A stretch of 64,000 nt of DNA from a virus, in the IMG/VR virus record IMGVR_UViG_3300046642_000296, positions 13,220 to 77,219 of that record. One strand, given 5' to 3'. Shown here piece after piece: positions 1 through 64,000 of this stretch. Under the pieces are notes generated by a model that saw only the letters and a program-made list of their open reading frames with translations, searched no databases and had not been told where the DNA came from. How positions within the stretch are numbered: the stretch's first letter is position 1; every line of letters starts with the position of its first letter. The position numbers were made by a program, and so were the translations under genes.

Positions 1-2
1 CC

Positions 3-485
3 CTGATTGAGGGGATTAAGGCGAAGCTCTTTGAGCCTGAAACTCGCCGGCTGGCGAAAGCCATCGATCACCTGGTCGAACAGCACGACGAGATCAACCG
101 GGATCACACCATGGGCTTCATGTTCGGCGGTGAGGTCTACCGCCACAGCCGCAGCAACACCATCTACAAGAGCTGGCCCATGCTCGCCTGGGCACTGAAC
201 GAGGAGATGGAGAAATGGCTAAAGGACAGAAAGGCCGTCGAGCTCGACCGGGACCAGATCGGCCAGATGCTCTTCCGGCTGCAGTCAGCAGTGCTGACAT
301 CGGACACGGTGCAGGAAAAGCGGGATGCGCTGCCGGAGTGTCTGGTCTGTCTGGTTCCGCAGTTCCGGGGGCTGGAGCGCCGGTTCAACACGCGCTTTTT
401 CCTGCGCACGGAGCGGGACATCCGGCAGTACAGCAAGATCCTGCCGAAGATCGAGATGTATGCAATGGCAAGCCTGATTTACTGA
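3..485 (+). CDS. Conserved hypothetical protein (N4 gp38 position), 5' truncated by window
   Basis: Frame of ORF 111..485 is open back to base 3; lies directly before DNA polymerase. Confidence 0.7.
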   Translation: MIEGIKAKLFEPETRRLAKAIDHLVEQHDEINRDHTMGFMFGGEVYRHSRSNTIYKSWPMLAWALNEEMEKWLKDRKAVELDRDQIGQMLFRLQSAVLTSDTVQEKRDALPECLVCLVPQFRGLERRFNTRFFLRTERDIRQYSKILPKIEMYAMASLIY

Positions 486-493
486 GGAAGGAC

Positions 494-3160
494 ATGCGTT
501 ACCACTTTTACGCCGAGCAGCCGGAATACCCGCTCTGTCTGCTGGTCGGCCAGATTCGCAAGGACGACATCCGTCAGGCGTACTTCACCGAGTCGGGTGT
601 GGACGCCGATGACTGCATGGTGCTCGACCTGCATCTGACCGGCAAGAAGACGCCCGTGTCCGAGATCAAGCAGTACATCACGGAATGTCTGCAGCCTGTG
701 CTCGATGACTACAGGGTGCAGTATGTCCTGTGCACGGACAGCAGCTATTTCAAGGTGTTCACTGGTGTGGCCAAGGTCGATGCCAATCTCGGGTACGTGC
801 TGGACTCGAAGTTCGGAGACCAGAAGGTGATCTTCGCGCCGGGCTATCGTCAGATTTTCTACGACCCGGCCGGCATCAAGACGAAGATCGCACGGGCCAT
901 GGAAGCGATCGTGGCTCACGCCACGAATGCCTACAAGGATCCGGGTCACGGCATCATCAAGTTCGCGGAGTATCCGCAGACCGATGAAGCGATCGAGGCG
1001 TGGCTCACCAGGCTGCTGGAGATGGATTGCGCCCTGTCGATAGACATCGAGGCGTTCAGCCTCAAGCACTATGACGCCGGGATTGGCACGATCAGCTTCG
1101 CCTGGAACCAGGGGGAAGGGATTGCGTTCCCCGTCGACTATGTGCCGATCGAGGGCGCCACCGAAGCCCCGTACGGTGTGCAGGTGCGAAACGAGCGCCG
1201 GCGTGCGATGTTGCGGGAGTTCTTCATCCAGATGGCCAGGAAGAAGCTCTTTCACAACATCGCGTACGACGCCTATGCGCTGATCTACCAGCTGTTCATG
1301 GATCACATCTGCGACACGGAAGGCCTTCTCTGGGGGCTGGAAGTGATGCTGGGCGAAGGCGAGTGGGACTGCACGAAGCTGATCACCTATCTGGCGACCA
1401 ACTCGTGCGCCGGCAATGAACTGGGCCTGAAGATCCAGGCTCAGGAGTTCGCCGGCAACTACGCCCAGACCGACATCGAAGACATCTGCAAGATCCCGCT
1501 GCCGGTGCTGCTCAAGTACAACCTGGTTGACTCCCTGTCCACCTGGTATGTGCACGACAAGCACTACCAGACCATGGTGGCTGATCGGCAGTTAGGTGTC
1601 TATCAGACACTCTTCCAGCCGGCCACGCTCGACATTGTGCAAATGCAACTCACCGGTATGCCAGTGAGCATGGGACGGGTGCTGCAAGTCGAGGCAGCGC
1701 TGCAGGCTGTGTATGACGACGCCGTAGGTCGGATCAAGCAGACCCAGTGCATCCAGCGCTTCGAGTATCGTCTGAAGGAAAAGTACATCGAGAAGAAGCA
1801 TGCTGAGTGGAAGGTAAAGCGCATCACATTGGCTGACGTACCGGCCGATGTGGTGTTCAACCCGCGCAGCTATCCGCAGATGCAGGATCTGCTTTACGAC
1901 ATGCTGGGCCTGCCTGTCATTTCCTTCACGAAGACGAAGCAGCCTTCAGCCGATGGCGACACGCTGGAAATGTTGCGTAACCACACGCAGGACCAGGACA
2001 TTCTGGATCTGCTGAATGCGCTGATCGACCATGCGGCCGTTGACAAGATCCTGGGCACCTTCATCCCGGCGATGAAGAATGCACAGCTCGGTCCCGATGG
2101 CTGGCACTACCTGTTCGGCAACTACAACCTGGGCGGCACGGTCTCGGGCCGCCTGAGTTCGAACAACCCGAACATGCAGAACCTGCCGGCCAATGTGGCG
2201 ATGGTTATCTCGGCAGCGCTGCTGGCCATGTACCCCTTCCTGGCTCAGTTCACCAAGAAGGGCAAGCTGTCGCTCGGCAAGGTCATCAAGTACTGCTTCA
2301 TGGCGCCACCCGGCTGGCTTTTCACCGGGCTCGACTTTGCCTCGCTCGAGGACCGGATCTCGGCACTCACCACCAGGGATCCGAACAAGCTGAAGGTCTA
2401 CACCGACGGCTACGATGGTCACTGCCTGCGGTCCTACGCGTATTTCGGTGACCAGATGCCCGACATCGACGGCAACTCGGTGCCAAGCATCAACTCCATC
2501 GAGACGGCCTACAAGATGCTGCGGCAGGATTCGAAGGCGCCCACCTTTGCTCTGACCTATCAGGGCACCTGGAAGACGCTGATGACCAACTGCGGCTTCC
2601 CGGAAGAGAAGGCGAAGATGGTGGAGGCCAAGTACAAGGCGCTCTACCAGGTGTCGATCGACTGGGTGCAGGCCAAGCTCGACCAGGCCTCGAAGGATGG
2701 GTACGTTACCGCGGCGTTTGGTCTGCGCGTGCGCACTCCCCTTCTGGCTCAGGTCATCCGGGGCACGAGCAAGACGCCTCACGAAGCGGAAGCCGAAGGC
2801 CGCACGGCCGGCAATGCGCTCGGGCAGAGCTGGTGTCTGCTGAACTCCCGCGCCAACATGGAGTTCATGCAGGGTGTACGCAAGTCGAAGTTCCGCACCG
2901 CCATCCGGCCCTGCGCACAGATCCACGATGCCGGGTATTTCCTGATCCGGGACGACATTGATGCCCTGCTCTACACCAATGAACATCTGGTGAAGGCCGT
3001 TCAATGGCAGGACCACCCGGACATTGCCCACCCTGATGTCAAGCTGGGCGGCGAACTGTCCATCTTCTACCCCGACTGGTCCCAGGAAATCACCATCCCC
3101 AATGGTGCGTCTGAAGCCGAGCTCGTCGAGGTCATCGAGTCGGCCATGGAACCCGCGTAA
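494..3160 (+). CDS. DNA polymerase, family A, with 3'-5' exonuclease (N4 gp39-like)
   Basis: ExoI SIDIEAF, TVSGRLSS, motif A GLDFASLE, motif B RQDSKAPTFALTY, motif C QIHDA; ATG at 494 after GAGGAAGG. Confidence 0.97.
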   Translation: MRYHFYAEQPEYPLCLLVGQIRKDDIRQAYFTESGVDADDCMVLDLHLTGKKTPVSEIKQYITECLQPVLDDYRVQYVLCTDSSYFKVFTGVAKVDANLGYVLDSKFGDQKVIFAPGYRQIFYDPAGIKTKIARAMEAIVAHATNAYKDPGHGIIKFAEYPQTDEAIEAWLTRLLEMDCALSIDIEAFSLKHYDAGIGTISFAWNQGEGIAFPVDYVPIEGATEAPYGVQVRNERRRAMLREFFIQMARKKLFHNIAYDAYALIYQLFMDHICDTEGLLWGLEVMLGEGEWDCTKLITYLATNSCAGNELGLKIQAQEFAGNYAQTDIEDICKIPLPVLLKYNLVDSLSTWYVHDKHYQTMVADRQLGVYQTLFQPATLDIVQMQLTGMPVSMGRVLQVEAALQAVYDDAVGRIKQTQCIQRFEYRLKEKYIEKKHAEWKVKRITLADVPADVVFNPRSYPQMQDLLYDMLGLPVISFTKTKQPSADGDTLEMLRNHTQDQDILDLLNALIDHAAVDKILGTFIPAMKNAQLGPDGWHYLFGNYNLGGTVSGRLSSNNPNMQNLPANVAMVISAALLAMYPFLAQFTKKGKLSLGKVIKYCFMAPPGWLFTGLDFASLEDRISALTTRDPNKLKVYTDGYDGHCLRSYAYFGDQMPDIDGNSVPSINSIETAYKMLRQDSKAPTFALTYQGTWKTLMTNCGFPEEKAKMVEAKYKALYQVSIDWVQAKLDQASKDGYVTAAFGLRVRTPLLAQVIRGTSKTPHEAEAEGRTAGNALGQSWCLLNSRANMEFMQGVRKSKFRTAIRPCAQIHDAGYFLIRDDIDALLYTNEHLVKAVQWQDHPDIAHPDVKLGGELSIFYPDWSQEITIPNGASEAELVEVIESAMEPA

Positions 3161-3304
3161 TAGAATTGTCTTTGGGTGTCTGGCTCGCTGAAAAGCCCGC
3201 TAGACACCGCCAGATTCCTGAAGTAACATCCGTTTTTAGAAATAAGTTTGAGGGGAGACGAACAGAATCCGGCTCCCTTTCCTATCTCTACCGGGACATT
3301 CCCA

Positions 3305-3748
3305 ATGAAAAAGCCTACTTCCACGACGCCGCCCGCCAATGCTGCCGGCCGCAAGTTCTATTTCATGGTCGCCGCTGAAGTCGTCTTCCAGCTGCCGGCC
3401 GGTGAAAACGAAGTCGCCCTGCACACCGCCAAGGTGAACGGCGTCATCACCCACACCAAGGACCAGATCCCGTCGAACCTGCTCGGCCAGGCGCAGAAGG
3501 TTGCCCAGATGCAGCTCTTCAAGAAGATGGGCGACGACTCCGTGACGGCGAACGTGCTCGACGTGGTGATCCTGAACGTCATGCAACTCGGCTACATGAC
3601 CGAGGAAGAATTCCAGGCCGTGCCGGAAGGCGTGAAGCAGCAGGAAGTGGCCAAGACCGTGCTGAGCGTGGTCAAGGGCGGCAAGCCGGCTAATGACGGT
3701 GACGTACTTGATCCGGCTGCTCTCGCTGCACAGGGCACGCTGCAATGA
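3305..3748 (+). CDS. Hypothetical protein (N4 gp40 position)
   Basis: ORF with phage-like codon usage; overlaps next gene via ATGA. Confidence 0.75.
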   Translation: MKKPTSTTPPANAAGRKFYFMVAAEVVFQLPAGENEVALHTAKVNGVITHTKDQIPSNLLGQAQKVAQMQLFKKMGDDSVTANVLDVVILNVMQLGYMTEEEFQAVPEGVKQQEVAKTVLSVVKGGKPANDGDVLDPAALAAQGTLQ

Positions 3749-4113
3749 GCCAGGAGAAGGAAAACTCGGGCCTGCAGGTGAACTACTACCTCGCGTATGT
3801 GTTCCATCCGCAGCGTGAAGAGCAGCTGCCCTACCAGGCAGAGTGCGAAGACCTGATCGACGCTCTGGGCCTGACCTTCGACGAAGCCAACATGTTCAAG
3901 GAGATCTGGCGCACCGCGAACGAGCGCACCCACGGCAAAGGTAAGGTGGGTAACACCCCCCTACGTGCCGCCCAGAAGCTGGTGCACTACTCGGGCCGGA
4001 TCCTGAGAAAGGCGACGCGGGAGACGTTCACTGTACCGACAGTGACGCTGAACGACCTGCCCATGCCCAACACGGCTGTGATGGGTGGTCTAACCGCCAG
4101 CAAATTGTCCTGA
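3745..4113 (+). CDS. Hypothetical protein (N4 gp41 position)
   Basis: Coupled ORF with ECEDLIDALGLTFDEANMFKEIWR motif; synteny. Confidence 0.7.
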   Translation: MSQEKENSGLQVNYYLAYVFHPQREEQLPYQAECEDLIDALGLTFDEANMFKEIWRTANERTHGKGKVGNTPLRAAQKLVHYSGRILRKATRETFTVPTVTLNDLPMPNTAVMGGLTASKLS

Positions 4114-4179
4114 TCGCCGAGGGCTGCTGATCCTTTCCCTGGTTCCAGCAACCCTCAACTCTCCCTGGCACTCCTCACC

Positions 4180-5154
4180 ATGAAAATCACGAACAACAGC
4201 GATATCTCGCTGGCACTGGCCGTCTGGCTGCTGCACGACGAGTACGACTACCAGAACGACGAGAACTACATCAGCGCCACCCGCCTGATGCGGCCGATCC
4301 GTCATCTGGTGCTGCCCCACCGCATTCCACCGGCCAAACGTCCGGCACCCGATGTCGAGGAATACATCGCATCAGCGCTCGGCAAGTCCCTGCATGACTC
4401 CATCGAAAAGGCATGGGTCAAGGGCGCAGACCGCTCGCTCAAGCTGCTCGGCTATCCGGAGGATGTGATCCAGCATGTGCGCATCAATCCGGAAACGGTC
4501 GATGCCGGCACGATCCCGATCTACCTGGAGCGGCGAGCCAAGCGGGAGATCAAGGTCACCGGGCGCGTCTACGTGGTCGGCGGCAAGTTCGACATGGTGA
4601 TGGAAGGCATCGTGATGGACAACAAGTCCACCACCGTGTGGACCTGGGTCTATGGCGGCAAGGACGATGACTACCGCCTGCAGGGTTCGATCTACAAGTG
4701 GCTGAACCCGGACAAGATCACCGAGGACTTCATCCGCATCAACTTCATCTTCACGGACTGGAGTGCGGCTGATGCCCGGAACAACCCGAAGTATCCGCAA
4801 AAGCGTGTCGCTCACAAGGACATTCCGCTGCTGTCGGTCGAGGAGACCGAGGCATGGATCCGCTGGAAGCTGGAGCAGGTGCAGAAGTATATGGACGCAC
4901 CGGAAAGCCAGATCCCGGAGTGCACTGACGAAGAACTGTGGCGCTCGGCCCCGAAGTACAAGTATTACAGCGACCCGACCAAAACGGCCGGCAAGTCCAC
5001 CAAGAATTTCGACACCCTGGCCGAAGCCAATGCGTTCCGTGCCGAGAAGGCCAAGGGCATCGTGATCACCGTGCCGGGCGAAGTGAAGCGCTGCAGCTAC
5101 TGCGAAGGCTTCGAAGCCTGCACCCAGAAGAACAGGTATCTCAGTCATGATTGA
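4180..5154 (+). CDS. PD-(D/E)XK (Cas4-like) exonuclease, N4 gp42-like
   Basis: GKFD...MDNKST...QGSIYKWL and C-terminal RCSYCEGFEAC; immediately before primase. Confidence 0.85.
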   Translation: MKITNNSDISLALAVWLLHDEYDYQNDENYISATRLMRPIRHLVLPHRIPPAKRPAPDVEEYIASALGKSLHDSIEKAWVKGADRSLKLLGYPEDVIQHVRINPETVDAGTIPIYLERRAKREIKVTGRVYVVGGKFDMVMEGIVMDNKSTTVWTWVYGGKDDDYRLQGSIYKWLNPDKITEDFIRINFIFTDWSAADARNNPKYPQKRVAHKDIPLLSVEETEAWIRWKLEQVQKYMDAPESQIPECTDEELWRSAPKYKYYSDPTKTAGKSTKNFDTLAEANAFRAEKAKGIVITVPGEVKRCSYCEGFEACTQKNRYLSHD

Positions 5155-7318
5155 CCTCACCGGAGTCACACACCATCCGGTACTGGAAGAGATCGTGGAC
5201 GTGCTCACTGCCAAGACGCAGAACACGGACCGCGGTTTCTTCCGTGCCGAAGTCGCCTACTTCCTCGGGAAGATGGCAAGCAACATGCGGGCGCTGATCG
5301 TCACGAAGGACCGCGGCGAAATTCCGGTGAATATCTATTCGCTGGCGCTCGCCACGTCCGGGTTCGGCAAGGGCCACTCGGTGCACGTGGTGGAAAACGA
5401 ATTCATGCAGGGCTTCAAGAAGCGCTTCATGGAAGACACCCTGCCCGTGATGGCCGAGAAGAACCTGAACGAGATGGCCAACCATCGTGCCGGCAAGAAC
5501 GGCACCGATCCGGCCGAAGAGCTCGAAGGCCTCATGGGCGAATTCAAGCGTGCCGGCGCCTTCCCGTTCACCTTCGACAGCGGCACGGCGCCGGCCGTCA
5601 AGCAGCTGCGTCAGAAACTGCTGCTGGCCAAGTGCGGCTCGATCAACCTGCAGATCGACGAGATCGGCTCGAACCTGATCAGCGCCGTGGAAGTGCTCAC
5701 GCTGTTCCTGGAGCTTTACGACCAGGGCATCGTCAAGCAGAAGCTCACGAAGAACACCGCCGAGAACCAGCGGGGCGAAGAGGTGGACGGCAAGACGCCC
5801 ACCAACATGCTGCTGTTCGGCACGCCGTCGAAGCTGCTCGATGGCGGGCTCACCGAGGACCAGTTCTACTCGTTCCTCGAAACGGGCTATGCACGCCGCT
5901 GCTTCTTTGGCTGGGGCCAGCAGGACCGCAAGGCATCCCATTCGCAAAGCGCGGAAGAGATCTTCGCCCGTCTGGTCCAGCCGACGAACAATGCCACGAT
6001 CCAGAAATGGGCGGCGCATTTTCACAAGCTGGCCGATCCGGCCATGTTCGGCTGGAAGATGACGGTCGAGGACGACGTGGCCATTGCGCTGCTCAAGTAC
6101 AAGATCGCCTGCGAACAGACGGCCGACGCCATGGCCGAGCACGAGGAGATCAAGAAGGCCGAGCTCGGGCACCGCTACTTCAAGGCACTGAAGCTGGCCG
6201 GCGCCTATGCGTTCATCGACGAGAGCAATGAAGTCGAGATGGAGCACCTGATGCAGGCGATCCTGCTCACCGAAGAGTCGGGTGCTGCGTTCCAGACGAT
6301 CCTCAACCGTGAGAAGGCTTACGTGAAGCTGGCGAAGTACATCGCCACCTGCGGCACGGAAGTCACCCACGCGGATCTGCTCGAGGCGCTCCCCTTCTAC
6401 AAGTCGGGCAATGCCGCACGCAACGAGATGATGAGCCTGGCAACCGCCTGGGGCTACAAGAAGCACATCATCATCAAGAAGTTCTTCGTCGACGGGATTG
6501 AATTCTTCAAAGGTGAGACTTTGCAGGAGACCGATCTCAACGAGCTGATCCTCTCGTACGGCGAGCACTGGGCCTACAACTACCTGGGCGAGAAGGTGCC
6601 GTTCGACCAGCTCAGTCAGCTGACCCAGGCCGCCCAGGCCGACGGCCAGCCGATGCACTGGTGCAACCACTTCCTGAAGAACGGCCACCGGGCGGAAGAG
6701 AACGTGCAGGCAGGCTTTAACGTGATCGTCATCGACGTGGACGAAGGCGTCTCGCTCGATGTCTGCCACGAGCTCATGCGCGAATACAAGTTCCTGACCT
6801 ACACGACCAAGCGTCACCAGGTCGATGGGAACGGGGACCGCTTCCGCCTGATCCTGCCGATCAACTACGTGCTCGAACTGGATTCCGACGAATTCAAGGA
6901 GTTCATGAACAACGTCATGGAGTGGCTGCCGTTCAAGACTGACGAATCGGCTAACCAGCGCAGCAAGAAGTGGGAAACCTTCGCTGGCGGCCAGTTCCAC
7001 TACAACCACGACGGCGAGATCCTGGATGCGCTGCGCTTCATCCCGAAGACATCCAAGAACGAGCAGTACCGGGCCGAGCTGAAGAAGGTCGAGTCGATGG
7101 ATAACCTGGAACGCTGGTTCGCCCAACGCATTGCGTCAGGCAACCGCAACAACCAGATGATCAAGTTCGCGCTCGCTCTGGTGGACACCGGCATGGATCT
7201 GCTGGCAGTCAGCAAGCTGGTGCATGCGTTCAACGGCAAGCTGAACAATCCCCTCTCCGAGGACGAGATCAACAGCACGATCCTAGTCACCGTCGCCAAG
7301 AAGATCCAGCGTAACTGA
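5147..7318 (+). CDS. DNA primase (N4 gp43/Dns-like)
   Basis: ATSGFGKG P-loop, VIDVD primase motif, C-terminal GNRNNQM PriCT-like segment; synteny. Confidence 0.88.
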   Translation: MIDLTGVTHHPVLEEIVDVLTAKTQNTDRGFFRAEVAYFLGKMASNMRALIVTKDRGEIPVNIYSLALATSGFGKGHSVHVVENEFMQGFKKRFMEDTLPVMAEKNLNEMANHRAGKNGTDPAEELEGLMGEFKRAGAFPFTFDSGTAPAVKQLRQKLLLAKCGSINLQIDEIGSNLISAVEVLTLFLELYDQGIVKQKLTKNTAENQRGEEVDGKTPTNMLLFGTPSKLLDGGLTEDQFYSFLETGYARRCFFGWGQQDRKASHSQSAEEIFARLVQPTNNATIQKWAAHFHKLADPAMFGWKMTVEDDVAIALLKYKIACEQTADAMAEHEEIKKAELGHRYFKALKLAGAYAFIDESNEVEMEHLMQAILLTEESGAAFQTILNREKAYVKLAKYIATCGTEVTHADLLEALPFYKSGNAARNEMMSLATAWGYKKHIIIKKFFVDGIEFFKGETLQETDLNELILSYGEHWAYNYLGEKVPFDQLSQLTQAAQADGQPMHWCNHFLKNGHRAEENVQAGFNVIVIDVDEGVSLDVCHELMREYKFLTYTTKRHQVDGNGDRFRLILPINYVLELDSDEFKEFMNNVMEWLPFKTDESANQRSKKWETFAGGQFHYNHDGEILDALRFIPKTSKNEQYRAELKKVESMDNLERWFAQRIASGNRNNQMIKFALALVDTGMDLLAVSKLVHAFNGKLNNPLSEDEINSTILVTVAKKIQRN

Positions 7319-7326
7319 GGACAACC

Positions 7327-7617
7327 ATGAAAGATCTGAGTTTCGGCGGCGCAGTCGAGTGCCTGAAGTTGGGTAAAGCCGTGGCCCGTGAGGGATGGAA
7401 TGGTAAAGGCATGTTCATCTATTTGGTTCCCGGCAATGCCTATCCAGCACAAACAGGTGTCGCCAAACAGTTTTGGGGTGATACCTCGATGGTCCCCTAC
7501 TCACCCTATATCGCTATGAAAGCGGTGGACGGCATGGTGGATACCTGGTCCCCCTCAGTGCGTGATGTGTTGGCGGAAGACTGGGAAGTCATCGAGATCG
7601 CACCGTATAGCAACTGA
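7327..7617 (+). CDS. DUF2829 family protein (Tad2-like anti-defence sponge)
   Basis: SFGGAVECLKLGKAVAREGWNGKGMFIYL...WSPSVRDVLAEDW signature. Confidence 0.85.
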   Translation: MKDLSFGGAVECLKLGKAVAREGWNGKGMFIYLVPGNAYPAQTGVAKQFWGDTSMVPYSPYIAMKAVDGMVDTWSPSVRDVLAEDWEVIEIAPYSN

Positions 7618-7670
7618 TTCTTTCCTTGGCTCAAGCCACGCTGAGCTAGGGGAGCAATAAGGAGAACTAC

Positions 7671-8438
7671 ATGAGTGAAGTACAGGAAGAAGCTGAAGTC
7701 AACCTCGATGGGATCAACGACCAGTTGATTCTCGTGTCTGGCTTCTCCGGGGAAGGCAAGAGCGCATCGCTGCGCAACATCCGGAACCAGGAAAACTGGA
7801 TGTATCTGAACTGCGAAGCCGGCAAGCGTCTGCCCTTTCGCAACCAGTTCCAGAGTTACCGGATCAACGACCCGTATCAGGTGCATGAGGCATTCGATGC
7901 GGCCACCCATGGCGACGTGGAGAACGTCGAGGGAATCATCATCGACTCGTCCACGTTCCTGATGGACATGTTCGAGACGCAGTACGTGCTCGGCGCGCAC
8001 GACACGATGAAGGGCTGGAGCCAGTACGCCCAGTTCTTCAAGACGCTGATGCAGCAGAAGGTGACCACGTTTGGCAAGCCTGTCGTCGTGATCGCTCACC
8101 TGCTCGACGTGCTCGATGAAAAGAACATGGAAATGAAGACCAGTGTACCCGTGAAGGGGGCACTGAAGAACAACGGCATCGAGGCGTACTTCTCGACTGT
8201 CGTCGCTGCCAAGAAGGTTCCGATCAAGGAACTGGAGAAATTCGGCAGCAAGCTGCTGGTGATCACTGATGAGGAACGCGAGCTCGGCTTCAAGCACGTG
8301 TTCCAGACCCGCATCACCAAGCAGTCCACCGGCTACCGCATCCGTAGCCCGATGGGCATGTTTGACAAGGCAGAGACGTACATCGACAACGACTGCCAGA
8401 AGCTGCTGGACCACCTCAACGAGTTCTACGGAAACTGA
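7671..8438 (+). CDS. AAA (Sak4-like) ATPase, N4 gp44-like
   Basis: Walker A GFSGEGKS, Walker B IIIDS; upstream of SSB. Confidence 0.85.
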   Translation: MSEVQEEAEVNLDGINDQLILVSGFSGEGKSASLRNIRNQENWMYLNCEAGKRLPFRNQFQSYRINDPYQVHEAFDAATHGDVENVEGIIIDSSTFLMDMFETQYVLGAHDTMKGWSQYAQFFKTLMQQKVTTFGKPVVVIAHLLDVLDEKNMEMKTSVPVKGALKNNGIEAYFSTVVAAKKVPIKELEKFGSKLLVITDEERELGFKHVFQTRITKQSTGYRIRSPMGMFDKAETYIDNDCQKLLDHLNEFYGN

Positions 8439-8505
8439 TCGGCCAACCCCCGTTAAGCAAAACATAGACCTCGACAACATTACCTCGAACTGAAAGAGAA
8501 CTCTC

Positions 8506-9282
8506 ATGAGCGCATTGTTTGGAAACCTCACCTCGAATGGCCTGGAAGAATCGCAGGACCGCCTGGGCGGCAACTTCGGCCCGGTCGAATCGGACATCTA
8601 CAAGGCTGTGATCAAGGCCGCCTACGCCGGCCAGGCAGCGAGCGGCGCACGCTCGGTGTCGTTCATCTTCGACCTGAACGGCCGCGAGTTCCGCCCGACG
8701 ATCTACATCACCAACAAGAAGGGCGAAAACTTCTTCATCAACAAGCAGGACGCAACGAAGAAGGTACCGCTGCCGGGCTTCACGACCGTCGACGATATCT
8801 GCCTGGTCGCCACCGGCAAGCCGCTCGCCGAGCAGGATGCCGAGGACAAGGTGATCAAGCTGTACGACGCTGAAGCCGGCAAGGAACTGCCGAAGTCGGT
8901 CCCGATGCTCGTCGAGCTGCTGGAAAAGGAAGTGTCGCTCGCTATCCTGAAGCTGCTCGTGAACAAGAACGTGAAGAACGACGCCACCGGCGACTACGAG
9001 CCGACGGCCGAAACGCGCGAGGAAAACAACATCGAGAAGGTGTTCGACACCGAGTCGCAGATGACCGTCAACGAAGCACGCCAGGGCGCCGAGAAGGCAG
9101 CGTTCTGGGACGGCTGGCTCGAGCGCAACAAGGGCAAGACGAAGGACAAGCGCACGCTGAAGGACGGCGAAACCGGTGCCGTGGGCGCGCCGCCGAAAGC
9201 CCGTGCAGCTGCCAACGGTGCACCGGCGCCAACCGCAGGTGCCGCTCCGAAGAAGTCGCTCTTCGGCAAGAAGGCTGCCTGA
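8506..9282 (+). CDS. ssb: Single-stranded DNA-binding protein (N4 gp45-like)
   Basis: N4SSB-like sequence with C-terminal KKSLFG tail; synteny. Confidence 0.85.
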   Translation: MSALFGNLTSNGLEESQDRLGGNFGPVESDIYKAVIKAAYAGQAASGARSVSFIFDLNGREFRPTIYITNKKGENFFINKQDATKKVPLPGFTTVDDICLVATGKPLAEQDAEDKVIKLYDAEAGKELPKSVPMLVELLEKEVSLAILKLLVNKNVKNDATGDYEPTAETREENNIEKVFDTESQMTVNEARQGAEKAAFWDGWLERNKGKTKDKRTLKDGETGAVGAPPKARAAANGAPAPTAGAAPKKSLFGKKAA

Positions 9283-9314
9283 GCCAGCGAAAGCAAACGG
9301 AAAGGTAACCGATC

Positions 9315-9893
9315 TTGCGCATCCCCGTCGCCGGCATGGATCCCTCAATGAGAAACTGGGGGACCGCTGAAGCCATTCTCGACCTGGATACTGGCGTCCT
9401 GACGACCCCTGTGCTGTCCCTGTGCTCGCCGCAGGACATCAAGGGCAAGCAGGTACGCCAGAACTCCAACGATCTGCATCTCGCCCGTGTGCTTTACGAG
9501 CATGCCCTGTGCGTCGCACGACGCAGCAAGGTCATCTTCGTGGAGTGTCCGGTAGGCTCCCAGTCCGCTTCTGGCATGAAAGCCTACGGAATTTGCGTCG
9601 GTATACTGGGTGCACTAAGGGCCGAAGGCCATGAGATCGTCGAGGTCACCGCATTCGAGGTGAAGGAATCTTTCACCGGCCTGAAGAATGCGTCAAAAGC
9701 TCAGATGATCGCACAGGGTGTGGCGGATTATCCGGATGCTAACTGGCCACGTCAGGAACGCAATGGAGCCAGGCACAGGAAAGGTGACCTGAAGAACGAG
9801 GCTGAGCACGTCGCCGATGCGCTTGCCGCCATACACGCCGGGGTGAGAACCCCGATGTTCCTAAATCTGATGCGACTCTTCGCAACTCTGTAG
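9315..9893 (+). CDS. RuvC-like Holliday junction resolvase (N4 gp46-like)
   Basis: GMDPSMRNWG, FVECP, EHVADALAA acidic motifs; TTG start. Confidence 0.85.
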   Translation: MRIPVAGMDPSMRNWGTAEAILDLDTGVLTTPVLSLCSPQDIKGKQVRQNSNDLHLARVLYEHALCVARRSKVIFVECPVGSQSASGMKAYGICVGILGALRAEGHEIVEVTAFEVKESFTGLKNASKAQMIAQGVADYPDANWPRQERNGARHRKGDLKNEAEHVADALAAIHAGVRTPMFLNLMRLFATL

Positions 9894-9902
9894 AGACACA
9901 AC

Positions 9903-10427
9903 ATGCAAATCATTATCGTCCAGTCTGAAATCGAACACGCCATCCGCAACTACATCAACAGCCAGTTGAATGTGAAGGACGGCATGCGTATCGACATCGA
10001 CCTGTCAGCCACCCGTGGTGCTGACGGTTTCAAGGCCACGATCGACATCGTGCCGAACGAAGCGCCGAGCGCACCGAAGGCCGCGCAGGCGCCCGAACCC
10101 ACCCCGACGCCTGCTCCGGCATCGGCCAAGACCGAAACGAAGGCTGAAGCCGCGGTGACCGCCTCGCGTGCATCGGTGCAGGTGGATCCCCCGAAGTTCA
10201 CGCCGGAAGCCGAAGTCCCGATTGCCGGCGAGCAGGCGGCAGCATCGACCGCTGGTGCAGCTGCGGAAGCTGGTGCTGCGCCGAGTGCTTCGGCTGAACC
10301 GTCGTTGACGGAAGCCATGCCCTACAAGCCGGCTGAAGGTTCGCAGGTCGCTGCCGAGAATGCAGCAGCCCCGGCTGCACCGGCACGCAGCCTGTTTGCT
10401 GGTCTGAAGAAGCCGGTGAACGCGTAA
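9903..10427 (+). CDS. Conserved hypothetical protein with Ala/Pro-rich tail
   Basis: Structured N-terminus, low-complexity C-terminus ending RSLFAGLKKP. Confidence 0.75.
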   Translation: MQIIIVQSEIEHAIRNYINSQLNVKDGMRIDIDLSATRGADGFKATIDIVPNEAPSAPKAAQAPEPTPTPAPASAKTETKAEAAVTASRASVQVDPPKFTPEAEVPIAGEQAAASTAGAAAEAGAAPSASAEPSLTEAMPYKPAEGSQVAAENAAAPAAPARSLFAGLKKPVNA

Positions 10428-10428
10428 C

Positions 10429-10638
10429 ATGAAGGCTTCCGGGTTCCTCATCGTGGGGATCCTGATTGTGGCGGCGATCCTGGCTATCACAGCCATGCTC
10501 GTCGTCGCAGCGCCCTACATCGCCGTGGTCGTCGTCATCGCCTTCCTCGCTTTCCTGGCTTCAAAAATACCGGAGCCAGAAAAGAAGAAGGAGGCGCCGC
10601 CGAAGTGGCCACACGACCCGAACGACTTCAGGCAGTAA
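10429..10638 (+). CDS. Small membrane protein
   Basis: Two hydrophobic segments; last gene before convergent terminator. Confidence 0.7.
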   Translation: MKASGFLIVGILIVAAILAITAMLVVAAPYIAVVVVIAFLAFLASKIPEPEKKKEAPPKWPHDPNDFRQ

Positions 10639-10648
10639 CGCAGTAATG

Positions 10649-10687
10649 AAAAACCCCCAGACTAATCTCTGGGGGTTTTTCTTTTTC
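10649..10687. terminator. Bidirectional intrinsic terminator
   Basis: AAAAACCCCCAGA-CTAATC-TCTGGGGGTTTTT between convergent blocks. Confidence 0.9.
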
Positions 10688-10690
10688 TGG

Positions 10691-13600
10691 TTACCCGAAG
10701 ATGTTCACCCAGGGGTTCATCATCGGTGCGTGGAACACCTGCCCGACACCAAAGCTGTGTGTCAGACCACCGTCCATGAGCTTCGTGAAGAAGTTGTCCC
10801 CGAGTGGCGTGCCAACCGAGCCGAACATATGCGGGATCGGTACCGATGCAGCCAGCAGTGAGTGCACCGGATTGTTACGCACCATCGACATGGCCACCTT
10901 CGCCGCACGGATCTTGAAGTTGTAGAACCACAGAAGGCCCATCGACTCCAGGTAACCACGGAACCGGCCGGGCAGCTTGTCGTAGTTCACGAACTCTTCG
11001 GTCACCCGGCTGAGCGCATACGCCGACGACTTGTTCTGACGCTTGGTCAGATCATCGTAGAGCAGCGCCTTGGCGATGAAGTCCCCATACTCAACCGACT
11101 TCTGCAAGCCCTTGAAGAGTGCTGTGTCCTTCGTCACCAGTGCATAGCGGCCAGCGGTCTGCAAAGCCTTCGGCAACTTGTCGACCTGAGCTTCCAGATA
11201 CGACTGAACCTTGCCTGAAGTCAGCGCAATGTCATCTGAACCCACACGCGACGCATCCGAGATACCAGTGAATTCCCCTGCCTGGATCAACGGATGGATT
11301 GAGAGCCGCTTGAAGCTGTCCTCAATCGACTGCCACTGTGCACTCAGTTTGCGCGTGGCCACCGGATCTTCAGTTGCTGTGCGCATCTGTGCTTCCAGCT
11401 GGATCTGCTGCTGACGACCCTTCACATAGAAGTTGGTCTCCGCGATCTTGCGCGGTGCGCCCATGGCGATGTGCTTGATGGGCACACCCCGACCGACGAG
11501 CTGGAGCATGTTGCCGAGCATGTTGGTCACCGGCACCACCACCGACTTCACGACGATCAGCGTCTTGGCGTCGCCAATGAAGTTCTGCAAGGTCTTCTCC
11601 GCATTGGTGAAATACTGGTAGGCCTTGTTGCCAAACATGCCGATCATCACCCGCTTCATGTATTCCTGGGTCTCGGGCGACCAGCGGGAGTTGCCGGTAA
11701 ACACATCACCCACCGACGCATTACGGTAGCCCATCGCATCGTGCAGCATGTCGCGCGACACATAGAAATGGTCCCCGAACACTGCCTTGATCCGCTGGCG
11801 GGTTTCCGGCGTCATCAGCTTGACTGCATCGGCAATCACCGGATCCTTCGCCAGCTCACGCGGATCCGACAGGTTCACGTATTCCTTCTGGTTCGAGGCC
11901 GACTCCCTGATGTCTGCCTCGTAGCGGGCGTGCAGGGCATCGATCAGCGCATTGTTGAATTCCTGCGCCTTGGCTTCCTCAACCTGCCGGCCACGCCACA
12001 CCCCGATCATCTGGGCCAGGTTCTGCTCAGACACCGCACGCTGCGCCTGCTGCGGATCGATCGAGCGCTCGAAGGCCACCGGCACGCCCTTCTCGTCGAA
12101 GACGGGCATCAGCGGTTCCATGCCCGACTCTCCGCGTGCGAGGTTCAGTGCCGTACGGGCCACTTCAGCACGATCCGTAATCCGGCCGGCAATCATCGAC
12201 GAGTTGTTGAACCCGCTGCCGATGTCCACGCCGTTGACCGACTGGCGCACGTTCTGGAAGATGCCCTGATTAAAGAGCGTACGTGAGGAGACCGGCGCAA
12301 AGTAGTAGCCCATGCGGCCCTTCAGCCCGTCCGCGGAGCTGCCCTTGTAGTCGGCCACCCGTACGTAGGAACGCTCAGTGAGCGCCTGGTAGTTCGCATC
12401 GTCGGCCACCATCAGGTGCACACCGGTTTTCTGCTGCTCCGGGATGTAGCCCTTGAAACCGTTGATGCGACCCCGCGGCGACTGCTCAGCCTTGCGCTGC
12501 TCTTCCGCACGCTGGCCAACCAGATAGTCCGTCGTGAACTTCAGGCCGGCACTTTCCTGCTGAACCAGGGAAGCGAGCATGCCCTTTTCCGTCGGGCTCA
12601 GTTGCTCCAGCGCGTAGAGCGAGGTGAGATGGTCGACCATGCGGATGAAGTCCGCATCCCGCTTGCCCGTCTTCTTCGCCGACTTTTCGAGGAAGAGCCG
12701 GCTGATCGCTTCAGCATTACGCAGCAGGTTCGTGCCGACCTTGCCCGTCATCTGGAACTTCGCCAGCTGCTGCATCTTCTTCTGGTACAGGTTCCAGTTT
12801 GCCGGATCTGCCTGCTGGACCTTGCCCTCCAGATCGTTGATCGCCTTGTCGAGCGTCTTCGCATCACCGAGCATGCCCTGGATGTCTTCATGACTGAAGT
12901 GGCTGCGCAGTGCGGCAATGTCCGTGCGACCGAGTGCACGATGCAGCATCGACCACTCGCTGTCCTCAAGCGGGCGGCTGAACTGGTCAGCGATGATGCC
13001 CGGCACATGCTCACGATAGTTCTGGCGATCCTGCGAGATCTCCGCACGCACGGCCTTCGTCATGTCGTAGACCGGCGCATTCTCATCGGTGCGGCCCACG
13101 AAGTCATAGACGAGATCGTGCAGGGGCTGCCAGGCGTTGGCCCGGTTCATCAGCGCCACCACCGACTCCGCCACCTTGTTGCCGTTCTTCTCGGTGGCCA
13201 TGCGTGCCGAGACCTGCGCATACTTGGCCAGGTTCTTCGAGAGCGGCGAGGCGGCCGGATCGTCGATCACCTGCTGCATGCTGTCGATGATCTTATCGGT
13301 CACCCGTTCGACGCCCTGCACGACCGTTGCATTAAGCGAGTCCACTGCATCACCGGCCCAGGTCTGGCGCATGAACGACTCACGGTCGTGGGCGACATCC
13401 TGGACGTGACGCATCAGGCTATCGATCGAATCACGCACATTGCTGCTCTTCGTGTCACCGGCCATCAGGTCCGACAGGCGGCCCATCAGGCCCATGCCCA
13501 GGTTCTCCAGCATCGCATCGAGCCGGCTCTTGGCCGCGGACTTCTCGCCCTTGGGCAGATCCATCTTCTGGAGCACCGAGCGGAAGTCATCGTTGACCAT

Positions 13601-16600
13601 GGCCAGACCCAGGAACACCGGCATCAGCGACGAGCGGCCTGCCTTGTCGGTAGACGTGCCGAAGTCACCCATCACCATGTTGTACTTCTGCTGGGCCTGG
13701 TAGCGGTCATTAGGGTCATCGAGCTGCGGATCGGTCTTCATGAAGTGCTCGACCATCAGGTTCTTCGTGACGTGCTGGTAGAGCTCCTGTGCGCGGGCCA
13801 TCGACGAAGGATCGATATGCGCCTGCGTGCCGAGGGCTGCCGCAATCAGCGAGAAGGTGCTCGCTTCCTGCATACTCATCGGAAAGCCATGGGCCTGCAC
13901 CTGCAGTGCGAGTCCGGCAGCCTGAACCTTGGCAAAGTTCGCCTGTGCCTGGCCTGTGCTCGCCACATCGGCCGGCATCGGCTGACGGGAGAACGAATCG
14001 AGCAGGCCGGCGAAGGACTTGTTCAGCTCAACGAGCCGGGGATTGGTGCCATAGTTGCTGTTCTGGTACAGCACCGTGCTGCGCAGTGCCTGGGCAACCG
14101 ACGGCTGCGTGCGCATCAGCACGGCCGAGTTGAACAGCAGGTTGCTGAACATGTCCGCACCCGGCGTAACCGGTACCTGCTTGCGGCCATACACCAGCTG
14201 CCGGATCGCCTTGAACACGTCCTTGGCCATCTGAACCAGGGAAGAGACAACCGTCTTCTTCCCGAGCTCCGCCAGATCCTTGCTGGCCAGCGCCCAGGCC
14301 ATGAACTCGTTCAGTGCCGAAGCCTTACCTTCCGCCGAGCTGTCCATCACCGAGTGGATCGCCGCCACCGCATCAGCGTGAGCCTGCTGCGCGGCCTCCG
14401 ACTCCTTCGACACATCGAGCTCGAGGAACTGGCCCATCATCGTTTCGATGCGGCCGATCGTATCCTTGACCACTGCAGCATTCGCGCCCAGGTCACTGCC
14501 CTGGTAGAACGCATGCACGGTCTCAAACGTCGAGGCGTGGATGAGCTCGTGCGTGAGCGTTTCCGCAGACGGATTGATCAGGTAGATCCGCTGCGACTGC
14601 GGCAGCGTCAGACCCTTCACACCAGGGCCGAACGCTGCGGCCGTGTCACTCTGGTTGAAAGCGAACTTCGCCAGCTGCTCGGGCGTGCCCGAGATCACCT
14701 TGTATCCCTTGGCTCCCAGCGAACGCGGGATCTCTTTCAGAATAGCGGCCTGGTGTTCCGGGATGCCTGCCTGAGTGCGGATCTTGTTGACGGCCGTAGT
14801 CGAGAGGACACGTACACCAGTGGATTTGTCCACGCGTCCGAGGGAATTGACCTGTTTGGCGATGTCAGCCGACTCGGCCGCCTGGGTATTAGCCGCAGCC
14901 GCTTCCGGCTGTTCAACAGGAACGCCCTGCTGTACCGGTTCCTCAGTTTTCGCTTTTGCACGCAGTTTCTCCAGTTCCTCGGCGTACAGGTTGGCGAGCT
15001 GCGCCGCCTTCTCCTCATCGGTGCCGCTGATCTGGATCTTGCCATCGACGACGTGCGGGGCGCCGGCTGCTGCCATCTGGTCGACCGACAGGTTCACCCG
15101 GTCCATCACATTATGGCGCGCTTCGATCTGCAGGGCTGATTCCTGCAGTGCCTTCGACGTGGCTTCCATCTTCGAGACGATGTCTGCAACGTCCACATCC
15201 TTGGCCGAGCTGCCCAGACCAAAGAGCGACTTGGCCAGCTGGTCGTGCAGCTCGGGATTGCTGGCGATGAACTTCGCCAGATCGAGCTTGCTGGAAACCG
15301 ACTTCATGAAGCCGCCCCAGGCCTCGGACACTGCCTGCATCGGGTTGCCCCGCCAGGAGTCGAGCACTGCTTCATTGGCTGCCTGGCTCTGCTCGGTGAT
15401 CGAATCGAGCGGCATGTTCATACCATCAAAGATCTTCAGCGTGCGGCGCACCCGCGGATCGTTGGCCAGGTTCTGCATCATCTTGCCGTCGCCCATGCCG
15501 ATGTTCAGGAACGGGATACCGGCGACACCAGCGTTGGCCGGACCATAGACGAAGGCTGTCGCCCGGAACGAGCCATCCAGAGCCCGACCGAAGTCAGTCG
15601 TATCGACACCACTGTTTTGCGAACCGGCAACGAAGAAGGACTGATCCTTCGTCTGAACCAGGGGATGGAACACAGCCAGGGATTCCATCACCTTGTTCAG
15701 CTCATTGCTCGACAGGAACTCATCCCGGCCAAAGTCAGGGTTCGCCTTTTCCTTGGCCTGCAGTGCCGACTCCACACCCTGGAGGAACAGGTGCTGCATG
15801 AAGATCGACTGGGTTTGCGTGGCCTGGCGGATCAGGTTCGTACTCTTCTCCAGATCACCCACTACATCCTTGATGGCACCACGCAGCGGATCGACGAACA
15901 GCGTGCGCATGTTCGCGGACATGTTCTTCAGTTCCTGCGGTGTGAAGGTGAACTTCGTGAAGCCCTTGCTGACCGTGCTGTTCTCACCTGCCGGCGTGTC
16001 GATCAGGTAGTGCTGACCCTTCTTCGAGCTGTAGACCGCCGTGCTGTCGATCAGGGCATTGATACGCTGGTTGAACTTCGCCCACTTTTCCTCGGCGAGC
16101 GGATCATCCGGAAAGAAGGCTTCAGCCGGCGTGACCGACTGGTCAGCCTCTTCAGCATCAGCCATGCGCTGCGCGGCCGCACTCATGCGCTCGTAGATCG
16201 CATCGACCATGCCACCCACCATCTTGGCGGCAATGCCGTTGGCACCCGAGCCGTAGATCGTGATCGTCAGCGGGTTCTTGGCGATGCCCCGGCCGATTTC
16301 GAGCTTGCCATCCTTGATGTCCAGATCAGGCAGGAACATGTCCATCAGGTTCATCAGGTGGCGTTGCTGCTGCAGCACCTTGTCATTGCCCTGGCTCTTC
16401 AGGGACTGGTTCAGGTCGGCGAGGTGGCTGCGCAGCCGGTCGGTCGTGGCCTGATACAGGTCAGCCGCACCGTCAGGCGTCGAGCGGATTGCCGATGAGG
16501 TATTGGCTGCCGTGCCGCCGATCTCCAGCCCACCACGGCGCATGTTCGATACCCAGTCAGCCGTGAATGGCCCGGTCGAGAGCAGCGCCATGGCATTGAC

Positions 16601-19600
16601 CGGACCATTGGTCATGCCATCGGCCTCGAGGTACTTGGTCGTGGTGAACTTCGCACGCTCCTCCGCCGACGCATTCTGGAAGCGGGCGTACTCGGTCAGT
16701 GCATGCAGAGCCAGAGGAGAGATATCCTGGCCGGCTGCCGTGAACGCATCCTCCACCGTCTTCGTGGCCAGCGGTGCCTCATCCTTCAGCCACTTCTGGA
16801 AGTGCTCGACTGCCGGCGCAAAGACGCCATTGAGCAGGCCATCGAGCTTGCTGTGGATGTCGGCGTAGGCGAGGTTGTGCACCTTGATGCCAAGCGCCTG
16901 GGCCAGACCCAGTTCGAATGCCTGCATGTGCTTCGCATCGGTCAGATCGAGCGTGGCACGCGTGGGCAGCATCACTTCGCGGATGAGCTTCGTCGACTGC
17001 GGGTTGTACTTGCCGAGCATCTGCATGCGGCCCACCCGGCTCATGTTGTAGCCGTAGTGGTTGGGCACATCTTCGGGCGCAACACCCTGCTCCTGCGCCG
17101 TAGCCTCAATGGCTGCGTGCAGGTTCTGGAACTCCCGGTAAGCGGCCCGGATGGTCATGTTCTGACCGGCGAGTGATGCCTTGTGGTTGTCGTTGAGCGC
17201 TCGGCCTTCCAGATCCCCTGCCCCGAACCAGCGAAGCGCAACAGCCTCGGTCATGTCGTGATAGAGGCTGGCCATCGTCGGATTCAGAAAGTGCGGCGTG
17301 TCCTGCTCGTTCTTCAGTGCCGAGAGCTGGTCGCCCGTGTTCTTCACGTACTCATTGCGCATCTGGCGACGGGCCACGTCCGGACGCTGGTCATCGAAAT
17401 AGTAGGTCGGCGTCGACTTCGTGAGCACCGACTTTTCAATGAGGTCCGGGAACTTGCGGATCGCGTCTTCCTTGTCGAGCTTCACCGGCAGGATCCGGTT
17501 GATCGACTTGACGTGCTCACTCTCCACCGTGTCTTTCGTGGGATCGATCAGACCGCCGTTCTCGGACGTGTCCACCCAGATCTTGTCCGTGTCGATGAGA
17601 CCGTGCTCCTGCAGCGCACGCAGCACTTCGGCCGCCATCGACAGCGGGATACCTTCGGTGTAGCCGATCGGTGCGTCACGGTTTGCACGCACACCCCAGT
17701 ACTGCTGGATCTTCGCAGCGAGTGAGTCGAGTGCTTCGGTCGTGCCGATGCTGCCCTTCAGGCGGGTAACGAGCGTGTCATCGACAGCACCCACCGGAAC
17801 GCCGGTGAGCTCCGACGCATGCTGCGCATCGAACACATTGCCAAGCTGACCGGAGCCAAGAAACCAGGTCATGCCGGCGAGCGCTGCACCCTGCAGCAGC
17901 TGCTCGTTATACTGCAGCCGGCCGTCGACGTTTTCCGTCAGGTTCAGCAGCTTGCCATCGACCCAGCGGTGAGCATGAGCGGCCTTGCCTTCCTCATTGA
18001 GGAAGCGCTCGCCCACACGCTTGTCCGTGAGGAACTTGTCCAGGTTGTCACGCAGCGTGCCGAGGATCCGGTCAATGTCACGGAAGGCCGTGGCATAACC
18101 CTTCCATACATCCTTGCTGAACTCTTCCGGCATTGCTCGGATCGCCTGCTTCACCGAGTCGGCAATGGCCTGCACCGGCTCTTCATGAAGCACGACATTG
18201 CTCGGCGGCGTGTTCTCGTCAGCACCCCTGGCCGGTCGGAAAGCCTGGGTGAACTGGTTGCCACCGGCTTTCGGTTCGATCAGTTGCGGATAGGCCGCGG
18301 CCAGTCCCTGCTTCTGTTCAGCAACAGGCGCAGCCCCAACCTTCTCTGCAGGCTTTGCTTCGGGTTTGACTACCGGCGCAGCATCTGCCTTCACTGGCTC
18401 AGTTGTCTTGACCTCTGCCTTAACTTCAACCGGAGCCTGTTCAACCGGCTTGCTGGTAGGTGCCGGTGCAGCTTCCCTGGTGGCGACCTTCGGCTCAGCA
18501 GGCGTAACAGTCTGTTGCGGCGCCTGGCTCTTTGCCTGGACCGGCGTAGACTTTGCTGAACGGGTACCATCCTTGAATTCACGGACGACATCATCCAGTG
18601 AACCATCAGCCAGCCGGGAATCCAGAGGAGTCTGTGTCAGATGCTCAACATTCAGTTCGGGAAAAGCCGTACTCAGATGGTTGTGGAGGTCCGTCAGGAA
18701 CTTCGCCTCACTGGCTACTCGCCGGGCCAGAGCAACACTGGTCTTGCTCGTCGGATTGACGAACACACCTTCCTTCGACTTGCCGAAGCTGCGGTCCGCG
18801 TTGGCGGAGAGCGTCTCGTAATGGACCGTGCTTCGTACACCATCCTTGGCCGTAGCCAGATGCCCGTTGATCGCCGCGAGCTTGTTCTGCTGGCTCTGGG
18901 CAAACTTCTGGAGGTCAAGCAGCTGGCTGCGGGCACCATCGAGATCACCCGAACGGTACGCCGAGCGAATCGTCTGCGCATGGCCCAGCGCCGACTTCTG
19001 GAACGGGTTCGCCGCATCTTCCACAGCCACATTCTTCGCCACCAGATCCTGCGGGCTTAGCGGCTTGTCACCGTTGGCCGTCAGTTCATCGAAGTGCGTC
19101 TGGGCCGTCTTGAGCAATGCGGCCGCCGCCAGCAGGGCACGACGCTGCGGATCATTGAGCCCGATCGACGTAGCGTGTTTGAGCGCGATCTGCACCGACG
19201 GCAGATCCAGCTTCTGCGGCGCCACTTCAGCGAGGTTCGCAATCGTCTTCGCATCCGCCAGACCTTCCGGCGTCTGGACGCGTTGTTCGGTCAGCGGTTT
19301 GATGATGTCGGCTGCCCGGTCCACCAGGGTCTTCGCCGCACGGTCAGCGCGAGCCATCCCCGGAGTCGATTCCACACCCTTGGCGAATGTCGCCACGTCA
19401 TCAGCGAATGCACGGGCTTCATGCCCCTGTGGGAGGTCATCAAGGGCATGCGGATTGGCATCGGCAAAGCGGCCAATGTCAGCCTTCTCCTGCTCGAGCT
19501 GCGCCGCCACTGCAAGGCGATCGGCTTCCGGATGCTCCGTATCCTGCAGGTAGGCCTGCATGTTCTGGATCGCCGTGAAGCGGTTGGTCGCATCGCCGAC

Positions 19601-21559
19601 GGCCTGCTGGGCAGCCGGATGCCACTGCGCCACCTGCTCCGGTGAGAGCTCGGTGATCTTCGACGCCTGATCGAGGTAATCGTTGGCGCGAGCCTTCGCT
19701 TCCGGCGACAGGTCCGGCGTGTCGTTGACCGACTGCCTGAGTGCTTCCGCCTGGCTCGGTGCCGTGGCCTGCATGTCCTGTGCAGCCTGGGCAACCGTTT
19801 CATCGGCCACCGGCGAATCCTGCTCGTTCTGCTTCATGACTGCATCGCCACGATTGGCGAAATAGTCGGTCACCTTCGAGACATAGGGCTTCGCCGTCTG
19901 AACCAGGGAACCCAATGCCGAGCCTGCTGCGCCAGCGAGACCCGTACCGGTTTCAGCGACAGCTGAGCCCGCATCCTTCAGGGTCGAGAGACCCGCACGG
20001 ATCTGGTCGATGGCCGGGCTATTACGCGCAGCATCCACACCGGCACCGATGCCTTTGGCGGCGAGCGTAGCAGCACCGAGCGGCGCACGGATGGCTGCAC
20101 CCAGCGCCACACCAGGAGCTGCCACATGGCCGGCAGCCGCCGCACCATAGAGCGCACCCTGGCCGAACTGCTGACCTACGGAGTCGAGCAGATCCTGGGC
20201 CGGATTCGATCCCTGGCTCTCAGCGTAGTTCTGCGCTACCTGGCCTGTGGCGTTCTGCGTACCCTCTTCGAGCGCTTCCTTGCCCACGTTCTGCAAGGCC
20301 GTGCGCACACCACCGAGCTTGAACGGATGGGCTTCGAACGGTGCCACCAGTGCGCCAGTGAGCACGCCGGCCGGTGCCTGCCACTTCGCAGCCGTTGCGC
20401 CTTCATTGCCGGCGAGCGTGGCCCGTGCATCTTCCGGTGTCATGCCGCCCGCCACCAGCTTATTGAAAGCTGGCGACTGCTGGGCGAGCGTAGCCGGGTC
20501 CGTGTTCATCACATCAGCGGCGGTCTGCTGGTAAGCACCCGCCCCTTCCATCGCACCGATGGCCAGCGAACCAGGGACGTACTTCTCACCTGCCTGCACC
20601 GCGGCGTCGAGCAGCCGGGATGCGGAGTTCGTGCCGGTCGCACGGGCAATATCGGCTGACATGCCAAGACCGAGCCGGGCAGTTTCCGGCAGGATCGCCT
20701 TGCCGGTCGCACCGATCACCTTGGCGACCGGTCCCGTTGCAAGCAGCGATCCGACAGCATTCGAGGCGCCTTCTCCAAACGCTGTCGGATCTGCCACTTG
20801 ATGGCCCACCGAGTCAAGGACATTACGGCCTTCACGGCGCAATGTAGCCACCACGTCATGGCTGGGAGACTTGTAGCCCAGCGCAGCATCGAGCGCATTC
20901 AGTGAAGTTTCAACACTGCCCGGACTGGCAGCCTTCTCTTTCTCGAACTGGGCCTGGTTGTCCCGGCTCGTGAGCGAGTCGAGTGCGGCCACCTGGCTGG
21001 CACTGTCCTGGGCAGTCTGCGACTTGTAGCCTTGTTGCGTGTTTTGCCAGTCACCCAGGCTCTGCGCAATCGAGGCGCCGAGCTTCGGATCGATCACATG
21101 CGCGCCCAGTGCACCGAAGGAACCAAGGGTGGAAGCGAGACCGGTACCCAGCGAGTTGGCAGAGTCACCCAGGATCTGGCCCAGATCACGCGAGCGGGCA
21201 TCCTGATTGCCGACATCACGCGTGGCCGAGACATAGCGGTCCAGCATTTTCTGGCCTTCATCACCGTACTTGGCGACGAACGACACGGGGTCCATCGTGC
21301 GCAGGTCATGTTCAACCGGACTGGCTGATGCCAGACCCGCATTGCTTTGACGGCTGGCGGCCACAGCCAGCGGGTAATACGACTGCTGCGTGAGACCGGA
21401 GACTTTCTCGACGATCGAGGCCTGCTTGTCAGGCGTGAGGAAGGAGAGTTGCTGCTGGATCCGGGCGGAAGTCGCATCGAGCGACTGCGGAGCGTTGACC
21501 GGTGCCGGTGGTGCAGCTGCATTCGCAGCAGCGTCCAGCAGGGAATTCAGGTCTGCCAT
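10691..21559 (-). CDS. Virion-encapsidated RNA polymerase (N4 gp50-like)
   Basis: 3622 aa; MSRVGRMQM, motif A EADGMTNG, motif B RGIAKNPLTITIYG, motif C KIFDG; no Cys seen on reading. Confidence 0.98.
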   Translation of the reverse strand: MADLNSLLDAAANAAAPPAPVNAPQSLDATSARIQQQLSFLTPDKQASIVEKVSGLTQQSYYPLAVAASRQSNAGLASASPVEHDLRTMDPVSFVAKYGDEGQKMLDRYVSATRDVGNQDARSRDLGQILGDSANSLGTGLASTLGSFGALGAHVIDPKLGASIAQSLGDWQNTQQGYKSQTAQDSASQVAALDSLTSRDNQAQFEKEKAASPGSVETSLNALDAALGYKSPSHDVVATLRREGRNVLDSVGHQVADPTAFGEGASNAVGSLLATGPVAKVIGATGKAILPETARLGLGMSADIARATGTNSASRLLDAAVQAGEKYVPGSLAIGAMEGAGAYQQTAADVMNTDPATLAQQSPAFNKLVAGGMTPEDARATLAGNEGATAAKWQAPAGVLTGALVAPFEAHPFKLGGVRTALQNVGKEALEEGTQNATGQVAQNYAESQGSNPAQDLLDSVGQQFGQGALYGAAAAGHVAAPGVALGAAIRAPLGAATLAAKGIGAGVDAARNSPAIDQIRAGLSTLKDAGSAVAETGTGLAGAAGSALGSLVQTAKPYVSKVTDYFANRGDAVMKQNEQDSPVADETVAQAAQDMQATAPSQAEALRQSVNDTPDLSPEAKARANDYLDQASKITELSPEQVAQWHPAAQQAVGDATNRFTAIQNMQAYLQDTEHPEADRLAVAAQLEQEKADIGRFADANPHALDDLPQGHEARAFADDVATFAKGVESTPGMARADRAAKTLVDRAADIIKPLTEQRVQTPEGLADAKTIANLAEVAPQKLDLPSVQIALKHATSIGLNDPQRRALLAAAALLKTAQTHFDELTANGDKPLSPQDLVAKNVAVEDAANPFQKSALGHAQTIRSAYRSGDLDGARSQLLDLQKFAQSQQNKLAAINGHLATAKDGVRSTVHYETLSANADRSFGKSKEGVFVNPTSKTSVALARRVASEAKFLTDLHNHLSTAFPELNVEHLTQTPLDSRLADGSLDDVVREFKDGTRSAKSTPVQAKSQAPQQTVTPAEPKVATREAAPAPTSKPVEQAPVEVKAEVKTTEPVKADAAPVVKPEAKPAEKVGAAPVAEQKQGLAAAYPQLIEPKAGGNQFTQAFRPARGADENTPPSNVVLHEEPVQAIADSVKQAIRAMPEEFSKDVWKGYATAFRDIDRILGTLRDNLDKFLTDKRVGERFLNEEGKAAHAHRWVDGKLLNLTENVDGRLQYNEQLLQGAALAGMTWFLGSGQLGNVFDAQHASELTGVPVGAVDDTLVTRLKGSIGTTEALDSLAAKIQQYWGVRANRDAPIGYTEGIPLSMAAEVLRALQEHGLIDTDKIWVDTSENGGLIDPTKDTVESEHVKSINRILPVKLDKEDAIRKFPDLIEKSVLTKSTPTYYFDDQRPDVARRQMRNEYVKNTGDQLSALKNEQDTPHFLNPTMASLYHDMTEAVALRWFGAGDLEGRALNDNHKASLAGQNMTIRAAYREFQNLHAAIEATAQEQGVAPEDVPNHYGYNMSRVGRMQMLGKYNPQSTKLIREVMLPTRATLDLTDAKHMQAFELGLAQALGIKVHNLAYADIHSKLDGLLNGVFAPAVEHFQKWLKDEAPLATKTVEDAFTAAGQDISPLALHALTEYARFQNASAEERAKFTTTKYLEADGMTNGPVNAMALLSTGPFTADWVSNMRRGGLEIGGTAANTSSAIRSTPDGAADLYQATTDRLRSHLADLNQSLKSQGNDKVLQQQRHLMNLMDMFLPDLDIKDGKLEIGRGIAKNPLTITIYGSGANGIAAKMVGGMVDAIYERMSAAAQRMADAEEADQSVTPAEAFFPDDPLAEEKWAKFNQRINALIDSTAVYSSKKGQHYLIDTPAGENSTVSKGFTKFTFTPQELKNMSANMRTLFVDPLRGAIKDVVGDLEKSTNLIRQATQTQSIFMQHLFLQGVESALQAKEKANPDFGRDEFLSSNELNKVMESLAVFHPLVQTKDQSFFVAGSQNSGVDTTDFGRALDGSFRATAFVYGPANAGVAGIPFLNIGMGDGKMMQNLANDPRVRRTLKIFDGMNMPLDSITEQSQAANEAVLDSWRGNPMQAVSEAWGGFMKSVSSKLDLAKFIASNPELHDQLAKSLFGLGSSAKDVDVADIVSKMEATSKALQESALQIEARHNVMDRVNLSVDQMAAAGAPHVVDGKIQISGTDEEKAAQLANLYAEELEKLRAKAKTEEPVQQGVPVEQPEAAAANTQAAESADIAKQVNSLGRVDKSTGVRVLSTTAVNKIRTQAGIPEHQAAILKEIPRSLGAKGYKVISGTPEQLAKFAFNQSDTAAAFGPGVKGLTLPQSQRIYLINPSAETLTHELIHASTFETVHAFYQGSDLGANAAVVKDTIGRIETMMGQFLELDVSKESEAAQQAHADAVAAIHSVMDSSAEGKASALNEFMAWALASKDLAELGKKTVVSSLVQMAKDVFKAIRQLVYGRKQVPVTPGADMFSNLLFNSAVLMRTQPSVAQALRSTVLYQNSNYGTNPRLVELNKSFAGLLDSFSRQPMPADVASTGQAQANFAKVQAAGLALQVQAHGFPMSMQEASTFSLIAAALGTQAHIDPSSMARAQELYQHVTKNLMVEHFMKTDPQLDDPNDRYQAQQKYNMVMGDFGTSTDKAGRSSLMPVFLGLAMVNDDFRSVLQKMDLPKGEKSAAKSRLDAMLENLGMGLMGRLSDLMAGDTKSSNVRDSIDSLMRHVQDVAHDRESFMRQTWAGDAVDSLNATVVQGVERVTDKIIDSMQQVIDDPAASPLSKNLAKYAQVSARMATEKNGNKVAESVVALMNRANAWQPLHDLVYDFVGRTDENAPVYDMTKAVRAEISQDRQNYREHVPGIIADQFSRPLEDSEWSMLHRALGRTDIAALRSHFSHEDIQGMLGDAKTLDKAINDLEGKVQQADPANWNLYQKKMQQLAKFQMTGKVGTNLLRNAEAISRLFLEKSAKKTGKRDADFIRMVDHLTSLYALEQLSPTEKGMLASLVQQESAGLKFTTDYLVGQRAEEQRKAEQSPRGRINGFKGYIPEQQKTGVHLMVADDANYQALTERSYVRVADYKGSSADGLKGRMGYYFAPVSSRTLFNQGIFQNVRQSVNGVDIGSGFNNSSMIAGRITDRAEVARTALNLARGESGMEPLMPVFDEKGVPVAFERSIDPQQAQRAVSEQNLAQMIGVWRGRQVEEAKAQEFNNALIDALHARYEADIRESASNQKEYVNLSDPRELAKDPVIADAVKLMTPETRQRIKAVFGDHFYVSRDMLHDAMGYRNASVGDVFTGNSRWSPETQEYMKRVMIGMFGNKAYQYFTNAEKTLQNFIGDAKTLIVVKSVVVPVTNMLGNMLQLVGRGVPIKHIAMGAPRKIAETNFYVKGRQQQIQLEAQMRTATEDPVATRKLSAQWQSIEDSFKRLSIHPLIQAGEFTGISDASRVGSDDIALTSGKVQSYLEAQVDKLPKALQTAGRYALVTKDTALFKGLQKSVEYGDFIAKALLYDDLTKRQNKSSAYALSRVTEEFVNYDKLPGRFRGYLESMGLLWFYNFKIRAAKVAMSMVRNNPVHSLLAASVPIPHMFGSVGTPLGDNFFTKLMDGGLTHSFGVGQVFHAPMMNPWVNIFG

Positions 21560-21608
21560 TGACGGTCCCTGTATAAGAGATAAGTTTGAGGTAGAAGTTT
21601 ACGCCAGA

Positions 21609-21641
21609 TAAAGAAAAAGCCCCACCATTTCTGGTGAGGCT
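21609..21641 (-). terminator. Intrinsic terminator between gp51-like gene and vRNAP
   Basis: AGCCCCACCA-TTTC-TGGTGAGGCT with A-run giving U-tail on - strand. Confidence 0.7.
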
Positions 21642-21662
21642 CTTCGTGAAGTCAGGTCAGTT

Positions 21663-23690
21663 TCAACCCGGTGCTTTGAAGCCTGCAGGGAAGTTTACAG
21701 AAGCATCGTTCACTGCGGTAGAGCGAAGCAGTGCTGCCTGTGCCATTGCTGCATCGTAGGCATCCTGGTAGCGCTGCAGACCCGTGAACTGCGGATCACT
21801 CTTCGCCTTCTGGCGGGCATTGGCCAGTGCCGTAGCGGCCACCTGTACTGCCTGACCGGCCGCGGCAAGCTGTGCCTGCAGCTGGGCAGTATGCTGCGTC
21901 TGGTTGTACTTCAGCACACCCTTGCCGCCTGACGCCTGGCTGATTGCTGCAGTCACAGCATCATCATTGACCGAGGCACCACTCGGCAGCGTATCCCCGA
22001 GCCAGGTGCGATCGGAGTCGATGCCGAAGTTGTGCACTGCATTCGTGATCGCAGTGACGATCTTGCCGTGCCGGTTCTGCACATTGTTCGCCAGCAGCGT
22101 GGCGGCCGCCTTCGGGTTGATGCCCGCACCCTCCGTGATCTGATGGATCCTGGCGACGGTCTGCCCCAGATCCGCGCCCTTGAACGCAGCATTGCTGGCA
22201 ATCAGGTTCGCCGCCTCATCCGTTTCCGAGGTAGTGGAGCCTGCGCCGGCAGCGATCGCCTTTTCTACTGGCGAGCTGCGGTTATAGTCAATCCGCCCCT
22301 GCATCAGGTTGTTCACATCCCCCAGTTGCGAGAGCAGCTGCGTGGCGTTGTTGCGCAGATCCTGGCCATTGGCTGCCTGCGCCGTGCCTTCCTGCTTCTG
22401 GATCAGCTGCTTCATCTGATCCCAGGAGATATTGGCGAAGGCGCCCTTCTGGTCCGCACCGGGAATGCCCTTCAGCGAAGACCAGGTGCCCGTGAGGTCG
22501 CCGCTCTTGCGGGCATCGAAGATCGCCTTGCCAAGCTGGTCCTGCACAGCGGGCGTGAACGCCGTGCCGACCGGCAGATTGAGCTTGGCAGCAAAGTCCT
22601 TCAGCGTGTCCCGGTTGATCTGGTATGCACCGATGGGTGAGTTGCCCTTCGACTTCTGCAACTGGTCCTGCAGGCCGCCGTCCTTGGTGAGGTCGGCGAT
22701 CGACATCGTGGTGATCGGCTGATCCGTCTTGCCGTAGCCGTAGGTGACGTTGTACACACCGCCATCCTTGGTTCCCGGCGTGCCGAGATCGAGTGGCGCC
22801 CCACCCATGGCGCCAACGTTGCCACCCGTCGCCGCGCTCAGTGCTGCCGTCACACCGCCTGCACCGGCTCCACTGCCTGCACCAGCGGCCGGCACACCTG
22901 CTACCCCCGCCGCACCGGTGCCGTACTGGCGATCCAGTGCTGCGCGGACAATGGCCGATGCACCCGGCGACAGGTTGCTGAACTCGGTGTTGAACCGGGT
23001 GCGGGCTTCGGTCTCGTCTCCCGCATGCGAGAGCGCAGACATGGCCGTCAACGCTGCCTGGGTGTCCTGATCGTTACGCTTAGCCGTCGACAGGTCAAAG
23101 GAGCGCTGACTGTTGTTGATGTTCGTGCCGGTCAGCGATGCGTCACCCTGTTCAAGACCCTGACCCTTTGCGGCAAAGGAGAGGATCTGGTCGGGTGTGA
23201 GCTTGGCAAATGCCGGATCCTGCATCGCCTGGGCGACACCGGCTTTGTCCTGCTTGCTCGCCGCCAGCGACAGCGCAGCGATCGCCGGACTGGCTGCGGA
23301 CAGCGCATCTGCCTGGCTGTTGCTGCGGGCATTGGTGATCGCCGTCTGGTCGAAGTTCTGCTTCGTCGTGGCCTCATTCAGCAGCGAACCCACCCGGTTC
23401 TGGATCGTGCCGAGTGTTGCTGCATCCACTCGCGACGGATCGACACCCCCCAGGGAGCCAAGGAGAGAACCGTTGGCCAGCGCAGCCTTCAGTGCATCCG
23501 GATCCTGGAAACGGGCCGCTGCCTGCGCCGCGGCATTGTCGGCGAGCTGCGTCTGCGCACGGCCGTAGTTGCCAAGCGCATCGGACAGGCCATTCGTTCC
23601 ATTGGTCAGCAACTGGGCGGCCGTGGCCAGCCCGTTGATGCCATCACTCATACGGGGCGAATCTACGTTTCGCCAGGTCAATACAGCCAT
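21663..23690 (-). CDS. Virion ejection protein (N4 gp51-like) with lysozyme-like domain
   Basis: N-terminal LTWRNVD; central YNVTYG...SPIGAYQI...FTPAVQD...WSSL motif set. Confidence 0.8.
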   Translation of the reverse strand: MAVLTWRNVDSPRMSDGINGLATAAQLLTNGTNGLSDALGNYGRAQTQLADNAAAQAAARFQDPDALKAALANGSLLGSLGGVDPSRVDAATLGTIQNRVGSLLNEATTKQNFDQTAITNARSNSQADALSAASPAIAALSLAASKQDKAGVAQAMQDPAFAKLTPDQILSFAAKGQGLEQGDASLTGTNINNSQRSFDLSTAKRNDQDTQAALTAMSALSHAGDETEARTRFNTEFSNLSPGASAIVRAALDRQYGTGAAGVAGVPAAGAGSGAGAGGVTAALSAATGGNVGAMGGAPLDLGTPGTKDGGVYNVTYGYGKTDQPITTMSIADLTKDGGLQDQLQKSKGNSPIGAYQINRDTLKDFAAKLNLPVGTAFTPAVQDQLGKAIFDARKSGDLTGTWSSLKGIPGADQKGAFANISWDQMKQLIQKQEGTAQAANGQDLRNNATQLLSQLGDVNNLMQGRIDYNRSSPVEKAIAAGAGSTTSETDEAANLIASNAAFKGADLGQTVARIHQITEGAGINPKAAATLLANNVQNRHGKIVTAITNAVHNFGIDSDRTWLGDTLPSGASVNDDAVTAAISQASGGKGVLKYNQTQHTAQLQAQLAAAGQAVQVAATALANARQKAKSDPQFTGLQRYQDAYDAAMAQAALLRSTAVNDASVNFPAGFKAPG

Positions 23691-23699
23691 GATTCCCCC

Positions 23700-24146
23700 T
23701 TAAGTCGAGAGCTTGTTAGCCGCAATGTACGCATCACGCGTGGCATTCGACTGACCTTCAGTCACAGCACGGGCCGTGGCCTTGTCGGTGAGCGCCGTGT
23801 TGTAGCTCGTCACCGAATTGGCCAGGTTCGTGTTGGCCAGATTCTTCTGGAAGTTGAACTGGTCCTGTGCGAGGCCGAGTGACTTCAATCCCGAGTAGAG
23901 GTTGGCCAGGGTTGAGAGTCCCGACAGTCCCAGCTGCATCGTGGGCACATTCAGGCCGAGACCTGAGGTGGCGCCTGCCGTCGAGCCAAGGGAAGCCGTA
24001 CTCAGTCCGGAGTTCGCTCCATCAGTGGGCGAACCCAGGCCATAGCCGTTGAGCGAACTGTAGTCATACCCATTGCCGCCTACCAGGCCAGTGGGCAGGG
24101 TGAAGTTGTACGGCGTGACGGTGCTTGCACCATAGTTGAGATCCAT
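23700..24146 (-). CDS. Virion protein (N4 gp52-like)
   Basis: Synteny; LAQDQFNFQK...SYNTALTDKA. Confidence 0.8.
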   Translation of the reverse strand: MDLNYGASTVTPYNFTLPTGLVGGNGYDYSSLNGYGLGSPTDGANSGLSTASLGSTAGATSGLGLNVPTMQLGLSGLSTLANLYSGLKSLGLAQDQFNFQKNLANTNLANSVTSYNTALTDKATARAVTEGQSNATRDAYIAANKLST

Positions 24147-24159
24147 AGTGGAATCCTGA

Positions 24160-26739
24160 TCAGGTAACGAGATTCTGAGAAATATCCAGAGTCAATGACG
24201 TAAATTCGGTGATCAGTGCGGTGTTGAGTTCCGCAATGTCGCTACCCGTCATCAGTGTTCTGTTGAGGAAGCTGTCCGGTGTTTCATAGGTATAACCCAT
24301 GCCATCTGAACCAGACAGCGAAGCGGAGTCTGTGAGCTCCATCGGGTCGAACGTTGCCATGTCCGTACCAATCACAGAGGCGTACTTATCAGACACCGAC
24401 TTCATCTCGGTATTGTACTGATCGAGCAGTTCAGTAGTCTGCTTAATTACGTCCTGTGTCTCTGCCCCGATGTACTCGCTGACACCTTTGCCCACAGCCT
24501 CTGTGAGCTGGAGCAAGGTGGACGGGCTGGTGAGCTGGCTCAGTGATGTGGTCCACGTTGCCCCATTCAGCATGCTGCCGCCCACCACCATCACCACGAC
24601 CGTGGCAATGGCGCCAACGATCGCACCCACCTTGTCACCGAAAATCTTCTTCGACACATAACCGATGATCTTCGAGACGATCATGGCCGCGACCATGGTG
24701 ATGGCAAAGCCAGCAACGATGGCGGCCACGCCCGATAAGCCAATAGCTGCGCCGATGCTGCCATACACGGCTGTGGCTGGCCCCGTACCTGTGCCAAAAG
24801 TGAAGTACGTGATGATGATGATGATCACGATCATCACAATCTGGAAGATCCCGGTCTGATACCACTTCTTCTTCACCACCTGGTAGCAGTTGAAGACGAG
24901 GTAAGTGCACGCTGTGGCCATCTGCGTGCTGTCCGGAAGGGACATCGCCGCAAAGATTCCCTCATGCAGCGGAATGATGAAGCCCGACTCTTCCGTGTCA
25001 TTGATCGCATCAGTCAGGGCAATATCGACTGACTTGCCGCCGTAGATGTAGTTGCGATGCACGAGGCCATAGACCGTGACTGCCTTCCAGTTGTTGTCAT
25101 CCACCTGCCAGTAGAGCGTGGCGTTGGCCACCTGGTAACTCGTCTGGACCGCAGCGGTATCCGGATCCTGGCTGGTTCGAACAGTCTTCGAGAAGGTGTC
25201 GGCCCCATTGATCACCCACCAGAGGTCACCCACTGCGTGGGAGGAGTCCTTCATCCCGGCCCCGAACGAGGTCTCTATCCCGTTCCACGAGATCACCATG
25301 TCGAAGTTGATGTTCGACGTGCTGGAGGTCTTGATCTCGATCGACTGCGTGGGCAGCGTCGGATAGGCGAGCAGCGCCGGCTGGGAGGCAGAGTTTGAAG
25401 CCGATCCGCCATTGGCCAGCACCCAGGCGTTATACGCTTCCTGTGAGGCTTCGGCTGCCGCCCACTGGGTCTTGAACTGCCGGTAGGCGTGCGGCGTGAA
25501 GGATGTCGACTCCGTGATCGATTCAAAGAACGACCTGATGTACTGCTTGGCCGTCACCTCAGCCACATTGACCGACACCCCAAACACCACATAGGCGTAG
25601 TCGATATCGCCAATCGAGCTGTTGTCGTTGATCTTGTCCACCAGATCATCGAACTGTTTAGCCGTCGCCTTGTAGTAGGCCTTCTTCGCCGCAGCGTACA
25701 CATCCGGCTTGTACGTGTCCGACACCATCTGGTTATCGATGCGGATAGGGATGTACGGAAAGAAGTTGCCCATCGTCGACGGGGCGTTGAACATCGCATC
25801 GAGCGTGGCGTTGCCGAAGCCAAGGGCATAAATGAACACCTGCAGCCCGCTCCGGGTCGAGTCCGTGATCTGCTGCGTGTCGAGCCGGTACCAGCGGGTG
25901 GTCACCGGAACACCGCCCACCGCAGCGATCGACTGTACCTGCGTCATCACCTGCCGCACCGAGTAGGTGCGCGCCGGATTGACCGGATCGATCCCCATGT
26001 ACGTGGTTTTCTCGTACACGGTCTGGGTGTTGATACCCGATGTCGTGACATTCGAGAGCACGAGCGTGACTGGTGTGAGCGTGTTGCTCGTGAGCGTCCA
26101 GCCACTGGTATCGGGGAAAGCGCCGGTCGCAGCAAGCGTCACCTGGCTACCCTGCACCAGGGTGCCTGCCACTGTCCCTGAGTTCAGGGTGTAGGTCGCA
26201 AAGAGGAACCGGGCATCGGCCACAAACCCGGCCGGACTGAACGCTGCCGTGGAACCATCGGCCCAGGTGATCGCGCCCAGGCCATTGAGGTAATCGCAGT
26301 GCCAGTTCGTGTCGATAAGCGTCGGGTGATTCTCCAGGATGTACTGCTCGGCCCACCAGGAAATGTCGGCATAGCCCAGATCCGTCTCCTGGATCGAGAC
26401 TGAGTAGCCATCCGGTGCACCCAGCGTAGCCAGGATCTGGTCAGCCAGCGAATCCGTGTCGATCGAATTGCCGGTGACCAGCGAGCCAGAGGTGAAACCC
26501 ACCGCATCACTGTAGCCCGAGTTCGTGCCGGCCGCCCACCGGTAGAAGGTGCGCAGCGACATGCCCGGCCCACCCTGGTAGGCCGAGAGCACGGCGTCGC
26601 CAACCGAGGCTTCCCCGTCGCCAATGACCGCGGCGAGCACGGACGACTTCAGGAAGTTCGGACGGTCGTTGATGTCGCCCGCCAGGTTGTAGATGGACGA
26701 TGCGACAACTGTGGTGGATCCACCCCCGAAGAAGCCCAT
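24160..26739 (-). CDS. Virion/membrane protein (N4 gp53-like)
   Basis: 859 aa; KKKWYQTG followed by hydrophobic helices; synteny. Confidence 0.85.
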   Translation of the reverse strand: MGFFGGGSTTVVASSIYNLAGDINDRPNFLKSSVLAAVIGDGEASVGDAVLSAYQGGPGMSLRTFYRWAAGTNSGYSDAVGFTSGSLVTGNSIDTDSLADQILATLGAPDGYSVSIQETDLGYADISWWAEQYILENHPTLIDTNWHCDYLNGLGAITWADGSTAAFSPAGFVADARFLFATYTLNSGTVAGTLVQGSQVTLAATGAFPDTSGWTLTSNTLTPVTLVLSNVTTSGINTQTVYEKTTYMGIDPVNPARTYSVRQVMTQVQSIAAVGGVPVTTRWYRLDTQQITDSTRSGLQVFIYALGFGNATLDAMFNAPSTMGNFFPYIPIRIDNQMVSDTYKPDVYAAAKKAYYKATAKQFDDLVDKINDNSSIGDIDYAYVVFGVSVNVAEVTAKQYIRSFFESITESTSFTPHAYRQFKTQWAAAEASQEAYNAWVLANGGSASNSASQPALLAYPTLPTQSIEIKTSSTSNINFDMVISWNGIETSFGAGMKDSSHAVGDLWWVINGADTFSKTVRTSQDPDTAAVQTSYQVANATLYWQVDDNNWKAVTVYGLVHRNYIYGGKSVDIALTDAINDTEESGFIIPLHEGIFAAMSLPDSTQMATACTYLVFNCYQVVKKKWYQTGIFQIVMIVIIIIITYFTFGTGTGPATAVYGSIGAAIGLSGVAAIVAGFAITMVAAMIVSKIIGYVSKKIFGDKVGAIVGAIATVVVMVVGGSMLNGATWTTSLSQLTSPSTLLQLTEAVGKGVSEYIGAETQDVIKQTTELLDQYNTEMKSVSDKYASVIGTDMATFDPMELTDSASLSGSDGMGYTYETPDSFLNRTLMTGSDIAELNTALITEFTSLTLDISQNLVT

Positions 26740-26740
26740 A

Positions 26741-27601
26741 TCAGGTCAACCCGTTGTTGGTCTGAATCGCATTGAGCACGGTGTTGATCACATCGTTGGT
26801 GAAGGCAGTCGGTGCGGTCAGCCCTTCGTCCATCGTCTTCTGCACCGTCCACGCATCGGCATAGAGCTTGGCCGCCTTCTGCTCCGAGTCACGCTGGTAG
26901 CTCGTGACCTGCTGGGCGTAGAGCTTCTTCTGGGCGCCTACCGTGCCAACGACTGTGGTGCCATCAGAACGGGTGTCGAGCGTCTGCGAACGCTGCACTT
27001 CGACCTGTTCCTTGAGGAGAGCCAGCTGCTGTTGCGTCACCTGCAGCTGCACCGGCAGGATGTTGGCGAGCTGGTATGCGAGCTGGCCGAACTGGGCGTC
27101 TTCCGTGCCGATCTTGGCCTTGGTCAGCGCCAGGTTTGCCTTTTCCGTCTCAGCCTGCAGACGGGCGGTCGTCGCCTGATACTTGGCGAGCGCCAGGTTC
27201 ACCCGAGCCGTGACGGCCGCAATCTGTGCGTTGACCGACTGCCAGTAGGCCTGATCCCGGCCAAGCAGGTATTGCACGGCGTTCTGCATCGTGCCCTGCA
27301 CCAGCGCCACGTAGGCCTTGGTGTACTCGGCGCCGGTGATACGCCCCTTGGAAAACTCTTCCTGCAGCTGGGCCTTGATGCCCTGCATCATCACGTCGAA
27401 CGTGCCAGCGCCATCGACCGTACCTGTGGTGTAGTCGGCGTTCGTGAGCTTGGCGATCTCCTGATACGCCGCCGAGTCGGTGTCGGAGGCGATGTTGTAG
27501 AGGTCCGAAGTCAGGTCAACCGTATCGACCGTGATGGGTGTCGCCGCAAGCAGCAGGCTGTACGCCAGATTTGCGTCGACATCAATTCCGTAAGTAGCCA
27601 T
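26741..27601 (-). CDS. Virion structural protein (N4 gp54-like)
   Basis: GTFDVMM...GRITGAEY; synteny. Confidence 0.8.
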   Translation of the reverse strand: MATYGIDVDANLAYSLLLAATPITVDTVDLTSDLYNIASDTDSAAYQEIAKLTNADYTTGTVDGAGTFDVMMQGIKAQLQEEFSKGRITGAEYTKAYVALVQGTMQNAVQYLLGRDQAYWQSVNAQIAAVTARVNLALAKYQATTARLQAETEKANLALTKAKIGTEDAQFGQLAYQLANILPVQLQVTQQQLALLKEQVEVQRSQTLDTRSDGTTVVGTVGAQKKLYAQQVTSYQRDSEQKAAKLYADAWTVQKTMDEGLTAPTAFTNDVINTVLNAIQTNNGLT

Positions 27602-27621
27602 GTGTCTTTTCCTGGTTCAAA

Positions 27622-27657
27622 ACAAAAGGCCCGCCCAACTGCGGGACGGGCCTTTGT
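27622..27657 (-). terminator. Intrinsic terminator
   Basis: ACAAAAGGCCCG...CGGGCCTTTGT hairpin with A-rich flank. Confidence 0.7.
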
Positions 27658-27680
27658 GCCATCAGCTAAGCGAACGCTGC

Positions 27681-28301
27681 TCAGGCCTGCGTGTCGATCG
27701 AGCCTGCGGCGATCTGAGCCGTGGCCAGTCGTTGCAGCTCTTCCTTCGTGAGCGGCGGCAGCACTTCGAGTGCGAATTCCTTGGCCCAGGTCGACTCGAC
27801 ACGGGGCACACCGGTGCGGCGATCCTTGATCGTGCGGATGTTGTGAAAACGTCGCGCTTCGAGCTGCTTGTAGATGATGTACGGCACATGCCAGCCATCG
27901 TCGGTCTGCTCGCCGTAGGGGATGAACTTGCGCACCGTGCCCAGGTGCTCATTGGCCACCGTGAAGATTTCACCGGGCAGATCCTTCTTCTTCGGATCCA
28001 TGTTGGTGATGCGCACGCGCACGAGCTTCATCTGCTCATCCACCAGGTGCTGGCGCAGCGTCTTGCGCTTGATGGGCACGTCCTGGCCGATCAGCGGATT
28101 GGCCGGCTGCAGCTTGTCAGCCGCTTCGGCAGCAGGTTCAGCCTGCTCCTCGACGCCGTTCATCTTGTCCTCGATCTTCTTCTTCAGCGTTTCGAGGGAG
28201 ATATTGTTGCTGTACCTGACGCCCATCAGGTCCGCACGGGACTTGAGCATCTGGAGTTCGGTCGGTTGCGGCAGGTCTGCCGGATCTTGCAATGCGCTCA
28301 T
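27681..28301 (-). CDS. Conserved protein (N4 gp55-like)
   Basis: LKSRADLMGV, LPPLTKEEL; follows MCP. Confidence 0.8.
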   Translation of the reverse strand: MSALQDPADLPQPTELQMLKSRADLMGVRYSNNISLETLKKKIEDKMNGVEEQAEPAAEAADKLQPANPLIGQDVPIKRKTLRQHLVDEQMKLVRVRITNMDPKKKDLPGEIFTVANEHLGTVRKFIPYGEQTDDGWHVPYIIYKQLEARRFHNIRTIKDRRTGVPRVESTWAKEFALEVLPPLTKEELQRLATAQIAAGSIDTQA

Positions 28302-28325
28302 GCTGGTTCCTCTGAATTCAGTCAG

Positions 28326-28373
28326 GAGCCAAGAGGAAGGGAAGCTGCGTGCAACTCCCCTTCTCCTTGGTTC
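28326..28373 (-). terminator. Long hairpin downstream of major capsid gene
   Basis: GAGCCAAG-AGGAAGGG...CCCCTTCTCCTTGGTTC imperfect inverted repeat. Confidence 0.5.
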
Positions 28374-28382
28374 AGTCGGCTA

Positions 28383-29612
28383 TTACACCGGGGCGACGGT
28401 CTTGACCAGGCCGATACGTTCCGGGCGCTTGATCAGAATGCCGTAGTACCACTTGATCGAGCTGAAGCCCTGCTCGCCGTACGGATCGTTGCGATCCGCC
28501 GTAGCGTTGCCCGGCATCTTCGTCAGGACCGAGAACTTCACGGTCTTGCCGTCGGTCTGGAAGCCGATCGTCGTGAACGAGTCGTCACCGATACAGATCA
28601 TCGGATACACGTCGTAGTGCTCGGTGCCACCCACCGTCGTCGAACGGTAGCCGGGGTTCGTACCGACGGCCGCACCAGCGCCTGCCCAGTGCAGCATTTC
28701 CGGCACCTGGATCAGGCGGAACTTGTCGATCGAGCCGACTTCGCCGTTCAGGACCGTACCGGCATCCGCGTAATGCTGGATCTCGATGAAGGCCTTGTTG
28801 CCGAACAGATCCTTCATCGCCTTCAACGCCGGCACGAGCTCCGAGCCGACATACAGCACGCGGGTAGCGCCGATCGTCTTCGTGTCCTGCAGGCGCGAGC
28901 CGGTGATGATGGTCGTCGAGGTCGGCGTGCGGTTGTCCGTCAGGATCTGATCGAGACGCATCAGGTTCTTGTACGAGACCACCGATGCCGGGATTTCCGG
29001 AACAGCGCCTGCTGCCGGCGTATCCTCGCCCGTGATTTCCGCATCGGCCGTTGCAGCGCCGGCGAACAGCACGACACCCGCGGAGGCCAGCAGATCCTTC
29101 TGCAGCGCAGCTTCCGTGATCTGCACGGCGCCGTTCATCAGCTCGGTGGACAGGTGGTCCATCAGCTCCGAGTCGCTGTCGAAGTCGAGCGATTCCTGCG
29201 TGAACTCGGTGAAGAAACCGAACTTGTGGAACGAGCCTTCACGTTGCAGACGGGTGAAGCCGACACGGTTCACACGGCCGCCGTTTTCGGTCAGCGTCGG
29301 CAGCTTCGAGCTGATCGTGCCGATGTCCTTCGACGAGCCGTACAGGTTGCCGTTGGTGATCGTGGCGCCGGTGGCGTCGATGCCCTGGTCGTTGATGTTG
29401 CGGTCGTCGAGCAGCGGAACGTATTCGTAGACCTTGATGGTCTTGCCGTAGTTCTTCGGCATGTTCGTCACGTTCGCCAGGGGCATGAAAAACTGCTCCT
29501 TGCGTGCCGTGATAATGGCCTTCTTCAGCCAGAAGAAGGTTTGCATCTGGTCCGAGCCGTTACCGTCGATGCTCGACTTGGTACCGTCAGCGGGTGCGTT
29601 GTAGTTCAACAT
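28383..29612 (-). CDS. Major capsid protein (N4 gp56-like)
   Basis: [37 protein letters not shown]. Confidence 0.96.
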
Positions 29613-29625
29613 GGGTCAGGTTCCC

Positions 29626-30912
29626 TCAAACTCGGTTCTTCATCTGTTGCAAGAACTCGTCATCGCTCATGGCGAGCGGATTGACGAACTTCTTGACCTC
29701 TCGGGGAGTGCTCCGCGTTGCCGCAGCGGCACTTGCCTGATCCCCGTTCGTCACAGCCGGTTTAGGTGCGACGACGCGAGTTGCAACAGGTTCTTTGGCG
29801 GCAGGAGTACCTGCATCGCCGGAACCAGAGAAGGAGGGAGTTTTCGCAGCCGGTGTAACCAGGTCGTTGAAAGCGCCCACCTTCTGCAGCTCGTCGCCCA
29901 CAGCCTTGTAGGCCTGGATGAACGGCAGATCGGCTGGAATGACACCAAGCGTCTTCAGTCGATTCACCTCAGTGGAGATCCGGTCGTAGATACCGTTCTC
30001 ACGCTGCTGGTGCATCGCCTGGAGAATCCCAGGGTCTTTCCACAGCACTTCCTTACTGGCCTGATCCCACGTCGAGTTGACGACCTGAAGCGTCGCTTTA
30101 CCCTCATCGTGACTACTCAAGTCACTCAGAGTGGAGCGGAAGTTCGCCTCTTCGTCACTGACCTTGTGATTTCCACCAAGGTAGTTTGAATCTTCGGTGG
30201 TATCGATCGACATCGGATCGATACCCTTGTCCTTCAGCAGCTTCTGGATTGCCTTGGGATCGCCGTTCTTCACGTCAATGAGGAACGAGAGCTGATCCGG
30301 GTCCGTCAGCTGGTTGTTTTCCAGCATCAGCAGCGTCTTGCGATGCGGCTGGATGTCCTGCATCTTGCGCGTGTAGTTGGCGCCCATCTGCATCAGCTGG
30401 ATCGCTTCGTCCACAGAACGAAGTTCGATCATCTTGCCGTTTGCCTTGAACGGCGCCATCACGCGCTTGTAAAACGATTCGTAGTCGGCAGCAGCCGTCT
30501 GGGCAGCCGGCTTGGCCTCAGCGGAGGTATCCGCCTTATCCTTGCCCTGGGCGTCCTTGCCTGCCGCATCCGTCGATTTGGTGGCTGGGTCGCTTGCAGT
30601 TGCTGCGTCCGTCTTACTGTCCTGCTTGACTTCCGCATTGGCCGAAACATTACCACCATTCGTACCCTGTTTACCAGGGGTCTGCGGCTTGTCTGCAACG
30701 TCCGACGCATCTTCAACCTGGGTTGAAGCGGGATCGACCTTGGCGTCAGCACCGCTGACTTCCGTGTTGTTCTCAACAACCTCGCCGGCCTTGTCGTTGA
30801 CGACTTCCTGAACCACCTCTGCTGCCTGTTCAGTCGAACCAGGGAGAGGCTGGTTCAGGAAGTCCTCATCTGACATGCCAAGCGGATTGGTATCCGTGGC
30901 AGCTGTCGTCAT
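29626..30912 (-). CDS. N4 gp57-like protein (scaffold/tape-measure-annotated)
   Basis: PFKANGK, LMQMGANY; NPL(G/A)MSD(E/D)(D/E)F at both termini. Confidence 0.85.
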   Translation of the reverse strand: MTTAATDTNPLGMSDEDFLNQPLPGSTEQAAEVVQEVVNDKAGEVVENNTEVSGADAKVDPASTQVEDASDVADKPQTPGKQGTNGGNVSANAEVKQDSKTDAATASDPATKSTDAAGKDAQGKDKADTSAEAKPAAQTAAADYESFYKRVMAPFKANGKMIELRSVDEAIQLMQMGANYTRKMQDIQPHRKTLLMLENNQLTDPDQLSFLIDVKNGDPKAIQKLLKDKGIDPMSIDTTEDSNYLGGNHKVSDEEANFRSTLSDLSSHDEGKATLQVVNSTWDQASKEVLWKDPGILQAMHQQRENGIYDRISTEVNRLKTLGVIPADLPFIQAYKAVGDELQKVGAFNDLVTPAAKTPSFSGSGDAGTPAAKEPVATRVVAPKPAVTNGDQASAAAATRSTPREVKKFVNPLAMSDDEFLQQMKNRV

Positions 30913-31256
30913 TACTCGCTACCCTCCCCTGCGCGTTCTTCTTCGATCGCCTGCTCGATCTCACCGATCTGGGAGGCGGCCGAGTTGCCGATCATCACCT
31001 GGATGTGCAGCCAGCGCTTGAAGTGACCAGCAGCCTGGGCCATCGCCAGTGCGTCAGCACGCTGCGCATCGGTCAATGCCGGGTCGGCGGACTCACGCGC
31101 ATAGCGTGCACATTCGCGCTCGAAGAACTCCTCGTGCACGACCTTGCGAAATTCCCGGTTGGCCGAGAGCTTCAGGATCATGTCGCGCAGACCGGTGAGT
31201 TTCTTTGCTTCTTCCAGGCCTGCTTCGAGCTGCTGGAGTTGAGAGACTTCCTGCAT
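30912..31256 (-). CDS. Conserved protein (N4 gp58-like)
   Basis: Synteny between portal and gp57. Confidence 0.8.
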   Translation of the reverse strand: MQEVSQLQQLEAGLEEAKKLTGLRDMILKLSANREFRKVVHEEFFERECARYARESADPALTDAQRADALAMAQAAGHFKRWLHIQVMIGNSAASQIGEIEQAIEEERAGEGSE

Positions 31257-31285
31257 GGATTGGTCCTTTGACTATCAAGTTAGGT

Positions 31286-33580
31286 TTAGGTAAGTGGAAC
31301 CGGATTGGCCATTTGCTGGCCGAATCCTTGCGGTACCGGGGGAACCGGTCCCCCAAAGTTAACTTGAGGGATTGTATTGTCCGGTATACCTGGCTGTCCA
31401 GTCCCGGACATGTTTTTCGACACCTGATTGAAGCCCACTGCAGCCGGCACATCCGGTTTGGACTCCGCACCGTTGGCGAGCTTGCGCTTGGCAAGCAGCG
31501 CCTTGGTGACTTCCAGGTTCTGGTTCCCTTCACTCTGGGCCTGCTGCTTCTCCATATCCCGTGCGTGCTTGGTTCCTGTCTCCTGCTCGACATAGTTGAG
31601 GTTGTTCAGGTCACCCTGCGTGCCAGTCGTACGCGCTTGTGCCTGATACAACTGGGCCTGAGCTTCATTACGATCGATCTCTGACTGTTCCTTCTTCAGC
31701 TGAAGCTGCTGCATCTGCTGGGCGAATGGATCAGGCTGCGGCTGGAAGGTGGCAATCTTGTGAGCCAGGTCAGGCATGCGCTTCAGGCGCGCAATCTCAC
31801 TGAGAATGAGTGCGGTGAAGCTCCAGTCAGCTTTGGGTCCAAGGGTCTGCAACATGAATGCCAGATCCTGGGACTGCTGGTTATCGACTTCGGCTGTGCT
31901 GATGTCCACTTCCAGATCAAAGTTGCCGACCAGATCGTCACGCTGAACCTCAACGAACTGTTCATTGGTGACACGCACCACTTCCTTGTCAGACAGGAAG
32001 ACACCGTTCATTGAGATCACTTTCGTGCCGATCTCGGCCATCCCCTTGGCAAGACGCCGCAGGATCGCCATCTCACGCTTGGACGCTGCATCGAGCGCAC
32101 CACGGATGCCGGCCGCCACATCCCCGTAAGCCTGGCCGGAGACACCACCGGAAAAGCTCTTCACGCCGGTGAGTGATTCCGCGTCCTGGTTCATGAGCTG
32201 AACCATGGCGAGTGCCGACTGCGGCAGCTCAGGATATTTGTGCTCGATAAGCCCCTGCTGGATGGGCACATTCGGGTTGAACTCGTAGTCCTGCCCGTTC
32301 TCGTACCGGCGACGGTTCAGCGGGTCGAGCATGCCCTTGGCAAAGCCTTGCTGGCTATTGGCCGAGCGGCCCATCAGATCGATCATGCCGCGGGTAACCG
32401 CACCGAGGATCTTCTGGTTGTCTTCCAGCATCTCGGCATCCGGCTCACCGTAGGCGGCCCGCTTGATCGGCAGGTACGGCACGATGACGAACGGGATCTT
32501 CTGGTCGGGGAACGGGTTCTTCTCCATCCGGATCATCGTGTTGCCGATCCAGGTGGCCACGATCGGGACCAGCTCACCGTTGCCGTCGATATCGTAGTAG
32601 CCCCAGTATTCATAGGCCACGACCTTCTTGCGCGCAATATCCCGGAACTGGAAGTCCTGCGGTGTGCGGGTGGCGTGGTCGGGATCCTGCACGGTCGATG
32701 CACCTTCCCAGTCCACCTGGGCGATCTGTGCTGCCGGATACCGCTGGGGCTCTTTCTCCAGCTCCGCCTTGTTGGTCTCGAACGAGACCACCGCGAAGAG
32801 TGCTTTCGAGGGATCACCGTTGCAGCTCGGATCCAGGAAGAAATTGCGGATGTCGATGACTTCGGCGGTCGGGTAGTTTTCCAGCAGCTGCTCGGTCATG
32901 ACCGTCTGCGTGCCATTCTGCACGGCATAGGTCGGCTCACCCGTTTCCTGGTAGTGGGAGACAGCCGATTGCAGCTCAGGCGGCACCTGGGCGGCGTAGC
33001 TCTTCGGATCCTGCTGGTAGAGGGAAAGCGCCTGCTGCAGCTGCTGGGCCTGTGCCTCTGTCTCGATCTGGTAGTGCTGGAACACCGGCACCTGCTGCTT
33101 GACCTTGGTGCTCACCCGCTTCCAGCCAAGACGTACGACCGAGGTGCCTTCATCGACCGTGCAGCGCACGAAGTCGTCGATGAACTTCACCCGGTTCAGC
33201 TTGGTGCGGAACTGCCAGTTGAGCACGAGCTCGTTCTGGTTGGCCGCGGCCTTGTCTTCCCATGAGACGGGAGAGACCTTGAATAATTTGTTGGAGCCAA
33301 GGAAAGGCTCGGTGAGCGCAGCGTAGCGCCACTCGGCCTGACGCCGGATCAGCTTGGGCTGGACACTTGAGCGGCCCTTCACCTTCGGTGGAGCGGCTTT
33401 GCCCTTCACATCCATCAGTTCGACCCAGTGATTGATCCGGGCGATCTGCGCATCATGGGACGGCTTGGCCGCTTCCAGGTCACCCTTGAGCACCTGGAGA
33501 GACGGCTCGTTCTGCCACTTCGTCAGTTTCTGCTCGACAGCCGTCGACGGCAGCACCTGATCAGTGCTTGTGATCTTCAT
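31286..33580 (-). CDS. Portal protein (N4 gp59-like)
   Basis: [17 protein letters not shown]; start re-called at MKITS. Confidence 0.93.
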
Positions 33581-33603
33581 TGGCGGTAATCCAGTGTGCC
33601 GCA

Positions 33604-33651
33604 AAAGACCAAGGAAGGGAGTTCGGCGGGAACTGCCTTCCTTGGTTCTTC
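33604..33651 (-). terminator. Intrinsic terminator between lysis cassette and portal
   Basis: ACCAAGGAAGGGAGTTC-GGCG-GGAACTGCCTTCCTTGGT with U-tail on - strand. Confidence 0.7.
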
Positions 33652-33664
33652 GCTAGGGTGACGC

Positions 33665-33991
33665 TCAGGCTGCTGCGGTCGTGCTCGAGCTCGAGAAGAT
33701 ATTGCTCACTGCGTTGTAGGCAGCCTTGGCCGCCGAGATGAACGTGGCGAGCGAGGCTTCCACGCCGTCGGACCAGGCCACACCAATGACACCGGCCACG
33801 GCTTTCACAGCAGCGAGCACCGAAGCGAGCTTCGTTGCGCCGGCGTTCGACTGGGCGGAGTATGCGGTCTCGGCCGTGTCCATCATCTGCACGGCGAAGT
33901 CCTTGAGCTTGGTGAAGGCCAGGACAGCATCTTCTGTCACGGTGATAGCCGCAGCGACGGCCGAAGCCACGGAGGTAAGAGTCAGAGACAT
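33665..33991 (-). CDS. Ala-rich hypothetical protein at end of lysis cassette
   Basis: ATG at 33991 after GAAAGGAAAA; 108 aa. Confidence 0.7.
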   Translation of the reverse strand: MSLTLTSVASAVAAAITVTEDAVLAFTKLKDFAVQMMDTAETAYSAQSNAGATKLASVLAAVKAVAGVIGVAWSDGVEASLATFISAAKAAYNAVSNIFSSSSTTAAA

Positions 33992-34016
33992 CTGGATTTT
34001 CCTTTCGGTTGGTTCT

Positions 34017-34364
34017 TCAGTTGATGAGCCCTTGGGCTCGGAGGTTGGCAAGGCAGGTGGCGACAGCTCGGCGCTTTGTCTGCTCACGGGCAAGAACGGC
34101 GTCGGAATCGACTGCCCAGTCCTGCCACCGCTCGGCGTAGAGGGTGAGCTCACCGAGATCCAGCTCGTTAGCAGGAGCTGGCGGATACACCGGGTTATGT
34201 TCATACGGAGCGTTCTCCCCGCAGTTAACGTCCGGCACGAGAAGTCGCGTCTGCGCCACTTCCTTCGCCATCGTTGCGGGTTGCTTCGAGAACAGCTGCC
34301 CGAGCGCGCAGCCCGTGAGCAGCTGCGAGCTGATCATGACGGTCAGCAGCAGTTTCAGTCGCAT
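34017..34364 (-). CDS. o-spanin (Rz1-like lipoprotein)
   Basis: MRLKLLLTVMISSQLLTGC lipobox; Pro-rich; overlaps upstream gene in another frame. Confidence 0.8.
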   Translation of the reverse strand: MRLKLLLTVMISSQLLTGCALGQLFSKQPATMAKEVAQTRLLVPDVNCGENAPYEHNPVYPPAPANELDLGELTLYAERWQDWAVDSDAVLAREQTKRRAVATCLANLRAQGLIN

Positions 34365-34569
34365 CCTGATTTCCCTTGTCGATACTGGCCTGAGCCTGAC
34401 GGGCCGTGTCGGTTTCAACCTTGCCCGTCCTGTTCAGCGTGGTCACGGCCTGAGTGTTGGCATCCTCGACGCCCGCAGTCGTGCTCGATGACGACTTGCC
34501 GAACATCGACTTGAAGAACGTCACCGCACCATTGAGTGCGGCGAAGACAGTCACGAGAGTGGCCCACAT
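34225..34569 (-). CDS. i-spanin (Rz-like)
   Basis: N-terminal hydrophobic MWATLVTVFAALNGAVTFF; follows endolysin. Confidence 0.65.
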   Translation of the reverse strand: MWATLVTVFAALNGAVTFFKSMFGKSSSSTTAGVEDANTQAVTTLNRTGKVETDTARQAQASIDKGNQDATETAADRHDQLAAAHGLRARAAVLEATRNDGEGSGADATSRAGR

Positions 34570-35000
34570 TACGGCACGTCCTTGTAAAAGATGTGGCTGC
34601 CAATCTGCACCGTACGGGTGGCTTCCTTCGTCCACGCCGGAGCTGCAATGCTCTTCGCGTAGTAGTGGGTTGCACCCAGCGTCAGGTCAGGCTGGAAGGA
34701 GGCGAGTACCAGGAGAGCCGCATCCTCACACTCCTGGTACTCGGACTTGGGAATCTCACGGGAACCAGAGAGGAAGGGGTAGTTCGGGTCGTTGGCGTTC
34801 CAGCAACTGAACTGGAACTTCGCCCGGCAGACGCTTGCGTAATCACTCCCCCACCATGTCTTTGGGGAAAGAACTCGGTTTTTGATTACCCAAGCGACCG
34901 CAATCTTCCCTTCCTTCGCCTCTCCTCGGGCTTCGCCCCAGAGAGTTCTGGTCACCGCATCCAAATCCCCATCAGTATATGTTGGGGGAGTAACAGACAT
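34569..35000 (-). CDS. Endolysin, SleB/Hydrolase_2 family cell wall hydrolase
   Basis: TLWGEARGE, VAWVIKNR, QFSCWN, ATHYY, IGSHIFY. Confidence 0.9.
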   Translation of the reverse strand: MSVTPPTYTDGDLDAVTRTLWGEARGEAKEGKIAVAWVIKNRVLSPKTWWGSDYASVCRAKFQFSCWNANDPNYPFLSGSREIPKSEYQECEDAALLVLASFQPDLTLGATHYYAKSIAAPAWTKEATRTVQIGSHIFYKDVP

Positions 35001-35014
35001 CAAGCAATATCCTC

Positions 35015-35290
35015 CTATGGTTGTGGTGTTGCCTGGGAATCCTGAGCTTCACTGTTGTTTCCACTCACGCTGGCCTGCTTGACCACCCGGCCAACAATGC
35101 CAGACAGGGCGACAGCAGGTGCCAAGGCCCAGAGCATCCATCTGCAGCTGTGCTGCCAGTCGGGTGACATCGAAGCCCAGGCCACCGGGATCGCTCCCGC
35201 AATACTCAGCGCATGCGTGGAGTACATCTTCCAGACTCGTTTCCATTCGGGGATCAGCCTGTTGGTCAATGTCAGCTTCTCGAGAGCCAT
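35015..35290 (-). CDS. Putative holin
   Basis: LIPEWKRVWKMYS plus two TM segments, directly upstream of endolysin. Confidence 0.75.
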   Translation of the reverse strand: MALEKLTLTNRLIPEWKRVWKMYSTHALSIAGAIPVAWASMSPDWQHSCRWMLWALAPAVALSGIVGRVVKQASVSGNNSEAQDSQATPQP

Positions 35291-35607
35291 CGGAAAATCT
35301 CCATGCGAAATGAAGCAAGCAGTCCAACCAGTCCGGCCAGGATGATCCAGGTCCAGCGGCCAGCCAGCCCCGCCCCGACCACCTTGTGTTTGATCGTGAT
35401 GAACTCCTCGATCGTGGGCGCCTGGGATGCCAGGGACTCCTCAACCTTCTGCAGCCGGCTGGACACCTGGGTCAGTGTCTGTGACTGCTCTTCCATCTTT
35501 TCATACTGGCCTTTGCGTGCCGTCTTGGCTTCGGACAGTTCCTGCTGGATAAAGCCCATCTGCGTCACGAGGACAGCCAGCTGCACTTCAATCGACTCGT
35601 TCGGCAT
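35272..35607 (-). CDS. Coiled-coil protein with C-terminal TM (lysis cassette)
   Basis: Heptad-rich N-terminus, one C-terminal TM. Confidence 0.7.
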   Translation of the reverse strand: MPNESIEVQLAVLVTQMGFIQQELSEAKTARKGQYEKMEEQSQTLTQVSSRLQKVEESLASQAPTIEEFITIKHKVVGAGLAGRWTWIILAGLVGLLASFRMEIFRWLSRS

Positions 35608-35625
35608 GTGTACGGTCCCGTAAAC

Positions 35626-35680
35626 GAAAAAAGGGGGAAGCACAGGAGAATGGATTCACTCTCGCTTGTGCTTCCCCCTT
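35626..35680 (-). terminator. Intrinsic terminator after tail module
   Basis: AAAAAAGGGGGAAGCACA...TGTGCTTCCCCCTT. Confidence 0.75.
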
Positions 35681-35732
35681 GGTGACACCGCTCCGGGCGT
35701 CACTGGGTTAAGACCTGACGAATGATACTTGA

Positions 35733-35912
35733 TTAACCGCCTGAATTGGTTGCAGTCACATCAGGATTCACCGCAACTTCAACTTCTGGATCGACCACCA
35801 GACGGCTTGAGTGGTTGAGCATATGCGGGTTGACGGCGAGGAACTGCGCCAGCGTCGGCGTCGTCCACTCCACCACCTCCACACTGGTGGCCTGGGTCGT
35901 CGTGTCAGTCAT
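35733..35912 (-). CDS. 59-aa hypothetical protein (not in ORF track)
   Basis: MTDTTTQATSVEVVEWTTPTLAQFLAVNPH...; ATGA-coupled to upstream gene. Confidence 0.6.
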   Translation of the reverse strand: MTDTTTQATSVEVVEWTTPTLAQFLAVNPHMLNHSSRLVVDPEVEVAVNPDVTATNSGG

Positions 35913-36112
35913 GTGTCTTTCTCCGGATTCAGGGCATACCGGGCTTTGACCGCCTTACAGTGTGCGATCCATGCCACTGTCTCGGCAGGCAGTACAAGGC
36001 CACTCTGCTGGAGTGCATCGAGCCCTTTCATCATCGCATCAAGCTGGTCGCCGATGTCCATGTAGGCCGCCTTCCGCAGCGGCCGGGGATCAGTCTTGTG
36101 GTGGATCTTCAT
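35909..36112 (-). CDS. Small tail-associated protein
   Basis: RKAAYMDIGDQLDA...VKARY; coupled within tail operon. Confidence 0.65.
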   Translation of the reverse strand: MKIHHKTDPRPLRKAAYMDIGDQLDAMMKGLDALQQSGLVLPAETVAWIAHCKAVKARYALNPEKDT

Positions 36113-36534
36113 GTTTGGGTCACCGTGAAAGAAGCATCGAGCCAGGGAAAACAGGAAACCACCACGGTATACGTGCCCGCGTGCGAGAACGAGAGTTCGA
36201 CCTCACCGTCGGTGACTGTGACCGGCTCATCGCCGCCGACCGTAACAGCAGAGGGGCTCGGCACATCGGAAATTGTCATCCCACGCAGAACGGCCGGGTT
36301 TTGCGGACGAGGCTTCAGAGTCCATGGAGTGGTGCTGCTATCGGCGTAGTCTGCATAGAAATCCGCGCTACCCGGTAGAAGACGCCCGCCTTCAGGCACA
36401 TGCGCATCCTGGTCAGCGAGCATCCATGCAGGCATGCTGCCGATCTGCTGCACCCTACCCGTCGAGTCCACGATCGTGTAGTCGGTCTGCGTCTCGTCCC
36501 GCTGAACTTCTGTGTCGATTGTCGTATCACTCAT
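36109..36534 (-). CDS. Tail-associated hypothetical protein
   Basis: Coupled ORF downstream of DUF1983-like gene. Confidence 0.65.
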
Positions 36535-38024
36535 CGTTTAGCCTCAAATACTGTCAGGGTGGTCACACCAAGCCCAAACCCGGAAGTAGCCAATGTCATG
36601 GTCCCATTAAACGAAGTCACTGCAGTGAGCGTGATGGTTGAGATAGTCGTCCCGCCGCCTGTACTGATCGTGCCGCTGGCGAGAATTCCACCGTTCAAGG
36701 TAATGCTCGCGTTGCTGGCCGAACTCATAGGCCCGCTGGCGAGAACAAGGATCATGCCGCCGCTGCCGGTGTACGACGTCGAGACGTTGTTGCCTGACGA
36801 CACCGAAACCATCGTCGATACCGCATTGGAACCAATGAGGGCAGTGCTGATCTGGGCCGTGCCGATCTTGGCAGTCGTGATCTGGGCATCCCCGATCTTG
36901 GCATTGGTAATCGATGCGTCAGCGATCTTGGCATTGGTGATAGCCGCATCGGCGATCTTGGCGTTCGTGATCGTCGCATCACCAATGACCGCCGTGCTGA
37001 TACTGACGGTCGGCACACCGTTGACCGTCTGCACGATGAACGGGACGACCCCCGCATACCCAGGCAGCGTGATCGAGAACGTATCGGCGCGGACCTTGAA
37101 CGAACTGCCACCTGCTCCAGAGATAAGACTGAAGCCGGAGATTGAGCCGTTGTTATCGATCGTGACCGAATACTTGGCGTAGATCCCGTTGATCGAGGTC
37201 TGCTGTGTCTGGATCGTCGCGGTCTGGCCGTTGAGCGTCGTACTCAGTGCCACCATGGCCGCAGCATTACTCTGGTTGGCTGTGGCCAGTGCCGTCTGGA
37301 CCGTGGTAATCAGCGCAGAGGTTGACGCTGTGCTTGCCTCAACCTGATCAATCCTTGAAGCCAGTGCCGAGTCAGCATCGGCATAGCCCTGCTCAACCGA
37401 TGTGATGTCAGCTGTATTCCGTCCGACATTGGCCACAACCACGTCAATACGCTTGCCCAGTGCACTGTCTGCGTCAGCGTAGGCAATCTTGATGTCTTCA
37501 ATGCCCACCGTATTGGCTGCAGTGGTGACCACCACCTGGTTGACCTGCTCGGCCAGTGCTTCTGTTGCGGTCGAGCGGGTGAGCGATTCTTCCTGGATAG
37601 CTGCCACATTGGCATCAATCCGGGAACCGATCGTCGTGATCTCGATGGCCACCGACTCCTCGGCCGTCTGCCGGGCAACCGATTCCTCGGTGACGGAGGC
37701 CGTGATGATGCTGTCGGCAAGTTCGCGTGCATCCACCTCGGCCTGCAGTACCGCTCGTGCAGCTGTCTCGGATGCGGCCACTGCCTTGGCAATAGCAGCA
37801 TCGGAAACAGCTTTGGTCAGCAGATCGAGATCCGCCTGGCTCAGGACTGAACCGGGCAGATCATCAAAGAACGGATCCCCAGGCTCCGGCACCCCGCCCG
37901 GCTGGTAGAGCCGGAGAATCAGGTTATCGGTTTCCAGGTCCGCGAGAATGGGCTCATCCTCCAGCACCGCGGACAGGGTGCTGGACTGCAGGGTGAGCTG
38001 TGCATCGTCTAGAACGTCGCTCAT
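36531..38024 (-). CDS. Tail/host-specificity protein with coiled coil and DUF1983-like (GpJ C-terminal) domain
   Basis: [18 protein letters not shown]...[10 protein letters not shown]...PFIV followed by ITNAKIADA repeats. Confidence 0.75.
36825..36990 (-). repeat. 30-bp coding tandem repeats ([10 protein letters not shown]-type, about 5 copies)
   Basis: Recurring GATCTTGGC at 30-bp period. Confidence 0.8.
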
Positions 38025-38347
38025 CAGGTCTCAGCCTCCGTCACTGTGTCGAGCACGTCGATCTCCACCGTGTTGGAGATCAGCACCTTGCCGGCCGGGT
38101 TGACCAGCCGCACATCGAGCAGGTGCGGCATGGCCAGCCATTTGGCCGTGTCAGCGGCCGAAGCGTAGATGTTCACGAGCGAGGTGGTCAGATCCGTGAT
38201 CGAGCAGGTCATGTGCTGGACAAAGGCGAAGTTCGTCCGGCTGCGCAGATCCGCCGATAGCGTGCAGCCATCGAGCGGGTACGCCACGCCCTTGTTCGTG
38301 AGCTGGCCACTGAAGTCAAACGTCTGACCGCGCTTGAATCTGATCAT
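38024..38347 (-). CDS. Tail adaptor-like structural protein
   Basis: [10 protein letters not shown]...[11 protein letters not shown]...[11 protein letters not shown]. Confidence 0.6.
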
Positions 38348-38358
38348 GTCGGTCTCCG

Positions 38359-38811
38359 TCAGGCGGCCTGCTTCTGCATGGCCGCAATCACGCGCTTGAG
38401 CGCGTAGTAGAACGAGTTCGGGTCGAAGCGCCACGGCTGTTCAAAGCCGAGCGCTGCACCCACCGATTCGTTGCAGAAGAAGCTCTTCTCGCTCTGGCGC
38501 ACGAAACCGATCACGAAGTGGGCGTCACCCCATACGTCGTACTTGGCTCCGTCATGCGCTTCGAACCAGGCGAGAGCAGCTGCCTCGTCAAAACCGGTGG
38601 CGTCCAGGAAATCCCAGTCGGCTTCATTGAAATCGATGGAACCAGCGGGAGCGATACGCACCCCACCCTCGAGGAACGTGCTGGAACAGGCCCGGCCGTC
38701 ACTCAGGACCAGCTCGACGTGTGCATAGCTGCCAGCCATCCACTCGTGTACGCCGATGTCGAAGATGGCTGAGAGTCCTTTTTTGGTTCCCTTGAAAAAC
38801 GCTACTTTCAT
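38359..38811 (-). CDS. Permuted papain-like (NlpC/P60, YiiX-type) enzyme
   Basis: His before Cys: YAHVELV...GAKYD...FFCNE. Confidence 0.7.
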   Translation of the reverse strand: MKVAFFKGTKKGLSAIFDIGVHEWMAGSYAHVELVLSDGRACSSTFLEGGVRIAPAGSIDFNEADWDFLDATGFDEAAALAWFEAHDGAKYDVWGDAHFVIGFVRQSEKSFFCNESVGAALGFEQPWRFDPNSFYYALKRVIAAMQKQAA

Positions 38812-38822
38812 GGCTTTCCCCG

Positions 38823-39341
38823 TTACTGGATGGTGGCTGCGACAGCATTGGTCTGCGCAACGATGTCGTCATAGACGGCCTGCGCCGTTATTGCGTTTGC
38901 TGCCTTGATTACCTCGTACTTGCGCATGCGTAGTGCGCCCAGACTCTTCAGGGCACCGTTCAGCATGGATGCCTGCGCAAGGATGGTGTCTGCCGCCGCC
39001 TGATTGGTGACACCGGCAGAAGTGGCGTAGGCCGAGACCCAGGTACCCGGATCCCCAGCGTAACCTGCGTCCTTGAATGCCTGCGCGGCCTGCTCACGCA
39101 GCAGGTATTCCTGCTGGAAGCGAGTCCAGTTGGAATAGATCGAGGCCACGAGCCCGTCAATGGCATCGGCGAGTTCCTGCGCGCTTAATTGCGATGTGAC
39201 TACCGGGCAAGGTGTGGCTGTGTTGCCGGCCGCCACCCATGCGAGATATGTCGTGTAGTCGCTGTTCGCTGGATCGGACGGGATGAACGCACCATCTGAA
39301 TCTCGGATAACAATACCGTTCTGAGTTACGGTGTACGTCAT
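38823..39341 (-). CDS. Tail fibre assembly chaperone
   Basis: DGAFIPSDPANSDYTTYLAWVAAGN directly after fibre gene. Confidence 0.7.
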   Translation of the reverse strand: MTYTVTQNGIVIRDSDGAFIPSDPANSDYTTYLAWVAAGNTATPCPVVTSQLSAQELADAIDGLVASIYSNWTRFQQEYLLREQAAQAFKDAGYAGDPGTWVSAYATSAGVTNQAAADTILAQASMLNGALKSLGALRMRKYEVIKAANAITAQAVYDDIVAQTNAVAATIQ

Positions 39342-39344
39342 GGC

Positions 39345-42300
39345 TTATAGCTCCGCATTGAATGTCAATAGACCGCCATACCCAAATCCCATGCCTGTCG
39401 CAGTGACCACGACATTGAAGCGGGCTTTGTTAGGAGTTACGGTATTGAGGACGTACCCCGAGGCATTCGAGTAGGTAATAGACCCGATCGTTACAGCAGG
39501 CGTCACCCGCATCGGCACGGGATAGGTAACATCGGCCCACGCCTGATTGCCCGCGTTGGTGTACCCCGCAACCATCTGGTCGGTGATGATCTGGTAATAA
39601 CGCTGGCTCCGGGCAAACTCTTCTGCGTAGGAGCGACGCTCAAACGGTGTGGTAATGGCGCCAGACTCGAGCTGGATGTTCGTGGCGGCAATGTAGTTGC
39701 CTGCCGTCGCAGCCCAGTTCGTTGCACTTGCGTACGCCGCATAGGTGATACTCGCGGCGAGCTGCCATGTATTAAGCGTGGAAGTGCTATATGTGCCCGT
39801 CTGGAGCGCACCGATATAGACGATTGCCCCAATAGAAGTGCTGGCAGCAAAGGCCGCACCTGCGGGAGCGGCAGGCACGGCGAGCTGAACCGGCTGCACA
39901 GCACCGGCTGTTGCGTAATCGAACGTGGACGTATAGGTATAGGCTGACGTTCCGTTCAGGTACGCAACAGCAACGCTATACGTACCCGCAATGGCCGCCT
40001 TGAACAGGAACGAGAGAGCAACCGACCTACCTGGCAGGTCATAGCTGTCATTTGCCTCAACGCGCTGCTGGATACCACTGATCGATGTGGTACCGCCCAG
40101 ACTAGTCGCAGCAACCGTGATGGTCTGCTGCACCGTTGGAATCGTGATCCCGTTATAGACAAGCGAACCCTGAGACTGGGTGAGCGTCGCACCCGTTGCA
40201 CCGGTGTTATTGCAGAAGTACCGATCAGGGCCACCATACCCACCGTAGCCCGCAGCATAGGCGGTCGACGCACGTTGCGCGACACGGCAGTCACCATTGA
40301 TGATCCGGTTGCGCCCCGACAGGAACGAGCTCAGGTTGCCGGTATCGAACGGCGTATTGCCTGCAAAGGTCGGGCGCTGCGAGAGTGCAGCCACACCCGT
40401 CGCACGGTTGACTACGATCGGCTGGTCAATGAGTACACCTGCATCCGTGTAACGACCGAGAAGCCAGTTCGAGCCTGCATTGCTGCCGGATTCAGCAGAG
40501 TTGTCCACGCCTTCATACCAGCGTTGCGAGCCATTCGTCTGGTAGCCGATCCACCGCGTTTGCCCAGCGGCCGCTGCGTTGAGCGTGAGTGCTGGGTTAG
40601 CGTAGGCAAGCGACAATGCACCCGTCATTGCGCCGCCCGCCAGCGGAAGATAACTCGCCGGGTTGAGGTTGCCGCTATCCCACGGGGTATTCGGGCCGAA
40701 TACCGGGCGCTGCGTGAGCGTCGCCACACCTGCCGGGGAGAACGTCAGCGGCGAATCTGCATATGCGCCGGACGCGTACCGGTCAAGCGCGAGCCCACCG
40801 GAGGAACTGCCCGAGTGAAGATTCCATAGCGGCGTCCCGTTCGACTGGAAGAGGATGCGGGCCTGATTTGCAGCTGACGTATCGTTGAGCGTGAGCGTTG
40901 GGGTCGAGTAGCTGACCGACAGCGTACCGGTCATCGTTCCGCCTGCGAGCGGCAGGTAGTTACCCGGCGTGAAGTTGGCCGAGTCCCATGGCGTGGCTGT
41001 GCCGAACACAGGACGCTGGGTGAGCGAGACAACGCCCGCCGTACTGATACTGAGGGGAATCTCGGCGAGCGAACCTGCGGCATAGCGCACCACAGTGAAG
41101 TTCTGCGACGCGTCTTTATTGACCCGCCACATATTCACACCGGCATTCTTGAAGTACAGCGATGCCGACGCCGCACCACCGCTGTCATCAATGGAGACGG
41201 CAGCGTTGGCCACACTGACAGTCTGGTTCCCCGTGTACGAGTTCGCACCCGTCGAAGCAGCGCCCAGCGCTGTGCGTGCATCGGCCGCTGTCGTCGAGCC
41301 CGTGCCCCCACTGGCCACCGGAATCGGCAAGGCGATAGCCGCTGCACTCGCTGCTGCCTGGGCCGCGTAATACTTCGCAGAGTAGCTGGTCCCATCGACC
41401 GTGCCGCCCATCTGGGCTGCCCAGTTCTGGGCCGTCGCTGCATAGCTGCCCGCCTGCGTGCTCGATGCGCTGGCATTGGACTCAGCCGTCTCTGCTCCAG
41501 TGCGTGCCGTCTGGGCTGCCACAGCACTGCCCCCAGCATTGGCTTCCGAAGCCGCCGCCGCTACCTTCGAGTCGTTGGCCTCCGCGGCCGATGCAGCCGC
41601 ATTCGTTTCACTCGTGCTGGCGCCCGATGCCGAAGCACCGGCTGCCGCTGCCGAACCTGCAGCCGCCGATGCGCTTGCCGTCGCATTGGCCGCCATCGTC
41701 TCGGCCGTTGCATCCTGATCCTGCCAGCCGGTGGACGTATACACCCGCAGCTGGTTGCTGGCGGTGTTGAAGTATTCGGCACCGACAATGAGTGCATCAC
41801 CGTTGTTGTCGACGGCCGGATCTGCTGACTTCGAGCCCAGGTACAGTGCGTTCATCGACCGGACAATGGCTTGCGCCTGAGCCAGGGAGGAAGAAGCACC
41901 GGCTGCCGAAATGCCTGCAGCTGTCTCACTCGCCTTCGAGTTTGTCTCGCTGGTCTTGGCTGCATCCTGCGAAGCCAATGCCGCCGCAGCCGAGGCAGAA
42001 GCATTGGTTTCGCTGGTTGCCGCGTTCGATTCTGCGAGCTCGGCTGCTGCACGATCGGTCGAAGCCGAACCTGCGCTCGCAGCGGCGGCCGTCTCCGAAT
42101 GACCTGCGTTGGTCTCACTGGCGGCGGCTGCCTGGGCACTCGCCAATGCCGCAGCCTCACTGGCAGCAGCAGCAGATTCGCTTGCCCCAGCATTCGTTTC
42201 GGACAGGTGTGCGGCAGCCTCACTGGCCGCCGATGCCTGTGCCTGGGTCGTGGCCGTTGCGGCGCTTTCCGCAGCCGCGACTTCACTTTGTGCAGCTGCC

Positions 42301-42578
42301 AGCTCCGAAGCGGAGGCCGCCTGTTCGCTGGCAGCCGCAGCCGTCTGGCTCACCAGTGCCTGGGCTGCCTGGGCGGTTGCCTCATGTTCAGCAGCAACGG
42401 CGACAGCCTCAGCACTCTGCATGTCCGCAACGACGCGATCGACGTTCTTTTCCAGATATTCGATCACCGGCAGCTTGTCGGCCACGGACTTCACAGCGTC
42501 ATAGGCCGTGCCCAGTGCCTTGTCAATCGGTGGCGCTGCGCCACCTTCTTTCATGTCAAGCGTGTTACGCATACCCAT
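39345..42578 (-). CDS. Tail fibre
   Basis: N4-type N-terminal anchor, Ala/Ser-rich shaft, three repeated modules, RNRIINGD C-terminal domain. Confidence 0.9.
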   Translation of the reverse strand: MGMRNTLDMKEGGAAPPIDKALGTAYDAVKSVADKLPVIEYLEKNVDRVVADMQSAEAVAVAAEHEATAQAAQALVSQTAAAASEQAASASELAAAQSEVAAAESAATATTQAQASAASEAAAHLSETNAGASESAAAASEAAALASAQAAAASETNAGHSETAAAASAGSASTDRAAAELAESNAATSETNASASAAAALASQDAAKTSETNSKASETAAGISAAGASSSLAQAQAIVRSMNALYLGSKSADPAVDNNGDALIVGAEYFNTASNQLRVYTSTGWQDQDATAETMAANATASASAAAGSAAAAGASASGASTSETNAAASAAEANDSKVAAAASEANAGGSAVAAQTARTGAETAESNASASSTQAGSYAATAQNWAAQMGGTVDGTSYSAKYYAAQAAASAAAIALPIPVASGGTGSTTAADARTALGAASTGANSYTGNQTVSVANAAVSIDDSGGAASASLYFKNAGVNMWRVNKDASQNFTVVRYAAGSLAEIPLSISTAGVVSLTQRPVFGTATPWDSANFTPGNYLPLAGGTMTGTLSVSYSTPTLTLNDTSAANQARILFQSNGTPLWNLHSGSSSGGLALDRYASGAYADSPLTFSPAGVATLTQRPVFGPNTPWDSGNLNPASYLPLAGGAMTGALSLAYANPALTLNAAAAGQTRWIGYQTNGSQRWYEGVDNSAESGSNAGSNWLLGRYTDAGVLIDQPIVVNRATGVAALSQRPTFAGNTPFDTGNLSSFLSGRNRIINGDCRVAQRASTAYAAGYGGYGGPDRYFCNNTGATGATLTQSQGSLVYNGITIPTVQQTITVAATSLGGTTSISGIQQRVEANDSYDLPGRSVALSFLFKAAIAGTYSVAVAYLNGTSAYTYTSTFDYATAGAVQPVQLAVPAAPAGAAFAASTSIGAIVYIGALQTGTYSTSTLNTWQLAASITYAAYASATNWAATAGNYIAATNIQLESGAITTPFERRSYAEEFARSQRYYQIITDQMVAGYTNAGNQAWADVTYPVPMRVTPAVTIGSITYSNASGYVLNTVTPNKARFNVVVTATGMGFGYGGLLTFNAEL

Positions 42579-42580
42579 AA

Positions 42581-43285
42581 TCAGGTCCACCCGTTGCGTT
42601 GAAAGCGGTTATTGGTCTGGGACTGGCTCGTGCTCACCAGATCCAGTGCGACGGCCTCGCCACAGGTCGCCTTGAACGACTCCAGATGTCCAGCCGAAAT
42701 CGCCTGGGATTCCTGAGTGTTGAGCTGACCAAAAGCCCGGTAGGCGATCCATGCACGTAGCGCCGGCACGAGGACATCGGGCAGGTCGATCTCCTGCGTG
42801 AGGTCTTCCAGCGTGAGCAGCGGATGCTTGGCCTGGTAACCGAGTGAGAGCGCGATGCCATCCTTTGGCCGGGGCACCTGCAAAACCCTGTTCTGCGGCG
42901 TGAACACCGAGTAGTCGTTCGTCTCGTCATTGAGTGGCAGCTCCCGGCCGCAGCTGTCAAAGACACTCAGGATCCGGATCACGTCTTCCTGGAACGGCTC
43001 CTCGACCAGATCCCGGATGTAGAGATGCTGCTGGGTCGAGGTGCCCGCCTGCGACTGGGCGTATTTGAGCAGCAGGTGGTAGCTCGTGATCGACTCCACC
43101 AGATCGATGAGGACATCGTTCTGGCGAAGCACGAAGGTGGAGTGGAGCTTGAGCAACCCGTCGTTGGCGAAGCGGATGATCCGCTCCTTGCCATCGTCCG
43201 TGATGTAGCCTGCCCCCTCGTTGGCAAGGTTCAGGCTCGACAGCTCCCCGAAGGAGAGGTCGCTAAACAGTTGGGTAATGTCCAT
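42581..43285 (-). CDS. Head-tail adaptor (N4 gp67-like)
   Basis: LSFGELS, C-terminal RFQRNGW; synteny with terminase. Confidence 0.8.
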   Translation of the reverse strand: MDITQLFSDLSFGELSSLNLANEGAGYITDDGKERIIRFANDGLLKLHSTFVLRQNDVLIDLVESITSYHLLLKYAQSQAGTSTQQHLYIRDLVEEPFQEDVIRILSVFDSCGRELPLNDETNDYSVFTPQNRVLQVPRPKDGIALSLGYQAKHPLLTLEDLTQEIDLPDVLVPALRAWIAYRAFGQLNTQESQAISAGHLESFKATCGEAVALDLVSTSQSQTNNRFQRNGWT

Positions 43286-43292
43286 CTCGATC

Positions 43293-44882
43293 TCACACGA
43301 TATATGCCGCAAGCCCGCTTGGTTCGCTGTGCTGTTCGTCTTCCTCGTAGATCGACACCTCGTGAGGCGTGACCGGCATCGAATCCGACGGACGGAACGG
43401 CTTCAGATAGCCAAGCATCGACACGGTGTCGATGAAGTCGTCTTTGCCTTTGATGCCGCTGGAAGTGACCAGCTTGAGCTGGCCCATTGCGATACCGAGC
43501 GTCTTCGACAGCTTCATCTCTTCCGGGAAGTAGAACTTGCCGGCCTTGAACCAAGGAACAACCAGATTGAAGCGGGAGAGCTTGTCGGTGATTGGGCGTA
43601 TGCCAGGGGTTCCACTCTTCTCCGAGGAAGCGAAGTTGAACCAGATGTTGCGGTTCATCATCTCTGCCTGGAGCCAGGAAATGAAAGCGCCCTGCTGTCC
43701 CGTGATCTCGATGCCTACCTGCTGCGGTTTGTACAGCTGTACCAGCCTGAACAGGTCGTCGACTGTCTTGTCCATCTTCTGGCGTTCGATGATCCCATCG
43801 ACCCAGAGCCAGTCGCCGTTGGAATTGTACGCCCAGACACTGATGACTGAATAGTCGGCTGTCTGTTTTTCTGAGGTGGCGAAGTCGGTCGTGATGTAGA
43901 AGTTGAAACTGTTCCTGTTCTCCAGCAGATTGCGCCGGTTGTACCAGCGGATCTCCGCGTCCTGAACGAGGCGTTCCTCTTCCGAACTGATGCGCAGCAT
44001 CAGTTCCTGCATGAAGGCCGCGAGCTTGCCGGTTTTCACCGCCATCTCGTATTGGTCCCTCACGTACTCGTAGGTGAAGCGATCCTCCCATGCGCCGCAG
44101 AATTCTTCCTTCTCACAGGGAAAACGCTCGCACACCGGCCACACGTTCACGTCCCAGGCGCCCGACTCGACCGCTTCAATCAGGATGTCGTCCTTGTTGA
44201 ACGGTGTGCCGTTGAAGATCACCTTGCGACGTGTCGGATCCAGGGCGTGGTTCACGCCCTTGTACACCGTGTCCTTGATCGCCTCCATGGCGGCCTTGGA
44301 CTTCGAGTCATCATCCGAGATCAGGTCATCGAGCACGGCAACGACCGGCCGCTTGCCGAAGATCTTCGTGCCGCGCAGACCCGTCTTCGCACCGAACATC
44401 TTGATGCCGATGCGGTGCCCTTCCCGGTTCTGGAACTCGATGTAGTTGTCCGTGAAGGTGGCGTGCGGAATCCACTCCTTCAGGAACTCACTGTTGTTGT
44501 ACCGGAACTCAATGTTCTTTCGGGCAGACTTAACGCCGTTGTCCATCGAGTCAGACACATAGATCATCCCCTCAACCTTACCGAAGCCTGGGATATATCC
44601 AAACATGCCGAGGAACAGTGAGAAATACTCCATGAACAGAGTAGTTTTCGCTGCACCCCGGAAACAGAGGTTCGCAATATAGTCAGACTTCGATTCAACC
44701 ACCTTGTCGAGCATCTTCAGATGCACTGGTGGGGTTTTGTGAGATTCGCCCTGTTCGCCGTTCGCCAACTTGATGAAGTTCATGAACGTCAGGGCAAACA
44801 CACTCGGGGCATAACTGGGCGAGTTCAGCTCCTTATAACTGACCTGATCAAGCCAGTTATCGAGCTCCTGTTTAATGAGCAT
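43293..44882 (-). CDS. Terminase large subunit (N4 gp68-like)
   Basis: CFRGAAKTT, VLDDL, TTDFATS, KDDFIDT. Confidence 0.95.
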   Translation of the reverse strand: MLIKQELDNWLDQVSYKELNSPSYAPSVFALTFMNFIKLANGEQGESHKTPPVHLKMLDKVVESKSDYIANLCFRGAAKTTLFMEYFSLFLGMFGYIPGFGKVEGMIYVSDSMDNGVKSARKNIEFRYNNSEFLKEWIPHATFTDNYIEFQNREGHRIGIKMFGAKTGLRGTKIFGKRPVVAVLDDLISDDDSKSKAAMEAIKDTVYKGVNHALDPTRRKVIFNGTPFNKDDILIEAVESGAWDVNVWPVCERFPCEKEEFCGAWEDRFTYEYVRDQYEMAVKTGKLAAFMQELMLRISSEEERLVQDAEIRWYNRRNLLENRNSFNFYITTDFATSEKQTADYSVISVWAYNSNGDWLWVDGIIERQKMDKTVDDLFRLVQLYKPQQVGIEITGQQGAFISWLQAEMMNRNIWFNFASSEKSGTPGIRPITDKLSRFNLVVPWFKAGKFYFPEEMKLSKTLGIAMGQLKLVTSSGIKGKDDFIDTVSMLGYLKPFRPSDSMPVTPHEVSIYEEDEQHSEPSGLAAYIV

Positions 44883-45562
44883 CAGATCTCTTTTGCCTCC
44901 ACATCAATGATTCGTTGGCCAGCAATCTCCCTGGCTGTAACGCCACCCGCGATGAGTTGCTGCTGCTGTTCGGCGAGCTTGCGCATCATCTCCTTCATCT
45001 CCGTCATGCCACTGGATTCCTTGACATCGATGTTGATGAGCGGGCCGGCTTCCTTCGGCTTGGTCAGGTGGGTAAGCAGGGAGTTGGCTGCATCCGATCG
45101 CACCTTTGGCGACACATCTGGATCGCTCATCAGCACAACCTGGACGTTGATTGCCCGCTGGTAGATGTCCTGGTTAAGCACCCAGCTCGGCACCAGCGAC
45201 TGCTCCAGAATCAGGTTGACCAGCTTGCCCTTGGCATAGGCCGACACGTACGCGCTGATGTCCTTCTCGCTGGTTCCCTTGGCCATGAGCGTCTGGTAGC
45301 GACCGGGGAACGTCTTGAAGTAGGCGTCCTTGTTCGAGTCGCCCATCAGCTTGTAGGAGACGAAGGCCACGGCATGCACGTAGTCCTCGGTCTTGAACTT
45401 GCCGTCCTTGAGCACGCCGGTGTAGCTGATGAAGTTGTTGCGCACCTGCTCGGCGATGAGCGGATCGGCGGCGATGTTATTCACCAGATCCACCAGCTGC
45501 GGCGTGATGGCGTTCTTCAGGTTGGCGGGTACCGCCCGCTCAACGATTTCCTTGGTCAGCAT
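44882..45562 (-). CDS. N4 gp69-like protein (putative terminase small subunit)
   Basis: Start MLTKEIV at 45562; KVRSDAANSLLTHL; coupled to TerL. Confidence 0.85.
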   Translation of the reverse strand: MLTKEIVERAVPANLKNAITPQLVDLVNNIAADPLIAEQVRNNFISYTGVLKDGKFKTEDYVHAVAFVSYKLMGDSNKDAYFKTFPGRYQTLMAKGTSEKDISAYVSAYAKGKLVNLILEQSLVPSWVLNQDIYQRAINVQVVLMSDPDVSPKVRSDAANSLLTHLTKPKEAGPLINIDVKESSGMTEMKEMMRKLAEQQQQLIAGGVTAREIAGQRIIDVEAKEI

Positions 45563-45666
45563 CAGTGAATGCCTCCCTTGCCCAGGTAGTCGATCGACCA
45601 GACAAGCCATCCGGCAAACGCCACGAGACAGGCAAGCAGGCCCACCCCAAATACAGTCCAGAACAT
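45562..45666 (-). CDS. 34-aa single-pass membrane peptide (not in ORF track)
   Basis: MFWTVFGVGLLACLVAFAGWLVWSIDYLGKGGIH; TGATG-coupled to gp69-like gene. Confidence 0.5.
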   Translation of the reverse strand: MFWTVFGVGLLACLVAFAGWLVWSIDYLGKGGIH

Positions 45667-45731
45667 CTGATACCCCGTTAACTGAGAAGGGCAGCGCGCT
45701 GGCTGCCCTGGATTGATTGCTGTGTGCCGGG

Positions 45732-46511
45732 TTACTCGGCGGCTGGCCCGCCAATACGGCAGCGAAGGATGTACAGGTAGTCCTCCATCGCACTCGCCTG
45801 CTTCACGAGCAGCCGGCGCTCGCGATCCGGCAGTGCTTCGAACGTCGGCGTCTTGCGGAAGATCTGCAGCTTCTCGAACTTCTCGCCAAGCTCCTGCTCC
45901 TCGAGCTTCAGCCGGTCCAGATAGGTGGTCTGACGGGGTTCAACACCGACCGTGTAGGCGTTCTCGAATACACCCTTGGGCGACCAGGAGATGTAGCCGG
46001 CAAAGCCTTCAACGTTCGGAGCACCGCCGTCCGTATACTCGACGAGGTAACCCTGTGTTTCCGGATCCTCATTGACCGGGATCTCCCAGCCGCGCACTGC
46101 GTTGTAGGCACCCAGGTTCATCGGCACGGCCCGCACAACCTTTGTGCCGACATACGTCAGCGGCCGGGAGCCAAGGAGGGAAACAATCGCGCCAGTCGCC
46201 GGGCCTGCCTTGTCGATCAGTGCCAGCTTGCGGGCCAGCTCGAAACCGAGCAGCGGCCAGATCTGACCGACCGCGTCCTTCTTCGCAAACTCGCGGCCGA
46301 TCTCCGGCTTGAAGTTTTCCTTGCTCACGCAGCTCGCCTTGCCCACAGCACTGAAGCGGCCATTGGCCATCGACAGCTGGGCAATCGTCGTGGTGCCGTC
46401 GGGCAGCAGCGTGTAGCTCTCCCCTTCGATCGTGGCCATCACCTGCTCAAGCGTCACCCGCGGGGCGACGGCAGCAGCGGCCAGTTGTGCTTCAGTAATC
46501 GGTGCGTTCAT
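45732..46511 (-). CDS. Three-domain anti-defence-like fusion (Gp49/Sf6-gp66 domain, middle domain, crAss001_48-like helical domain)
   Basis: APRVT...SCVSKENFKPEIG...IWPLLGF; YVGTK...GYLVEY...SWSPKGVFENAY; DRLKLEEQEL...QASAMEDYLYILRCRI. Confidence 0.8.
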   Translation of the reverse strand: MNAPITEAQLAAAAVAPRVTLEQVMATIEGESYTLLPDGTTTIAQLSMANGRFSAVGKASCVSKENFKPEIGREFAKKDAVGQIWPLLGFELARKLALIDKAGPATGAIVSLLGSRPLTYVGTKVVRAVPMNLGAYNAVRGWEIPVNEDPETQGYLVEYTDGGAPNVEGFAGYISWSPKGVFENAYTVGVEPRQTTYLDRLKLEEQELGEKFEKLQIFRKTPTFEALPDRERRLLVKQASAMEDYLYILRCRIGGPAAE

Positions 46512-46648
46512 GGTTGTCCTTCATCTGTTGGATAGTCCACATATAGACTCAATATAGTTTAGGGTCCATTTAGAGATCCGTCTATAGATATATGTTTGGG
46601 GTTACAATGTGGCCAGTTAACAACAGACAACAACCGGGGGTTTGCCAT

Positions 46649-46837
46649 ATGAACTGGTATCAGAAGACAACAACCGCGCAGAAAATCTTCCTCTTTGCCC
46701 TGGCGATTCTTGCCATGGTCATTGGCGGGGCTGGGGGCTTCTCGGCAGAGCTCGAGATCGGTGGCCTGGTGGTCCTGCTTGTGCTGGTCTTCCTGCAGCT
46801 CGGCACGCTGAAGAAGAAGAAGCCCACCACCCTTTAA
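46649..46837 (+). CDS. Small two-TM membrane protein
   Basis: 62 aa, two hydrophobic segments, KKKK tail. Confidence 0.65.
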   Translation: MNWYQKTTTAQKIFLFALAILAMVIGGAGGFSAELEIGGLVVLLVLVFLQLGTLKKKKPTTL

Positions 46838-47155
46838 TTTCCGGCAGGGCCGGCAGCTCGACACTCTATTTCTGTATGGGAATGGGAGGGCTTCCCCTAT
46901 GGTTGCTTCGCAACAGGAGGGAGGAAGCAGAACTATTCACTTCAAAAGAAGGCTGTGTTAACCTGGCCTGGCATCGGGTTTTTGCCAGCTTTTCCCCGAT
47001 GTGGTTGAAGGGTTGACCGCGGACCTTTGCCTTCTCACCCCAGCAGAGAGTGGGGCTAATAACTTCTGCAGCTGAGGCCGTCGACCTCCTTCCCAGTTCC
47101 GGCTGGGCCTAGACGGTGACTCAACCCGGTGCCTGTATCGGTCAAGCAGGGAGCA

Positions 47156-47195
47156 GCCGAGAACATCTGACCCGCAGTGTTCTCGGCTTCTTTTT
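47156..47195 (+). terminator. Intrinsic terminator
   Basis: GCCGAGAACA...TGTTCTCGGC-TTCTTTTT. Confidence 0.75.
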
Positions 47196-47548
47196 ACCCG
47201 AGACCTCAAAGTTATCTCTAGTCGGCCCGATTTATCCTGCAGACAATCCCGCAGTCTTCCTTCCCTGGTTCAAAGAATCATGGTGCTCAGACGGTTAGTT
47301 GCTTATTCAGACTGACATGAGCCAGGGAAAAGAGATCGGAGCGGTTCACACACCGCCCTGCCCTACCCCAAACTTATCCCTCGTATAGAGAAAAATTCTC
47401 GCCAAATTTTTTGGCCGAGGGTTCGGGCATTTTTCATAGTTACTTCCCATTGCAGTATTGGGGCTCTCCGAGCCCCTGTACACAGTACACCCCCCCGGTA
47501 TGTCCAATCCCTGTGGCATAGGGTACCCACCCTGTACACATCTACACC

Positions 47549-47568
47549 GGCGCTCCGCGCCTTATGGA
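47549..47568 (+). promoter_or_regulatory. vRNAP hairpin early promoter
   Basis: GGCGC-TCC-GCGCC-TTATGGA; G at +1 lies 11 nt from loop centre as in N4. Confidence 0.85.
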
Positions 47569-47613
47569 TGATCACTCATGATCGTCATCTCTTAACTTAC
47601 TTGGAGTCTGACC

Positions 47614-47955
47614 ATGGCAAACCTTCGTGTAACGCTTGGTGCAGTGTTCGGTGCAGTCACTGGTGCTGCTGATGCTGTCACCAATTCGTTGGGCGCAGCC
47701 AACATGGCAGTTGGCATGCTCAACCGTTCGGTCAATGACGCTGCACAGCGTCAGGTTGTCCGTTCGAACTACGACAACAAAGTCTTCGCTGCGACTGTGA
47801 AGCAGGAAAAGGCTAAGGAGTTGACGATGAGTCGACTCGAAATCAAGCAGTTCATTGCTCAGTCGGAGGATCACGCTGATCTATACGCGGCAGCCTTCGA
47901 CGAACTCGATGCTGCTCCTGTATCTGCTGCATATCCGTCTGTTCGTGCTGCCTGA
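47614..47955 (+). CDS. First early protein (N4 gp1 position)
   Basis: GGAG RBS; first ORF after vRNAP promoter. Confidence 0.75.
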   Translation: MANLRVTLGAVFGAVTGAADAVTNSLGAANMAVGMLNRSVNDAAQRQVVRSNYDNKVFAATVKQEKAKELTMSRLEIKQFIAQSEDHADLYAAAFDELDAAPVSAAYPSVRAA

Positions 47956-47978
47956 TCGTATCTAAGCGCAGCCTAAAC

Positions 47979-48000
47979 GCTGGCCACTTCGGTGGTCAGC
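47979..48000 (+). terminator. UUCG-loop hairpin (candidate terminator)
   Basis: GCTGGCCAC-TTCG-GTGGTCAGC; no U-tract. Confidence 0.45.
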
Positions 48001-48143
48001 AACACACATCGTAGATAGACATCCGTCTCACTCACACAGGACAGATTGGCAAGCTGGATTGAGTTGAACTCATGTTCACCACAGTCTGCTTGTCCATCTG
48101 TCTTTTTTACATCAATCATTAGACATATCTTTGAGGTATACAC

Positions 48144-48467
48144 ATGGCACTCGCACAACTGAAAGTTGTTGAACCCGTCAGCCTGCTGGTAGAGGTTCAG
48201 CACCATGTTGAAAAGCTGCTCGAAACCCTGCGTGAGGCATTGCTTGAGGCACGTGATGCTACGGACGTGGCCTGGCTACGTGCTCGCTCCATCCGTGTAC
48301 TGAACGCCATCTACGCGGACATTCCGGTGCTGCGTGATGAGTTCGTGCTGACTAAGCTCAATGCGCTGGAAGCCATTGAGCGTGAATCCATTGTCGGTTA
48401 CGCACAGGCTGTCAGCCGCTCCAACAAATGGCGCAAAGCCTTGTGCAGCCGGTACTTCGGATCATGA
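48144..48467 (+). CDS. Early hypothetical protein
   Basis: GAGG RBS, 107 aa. Confidence 0.7.
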   Translation: MALAQLKVVEPVSLLVEVQHHVEKLLETLREALLEARDATDVAWLRARSIRVLNAIYADIPVLRDEFVLTKLNALEAIERESIVGYAQAVSRSNKWRKALCSRYFGS

Positions 48468-48540
48468 GCATCGAAGAACTTCTGGACCAGCTTGAGCGGT
48501 TGATCAAACGCCAGGCTGGCTAACCATGCCTCACTGAATC

Positions 48541-48560
48541 AGCGGCTCCGCCGCTTTTGG
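48541..48560 (+). promoter_or_regulatory. vRNAP hairpin early promoter
   Basis: AGCGGC-TCC-GCCGCT-TTTGG upstream of gp2. Confidence 0.85.
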
Positions 48561-48632
48561 TTGGGTGCTGACCTACGAGCACCATTCTCTACTTCTCTCC
48601 CAGTAATTAGACATATCTCTAAGGAAACTATC

Positions 48633-49031
48633 ATGGCAATCGATTTCGCAACCACGTTCGGCAGCAAGGGTGGCAGCAAGGCAGCGGCCAACGAAGCACC
48701 GCAGAAGGCCAAGTTCTGGCTGAACATCGGCTACGAAGCTGAAGATGCAGGCGCCGACGGCGGTCCGGCATTCGTCAGCCTGCCGATCGGCATTCCGCTG
48801 GACACGCAGGAAAAGCTCAAGACGAACTCCAGCAACAAGGAATTCGCGCAGTTGCAGGCAGCCCGCAACGACCTGCTCGAGCAGTTGATCGCCCATGCGA
48901 AGCAGGAACTGAAGCCGGGCGAGGACATGATCATCGGCTTGCAGATCCAGTTGCGCTGCGTGCGTGAAGAACAGGAAGTCAGCGTCGGCGCGGACAACAA
49001 GTTCGCTCGCAAGATCGCTTTTGCGGCGTAA
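48633..49031 (+). CDS. RNAP II coactivator, ssDNA-binding (N4 gp2/Drc-like)
   Basis: KAKFWLNIGY...FVSLPIGIPLD...RNDLLEQL. Confidence 0.9.
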   Translation: MAIDFATTFGSKGGSKAAANEAPQKAKFWLNIGYEAEDAGADGGPAFVSLPIGIPLDTQEKLKTNSSNKEFAQLQAARNDLLEQLIAHAKQELKPGEDMIIGLQIQLRCVREEQEVSVGADNKFARKIAFAA

Positions 49032-49172
49032 ACCCCACACGCGATATAACTTTGAGGAACCAGGCTACAATGCCTGCGTTCCTCAAATTTACTTCTAATG
49101 GATAGGCCACCAACCTAAATCCTAAGTTGGATAGCCACGTCCATTTTGACTAAGACAGCCTAAACACAAAAC

Positions 49173-49712
49173 GTGATCCAGAAACCACTCAAATATGCAG
49201 GCATTGGTCCTCGCCGGACTCCACTGGATGTCTGCGAACAGATAGTCAGTGTGAGCCGCCAGCTTTGTGAACAGGGATGGGTTGTGCGCTCTGGCCATGC
49301 CCAGGGAGCCGACCAGGCATGGGCCGTTGGCCACACTCCGGACAAGCGCGAGATCTACCTGCCATGGGCACGGTTCAACCTGCCTGGTGGCTTGCCGCAA
49401 GGATTCGCTGTCAGTCCAGTAACACCACAGCTTGAAGCTGTTGCACGCATCGCCCATCCAGCCTGGGACAGGCTAAACCAGGGCGGTCAGAAGCTCATGA
49501 TGCGCAACGTCTCGATCATCCTCGGCCACGAGCTCGATGATCCCGTGCAGTTTGTCGCCTACTGGTCCGAGCAGCGCAAGGTCCAGGGCGGCACAGGCAA
49601 CGCCGTCAATCTCGCATCACTCAATGGCATCCCGAGTTTCAACATCGCGTTCGAAGACGACCAGCTGGCCATGTCGGACTTCGTCGACTCGTTGCCACAG
49701 GGAGCTGCCTAG
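49173..49712 (+). CDS. SLOG/DprA-like Rossmann-fold protein
   Basis: YAGIGPRRTP, RSGHAQGAD, GGTG. Confidence 0.75.
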   Translation: MIQKPLKYAGIGPRRTPLDVCEQIVSVSRQLCEQGWVVRSGHAQGADQAWAVGHTPDKREIYLPWARFNLPGGLPQGFAVSPVTPQLEAVARIAHPAWDRLNQGGQKLMMRNVSIILGHELDDPVQFVAYWSEQRKVQGGTGNAVNLASLNGIPSFNIAFEDDQLAMSDFVDSLPQGAA

Positions 49713-49733
49713 CAATAACAGACAGGAGCAGTC

Positions 49734-50063
49734 ATGTCCAACCCGAACCCGAAGACAGTGCTGACCGTACTGCGTATGACCGAAGCACAGATGAGAACGG
49801 TGGATCCCATCGCCCTGTATCAGGCCTTTTACGCATTACCGACCCACTATCCGCTTGCCATGTGTGATCTGAACACGGGCAAAGGGTTCGAGAGACTGAA
49901 TAGCGCTGAGCGTGAAATTGCAGAACGCATCGTCCGTGTGATCCAGCAACGCTGCCCGATGCCGAAGGTCGAGCGCTGGAAGAAGTTCGAGGCACCGGCC
50001 GCCAATGACCCGGTGATTCCTGAATTACGCATTACCCACCATGGGGAGCCTGAAGAGGCGTAA
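49734..50063 (+). CDS. Hypothetical protein
   Basis: AGGAG RBS. Confidence 0.65.
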   Translation: MSNPNPKTVLTVLRMTEAQMRTVDPIALYQAFYALPTHYPLAMCDLNTGKGFERLNSAEREIAERIVRVIQQRCPMPKVERWKKFEAPAANDPVIPELRITHHGEPEEA

Positions 50064-50097
50064 CCCCGTTTATCCACTGCTGAAAAGGAGTTTCACC

Positions 50098-50382
50098 ATG
50101 AAGAAGATCGCATTTCTCATCACTCTCGTTACCGCTTCGGCCGCTCACGCCAATGGCGCCAGTGGTAACGGCACTGCGGGCTCGGGCGCACCGGGCACGG
50201 GCAACGCAGGCGCAGGTGTCGCTGTGCTCGGCTATGTCGATAACTGGCAGACCATGAACCCGGTGCAGCGCGAGAGCATCGTTGCAGCACAACCGACGCA
50301 GAAGTCCGTGCCTAGCGCGAAGGCTGAGTGGCCGTCATGGGTGAAGCTGAGCCCGCAGAGCAACCAGCTGGCCGGCAAGTAA
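50098..50382 (+). CDS. Secreted protein with signal peptide
   Basis: MKKIAFLITLVTASAAHA; AAGGAG RBS. Confidence 0.7.
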   Translation: MKKIAFLITLVTASAAHANGASGNGTAGSGAPGTGNAGAGVAVLGYVDNWQTMNPVQRESIVAAQPTQKSVPSAKAEWPSWVKLSPQSNQLAGK

Positions 50383-50416
50383 GGAAACCGCCAACCAAGT
50401 TTCAAAGGACAGAAGG

Positions 50417-50737
50417 ATGGCTACCGAAAAGAAAGTGGCATTCATTGCCCACGCACGCATCACACACATCGCTGATGCCGATCCGAGCAAGCGCGAGGGT
50501 GAGGAATATTTCATCCTGCGCGCCATGATGATTGTCGATCGTCCTCAGCGTGATGGCCGGGTATTCAGCGTTGGCGATGAGGTCACCACCTCTCGCCTGC
50601 TACGCATCGACATCGAGAAGAACGAGTTCGAAACCAAGAACACGATCTATAAGATCATCCCGTCGCATCTGATCGAGGTCTATCGAATGACTGACCCGAA
50701 CAGCACGCCTAAGAACCCGAAGGTCAACTGGATCTGA
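50417..50737 (+). CDS. Hypothetical protein
   Basis: ORF in early operon. Confidence 0.7.
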   Translation: MATEKKVAFIAHARITHIADADPSKREGEEYFILRAMMIVDRPQRDGRVFSVGDEVTTSRLLRIDIEKNEFETKNTIYKIIPSHLIEVYRMTDPNSTPKNPKVNWI

Positions 50738-50753
50738 ACCAGGGGAAAGGGCA

Positions 50754-51092
50754 ATGACGCAATCGACGCTGCTCACACAGTTTTACCGTGCGTATACCGC
50801 ATGGATTGACGACGGTGCGCCTAAGCGCGTCCTCTTCAGACGGGATGCAGGCCTGTGCCGCAATGTCATGGTCTGGGCCGAGGCAATTGGTCAGGAAGGA
50901 CTTCAGGTAAGACTGCTTCGTGATGAGTTACGAACGCAGCTGAAGCAGGCAGGGATGGACATGGATTACCCATTCAGCCCGGCTGATGCCCAACACGGCC
51001 CACACCACTATTACTACAGCATCGAGACGAACGCTGAAATCTGTCACCTGAATGAACGTCGTATCGCATGGGTAAGGGAGCACGCAGCATGA
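50754..51092 (+). CDS. Hypothetical protein
   Basis: Coupled ORF. Confidence 0.7.
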   Translation: MTQSTLLTQFYRAYTAWIDDGAPKRVLFRRDAGLCRNVMVWAEAIGQEGLQVRLLRDELRTQLKQAGMDMDYPFSPADAQHGPHHYYYSIETNAEICHLNERRIAWVREHAA

Positions 51093-51421
51093 ATGAACTG
51101 ACCGTCGTCAACAAATTCCATGGCAAGTGGCCCAACCGTCGCTATGTCTACATCGGCAGACCCTCACCTCTCGGCAACCCAGTCAAGGTTGAACCGGGAG
51201 TATCGCAGGAAGATGCCGTGTACCTCTACAAGGAGCATCTGCACGAGCAGATGCAAGCTGGTAACGAGGCCATCATCAGTGAACTGGAGCGCATCGGAGC
51301 GATGGTGATGGATGACTCAGGTGAACCTGTGTGCCTGATGTGTTTCTGTGCACCCAAGGTATGTCACGGTGATGTGATCAAGAAGGTAATTGAACGGGCT
51401 ATCGCGGAGCAGACAACATGA
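51089..51421 (+). CDS. DUF4326 family protein
   Basis: VYIGRPSPLGNP...LMCFCAPKVCHGDVI. Confidence 0.85.
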   Translation: MNELTVVNKFHGKWPNRRYVYIGRPSPLGNPVKVEPGVSQEDAVYLYKEHLHEQMQAGNEAIISELERIGAMVMDDSGEPVCLMCFCAPKVCHGDVIKKVIERAIAEQTT

Positions 51422-51630
51422 GCTACACAGTCATCGTAGAAGTCAAAGTCGTCAACACCATGGGTGAAGTTGTAGATAGCTACGGCTATCCCGACATGGG
51501 CAATCCGAACCGCAAGCATTTCCCGTTGAAGACTGAACAGCGCTTCGTGACTTTCGAAGGCATAGAAAAGGCTCACGAAAGCCTTAACGCGCTGCATGCC
51601 GTCGTCAAACAGATGAAGGAACTGCCGTGA
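51418..51630 (+). CDS. Hypothetical protein
   Basis: ATGA/GTGA coupling on both sides. Confidence 0.65.
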   Translation: MSYTVIVEVKVVNTMGEVVDSYGYPDMGNPNRKHFPLKTEQRFVTFEGIEKAHESLNALHAVVKQMKELP

Positions 51631-52022
51631 CCAACAAAACCATTTTCGTCTTCGGTTCCAACGAGGCTGGCATTCATGGCGCCGGCGCAGCAGCTGTGGC
51701 CTACAAGAAGCACGGTGCCCGTTGGGGCATGGGCTATGGCCACTATGGCAACTCATTCGCCATTCCGACGAAGGACCAAAAGCTCAATACGTTGTCACTC
51801 GGCATCATCCGAAAGTACGTCGAAGGTTTTCGGGCCTATGCCGCGGGACATCCGGAGCTGACGTTCCATGTCACACGGATTGGCTGCGGATTGGCCGGAC
51901 TGAGCGACCAGGACATGTCGTTCATGTTTATGTGGGGGTCGAGCAACCTGCTATTCGATGAGGCGTGGAAACCGTTCATGGAAGACGGTATCCACATGCC
52001 CAAATACTGGGGCACCTTTTAA
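51627..52022 (+). CDS. Macrodomain-like protein (N4 gp14-like)
   Basis: IFVFGSNEAGIHGAGAA, SFAIPTK, VTRIGCGLAG. Confidence 0.8.
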   Translation: MTNKTIFVFGSNEAGIHGAGAAAVAYKKHGARWGMGYGHYGNSFAIPTKDQKLNTLSLGIIRKYVEGFRAYAAGHPELTFHVTRIGCGLAGLSDQDMSFMFMWGSSNLLFDEAWKPFMEDGIHMPKYWGTF

Positions 52023-52032
52023 GGAGAATCAC

Positions 52033-52251
52033 ATGCTGTCCATCGAGAAGCAGAAGAATCTGTTCACCGCCAACCCGCTCAACCAGGAAGAAATCGTGGT
52101 GATGAGCGAAGGCAACCGGGCGGTCAGATCCTTCGAGACGCGAGAAGAAGCCATTGACTGGATCATCGAACGCAACAAGCGTCCGGGCGTGCACCCGAAG
52201 GTGCGCATCGTGAAGAAGACCACACAATTCGAGGAGCTGGGCTATGTCTGA
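52033..52251 (+). CDS. Hypothetical protein
   Basis: AAGGAG RBS before MLSIEK. Confidence 0.65.
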   Translation: MLSIEKQKNLFTANPLNQEEIVVMSEGNRAVRSFETREEAIDWIIERNKRPGVHPKVRIVKKTTQFEELGYV

Positions 52252-53074
52252 TTCAGGGATCCAAGCAAAGCGTGCTGCGCACCAGATCGAGCTCGAGCAG
52301 CTGTTCAGCAAGAACCAGCTCATGCCGCGCATCCGTGCGGAATTCGAAGGCTGCAAGGAAGTGAACTTCCGTGAGTACGCCGAGGAAAACGGCATACCCG
52401 GTGATTTCGTCATCGAGCTGCTGGCCCAGATGGCCCTGCACAAGCGTGCTGACCTGCCGACGATGGTCGGCTGCCTGCGTTACCTGTGCGCATCGGGTCA
52501 GGAATGTGCCGATCTGCTGCTGAAGTGCGCGATGGCTGACCTGATGGACTGGTCCCCTACCCTGCACATCTTCATCGTGAAATTCACGATCAGTGCTGAT
52601 GTGCAGGCTGAACTGGACCGCTTCCAGTATCCGTTGCCGATGGTCATCGAGCCGCGGGAAGTGAAGCACAACAGCCAGTCGGGCTACTTCCTGAACAGCG
52701 GCTCGATCATCCTGAAGAACAACCACCATGACGATGATGTGTGCCTTGACCACATCAATCGCATGAACCGTGTGAAGTTCAAGGTCAACTTCGATACGGC
52801 CACCATGATCAAGAACCAGTGGAGAAACCTTGACAGACCAAAGGATGGAGAAACCGCAGCGGATTTTGATCGTCGGGTCCGGGCCTTCGAAAAGTATGAC
52901 CGCACAGCTAAGGATGTTATCGCCAAGCTCATTGAGCACGGTAACGAGTTCAACTTCACGCACAAGTACTGCAAACGCGGCCGCACGTATTGCCAGGGGC
53001 ATCACGCCAATTACCAGGGCACAGCCTGGAATAAGGCCGTCATCGAATTCGCTGATGGCGAAGTCACTCGATAG
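52244..53074 (+). CDS. RNA polymerase II subunit 1 (N4 gp15-like)
   Basis: FQYPLPMV, THKYCKRGRTYCQGHHANYQG. Confidence 0.92.
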   Translation: MSDSGIQAKRAAHQIELEQLFSKNQLMPRIRAEFEGCKEVNFREYAEENGIPGDFVIELLAQMALHKRADLPTMVGCLRYLCASGQECADLLLKCAMADLMDWSPTLHIFIVKFTISADVQAELDRFQYPLPMVIEPREVKHNSQSGYFLNSGSIILKNNHHDDDVCLDHINRMNRVKFKVNFDTATMIKNQWRNLDRPKDGETAADFDRRVRAFEKYDRTAKDVIAKLIEHGNEFNFTHKYCKRGRTYCQGHHANYQGTAWNKAVIEFADGEVTR

Positions 53075-53127
53075 GATCCTGCAAGTAAGCAAGGAAGATT
53101 GGAACCTTTGAACCAAGGAAGGAAGGA

Positions 53128-53310
53128 ATGAGCGTTCGCATACAGCAGATAGCCGCTGCCATCGCCCGATTCGAAGAAGCGGTGCGTGCGCACGAAACCA
53201 AAGGCGCCCAGCGGCCCGAGGACATCAAGGACATCGTTGAAGAATACAACGAGTCACTGGCGCACCTCACGGACCTGATCGCTGAATCCATCAACGAGCG
53301 AATGGCATGA
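53128..53310 (+). CDS. Hypothetical protein
   Basis: RBS and ATGA coupling. Confidence 0.6.
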   Translation: MSVRIQQIAAAIARFEEAVRAHETKGAQRPEDIKDIVEEYNESLAHLTDLIAESINERMA

Positions 53311-53414
53311 GCAAGGAATGGTCGACGGTGCGCTGCACCTGCATCAACTACCGTGGACTGGCATGCCGCAAGTGCTATGCGCCCTTCTACAAACTGTTTC
53401 CATATCTGAAATGA
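53307..53414 (+). CDS. 35-aa Cys-rich peptide (not in ORF track)
   Basis: MSKEWSTVRCTCINYRGLACRKCYAPFYKLFPYLK; ATGA overlaps at both ends. Confidence 0.5.
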   Translation: MSKEWSTVRCTCINYRGLACRKCYAPFYKLFPYLK

Positions 53415-53581
53415 CGACACTCGAAGACATGCAGGAAGCCTGCGACGTGTGCGGTGACGAGCTGGAGATCGGACAGATCGGCATCTGCGGATTCTGCGCG
53501 GAGCACACCAGCCATGTCACTCGCACTGAGTCGGCGCCGCAGCCGCGTCGCTGGGATCCTTTGAACGAAGTAACCAAGTAA
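53411..53581 (+). CDS. Small zinc-finger-like protein
   Basis: CDVC...CGFC. Confidence 0.55.
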   Translation: MTTLEDMQEACDVCGDELEIGQIGICGFCAEHTSHVTRTESAPQPRRWDPLNEVTK

Positions 53582-53602
53582 CCAAGTAACCAAGGAAAGA
53601 AG
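53571..53602. repeat. Tandem TAACCAAG octamers (candidate parS part)
   Basis: TAACCAAG x3 then GAAAGAAG. Confidence 0.7.
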
Positions 53603-53604
53603 TA

Positions 53605-53841
53605 ATGAACCCGCATCGCTACAACCCACTCACGGAAACCAGCACCGGCCGGCTGCCGAAGAAACCTGAGAGCCGCATTGGTGTGACACTCGGCCATGGC
53701 TGCACACTGGAGCTCATGGACGACAACACGCTGCAGCTGCTCAACCGTGATACCAAGGAAACTTTGAACCTTGGTCCCGCACCGAGCGCCGGCAGCGCAC
53801 TGCAGTACGCGCTTGAACGACTGCAGATTCACTTCAAATGA
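53605..53841 (+). CDS. Hypothetical protein
   Basis: 78-aa ORF between repeat clusters. Confidence 0.6.
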   Translation: MNPHRYNPLTETSTGRLPKKPESRIGVTLGHGCTLELMDDNTLQLLNRDTKETLNLGPAPSAGSALQYALERLQIHFK

Positions 53842-53931
53842 ACCAAGGAAGCAAGGAAGGCGGGAGGGAAGTCTCCAAGGAATGAGGGTTATCTCCCTCG
53901 CTGGATCCTTGGAAGTCTCCCTCGCTCGCTC
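53840..53931. repeat. CAAGGA repeat cluster upstream of parA (candidate centromere/operator)
   Basis: CCAAGGAA, GCAAGGAA, CCAAGGAA, inverted TCCTTGG, GGAAGTCTCC x2, TCTCCCTCGCT x2. Confidence 0.65.
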
Positions 53932-54003
53932 CTGCACAGGATACTTGCATCCCTCCGGGATTGGTTTACCGTATACGGTTGAACCAACCATTGCGGAGTT
54001 CGC

Positions 54004-54648
54004 ATGTACACCATCGTCTTCTCCTGCCAGAAGGGCGGAGTAGGCAAGACCCTGCACACAGCCCATCTGGCTGTGGCGCTAGAAGGCATGGGGCAAGGCC
54101 CAGTCGTCACGATGGATCTGGACCCCCAGGGCACGCTCTCAGACTGGTGGAATGACCGCGAAGCCGATGCACCGGCATTCGCCCAGGTCGAGAACCACAG
54201 CCAGCTCGAAGCGAAGAAAGCCCAGCTCAAGGCGGCCGGCTACAAGTGGCTGGTGATCGACACGCCGCCACAGGTGGCCGAGATAAACCTGGCCGCCATC
54301 CAGATAGCTGACCTCGTGATCATCCCGTCCAAGCACAGCAAGGGCGACATCAAGGCTACCCTGCCGACGGTCGACATGTGCGAGGCAACAGGTACGAAGT
54401 TCTTTTACCTGCTTAACGAGACGAACGGTGCCGGCGTCACAGCCTCAGCCGTGCGGCAGCTGGCCTCGATCGGCCCGGTCATCCCGCATACGATCCCGAA
54501 GCTCAATGGCTACTGGCAGTCCATGATTCCCGGCAAGACGATCAACGAGATCAACAAGGGAACCGGCGCCATTCTGATCGAACAGCTGGCCCAGTTTGTC
54601 GTCAGCAAGTTCGAAAAGCCCGTGAAGAAGGAGAAAGCCCATGTCTAA
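54004..54648 (+). CDS. parA: Partition ATPase, type Ib (ParA/ParF-like)
   Basis: Deviant Walker A KGGVGKT, DLDPQG, VIDTPP; 214 aa without N-terminal HTH. Confidence 0.95.
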   Translation: MYTIVFSCQKGGVGKTLHTAHLAVALEGMGQGPVVTMDLDPQGTLSDWWNDREADAPAFAQVENHSQLEAKKAQLKAAGYKWLVIDTPPQVAEINLAAIQIADLVIIPSKHSKGDIKATLPTVDMCEATGTKFFYLLNETNGAGVTASAVRQLASIGPVIPHTIPKLNGYWQSMIPGKTINEINKGTGAILIEQLAQFVVSKFEKPVKKEKAHV

Positions 54649-55009
54649 GGCACCCTCACTCGACTCCGCGGTGATCGTCCGTAAAGGCTACGCCGCACCT
54701 GCAGCCAGTACGGGTGCAATGGTAGAGCCTTCCGTTGTGGCACCGAGGGAACCCGCCAAGGAACCTTCCAAGGATGTCTCCAAGGAACCTTCCAACCAAG
54801 GAACCAGGGAAGAAAGGAAGCGGGCCTGGCACCAGCCGGGGCAGGACGAGTGGAAGAAGACGAACTACGAGATGCCGTTGCGGGTGCAGACCAAGCTCAA
54901 GGAAATGAAGAACTGGGGCTACATCCCGAACGTCTACAAGTTCGTGGCCGAGGCCGTCGAGAAGGAGATCGACAAGGTGATCGCCAAGGCTGAGAAGGAG
55001 GGCTACTGA
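54641..55009 (+). CDS. Putative centromere-binding adaptor (ParG-like, RHH-type C-terminus)
   Basis: Overlaps parA; disordered N-terminus, then strand-helix-helix pattern KKTNYEMP-LRVQTKLKEMK-VYKFVAEAVEKEI. Confidence 0.65.
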   Translation: MSKAPSLDSAVIVRKGYAAPAASTGAMVEPSVVAPREPAKEPSKDVSKEPSNQGTREERKRAWHQPGQDEWKKTNYEMPLRVQTKLKEMKNWGYIPNVYKFVAEAVEKEIDKVIAKAEKEGY

Positions 55010-55620
55010 TGTCAGCCGCTCCGAGTCCTGACGAGAAGGAGCAGTTCGAGCTGTTCAAGGCTGAGACGACGTGGTTTCACGTCTTTCGCTCGATGATCGA
55101 GGGTGGCGACGTTGCCAAAATGGGGCCGGGCGCCTTCACGGTCTACGCGGTGGTCAAGGCACACACGAACTTCAGCACGGGTAGGGCATTCCCTGGTATC
55201 GAGCTGATCGCCGAGAAGTCGGGCATCTCCACCCGGCAGGTCATGCGTGAGCTGGCCGTGCTGGAGGAACATGGCTACCTGACCAAGGTGAAGCAGGGCC
55301 GCCAGAACATCTACACCCTGCGGGAGAAGGTAGGCATCCAGGACGACCATGGCAGGCCTGTGGCCGCTGCATCGTGGGACTACCTGCCTGCAGGCGTGGC
55401 CAACGCCGTGGCAGACCTGAAACACGTCATGATGACGGGCGACTTCGCCGGCGCCAAGATCGTCAACATCGAGAAGCTGACGGTCAACATCAACAACTTT
55501 CACGATAATTCGACCCAGATCAACATGGACAAGCTCATGGCTGACATGGACAAGCTGGATCCGCCCATGCGAGCCTTGCTCATGGCGAACCTGGAACGCC
55601 GCCAGAATGAGCAGAAATAG
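55009..55620 (+). CDS. HTH protein, putative replication initiator
   Basis: AFPGIELIAEKSGISTRQVMRELAVLEEHGYL winged HTH (HTH_36-like); iterons start 7 bp after stop. Confidence 0.7.
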   Translation: MSAAPSPDEKEQFELFKAETTWFHVFRSMIEGGDVAKMGPGAFTVYAVVKAHTNFSTGRAFPGIELIAEKSGISTRQVMRELAVLEEHGYLTKVKQGRQNIYTLREKVGIQDDHGRPVAAASWDYLPAGVANAVADLKHVMMTGDFAGAKIVNIEKLTVNINNFHDNSTQINMDKLMADMDKLDPPMRALLMANLERRQNEQK

Positions 55621-55626
55621 CCGGAT

Positions 55627-55824
55627 AGGTGACTACCTGGCACATATCGGAAAGGTGACAGGCTGTCACGTATCAATAGGTGACTGTCTGGCAGGTGTTT
55701 ACAGGTGACAGCCAGTCCTGTGTATAAATACGTGACTGTGTGGCATGTGTCAGACGGTCAGCCGACAATCTGTCATAGGTGACTGTGTGGCAGGTGTTAC
55801 TCAGGAACAGGTGACTGTGTGTCA
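55627..55824 (+). repeat. Iteron array, 7 copies of about AGGTGACWGNNTGKCA
   Basis: Copies start at 55627, 55653, 55678, 55703, 55730, 55777, 55809. Confidence 0.9.
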
Positions 55825-55874
55825 CCCTAACAAGAAGAGATGTTTACGTTAACAATATGCGAATCTGACGGGAG

Positions 55875-55883
55875 TTATCCACA
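55875..55883 (+). promoter_or_regulatory. DnaA box
   Basis: Exact TTATCCACA about 50 bp after last iteron, past an AT-rich tract. Confidence 0.7.
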
Positions 55884-56057
55884 ATGACCTCAGCAGTCTG
55901 GATACTGATGGTGGTAACCCATGTGAACTCGGGCTCATCTGTCGCCTTCGAGGAGTTTGACAACAAGCAGGCCTGTGATGCGGCCGCGGTGCAGATCCGG
56001 GTCATGGGCGAATCCGTCAACGCCAGATGTGTCAGCAAATCGGGAGCACTGCAATGA
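55884..56057 (+). CDS. 57-aa protein with hydrophobic N-terminus and two Cys (not in ORF track)
   Basis: MTSAVWILMVVTH...ACDAAA...ARCVSK; GGAG RBS, ATGA-coupled. Confidence 0.6.
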   Translation: MTSAVWILMVVTHVNSGSSVAFEEFDNKQACDAAAVQIRVMGESVNARCVSKSGALQ

Positions 56058-56317
56058 GCGACACCCCGCATGAACCGACCCAGGAGCCGAAGAACCTCGT
56101 GCTGGTCAAACTCGATCAGGTGCTCGACCGCATCGACCATCTGGAAGGCAAGCTGTACGTCGAGCTGTTCCAGATGAAAACGCGTCTGTCAGCTGTCGAG
56201 CAGCAGGTCGCCAGCCTGCATGCAGCGGTCGTCCAGCAATGGGCCACCATGGACCAGCACGACGAGACCCAGAACAAGCTGGAGCAACGCCTGCACAAGC
56301 TGGAGCGGCAGGGATGA
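56054..56317 (+). CDS. Coiled-coil hypothetical protein
   Basis: Heptad pattern; coupled. Confidence 0.65.
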   Translation: MSDTPHEPTQEPKNLVLVKLDQVLDRIDHLEGKLYVELFQMKTRLSAVEQQVASLHAAVVQQWATMDQHDETQNKLEQRLHKLERQG

Positions 56318-56514
56318 AGCTGCAATGGCCCTGGCGCACTAGAAGACAGATCGAGGCAGCATTGCCTATCCCCAAGGTCTCGCCTGAGCAGTGGGAAAAG
56401 CTCAATGGAAGTATCCAGAGCGCACGTATCGTCAGCTACGACGAAATGGATGAAGAGAGCAAGCAGGTCTGGGACCGCCACATGGAGACCCAGCACCGCA
56501 TCTTCGGCAAGTAG
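56314..56514 (+). CDS. Hypothetical protein
   Basis: MKLQWPW start, ATGA-coupled. Confidence 0.6.
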   Translation: MKLQWPWRTRRQIEAALPIPKVSPEQWEKLNGSIQSARIVSYDEMDEESKQVWDRHMETQHRIFGK

Positions 56515-56537
56515 CAGTAACCAGCGCAGCAACACAG

Positions 56538-56563
56538 AAAAGCCACCTTCGGGTGGCTTTTTT
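56538..56563 (+). terminator. Strong intrinsic terminator before RNAP II subunit 2
   Basis: AAAAGCCACC-TTCG-GGTGGCTTTTTT. Confidence 0.9.
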
Positions 56564-56595
56564 CATTTGGATCAACGGAATTTCAAGGAGCCATC

Positions 56596-57837
56596 ATGCA
56601 GAAATTCACCGGAATGCAATACCTGGCCATCGACATCGCCTCGAACTACGGTCTGGACAAGAAGACCTGGGACGAGCGTCTGGCCTGGTTCGAGCAGCAC
56701 AGGGACTGCCTGCACGAGATGCTGGCCACGGCCGAGACGCCGGCGCTCTACTACGCAGGCGTGAAAGCCTATGAGGCAGCGCTGGCCGGGCAGCCGTCGG
56801 GCTATCCGGTCTCGCTCGATGCCACCAGCTCGGGCCTGCAGATCCTCGCCGCAGTGACGGGTGACCGCAAGGCAGCTGAGCTCTGCAACGTGGTCAACTC
56901 CATGGAGGAATACCTCGACACCGTCACCAATGTGGTGATGGAACGCATCGCACGTGCTGACGCCTATACCGGCGTCTATGGCGCCATGGTCGAGAAGATC
57001 GGGGAAGAGGGCAAGATCAAGCGTGAGGACACCAAGCAGGCCATCATGACCTCGCTCTATGGCTCCAAGGCCGTGCCCAAGGAAGTGTTCGGCGAAGGCA
57101 TCCTGCTGCAGATCTTCTACGACACCATGGCTGAACTGGCCCCGGCCGCATGGGAGCTGAACCAGGTGTTCCTCGACATCTGGAATCCGGAGGCGCTGGT
57201 CAACAGCTGGGTGCTGCCGGATAACTTCCACGTGCACGTCAAGGTCATGAGCCAGGTGAAAGAAACGGTTCACTTCCTCAACGAGCCGTTCGACACCTTC
57301 CGCAAGGTCAACGCACCGGTCGATGAAGGCCGGTCACTGGGTGCCAACACCATTCACAGCCTCGACGGCATGATCGTTCGGGAGATGAACAGGCGTTGCA
57401 ACTACAGCAAGCAGCGTATCAACGACCTGAAGATGATGTTTGCCGGAAAGAAGCACATCACAACCACGGAAAGTGACAACGAAATGGTCTCCATATTATG
57501 GGGACTGTACGAACAATCAGGCTACCTGTCGGCCAGGATCCTGGACCATCTGGGCAATGATAACTTTGGGGTCGTCAACTCCCTGGATATCGCCAGACTG
57601 ATTGAGTCACTGCCGGAGAAGCCGTTCCAGATCATGACCATCCATGACTGTTTCCGGTGTCTACCGAACTATGCCAACGATCTGCGTGAGCAATACAACC
57701 TTCAACTCACACTCATTGCCCGCTCAAACATACTTGACTTCCTGTTGAGTCAGCTTGTGGGCCGTTCTGTTGAGTGTGGGAAGGTGGACGACACGCTCTG
57801 GCAAGACATCCAGCACGCTGAGTACGCATTGAGCTGA
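56596..57837 (+). CDS. RNA polymerase II subunit 2 (N4 gp16-like)
   Basis: Motif A SLDATSSGLQ, motif B REDTKQAIMTSLYG, ANTIHSLDG, motif C TIHDCF. Confidence 0.95.
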   Translation: MQKFTGMQYLAIDIASNYGLDKKTWDERLAWFEQHRDCLHEMLATAETPALYYAGVKAYEAALAGQPSGYPVSLDATSSGLQILAAVTGDRKAAELCNVVNSMEEYLDTVTNVVMERIARADAYTGVYGAMVEKIGEEGKIKREDTKQAIMTSLYGSKAVPKEVFGEGILLQIFYDTMAELAPAAWELNQVFLDIWNPEALVNSWVLPDNFHVHVKVMSQVKETVHFLNEPFDTFRKVNAPVDEGRSLGANTIHSLDGMIVREMNRRCNYSKQRINDLKMMFAGKKHITTTESDNEMVSILWGLYEQSGYLSARILDHLGNDNFGVVNSLDIARLIESLPEKPFQIMTIHDCFRCLPNYANDLREQYNLQLTLIARSNILDFLLSQLVGRSVECGKVDDTLWQDIQHAEYALS

Positions 57838-57846
57838 AGAATAGGT

Positions 57847-57878
57847 GGCTGACTTCGGTCAGCCGGTTCTTCATATTT
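57847..57878 (+). terminator. UUCG hairpin terminator
   Basis: GGCTGAC-TTCG-GTCAGCC then T-rich. Confidence 0.6.
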
Positions 57879-58180
57879 ATCTCTGAAGGGACGGTTCCGT
57901 ACCTAGCACGATTCACCCTGAATCAAACATGTGATTTACCACTTTTACAACACTCTGATCGTTCACCGCCAGGCATTTCCCTTGCAGATCAAGGCTTCAC
58001 CCTGCTTACAGCACCTTTCCTGCACGGTTACGTTTAGAAACAAGTTTGAGAAGTTATTTACATTTTAGGGAGCCTTTAGCTAGAATTATTTGCAGGACGC
58101 GAAGTTGTTGAACGGCAAGGATTACCGACCAGTTCGGTGTTTTTCTGGGTGTTGGGGTTCTTCCCATACACAACCAATTC

Positions 58181-58208
58181 AGCTCACCACCGGTGAGCTT
58201 TTTTATTG
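58181..58208 (+). terminator. Intrinsic terminator
   Basis: AGCTCACC-ACC-GGTGAGCT-TTTTT. Confidence 0.75.
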
Positions 58209-58239
58209 ATCTGGGTCTAGCGATCCAAGGAGCCACGCA

Positions 58240-58545
58240 GTGCGCATCAATCCTTTCTCTGCTGCCAAACAACATCTCTGGAACGGCGAGCAGTCGGGTG
58301 GGGAGCGCTTCATGTGCCACGCAATCAGCCGTGCACAGAAGGCAGGACAGATCACGGAAGCAGACCGCATGACGGCCAACCGGATGATTCACACCCGGCT
58401 GGGCGAGTACCCGTATGTGGAGTCGTGGCTGTGCAATGAGGCTGGCGTGCTGTGCAGCCAGCTCGATCCTGTGGATGTGCAGGCTTATCGTTTTCTCTGG
58501 CTCGAAGATCTTGAAAAACACTGGAACCAAGGGGTAAGGGAATGA
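58240..58545 (+). CDS. Hypothetical protein
   Basis: AAGGAG RBS, GTG start. Confidence 0.65.
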   Translation: MRINPFSAAKQHLWNGEQSGGERFMCHAISRAQKAGQITEADRMTANRMIHTRLGEYPYVESWLCNEAGVLCSQLDPVDVQAYRFLWLEDLEKHWNQGVRE

Positions 58546-59291
58546 TTTTTCCGCAGCAGGAACGTGTTGTTCGCCAGATCCGGCATGTGATGGGCGTCTT
58601 CGCTGAGAGCGAAGGAGCCATCCGGCCGCACTTCCACCTGACCGGTCCGAGCGGATCGGGCAAGACCTATCTGCTCAAGCAGATAGCTGACGACATGCGA
58701 CTGCCATTTCTGGAGGTCAATGCAGCGGGTCTGACGGCTGAAGGCCTGTCGGGCAACTCACTGTCCAAGGCACTGCGCAAGCTGCGTGAGCACTGGGACA
58801 AGCCGAACATCGTCTTCGTCGACGAGTTCGACAAGCTGTTCCAGCGCAACGGCGAGTCGACCGAAGGCTTTCGCTCGATGGTGCAGGACGAGTTCCTGAC
58901 TGCGCTGGAAAGCCGCTACACGTCGATCTTCACCGACTACGGCAAGTACGAGCCGGTGCGCATCGACAACTCGCTCTTCATCTTCGCCGGCGCCTACTCG
59001 AACCAGAAAGTGGAAACGATCCAGGCGCTGAAGGAAGTGGGCCTGCGTCGTGAGTTCGTCGGCCGGGTGCCGCTCGTGTTCTACACGGAAGAGGTGCCGG
59101 TCTCCGAGCTGCGCAAGGTGATCCCGAAGCTCGACCTGTACCAGCAGTACAAGGCGCTGTATCCGAACACCAGCGACTCGGTGGCCTCGAAGGCAATCGC
59201 CGCGGTGATCGAGCAGCAGAACAAGGAACTGGGCATCGGCATCCGCCTGCTCAACTCCGCCGTCCACCAGCATTTCATGCGAGACATCTAA
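58542..59291 (+). CDS. ClpX/HslU-like AAA+ ATPase
   Basis: GPSGSGKT, VFVDEFDK, FIFAGAY, GLRREFVGRVP. Confidence 0.85.
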   Translation: MIFPQQERVVRQIRHVMGVFAESEGAIRPHFHLTGPSGSGKTYLLKQIADDMRLPFLEVNAAGLTAEGLSGNSLSKALRKLREHWDKPNIVFVDEFDKLFQRNGESTEGFRSMVQDEFLTALESRYTSIFTDYGKYEPVRIDNSLFIFAGAYSNQKVETIQALKEVGLRREFVGRVPLVFYTEEVPVSELRKVIPKLDLYQQYKALYPNTSDSVASKAIAAVIEQQNKELGIGIRLLNSAVHQHFMRDI

Positions 59292-59647
59292 TGAGCAGCG
59301 CAGACAAACGTAGTCCCCACACCGACGCACTCGAAACGCTCGGCATGATCCACTTCAAGCCCGAAGCACGGGACGCTATCCATCTGGCTGTCGAGCCGAT
59401 CGAAGCCGGCGAGCGTCTTCGCCCGAACGACGACATCGGCATCTACAACGGCAAGGCATACCAGGCCGGCGAACGTGAGATCGATAGCGAAGTGGTCAAG
59501 GTCAAGGCGCTCGGCAAGGTCGATCCGTTCCTGCCCAACACGAAGTTTGTGCAGGCAGGCCAGAAGTTCTGGCTGGTCGTCTATCCGCGCATGATCACGT
59601 CACTTCGCCACGTCTGGGAGCATCCGGACTTCAGCAAGGAGGCATGA
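59291..59647 (+). CDS. Hypothetical protein
   Basis: RDAIHLAV...GKVDPFL...SLRHVWEHPDF. Confidence 0.75.
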   Translation: MSSADKRSPHTDALETLGMIHFKPEARDAIHLAVEPIEAGERLRPNDDIGIYNGKAYQAGEREIDSEVVKVKALGKVDPFLPNTKFVQAGQKFWLVVYPRMITSLRHVWEHPDFSKEA

Positions 59648-59991
59648 TGGCTCACCCATACCCGATGGAAGAGCACGACGCCCGCCGCATGTGCGGTGAT
59701 CCGCGGGCACTGGCCTATGAGTGGATCAAGGCTTACGCCGAGAACCTGTCGGACCGTGCTGAAGGCAACGGCTACAACTCGGCGCCGATCACTGTCGAAG
59801 AACTGATCCAAACGGCAATAAGCCATCTCCCGGACGAGGAAGGTAATAGCCGCTGGGGTGACTACATCACCCGCGGCGGCACGTTCGAAGGAGAGAGCAC
59901 CGACCCTGTGTTCTGGGAGAAGCTCGCCATCCTGAAGGACATCGAGATCCCGAACGACAAGCGGAGCAACTTTTTCAGCTGTTCGTGCTAA
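59644..59991 (+). CDS. Hypothetical protein
   Basis: Coupled; ends FFSCSC. Confidence 0.75.
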   Translation: MMAHPYPMEEHDARRMCGDPRALAYEWIKAYAENLSDRAEGNGYNSAPITVEELIQTAISHLPDEEGNSRWGDYITRGGTFEGESTDPVFWEKLAILKDIEIPNDKRSNFFSCSC

Positions 59992-60007
59992 CGGCAGGAG
60001 AACAACG

Positions 60008-60271
60008 ATGAGTAGTACTACGCAGCGGGCTGCCCCGCAAAACCTGCTCGAGATCGAGATGCTGATCCAGGCGCACTGCCTGGCCCAGTACAAGCCCCGG
60101 CAGTCGGAAGCACACGACGACGCGCTGAACCGGCTGCTCAAAGCCGACATGCTGAAGCTGAACCCGGATCTGAGCGTGACGACCACCTTGCGTGGTCAGT
60201 TCTGGGTCGATCACCTGGCCACCATTCCGTACCCGGTGGAGAGTTACAAGATTCCGGAGACACAGCCATGA
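60008..60271 (+). CDS. Hypothetical protein
   Basis: AGGAG RBS. Confidence 0.7.
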   Translation: MSSTTQRAAPQNLLEIEMLIQAHCLAQYKPRQSEAHDDALNRLLKADMLKLNPDLSVTTTLRGQFWVDHLATIPYPVESYKIPETQP

Positions 60272-60654
60272 GCAGCACAGTCCGTCAATACGGCTTCATC
60301 GCCGCGCTCAAGGACGCCATCGACGACGATGAGCGTGAGGCCGGCAATGAGAACCAGTGGGAGAACAAGACCGGTATTCGTGTCGGTTACTCCGGCGAAC
60401 TGGTGTACATCGATTTCAACTACGAGAAGGGCATCCGGGAACGGGAAAACTTCTACGGTCTTTTCCTTGGCTCGGCCAAGCCATTGCCGGGCGAGAGCCG
60501 GGAAGACTTCGTAGCGGCGATGCACCGGTGGATGTATGACATCGAGATCGACTCGATCCAGCCGTACAGCTGCATTTACTACAACGGTAGCGACAGCCCC
60601 TTGGACATGTTGACCAAGAAGGGGTTGCTGGCCGGGGAGGCAAGTGATCTGTGA
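60268..60654 (+). CDS. Hypothetical protein
   Basis: Coupled ORF. Confidence 0.7.
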   Translation: MSSTVRQYGFIAALKDAIDDDEREAGNENQWENKTGIRVGYSGELVYIDFNYEKGIRERENFYGLFLGSAKPLPGESREDFVAAMHRWMYDIEIDSIQPYSCIYYNGSDSPLDMLTKKGLLAGEASDL

Positions 60655-61037
60655 AAACCGCCGAGATCCTAGACCGGCGTGCTTCGATCCTTGACCGGAT
60701 CATGGAGCGCGTACTGGTCGAAGACCATGGCTTCCGGCTCGATGGCAAACCGTCACCCTGTCATGTCTGGCAGGGACCGACGAGTGGGGAAGGGAAGGGC
60801 GGTGGTTACGGCCGCATGTCCCTGAATGGCCAGACAGTCGCCGTGCATCTGGTGGTCTATACGCACTACTTCGGGTACATCCCCGGCAAGAAGCAGATAG
60901 ATCACCTGTGCAATGTGCGGCTGTGCTGCAACCAGGCCCACCTGGAGCTCGTGAGTCACATCAAGAACCAGAGAAGGCGGGCAGCACGGGCAGGAAATGT
61001 GGGCAAGCCCACAGTAGCACTCAGGATGGCTGCGTAA
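60651..61037 (+). CDS. HNH endonuclease (N4 gp22-like)
   Basis: CHVWQG, GYGR, IDHLCNVRLCCNQAHL...N. Confidence 0.9.
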   Translation: MKTAEILDRRASILDRIMERVLVEDHGFRLDGKPSPCHVWQGPTSGEGKGGGYGRMSLNGQTVAVHLVVYTHYFGYIPGKKQIDHLCNVRLCCNQAHLELVSHIKNQRRRAARAGNVGKPTVALRMAA

Positions 61038-61076
61038 ACTTCTCCTCAACCTAAGTTTGAGGAAGGAAAAGCAGCC

Positions 61077-61736
61077 ATGAACCCGCAACACTTCGATCTC
61101 GCTTACGAAAAGCTGGTGGATTACCTGATGCACTTCTGTGTGTCCCGGATCTATGGGGCAGACAACGCCGCTCAGGACCAGCCACGCACCTTCGGTGGCC
61201 ACTCCGGTTTCGTGTCAATGGAACTGACGGGTGATCCCACGCTTCAGGAAGGCGATCTCGTGCTGCTGTCGGGTCACCGGCAACCGAAATGGCGGATGGG
61301 CTGGCTCAGGACAGTCCGCAACCTGCCGATTGGTGCCGAGTACATGGTGCACAGCGTGATGGGTGATGGTGAGGTGGCTTCGTTCACGAATGTGAGCGTG
61401 TCGTACTTCCATCGGCCAACGCTCAAGCAACATCCGGAGTGGCGCTGGACCAACGAGCAGCATGGGATGGCTGATGAATGGATCCAGACCATCCTTGCTG
61501 AGCGCCAGACCAGCCTGATTGTGCCCATGCAGCCTGTTTTTCTCGGGGATTCAGTGACGCTGAAAGCCCGTGCCAGATTTGGTCTTGATGAGTTCAAACC
61601 CTCGATAACCCTTGCGGACTTCCGCAGCCTGACAAAGGCTGACCTGTTGAGCTGCTACGACGCCCTGTGCCAGAAGTGGGATACCTTCCGTGCCGGCCGT
61701 CGGGTGCTCAACGCTGCTGCGGAGCCCGCTTCATGA
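61077..61736 (+). CDS. Hypothetical protein
   Basis: 219-aa ORF with RBS. Confidence 0.7.
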   Translation: MNPQHFDLAYEKLVDYLMHFCVSRIYGADNAAQDQPRTFGGHSGFVSMELTGDPTLQEGDLVLLSGHRQPKWRMGWLRTVRNLPIGAEYMVHSVMGDGEVASFTNVSVSYFHRPTLKQHPEWRWTNEQHGMADEWIQTILAERQTSLIVPMQPVFLGDSVTLKARARFGLDEFKPSITLADFRSLTKADLLSCYDALCQKWDTFRAGRRVLNAAAEPAS

Positions 61737-61746
61737 ATCAACCATA

Positions 61747-62787
61747 ATGTCCGAAGCCAACCTGTACCGCTGCTCCCCCCGCCAACTGCGCACCTTCATC
61801 ACCGACGCACTCTACGCAAACCTTGTCCCGTTCGTGCAATCGTCACCGGGCGTGGGCAAGTCCAGCATCATGAAGCTGGTGGCCAAAGACCTGAACCTGA
61901 AGGTCATCGATCACCGGCTCTCGACATCGGCCCCTGAAGATCTGTCCGGCCTGCCACGGTTCAACGAGGCAGGGCAGGCGAGCTTCGCCCCGTTCGCTGA
62001 TCTCTTTCCTCTGGCTCAGGCGCCAGCACCGAAGGGCAAGGAAGGCTGGATGCTCTTCCTGGACGAGTTCAACTCGGCCTCGAAGAGCGTGCAGGCCGCC
62101 GCCTACAAGCTGATTCTCGACCGCATGGTCGGCCAGCATCACCTGCATGAGCAATGCGTGATCGCCGCGGCGGGCAACCTCTCGACGGACCGGGCCATCG
62201 TCAATCAGCTCAGCACCGCCATGCAGTCGCGTGTCGTGCACCTCGAGCTCGAAGTGAACTTCGAGGAGTGGCTGTACGACGTGGCGCTGCCGGAGAACTA
62301 TGACAGCCGCATCATCGCGTACCTGTCGCAGTATCCGAGCAAGCTGATGGACTTCCGCCCGGACCACAACGAGAAGACGTTCTGCTGCCCGCGTACGTGG
62401 GAGTTCATGAACCGTCTGATCAAAGGCAACGACGTCACCGAAGCGAAGGCTGCGCTTTACGCCGGCACGCTCACTTCGGGCATTGCCGTCGACTTCATCA
62501 CCTTCACGCAGGTCTATCAGAACCTGGTGAAGATCGACCAGGTGATCCGTGATCCGCACGGCACGCCGGTGCCCGTCGACAACAACACGAAGTGGGCGAC
62601 GATCTCGCACCTGATGGAAGGCGTGAACGAGCTGAACTTCGATCCGTTGTGCACCTACGCCAACAAGTTCGATCTGTCGTTCCGGATCCTGTTCTTCCGT
62701 TCGGTGATGGTGCGTCAGCCGCAACTGCGCCAGCACCCGAGCTTCGCCCAGGCGATGTCGGCACTGAGCCGCTATCTGAACGGCTGA
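61747..62787 (+). CDS. MoxR-like AAA ATPase (N4 gp24-like)
   Basis: SSPGVGKS, LFLDEF, AAGN, PRTWE. Confidence 0.9.
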   Translation: MSEANLYRCSPRQLRTFITDALYANLVPFVQSSPGVGKSSIMKLVAKDLNLKVIDHRLSTSAPEDLSGLPRFNEAGQASFAPFADLFPLAQAPAPKGKEGWMLFLDEFNSASKSVQAAAYKLILDRMVGQHHLHEQCVIAAAGNLSTDRAIVNQLSTAMQSRVVHLELEVNFEEWLYDVALPENYDSRIIAYLSQYPSKLMDFRPDHNEKTFCCPRTWEFMNRLIKGNDVTEAKAALYAGTLTSGIAVDFITFTQVYQNLVKIDQVIRDPHGTPVPVDNNTKWATISHLMEGVNELNFDPLCTYANKFDLSFRILFFRSVMVRQPQLRQHPSFAQAMSALSRYLNG

Positions 62788-63077
62788 TTTCCTGAGCATC
62801 AAGCTGTGCCATGCCCGAATCCCTGGAAGGTCAAGACATGGTGCAGGTCGTCCGGTGGTGTCTGGTGGCCCGTAAGGGTAGCGGCCCGTTGTGCTCTATC
62901 TGTTGGGGTTGAATAAGTAGGAGCTATGAGTCTCAGAGGAAGTTTCGAGAGCGTGCAGCCTCAACGTACCAGCAGATAACACGTAGGTGAACCGTGCACG
63001 ACAGAACTCTAGTCAGTGAGCGATAACCCGGCGAGGGGGTGGAAAGCCCCCACCAATTCTGAACCAAGGAAATAGAT

Positions 63078-63263
63078 ATGCCTGGCGATAGGCAAAGAGA
63101 CTCGGCCGATCTGATCGGCTGGCTCAAGGAAAACCTGACCATTGCGGTCAAGAACGGTCACTGGACTGACCCCAACAATCGCACGATCGAACTCAAGCTC
63201 GCTGGTGAAGTCATCAGCACAGCTTACTTCGACGTGACGCAGAAACCGGAGTACGAAGGATGA
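63078..63263 (+). CDS. Hypothetical protein
   Basis: AAGGA RBS, coupled. Confidence 0.6.
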   Translation: MPGDRQRDSADLIGWLKENLTIAVKNGHWTDPNNRTIELKLAGEVISTAYFDVTQKPEYEG

Positions 63264-63481
63264 CCCCCGTTTTCATCAATACGCAAGGCCCGATCGATCA
63301 CGCCTACGTCACCCACTTCAAGGGGCAGGCGGCCGGTGTCTACGCACGATCGCTCTTTGAGGCGAAGCAGCGTTCCATCGAGCACTTCAAGCCGAAGAAG
63401 AAGGATGTGGGCCTGCTCGCTGTCAATCTGTACGAGCTGGGTGAAGGTCGCACGCTCGTCGAAGAAGAAGCGGTGGCGTGA
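63260..63481 (+). CDS. Hypothetical protein
   Basis: Coupled ORF. Confidence 0.65.
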   Translation: MTPVFINTQGPIDHAYVTHFKGQAAGVYARSLFEAKQRSIEHFKPKKKDVGLLAVNLYELGEGRTLVEEEAVA

Positions 63482-63627
63482 TGGGCACCGCCAAGACCAT
63501 CGAGTATCTCGACACACTGGATCTGCCGACGGCGCTCTGGTGGTTCATCGAGAACGTCACCGATGAAACGCCAGGCCGCTCCGAAATTTTCTTCCACCTG
63601 CGTGAACGTGTCCGGAGGGGCAAATAA
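63481..63627 (+). CDS. 48-aa hypothetical protein (not in ORF track)
   Basis: MGTAKTIEYLDTLDLPTALWWFIENV...; TGATG and TAATG coupling. Confidence 0.6.
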   Translation: MGTAKTIEYLDTLDLPTALWWFIENVTDETPGRSEIFFHLRERVRRGK

Positions 63628-64000
63628 TGTTCGATCCCGCTGACACCTCGAAGCTGGACCTGCCGCACCTGAACCGGGAGCTCGACCGCTGCAAGTCGGC
63701 GGTGTTCCTGGGTAAGACGGCAGCCTTCCTTGGCTCCATCATGTGTAGCCTGAACTTCGTCTGGACGGAGAGCATCCCGACGGCGGCCACCAACGGCATC
63801 GACTTCTACTGGAACCCGCAATGGTTCCTGTCGCTGCTGCCCGAAGTGCGCAAGACCGTGCTCATGCACGAACTGTGGCACGTCGCCAAGCTGCACTCGC
63901 TGCGACTCGGCGACAAGTGTCCGGACGTGTGGAACTACGCGTGTGACCACAACATCAACATCCCCCTGAAGGATGAGGGCTACTCGTTCGAAGGGACACA
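63627..64000 (+). CDS. Metallopeptidase (DUF2201/vWA-associated, N4 gp25-like), 3' truncated
   Basis: PTAATNG, HELWH (HExxH), WNYACDH; runs off window. Confidence 0.85.
   Translation, partial: MFDPADTSKLDLPHLNRELDRCKSAVFLGKTAAFLGSIMCSLNFVWTESIPTAATNGIDFYWNPQWFLSLLPEVRKTVLMHELWHVAKLHSLRLGDKCPDVWNYACDHNINIPLKDEGYSFEGT

Follow-up and report, generated by a model that had tools for sequence, protein, structure and literature searches.

The window, by which the whole stretch of 64,000 nt analysed here is meant, belongs to an N4-like phage genome of 77,219 bp (~77 kb), which originates from a rhizosphere metagenome and is rated 100% complete. In the early region of this genome, between the genes of the two RNAPII subunits and in the same orientation, lies a cassette built around an operon of three overlapping genes (Table 1). 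These genes encode a type Ib ParA, a 122-aa ParG/omega-like partner and a 203-aa HTH_36 protein. The overlap amounts to 8 nt between parA and the small gene (ATGTCTAA) and to 1 nt between the small gene and the HTH gene (TGATG). The original prediction of a translationally coupled ParA/small/HTH operon, with short direct repeats upstream and seven iterons, an AT-rich tract and a DnaA box downstream, was borne out in each of these elements.

Table 1. Features of the cassette and of its flanking genes (positions in the window).
Feature	Position	Strand	Remarks
N4-type RNAPII small subunit (RNAP1)	52244..53074	+	phrog_2166, 4.5e-101; left flank of the insertion site
Tandem 8-nt repeats AACCAAGT/AACCAAGG	53564..53603	+	Repeat families D1-D3; upstream of orf78
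orf78, 78 aa	53605..53841	+	No family; 44% conserved in one other N4-like carrier (L027)
parC/operator candidate: direct and inverted CCAAGG/CCTTGG units, two copies of GAAGTCTCC	53841..53933	+	Just upstream of parA
Perfect 12-bp palindrome ACCGTATACGGT	53968..53979	.	24 nt before the parA start
ParA, 214 aa	54004..54648	+	PF13614/PF01656; phrog_164, 1.5e-30; NF041546, 1.1e-33, under its cut-off
ParA partner, 122 aa	54641..55009	+	18 homologues, no named family
Winged-helix HTH_36 protein, 203 aa	55009..55620	+	PF13730, 2.9e-10; phrog_28562, 5e-28
Seven semi-palindromic iterons GGTGAC-N5-GKCA	55628..55824	+	Spaced 26, 25, 25, 27, 47, 32 nt
Candidate origin core CCCTAAC-AAGAAGAGAT..TTAACAATA and AT-rich tract	55825..55874	+	27% GC minimum
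Perfect DnaA box TTATCCACA	55875..55883	+	Only perfect one in the 77,219-bp genome
N4-type RNAPII large subunit (RNAP2)	56596..57837	+	phrog_2051, 5.5e-161, PF00940; right flank

The tandem repeats in front of orf78 are a candidate for the outer part of a centromere/operator zone, and 8 of the 21 genome copies of CCAAGGAA fall within 53113-54796. Repeats of the CCAAGG/CCTTGG type precede parA in the related loci L014, L006 and L013 as well, and the CCAAGG unit, with its 8-nt period, also fills the coding sequence of the partner. In a DNA alignment the three N4-like carriers share the palindrome upstream of parA, and the two non-N4 cassettes included do not have it. A consensus scan for sigma-70-like promoters gave no hit upstream of parA.

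ParA has the deviant Walker A motif KGGVGKT at residues 10-16, and its nearest solved chains are a ParA (5u1g) and ParF of TP228 (4dzz). Judged by its sequence, it is of type Ib, being a small Walker-type protein with the KGGxxK[ST] signature and no N-terminal HTH or other DNA-binding domain. The partner comprises a conserved N-terminal tail (..VIxRKGxAAPA), a variable KEPSKE linker and a C-terminal ribbon-helix-helix (RHH)-like domain. It has no Pfam or NCBIfam match and no RHH match by sequence, Foldseek with its model returned nothing significant, and at least two short metagenome fragments match it. Its residues 75-122 align to RHH proteins (ParD2, PrpA, omega, NikR, PutA) with an rmsd of 2.0-3.1 Å over 40-48 residues and with Z of 3.3-4.6, which is below the level that excludes chance.

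The model of the ParA/partner complex scored 0.68 (best control, 0.00), a value that is to be read as likeness and not as binding, since ParA-partner peptide complexes already exist as solved structures. The mark applied to such scores is reached by 58 of 80 solved complexes and by 2 of 110 mismatched pairs. Contacts agree between runs by at least 59%, the pLDDT of the partner is at least 62, and in the model runs ParA is contacted through the conserved N-terminal tail of the partner (residues 11-28). For the small protein, which had been called an adaptor, a centromere-binding partner of ParA of the ParG/omega type is the better reading.

The closest known counterparts of this part of the cassette are ParF/ParG/parH of TP228 and delta/omega of pSM19035. 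These systems have the same small ParA of ~210 aa lacking an N-terminal HTH, a similar small partner with a flexible N-terminal tail (here the predicted ParA contact) and a C-terminal domain, here putatively RHH-like, and likewise repeats upstream of parA. Unlike them, the partner in the window belongs to no Pfam or NCBIfam family and has the low-complexity KEPSKE linker, and the CCAAGG unit extends into the partner gene; binding of the partner to these repeats is predicted.

The HTH_36 protein, which has 424 homologues, is a candidate replication initiator. Its weak PHROG matches are to initiator, O-like and DnaD-like proteins (O-like at 1.7e-6 and 1.8e-6), and its Atlas neighbours are likewise initiator-type domains; together these neighbours comprise O-like, DnaD_N and RP-C. 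No curated initiator family was found for it: PF13730 is the sole Pfam match above cut-off, and there is no NCBIfam match. The AF2 model contains one winged helix, with residues 127-170 at low confidence. Foldseek with this model gave generic winged helices with no initiator structure among the matches, and TubR and AspA, both of which bind centromeres, rank among the closest solved structures to the HTH domain (E 8e-4 to 8e-3). An iteron initiator of the Rep_3/RepA type (pPS10 RepA, F RepE, R6K pi, P1 RepA) was considered and rejected, the protein having a single winged helix in its model and no Rep_3 match.

The iterons downstream of this gene start at 55628, 55654, 55679, 55704, 55731, 55778 and 55810. 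Five of the seven are exact and two carry one mismatch, and one further exact match occurs in the 64-kb window. With one mismatch allowed, the pattern gives 25 matches, against 12.3 +/- 3.8 in shuffled sequences, and none of 100 shuffles reaches 25. The lowest-GC 30-nt segment (55828-55857, 27% GC in a genome of about 59% GC) falls within the core, which is a candidate DNA-unwinding element. No IHF consensus was found in the origin. Direct repeats, an AT-rich tract and a DnaA box beside the putative initiator gene thus give the layout of a DnaA-dependent iteron origin, as far as it may be recognized from the sequence.

The same combination of a repeat array, an AT-rich tract and one or more DnaA boxes beside an initiator gene is found in P1 oriR, F oriS, pSC101, pPS10 and RK2 oriV. 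Unlike in these plasmid origins, the candidate initiator is a single winged-helix HTH_36 protein and not a Rep_3/RepA protein with two winged helices, each repeat is semi-palindromic, and the gene precedes the origin. Lambda O and ori-lambda offer another parallel, namely copies of a palindromic site that would be bound by a dimeric HTH initiator and are followed by an AT-rich tract. In contrast to lambda, the origin is placed outside the gene, a P-like helicase loader is absent, DnaA boxes are present, and sequence similarity is weak.

About 30 non-identical related loci have an HTH gene, 3-7 palindromic repeats, an AT-rich core and a DnaA box in the same order. DnaA boxes (at most one mismatch) occur in the 350 nt after the HTH gene at 3.74 per kb vs 0.18 elsewhere, i.e., ~20-fold more often. 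Phage and chromosomal/ICE copies share the CCCTAAC/AT-rich core even though their iterons are not alike, and the copy on a Polaromonas plasmid has a similar AT-rich stretch. Where HTH proteins are 99% identical (L028 vs L049) the iterons are identical, and where they are 20-27% identical to that of the window the palindromes are unrelated, yet the DnaA box is always there. Comparison of these sequences indicates that the iteron sequence co-varies with the HTH protein. An HTH_36 initiator, palindromic iterons, a CCCTAAC/AT-rich core and a DnaA box would together define an uncharacterised replicon family; none of the curated databases names it as a replicon.

The units of the cassette also occur apart from each other. 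The HTH-origin unit is present without ParA in a Burkholderia conjugative element with integrase, NikA and T4SS genes, and ParA with the small protein is also paired with unrelated HTH alleles; therefore the cassette consists of two modules (par and rep/ori) and not of one tripartite system. The Polaromonas plasmid pA29BJ2 (104 kb), on which neither phage genes nor a second annotated initiator are present, carries the whole cassette, and the module is found in T7-like phages too. Close homologues are also present on contigs of 76,958, 78,537, 76,984, 74,921 and 65,357 bp, and a nucleotide search with the cassette gave no match in the phage collection.

Three diverged N4-like genomes, including that of the window, are the verified N4-like carriers, and they have the cassette at the same site with its three genes intact. 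Their RNAP2 proteins are 68-76% identical, and for RNAP1 the two other carriers show 83% and 67% identity. The small-protein identities group these three carriers together; their HTH alleles are closer to alleles of other elements than to one another. At this site the cultured relative Burkholderia phage HN01 has four small ORFs only. Among 474 phage records with an N4-type capsid one has an HTH homologue, Acinetobacter phage vB_IME_Ab2712.

The backbone around the cassette is that of a complete phage. Full-length family matches were obtained for DNAP, exonuclease, primase, the major head protein (phrog_1357, 2.7e-144), portal, TerL and both RNAPII subunits, in line with the earlier statement that virion and lytic replication genes look intact. 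In its capsid protein the phage shares 82-85% identity with N4-like phages of Erwinia, Burkholderia and Achromobacter, and an ORF of 3622 aa at 10691-21559 is the vRNAP candidate by its size and position. A giant vRNAP ORF recognized in this way, a two-subunit RNAPII and an N4-type capsid place the phage in Schitoviridae. The absence of an integrase, stated earlier for the window, extends to the rest of the genome, in which the search for recombinases of the tyrosine and serine types, integrases and resolvases gave no hit. No HTH_3 repressor-type gene was found in the genome and no regulator family among 20 ORFs of the early region; many small ORFs have no family at all, and a novel repressor may be among them. 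By gene content, i.e., a complete phage gene set and plasmid replication/partition genes in one replicon, the genome could be regarded as a phage-plasmid.

The original prediction had called for a check on whether the record is a circular contig from an isolate. It is a contig from a metagenome, and the repeat of 127 bp at its ends, probably a k-mer overlap left by the assembler, is silent on a circular plasmid form. The stretch is present in three sequencing runs, all of rhizosphere metagenome, and no RNA dataset is among the runs listed as holding it. Word shares of a 10-kb stretch are 1.00 and 0.99 in two runs, both of which may be the source sample. No carrier host was found; in searches run without a positive control, the N4 capsid protein was not found in five bacterial genomes with an HTH homologue or in 401 sampled Burkholderiales genomes.

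Known phage-plasmids such as P1, N15, SSU5 and the Acinetobacter AB_1 group also combine a virion/lytic gene set with replication and partition genes and have no integrase. Unlike these, the genome studied has an N4-like backbone, and no repressor was found in it. The AB_1 group comprises siphoviruses of 101-122 kb (PMC12977533), and few phage-plasmids are Podoviridae (PMC7969092). The terms 'N4-like' and 'Schitoviridae' are absent from the phage-plasmid census papers searched, and the literature search found no paper describing N4-like phage-plasmids. Zheng et al. (2023) described N4-like proviruses with integrases and argued that some N4-like viruses are not strictly lytic; their case rests on integrases, transposases and DGRs, and the words 'plasmid' and 'partition' do not occur in the text (PMC10654107). 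Unlike those proviruses, the phage of the window has no integrase.

A comparable arrangement exists in Acinetobacter. Among 72,556 PLSDB plasmids one record has an N4-type capsid, pRBH2-3 of A. baumannii RBH2 (NZ_CP110465.1), and it is a complete N4-like genome of 75 kb. Compared with phage vB_IME_Ab2712 (OK149216.1), it is 98.3% identical across 94% of an 18.5-kb query, so this distant relative is recorded both as a plasmid and as a phage. Like the window, pRBH2-3 has ParA, a small gene and an HTH_36 gene overlapping in the same order, followed by palindromic repeats and CCCTAAC. The identity to the window is only 33% for ParA and 37% for the HTH protein, the cassette is at another genome position and shows no DnaA box that is clear, the host belongs to the gammaproteobacteria, and there is an additional small serine resolvase, which the phage of the window lacks. 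pRBH2-3 could represent a carrier culture instead of a stable plasmid. By analogy, the paired records give indirect support to a plasmid lifestyle of the phage of the window.

The reading of the cassette as a plasmid partition module with a DnaA-dependent iteron origin, put forward in the original prediction, is well supported because the layout is conserved, the iterons co-vary with the HTH protein, the cassette occurs on plasmid and conjugative elements, and a ParA-partner interface is predicted. It is rather probable that the cassette is a functional two-module plasmid-maintenance unit, fixed in the early region of an N4-like clade and serving low-copy plasmid or carrier inheritance. The further step, persistence as an extrachromosomal prophage, is one that we infer for a phage known from a metagenome contig. 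Equipped with an intact plasmid-style partition and origin cassette, the phage is probably able to persist inside cells as a plasmid.

In the proposed scheme the CCAAGG-type repeats upstream of parA would serve as centromere/operator. The 122-aa RHH-like protein would bind them, and its N-terminal tail could activate the Walker-type ParA. The HTH_36 protein would bind the seven semi-palindromic iterons, similarly to lambda O on its palindromic repeats, and with host DnaA acting at the neighbouring box it could open the 27%-GC tract. The circularised genome would then be copied by the host replisome in theta mode. Since the operon sits in the early transcription unit, its expression is expected straight after injection. 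Most likely, this would serve to keep and pass on the genome as a low-copy plasmid (a phage-plasmid or a stable carrier state), so that infection need not always end in lysis. DNA binding and origin firing are what we infer here from the anatomy of the cassette, its conservation, the co-variation and its presence on other mobile elements.

The cassette might alternatively act within the lytic cycle, where an early host-driven theta round would multiply templates ahead of the switch to the phage DNAP, with ParA positioning the replicating DNA and no plasmid state. Its place among early genes between those of RNAPII, the failure to find a repressor in the genome or in the early-region ORFs and the lack of a promoter-like site upstream of parA agree with such a role. 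It is nevertheless unlikely, considering that a plasmid and a conjugative element use this module too and that partition acts across cell divisions, of which a lytic infection has none. Moreover, 473 of the 474 records with an N4-type capsid have no HTH homologue, and the cassette is therefore unneeded for N4-type lytic growth. Quite unlikely is a selfish plasmid-derived passenger, which would use the phage as a vehicle, or serve as an incompatibility/exclusion weapon against resident plasmids, with no latent state. The free recombination of rep and par parts among unrelated phages, plasmids and ICEs agrees with such a passenger, and the scattered affinities of the HTH alleles of the three N4-like carriers point the same way. 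However, all three genes are intact at the same site in genomes whose core genes are 67-83% identical, the small proteins of these carriers group together, and 2.3 kb of useless DNA would presumably be costly under the packaging limits of a 75-kb podovirus.

A single tripartite partition system like pNOB8 ParA/ParB/AspA, with the HTH protein as centromere binder, the small protein as adaptor and the seven repeats as centromere, is suggested by the kinship of the HTH domain to TubR and AspA and by the translational coupling of the three genes. Such a system appears highly improbable: an AT-rich core and DnaA boxes always follow the HTH/repeat unit, this unit occurs without ParA in an ICE, the ParA/small pair is found with unrelated HTH proteins, the small protein has a putative RHH-like DNA-binding domain and upstream repeats of its own, and the PHROG and Atlas neighbours of the HTH protein are of the initiator type. 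These sequence features favour a separate rep module with the HTH protein as its initiator. Joining of a plasmid fragment to a phage contig during assembly is scarcely credible. The source is a metagenome assembly with an end overlap typical of an assembler, but the same synteny is present in two further N4-like contigs from other samples, the GC content of the cassette (57.5%) is near that of the genome (58.8%), and the 10-kb stretch was found in two runs, though both may be the source sample.

The maintenance reading could be carried further in one direction, which is doubtful: N4-like phages would become plasmids with no repressor at all. On this reading, the virion-injected RNA polymerase is the sole enzyme to use the early promoters of N4-like phages, and for this reason a genome that is outside the cascade, or that persists longer than this enzyme, would fall silent. 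The par/rep cassette alone would then stay active and prevent loss of the genome from the lineage, and the lytic programme could restart when vRNAP or RNAPII is expressed in a rare burst. The site between the RNAPII genes, with the iterons that the HTH protein would bind ~700 bp upstream of RNAP2, could couple replication control to this switch. A widespread mobile HTH_36 replicon would in this manner turn several 'virulent' N4-like and T7-like podovirus lineages into soil phage-plasmids.

N4-like phages, which are considered obligately lytic, are a common choice for phage therapy and biocontrol, e.g., against Pseudomonas, Klebsiella, Achromobacter, Erwinia and Burkholderia. The pair of pRBH2-3 and vB_IME_Ab2712 is culturable and suits a direct test of the plasmid idea. 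The HTH_36 replicon family is common to plasmids, conjugative elements and two types of podovirus. If an N4-like clade does live as plasmids, safety assumptions and ecological models of soil phages would change, as would the census of phage-plasmids, in which podoviruses are rare.

The ParA gene, the 122-aa small-protein gene, the 203-aa helix-turn-helix (HTH) gene and the elements around them form a real and intact cassette, which is also conserved. Very probably it works as a par-plus-replicon unit and belongs to an uncharacterised family. All of the cassette features listed in the original prediction are present at the locus.

Coordinates of the cassette features and of the vRNAP candidate in the window
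Feature	Position	Remarks
AACCAAGT repeats	53564-53603	8-nt period; upstream of operon
CCAAGG/CCTTGG block	53841-53933	direct and inverted units; upstream of operon
ParA gene	54004-54648	overlaps 122-aa gene by 8 nt
122-aa gene	54641-55009	overlaps HTH gene by 1 nt
203-aa HTH gene	55009-55620	
Seven GGTGAC-N5-GKCA copies	55628-55824	downstream of operon
DnaA box	55875-55883	perfect; unique in whole genome
vRNAP candidate	10691-21559	3622-aa ORF; identified by size and position

Elsewhere in the window GGTGAC-N5-GKCA has one further exact match only, and its observed count was reached by no shuffled sequence. The tract following these iterons has 27% GC versus 59% in the genome; the GC contents of the cassette (57.5%) and the phage (58.8%) are nearly equal. 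Eight of the 21 genome copies of CCAAGGAA fall within 53113-54796. Consensus scanning revealed no sigma-70-like promoter upstream of parA. A perfect 12-bp palindrome, ACCGTATACGGT (53968-53979), lies in a conserved stretch, about 45 nt long, directly before parA. It is found in all three N4-like carriers (at the same position in the other two, L014 and L027), is absent from both non-N4 cassettes aligned (L028 and L049), and may be an operator tying the cassette to phage control.

The 203-aa HTH protein contains a single winged helix (PF13730) and gives weak PHROG matches (initiator, O-like, DnaD-like); some of its language-model neighbours carry DnaD_N or RP-C domains. Since no curated initiator family was matched and structure searches returned generic winged helices only, its assignment as an initiator is contextual, the context being strong. 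In about 30 non-identical loci of phages, plasmids and chromosomes, the HTH gene precedes 3-7 palindromic repeats, a conserved AT-rich core (CCCTAAC..AGAT..TTAACAA) and at least one DnaA box. Counted with at most one mismatch, DnaA boxes have a density of 3.74 per kb over the 350 nt that follow the HTH gene, versus 0.18 in the rest of the same loci. The repeats track the protein: 99% identical HTH proteins are accompanied by identical repeats, and those only 20-27% identical to the window's by unrelated palindromes, the AT-rich tract and DnaA box being kept. In the related locus L006 the entire origin is inverted relative to the HTH gene.

According to family matches, ParA is a small Walker ATPase of type Ib size; among solved structures, a ParA (5u1g) and ParF of TP228 are closest to it. 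The 122-aa protein could be placed in no named family. Among its 18 homologues the N-terminal tail and the C-terminal domain are conserved, and the KEPSKE linker varies. In the complex model, tail residues 11-28 contact ParA (score 0.68 versus 0.00 for the best control; contacts agree by at least 59% between runs, partner pLDDT at least 62). Of 80 solved complexes 58 attained this score, as did 2 of 110 mismatched pairs. Because ParA-partner peptide complexes have already been solved, the modelled score shows likeness to such pairs, not proof. In its last 48 residues the 122-aa protein can be aligned to ribbon-helix-helix proteins, omega of pSM19035 among them (Z 3.3-4.6, rmsd 2-3 Å), which is suggestive of a similar C-terminal domain but not decisive.

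The related loci L014, L006 and L013 also have CCAAGG/CCTTGG repeats upstream of parA. Across related loci these hexamers are about 12-fold enriched in the linker of the small gene (13.0 versus 1.1 per kb). The KEPSKE linker codons (54745-54810, likewise in related loci) consist of the same units as the block upstream of parA, and selection could act on them as DNA (an intragenic centromere) and not on the peptide.

The genome is N4-like. Both RNAPII subunits were found by family matches, and cultured N4-like phages of Erwinia, Burkholderia, Achromobacter and Pseudomonas have capsid proteins 82-85% identical to the one encoded here. The virion and lytic replication genes had been described as intact, and DNAP, exonuclease, primase, major head protein, portal and TerL were each matched full-length to a family. 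No integrase had been visible, and the whole genome contains no tyrosine recombinase, resolvase or HTH_3 repressor. Among 20 early-region ORFs no regulator family was matched; a 117-aa ORF (51068-51421) encodes a DUF4326 protein (9.8e-15), the sole early small ORF with a clear family apart from the polymerase subunits. The IMG/VR virus record is 77,219 bp long, with a completeness rating of 100%, and the window spans its bases 13220-77219; sequencing runs containing the stretch are rhizosphere metagenomes only. The genome ends in a direct terminal repeat of exactly 127 bp (1-127 = 77093-77219). As 127 bp is a common, usually the largest, assembler k-mer length, this repeat is evidence for a circular assembly path only and is not to be mistaken for the phage's genuine terminal repeat. 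The terminal repeat of the cultured relative, Burkholderia phage HN01, is 407 bp.

Two of the IMG/VR contigs with the cassette are further N4-like genomes (74.7 and 78.5 kb) that have it at the same site, between the small (RNAP1) and large (RNAP2) RNAPII subunit genes; at this site HN01 has four small ORFs only. Among the three carriers, identity is 66-74% for ParA and 75-79% for the small protein, comparable to the flanking RNAP1 (67-83%) and RNAP2 (68-76%). Their small proteins form one group; each HTH allele is nearer to alleles of other elements. These relationships suggest that the par module was kept vertically and the rep module replaced, as would be expected if incompatibility matters.

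In IMG/VR the cassette occurs in about two dozen contigs. At least two other carriers are 35-44-kb genomes with a T7-like 846-aa RNAP, and a tyrosine recombinase is present in some non-N4 carriers. The complete ParA/small/HTH/iteron/DnaA-box arrangement was observed in 35-46-kb phage genomes L011 (IMGVR_UViG_3300046459_000067), L013 (3300046531_000068) and L042; the records of L011 and L013 include the T7-like 846-aa single-subunit RNAP, and those of L013 and L042 a tyrosine recombinase (~310-330 aa) at most a few kb away from the cassette. These genomes may be T7-like phage-plasmids. Polaromonas plasmid pA29BJ2 (104 kb) carries the complete three-gene cassette with DnaA boxes beside metabolic, toxin-antitoxin, restriction and mobilisation genes, and no phage genes; no other initiator is annotated in its PLSDB gene table, itself incomplete, and this point is not certain.

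An N4-type capsid together with RNAP2 was found in one of 72,556 plasmid records, pRBH2-3 of the clinical isolate A. baumannii RBH2, which is a complete N4-like genome (75,126 bp). Its ParA/small/HTH operon is homologous to the window's (ParA 33%, HTH protein 37% identical), and palindromic repeats and a CCCTAAC motif come after it. A 210-aa serine resolvase (PF00239 plus HTH; 14189-14821 of L003, an 18.5-kb stretch of pRBH2-3) likely serves multimer resolution; the window's genome has no counterpart. L003 is 98.3% identical across 94% of its length to phage record vB_IME_Ab2712. Among the 474 phage records with an N4-type capsid, no other has an HTH homologue. Thus the lone N4-like plasmid record coincides with the lone cultured N4-like phage bearing an HTH homologue, which is unlikely by chance, though there is only one such case, with a phage record that is flagged unverified. 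The pair is the best indirect evidence on lifestyle. A 749-aa protein of pRBH2-3 (58104-60353; 41105-43354 of stretch L050), named 'chromosome partitioning protein ParB' by RefSeq, is probably the N4-type portal protein because of its position in the structural block; if so, the label misleads phage-plasmid screens run by name.

Integrases and proviruses led Zheng et al. 2023 (PMC10654107) to propose lysogeny in certain N4-like viruses; plasmids and partition are nowhere mentioned in their text. Podoviridae are few among phage-plasmids (PMC7969092), and the Acinetobacter AB_1 phage-plasmid group is of siphovirus type, 101-122 kb (PMC12977533); the terms 'N4-like' and 'Schitoviridae' are absent from the phage-plasmid census papers searched. 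The literature search returned no relevant paper linking these phages to phage-plasmids.

Three main rival explanations could be considered: the cassette acts in lytic replication, is a selfish passenger, or is a partition-only system resembling the tripartite one of pNOB8. The three genes fall into separable par and rep modules. In L028 and L049 the origins are identical and the HTH proteins 99% identical, but the small proteins just 39%; in L006 and L037, another related locus, small proteins are 98% identical but HTH proteins just 26%. Judged from these sequences, rep and par parts recombine independently of each other. The occurrence of the ParA/small pair with unrelated HTH alleles argues against a tripartite partition system, as does an HTH-origin unit in a Burkholderia chromosomal element (L017; Burkholderia sp. 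LMG 32019 chromosome 2, 3097411-3113983). This unit comprises the HTH gene, iterons, CCCTAAC core and DnaA-like boxes with no adjacent ParA, is situated between a tyrosine integrase and NikA/TrbL-type/T4SS transfer genes, and resembles an integrative conjugative element's replication module. On balance, the somewhat favoured explanation is that the cassette would provide a plasmid or carrier state to this clade of N4-like phages.
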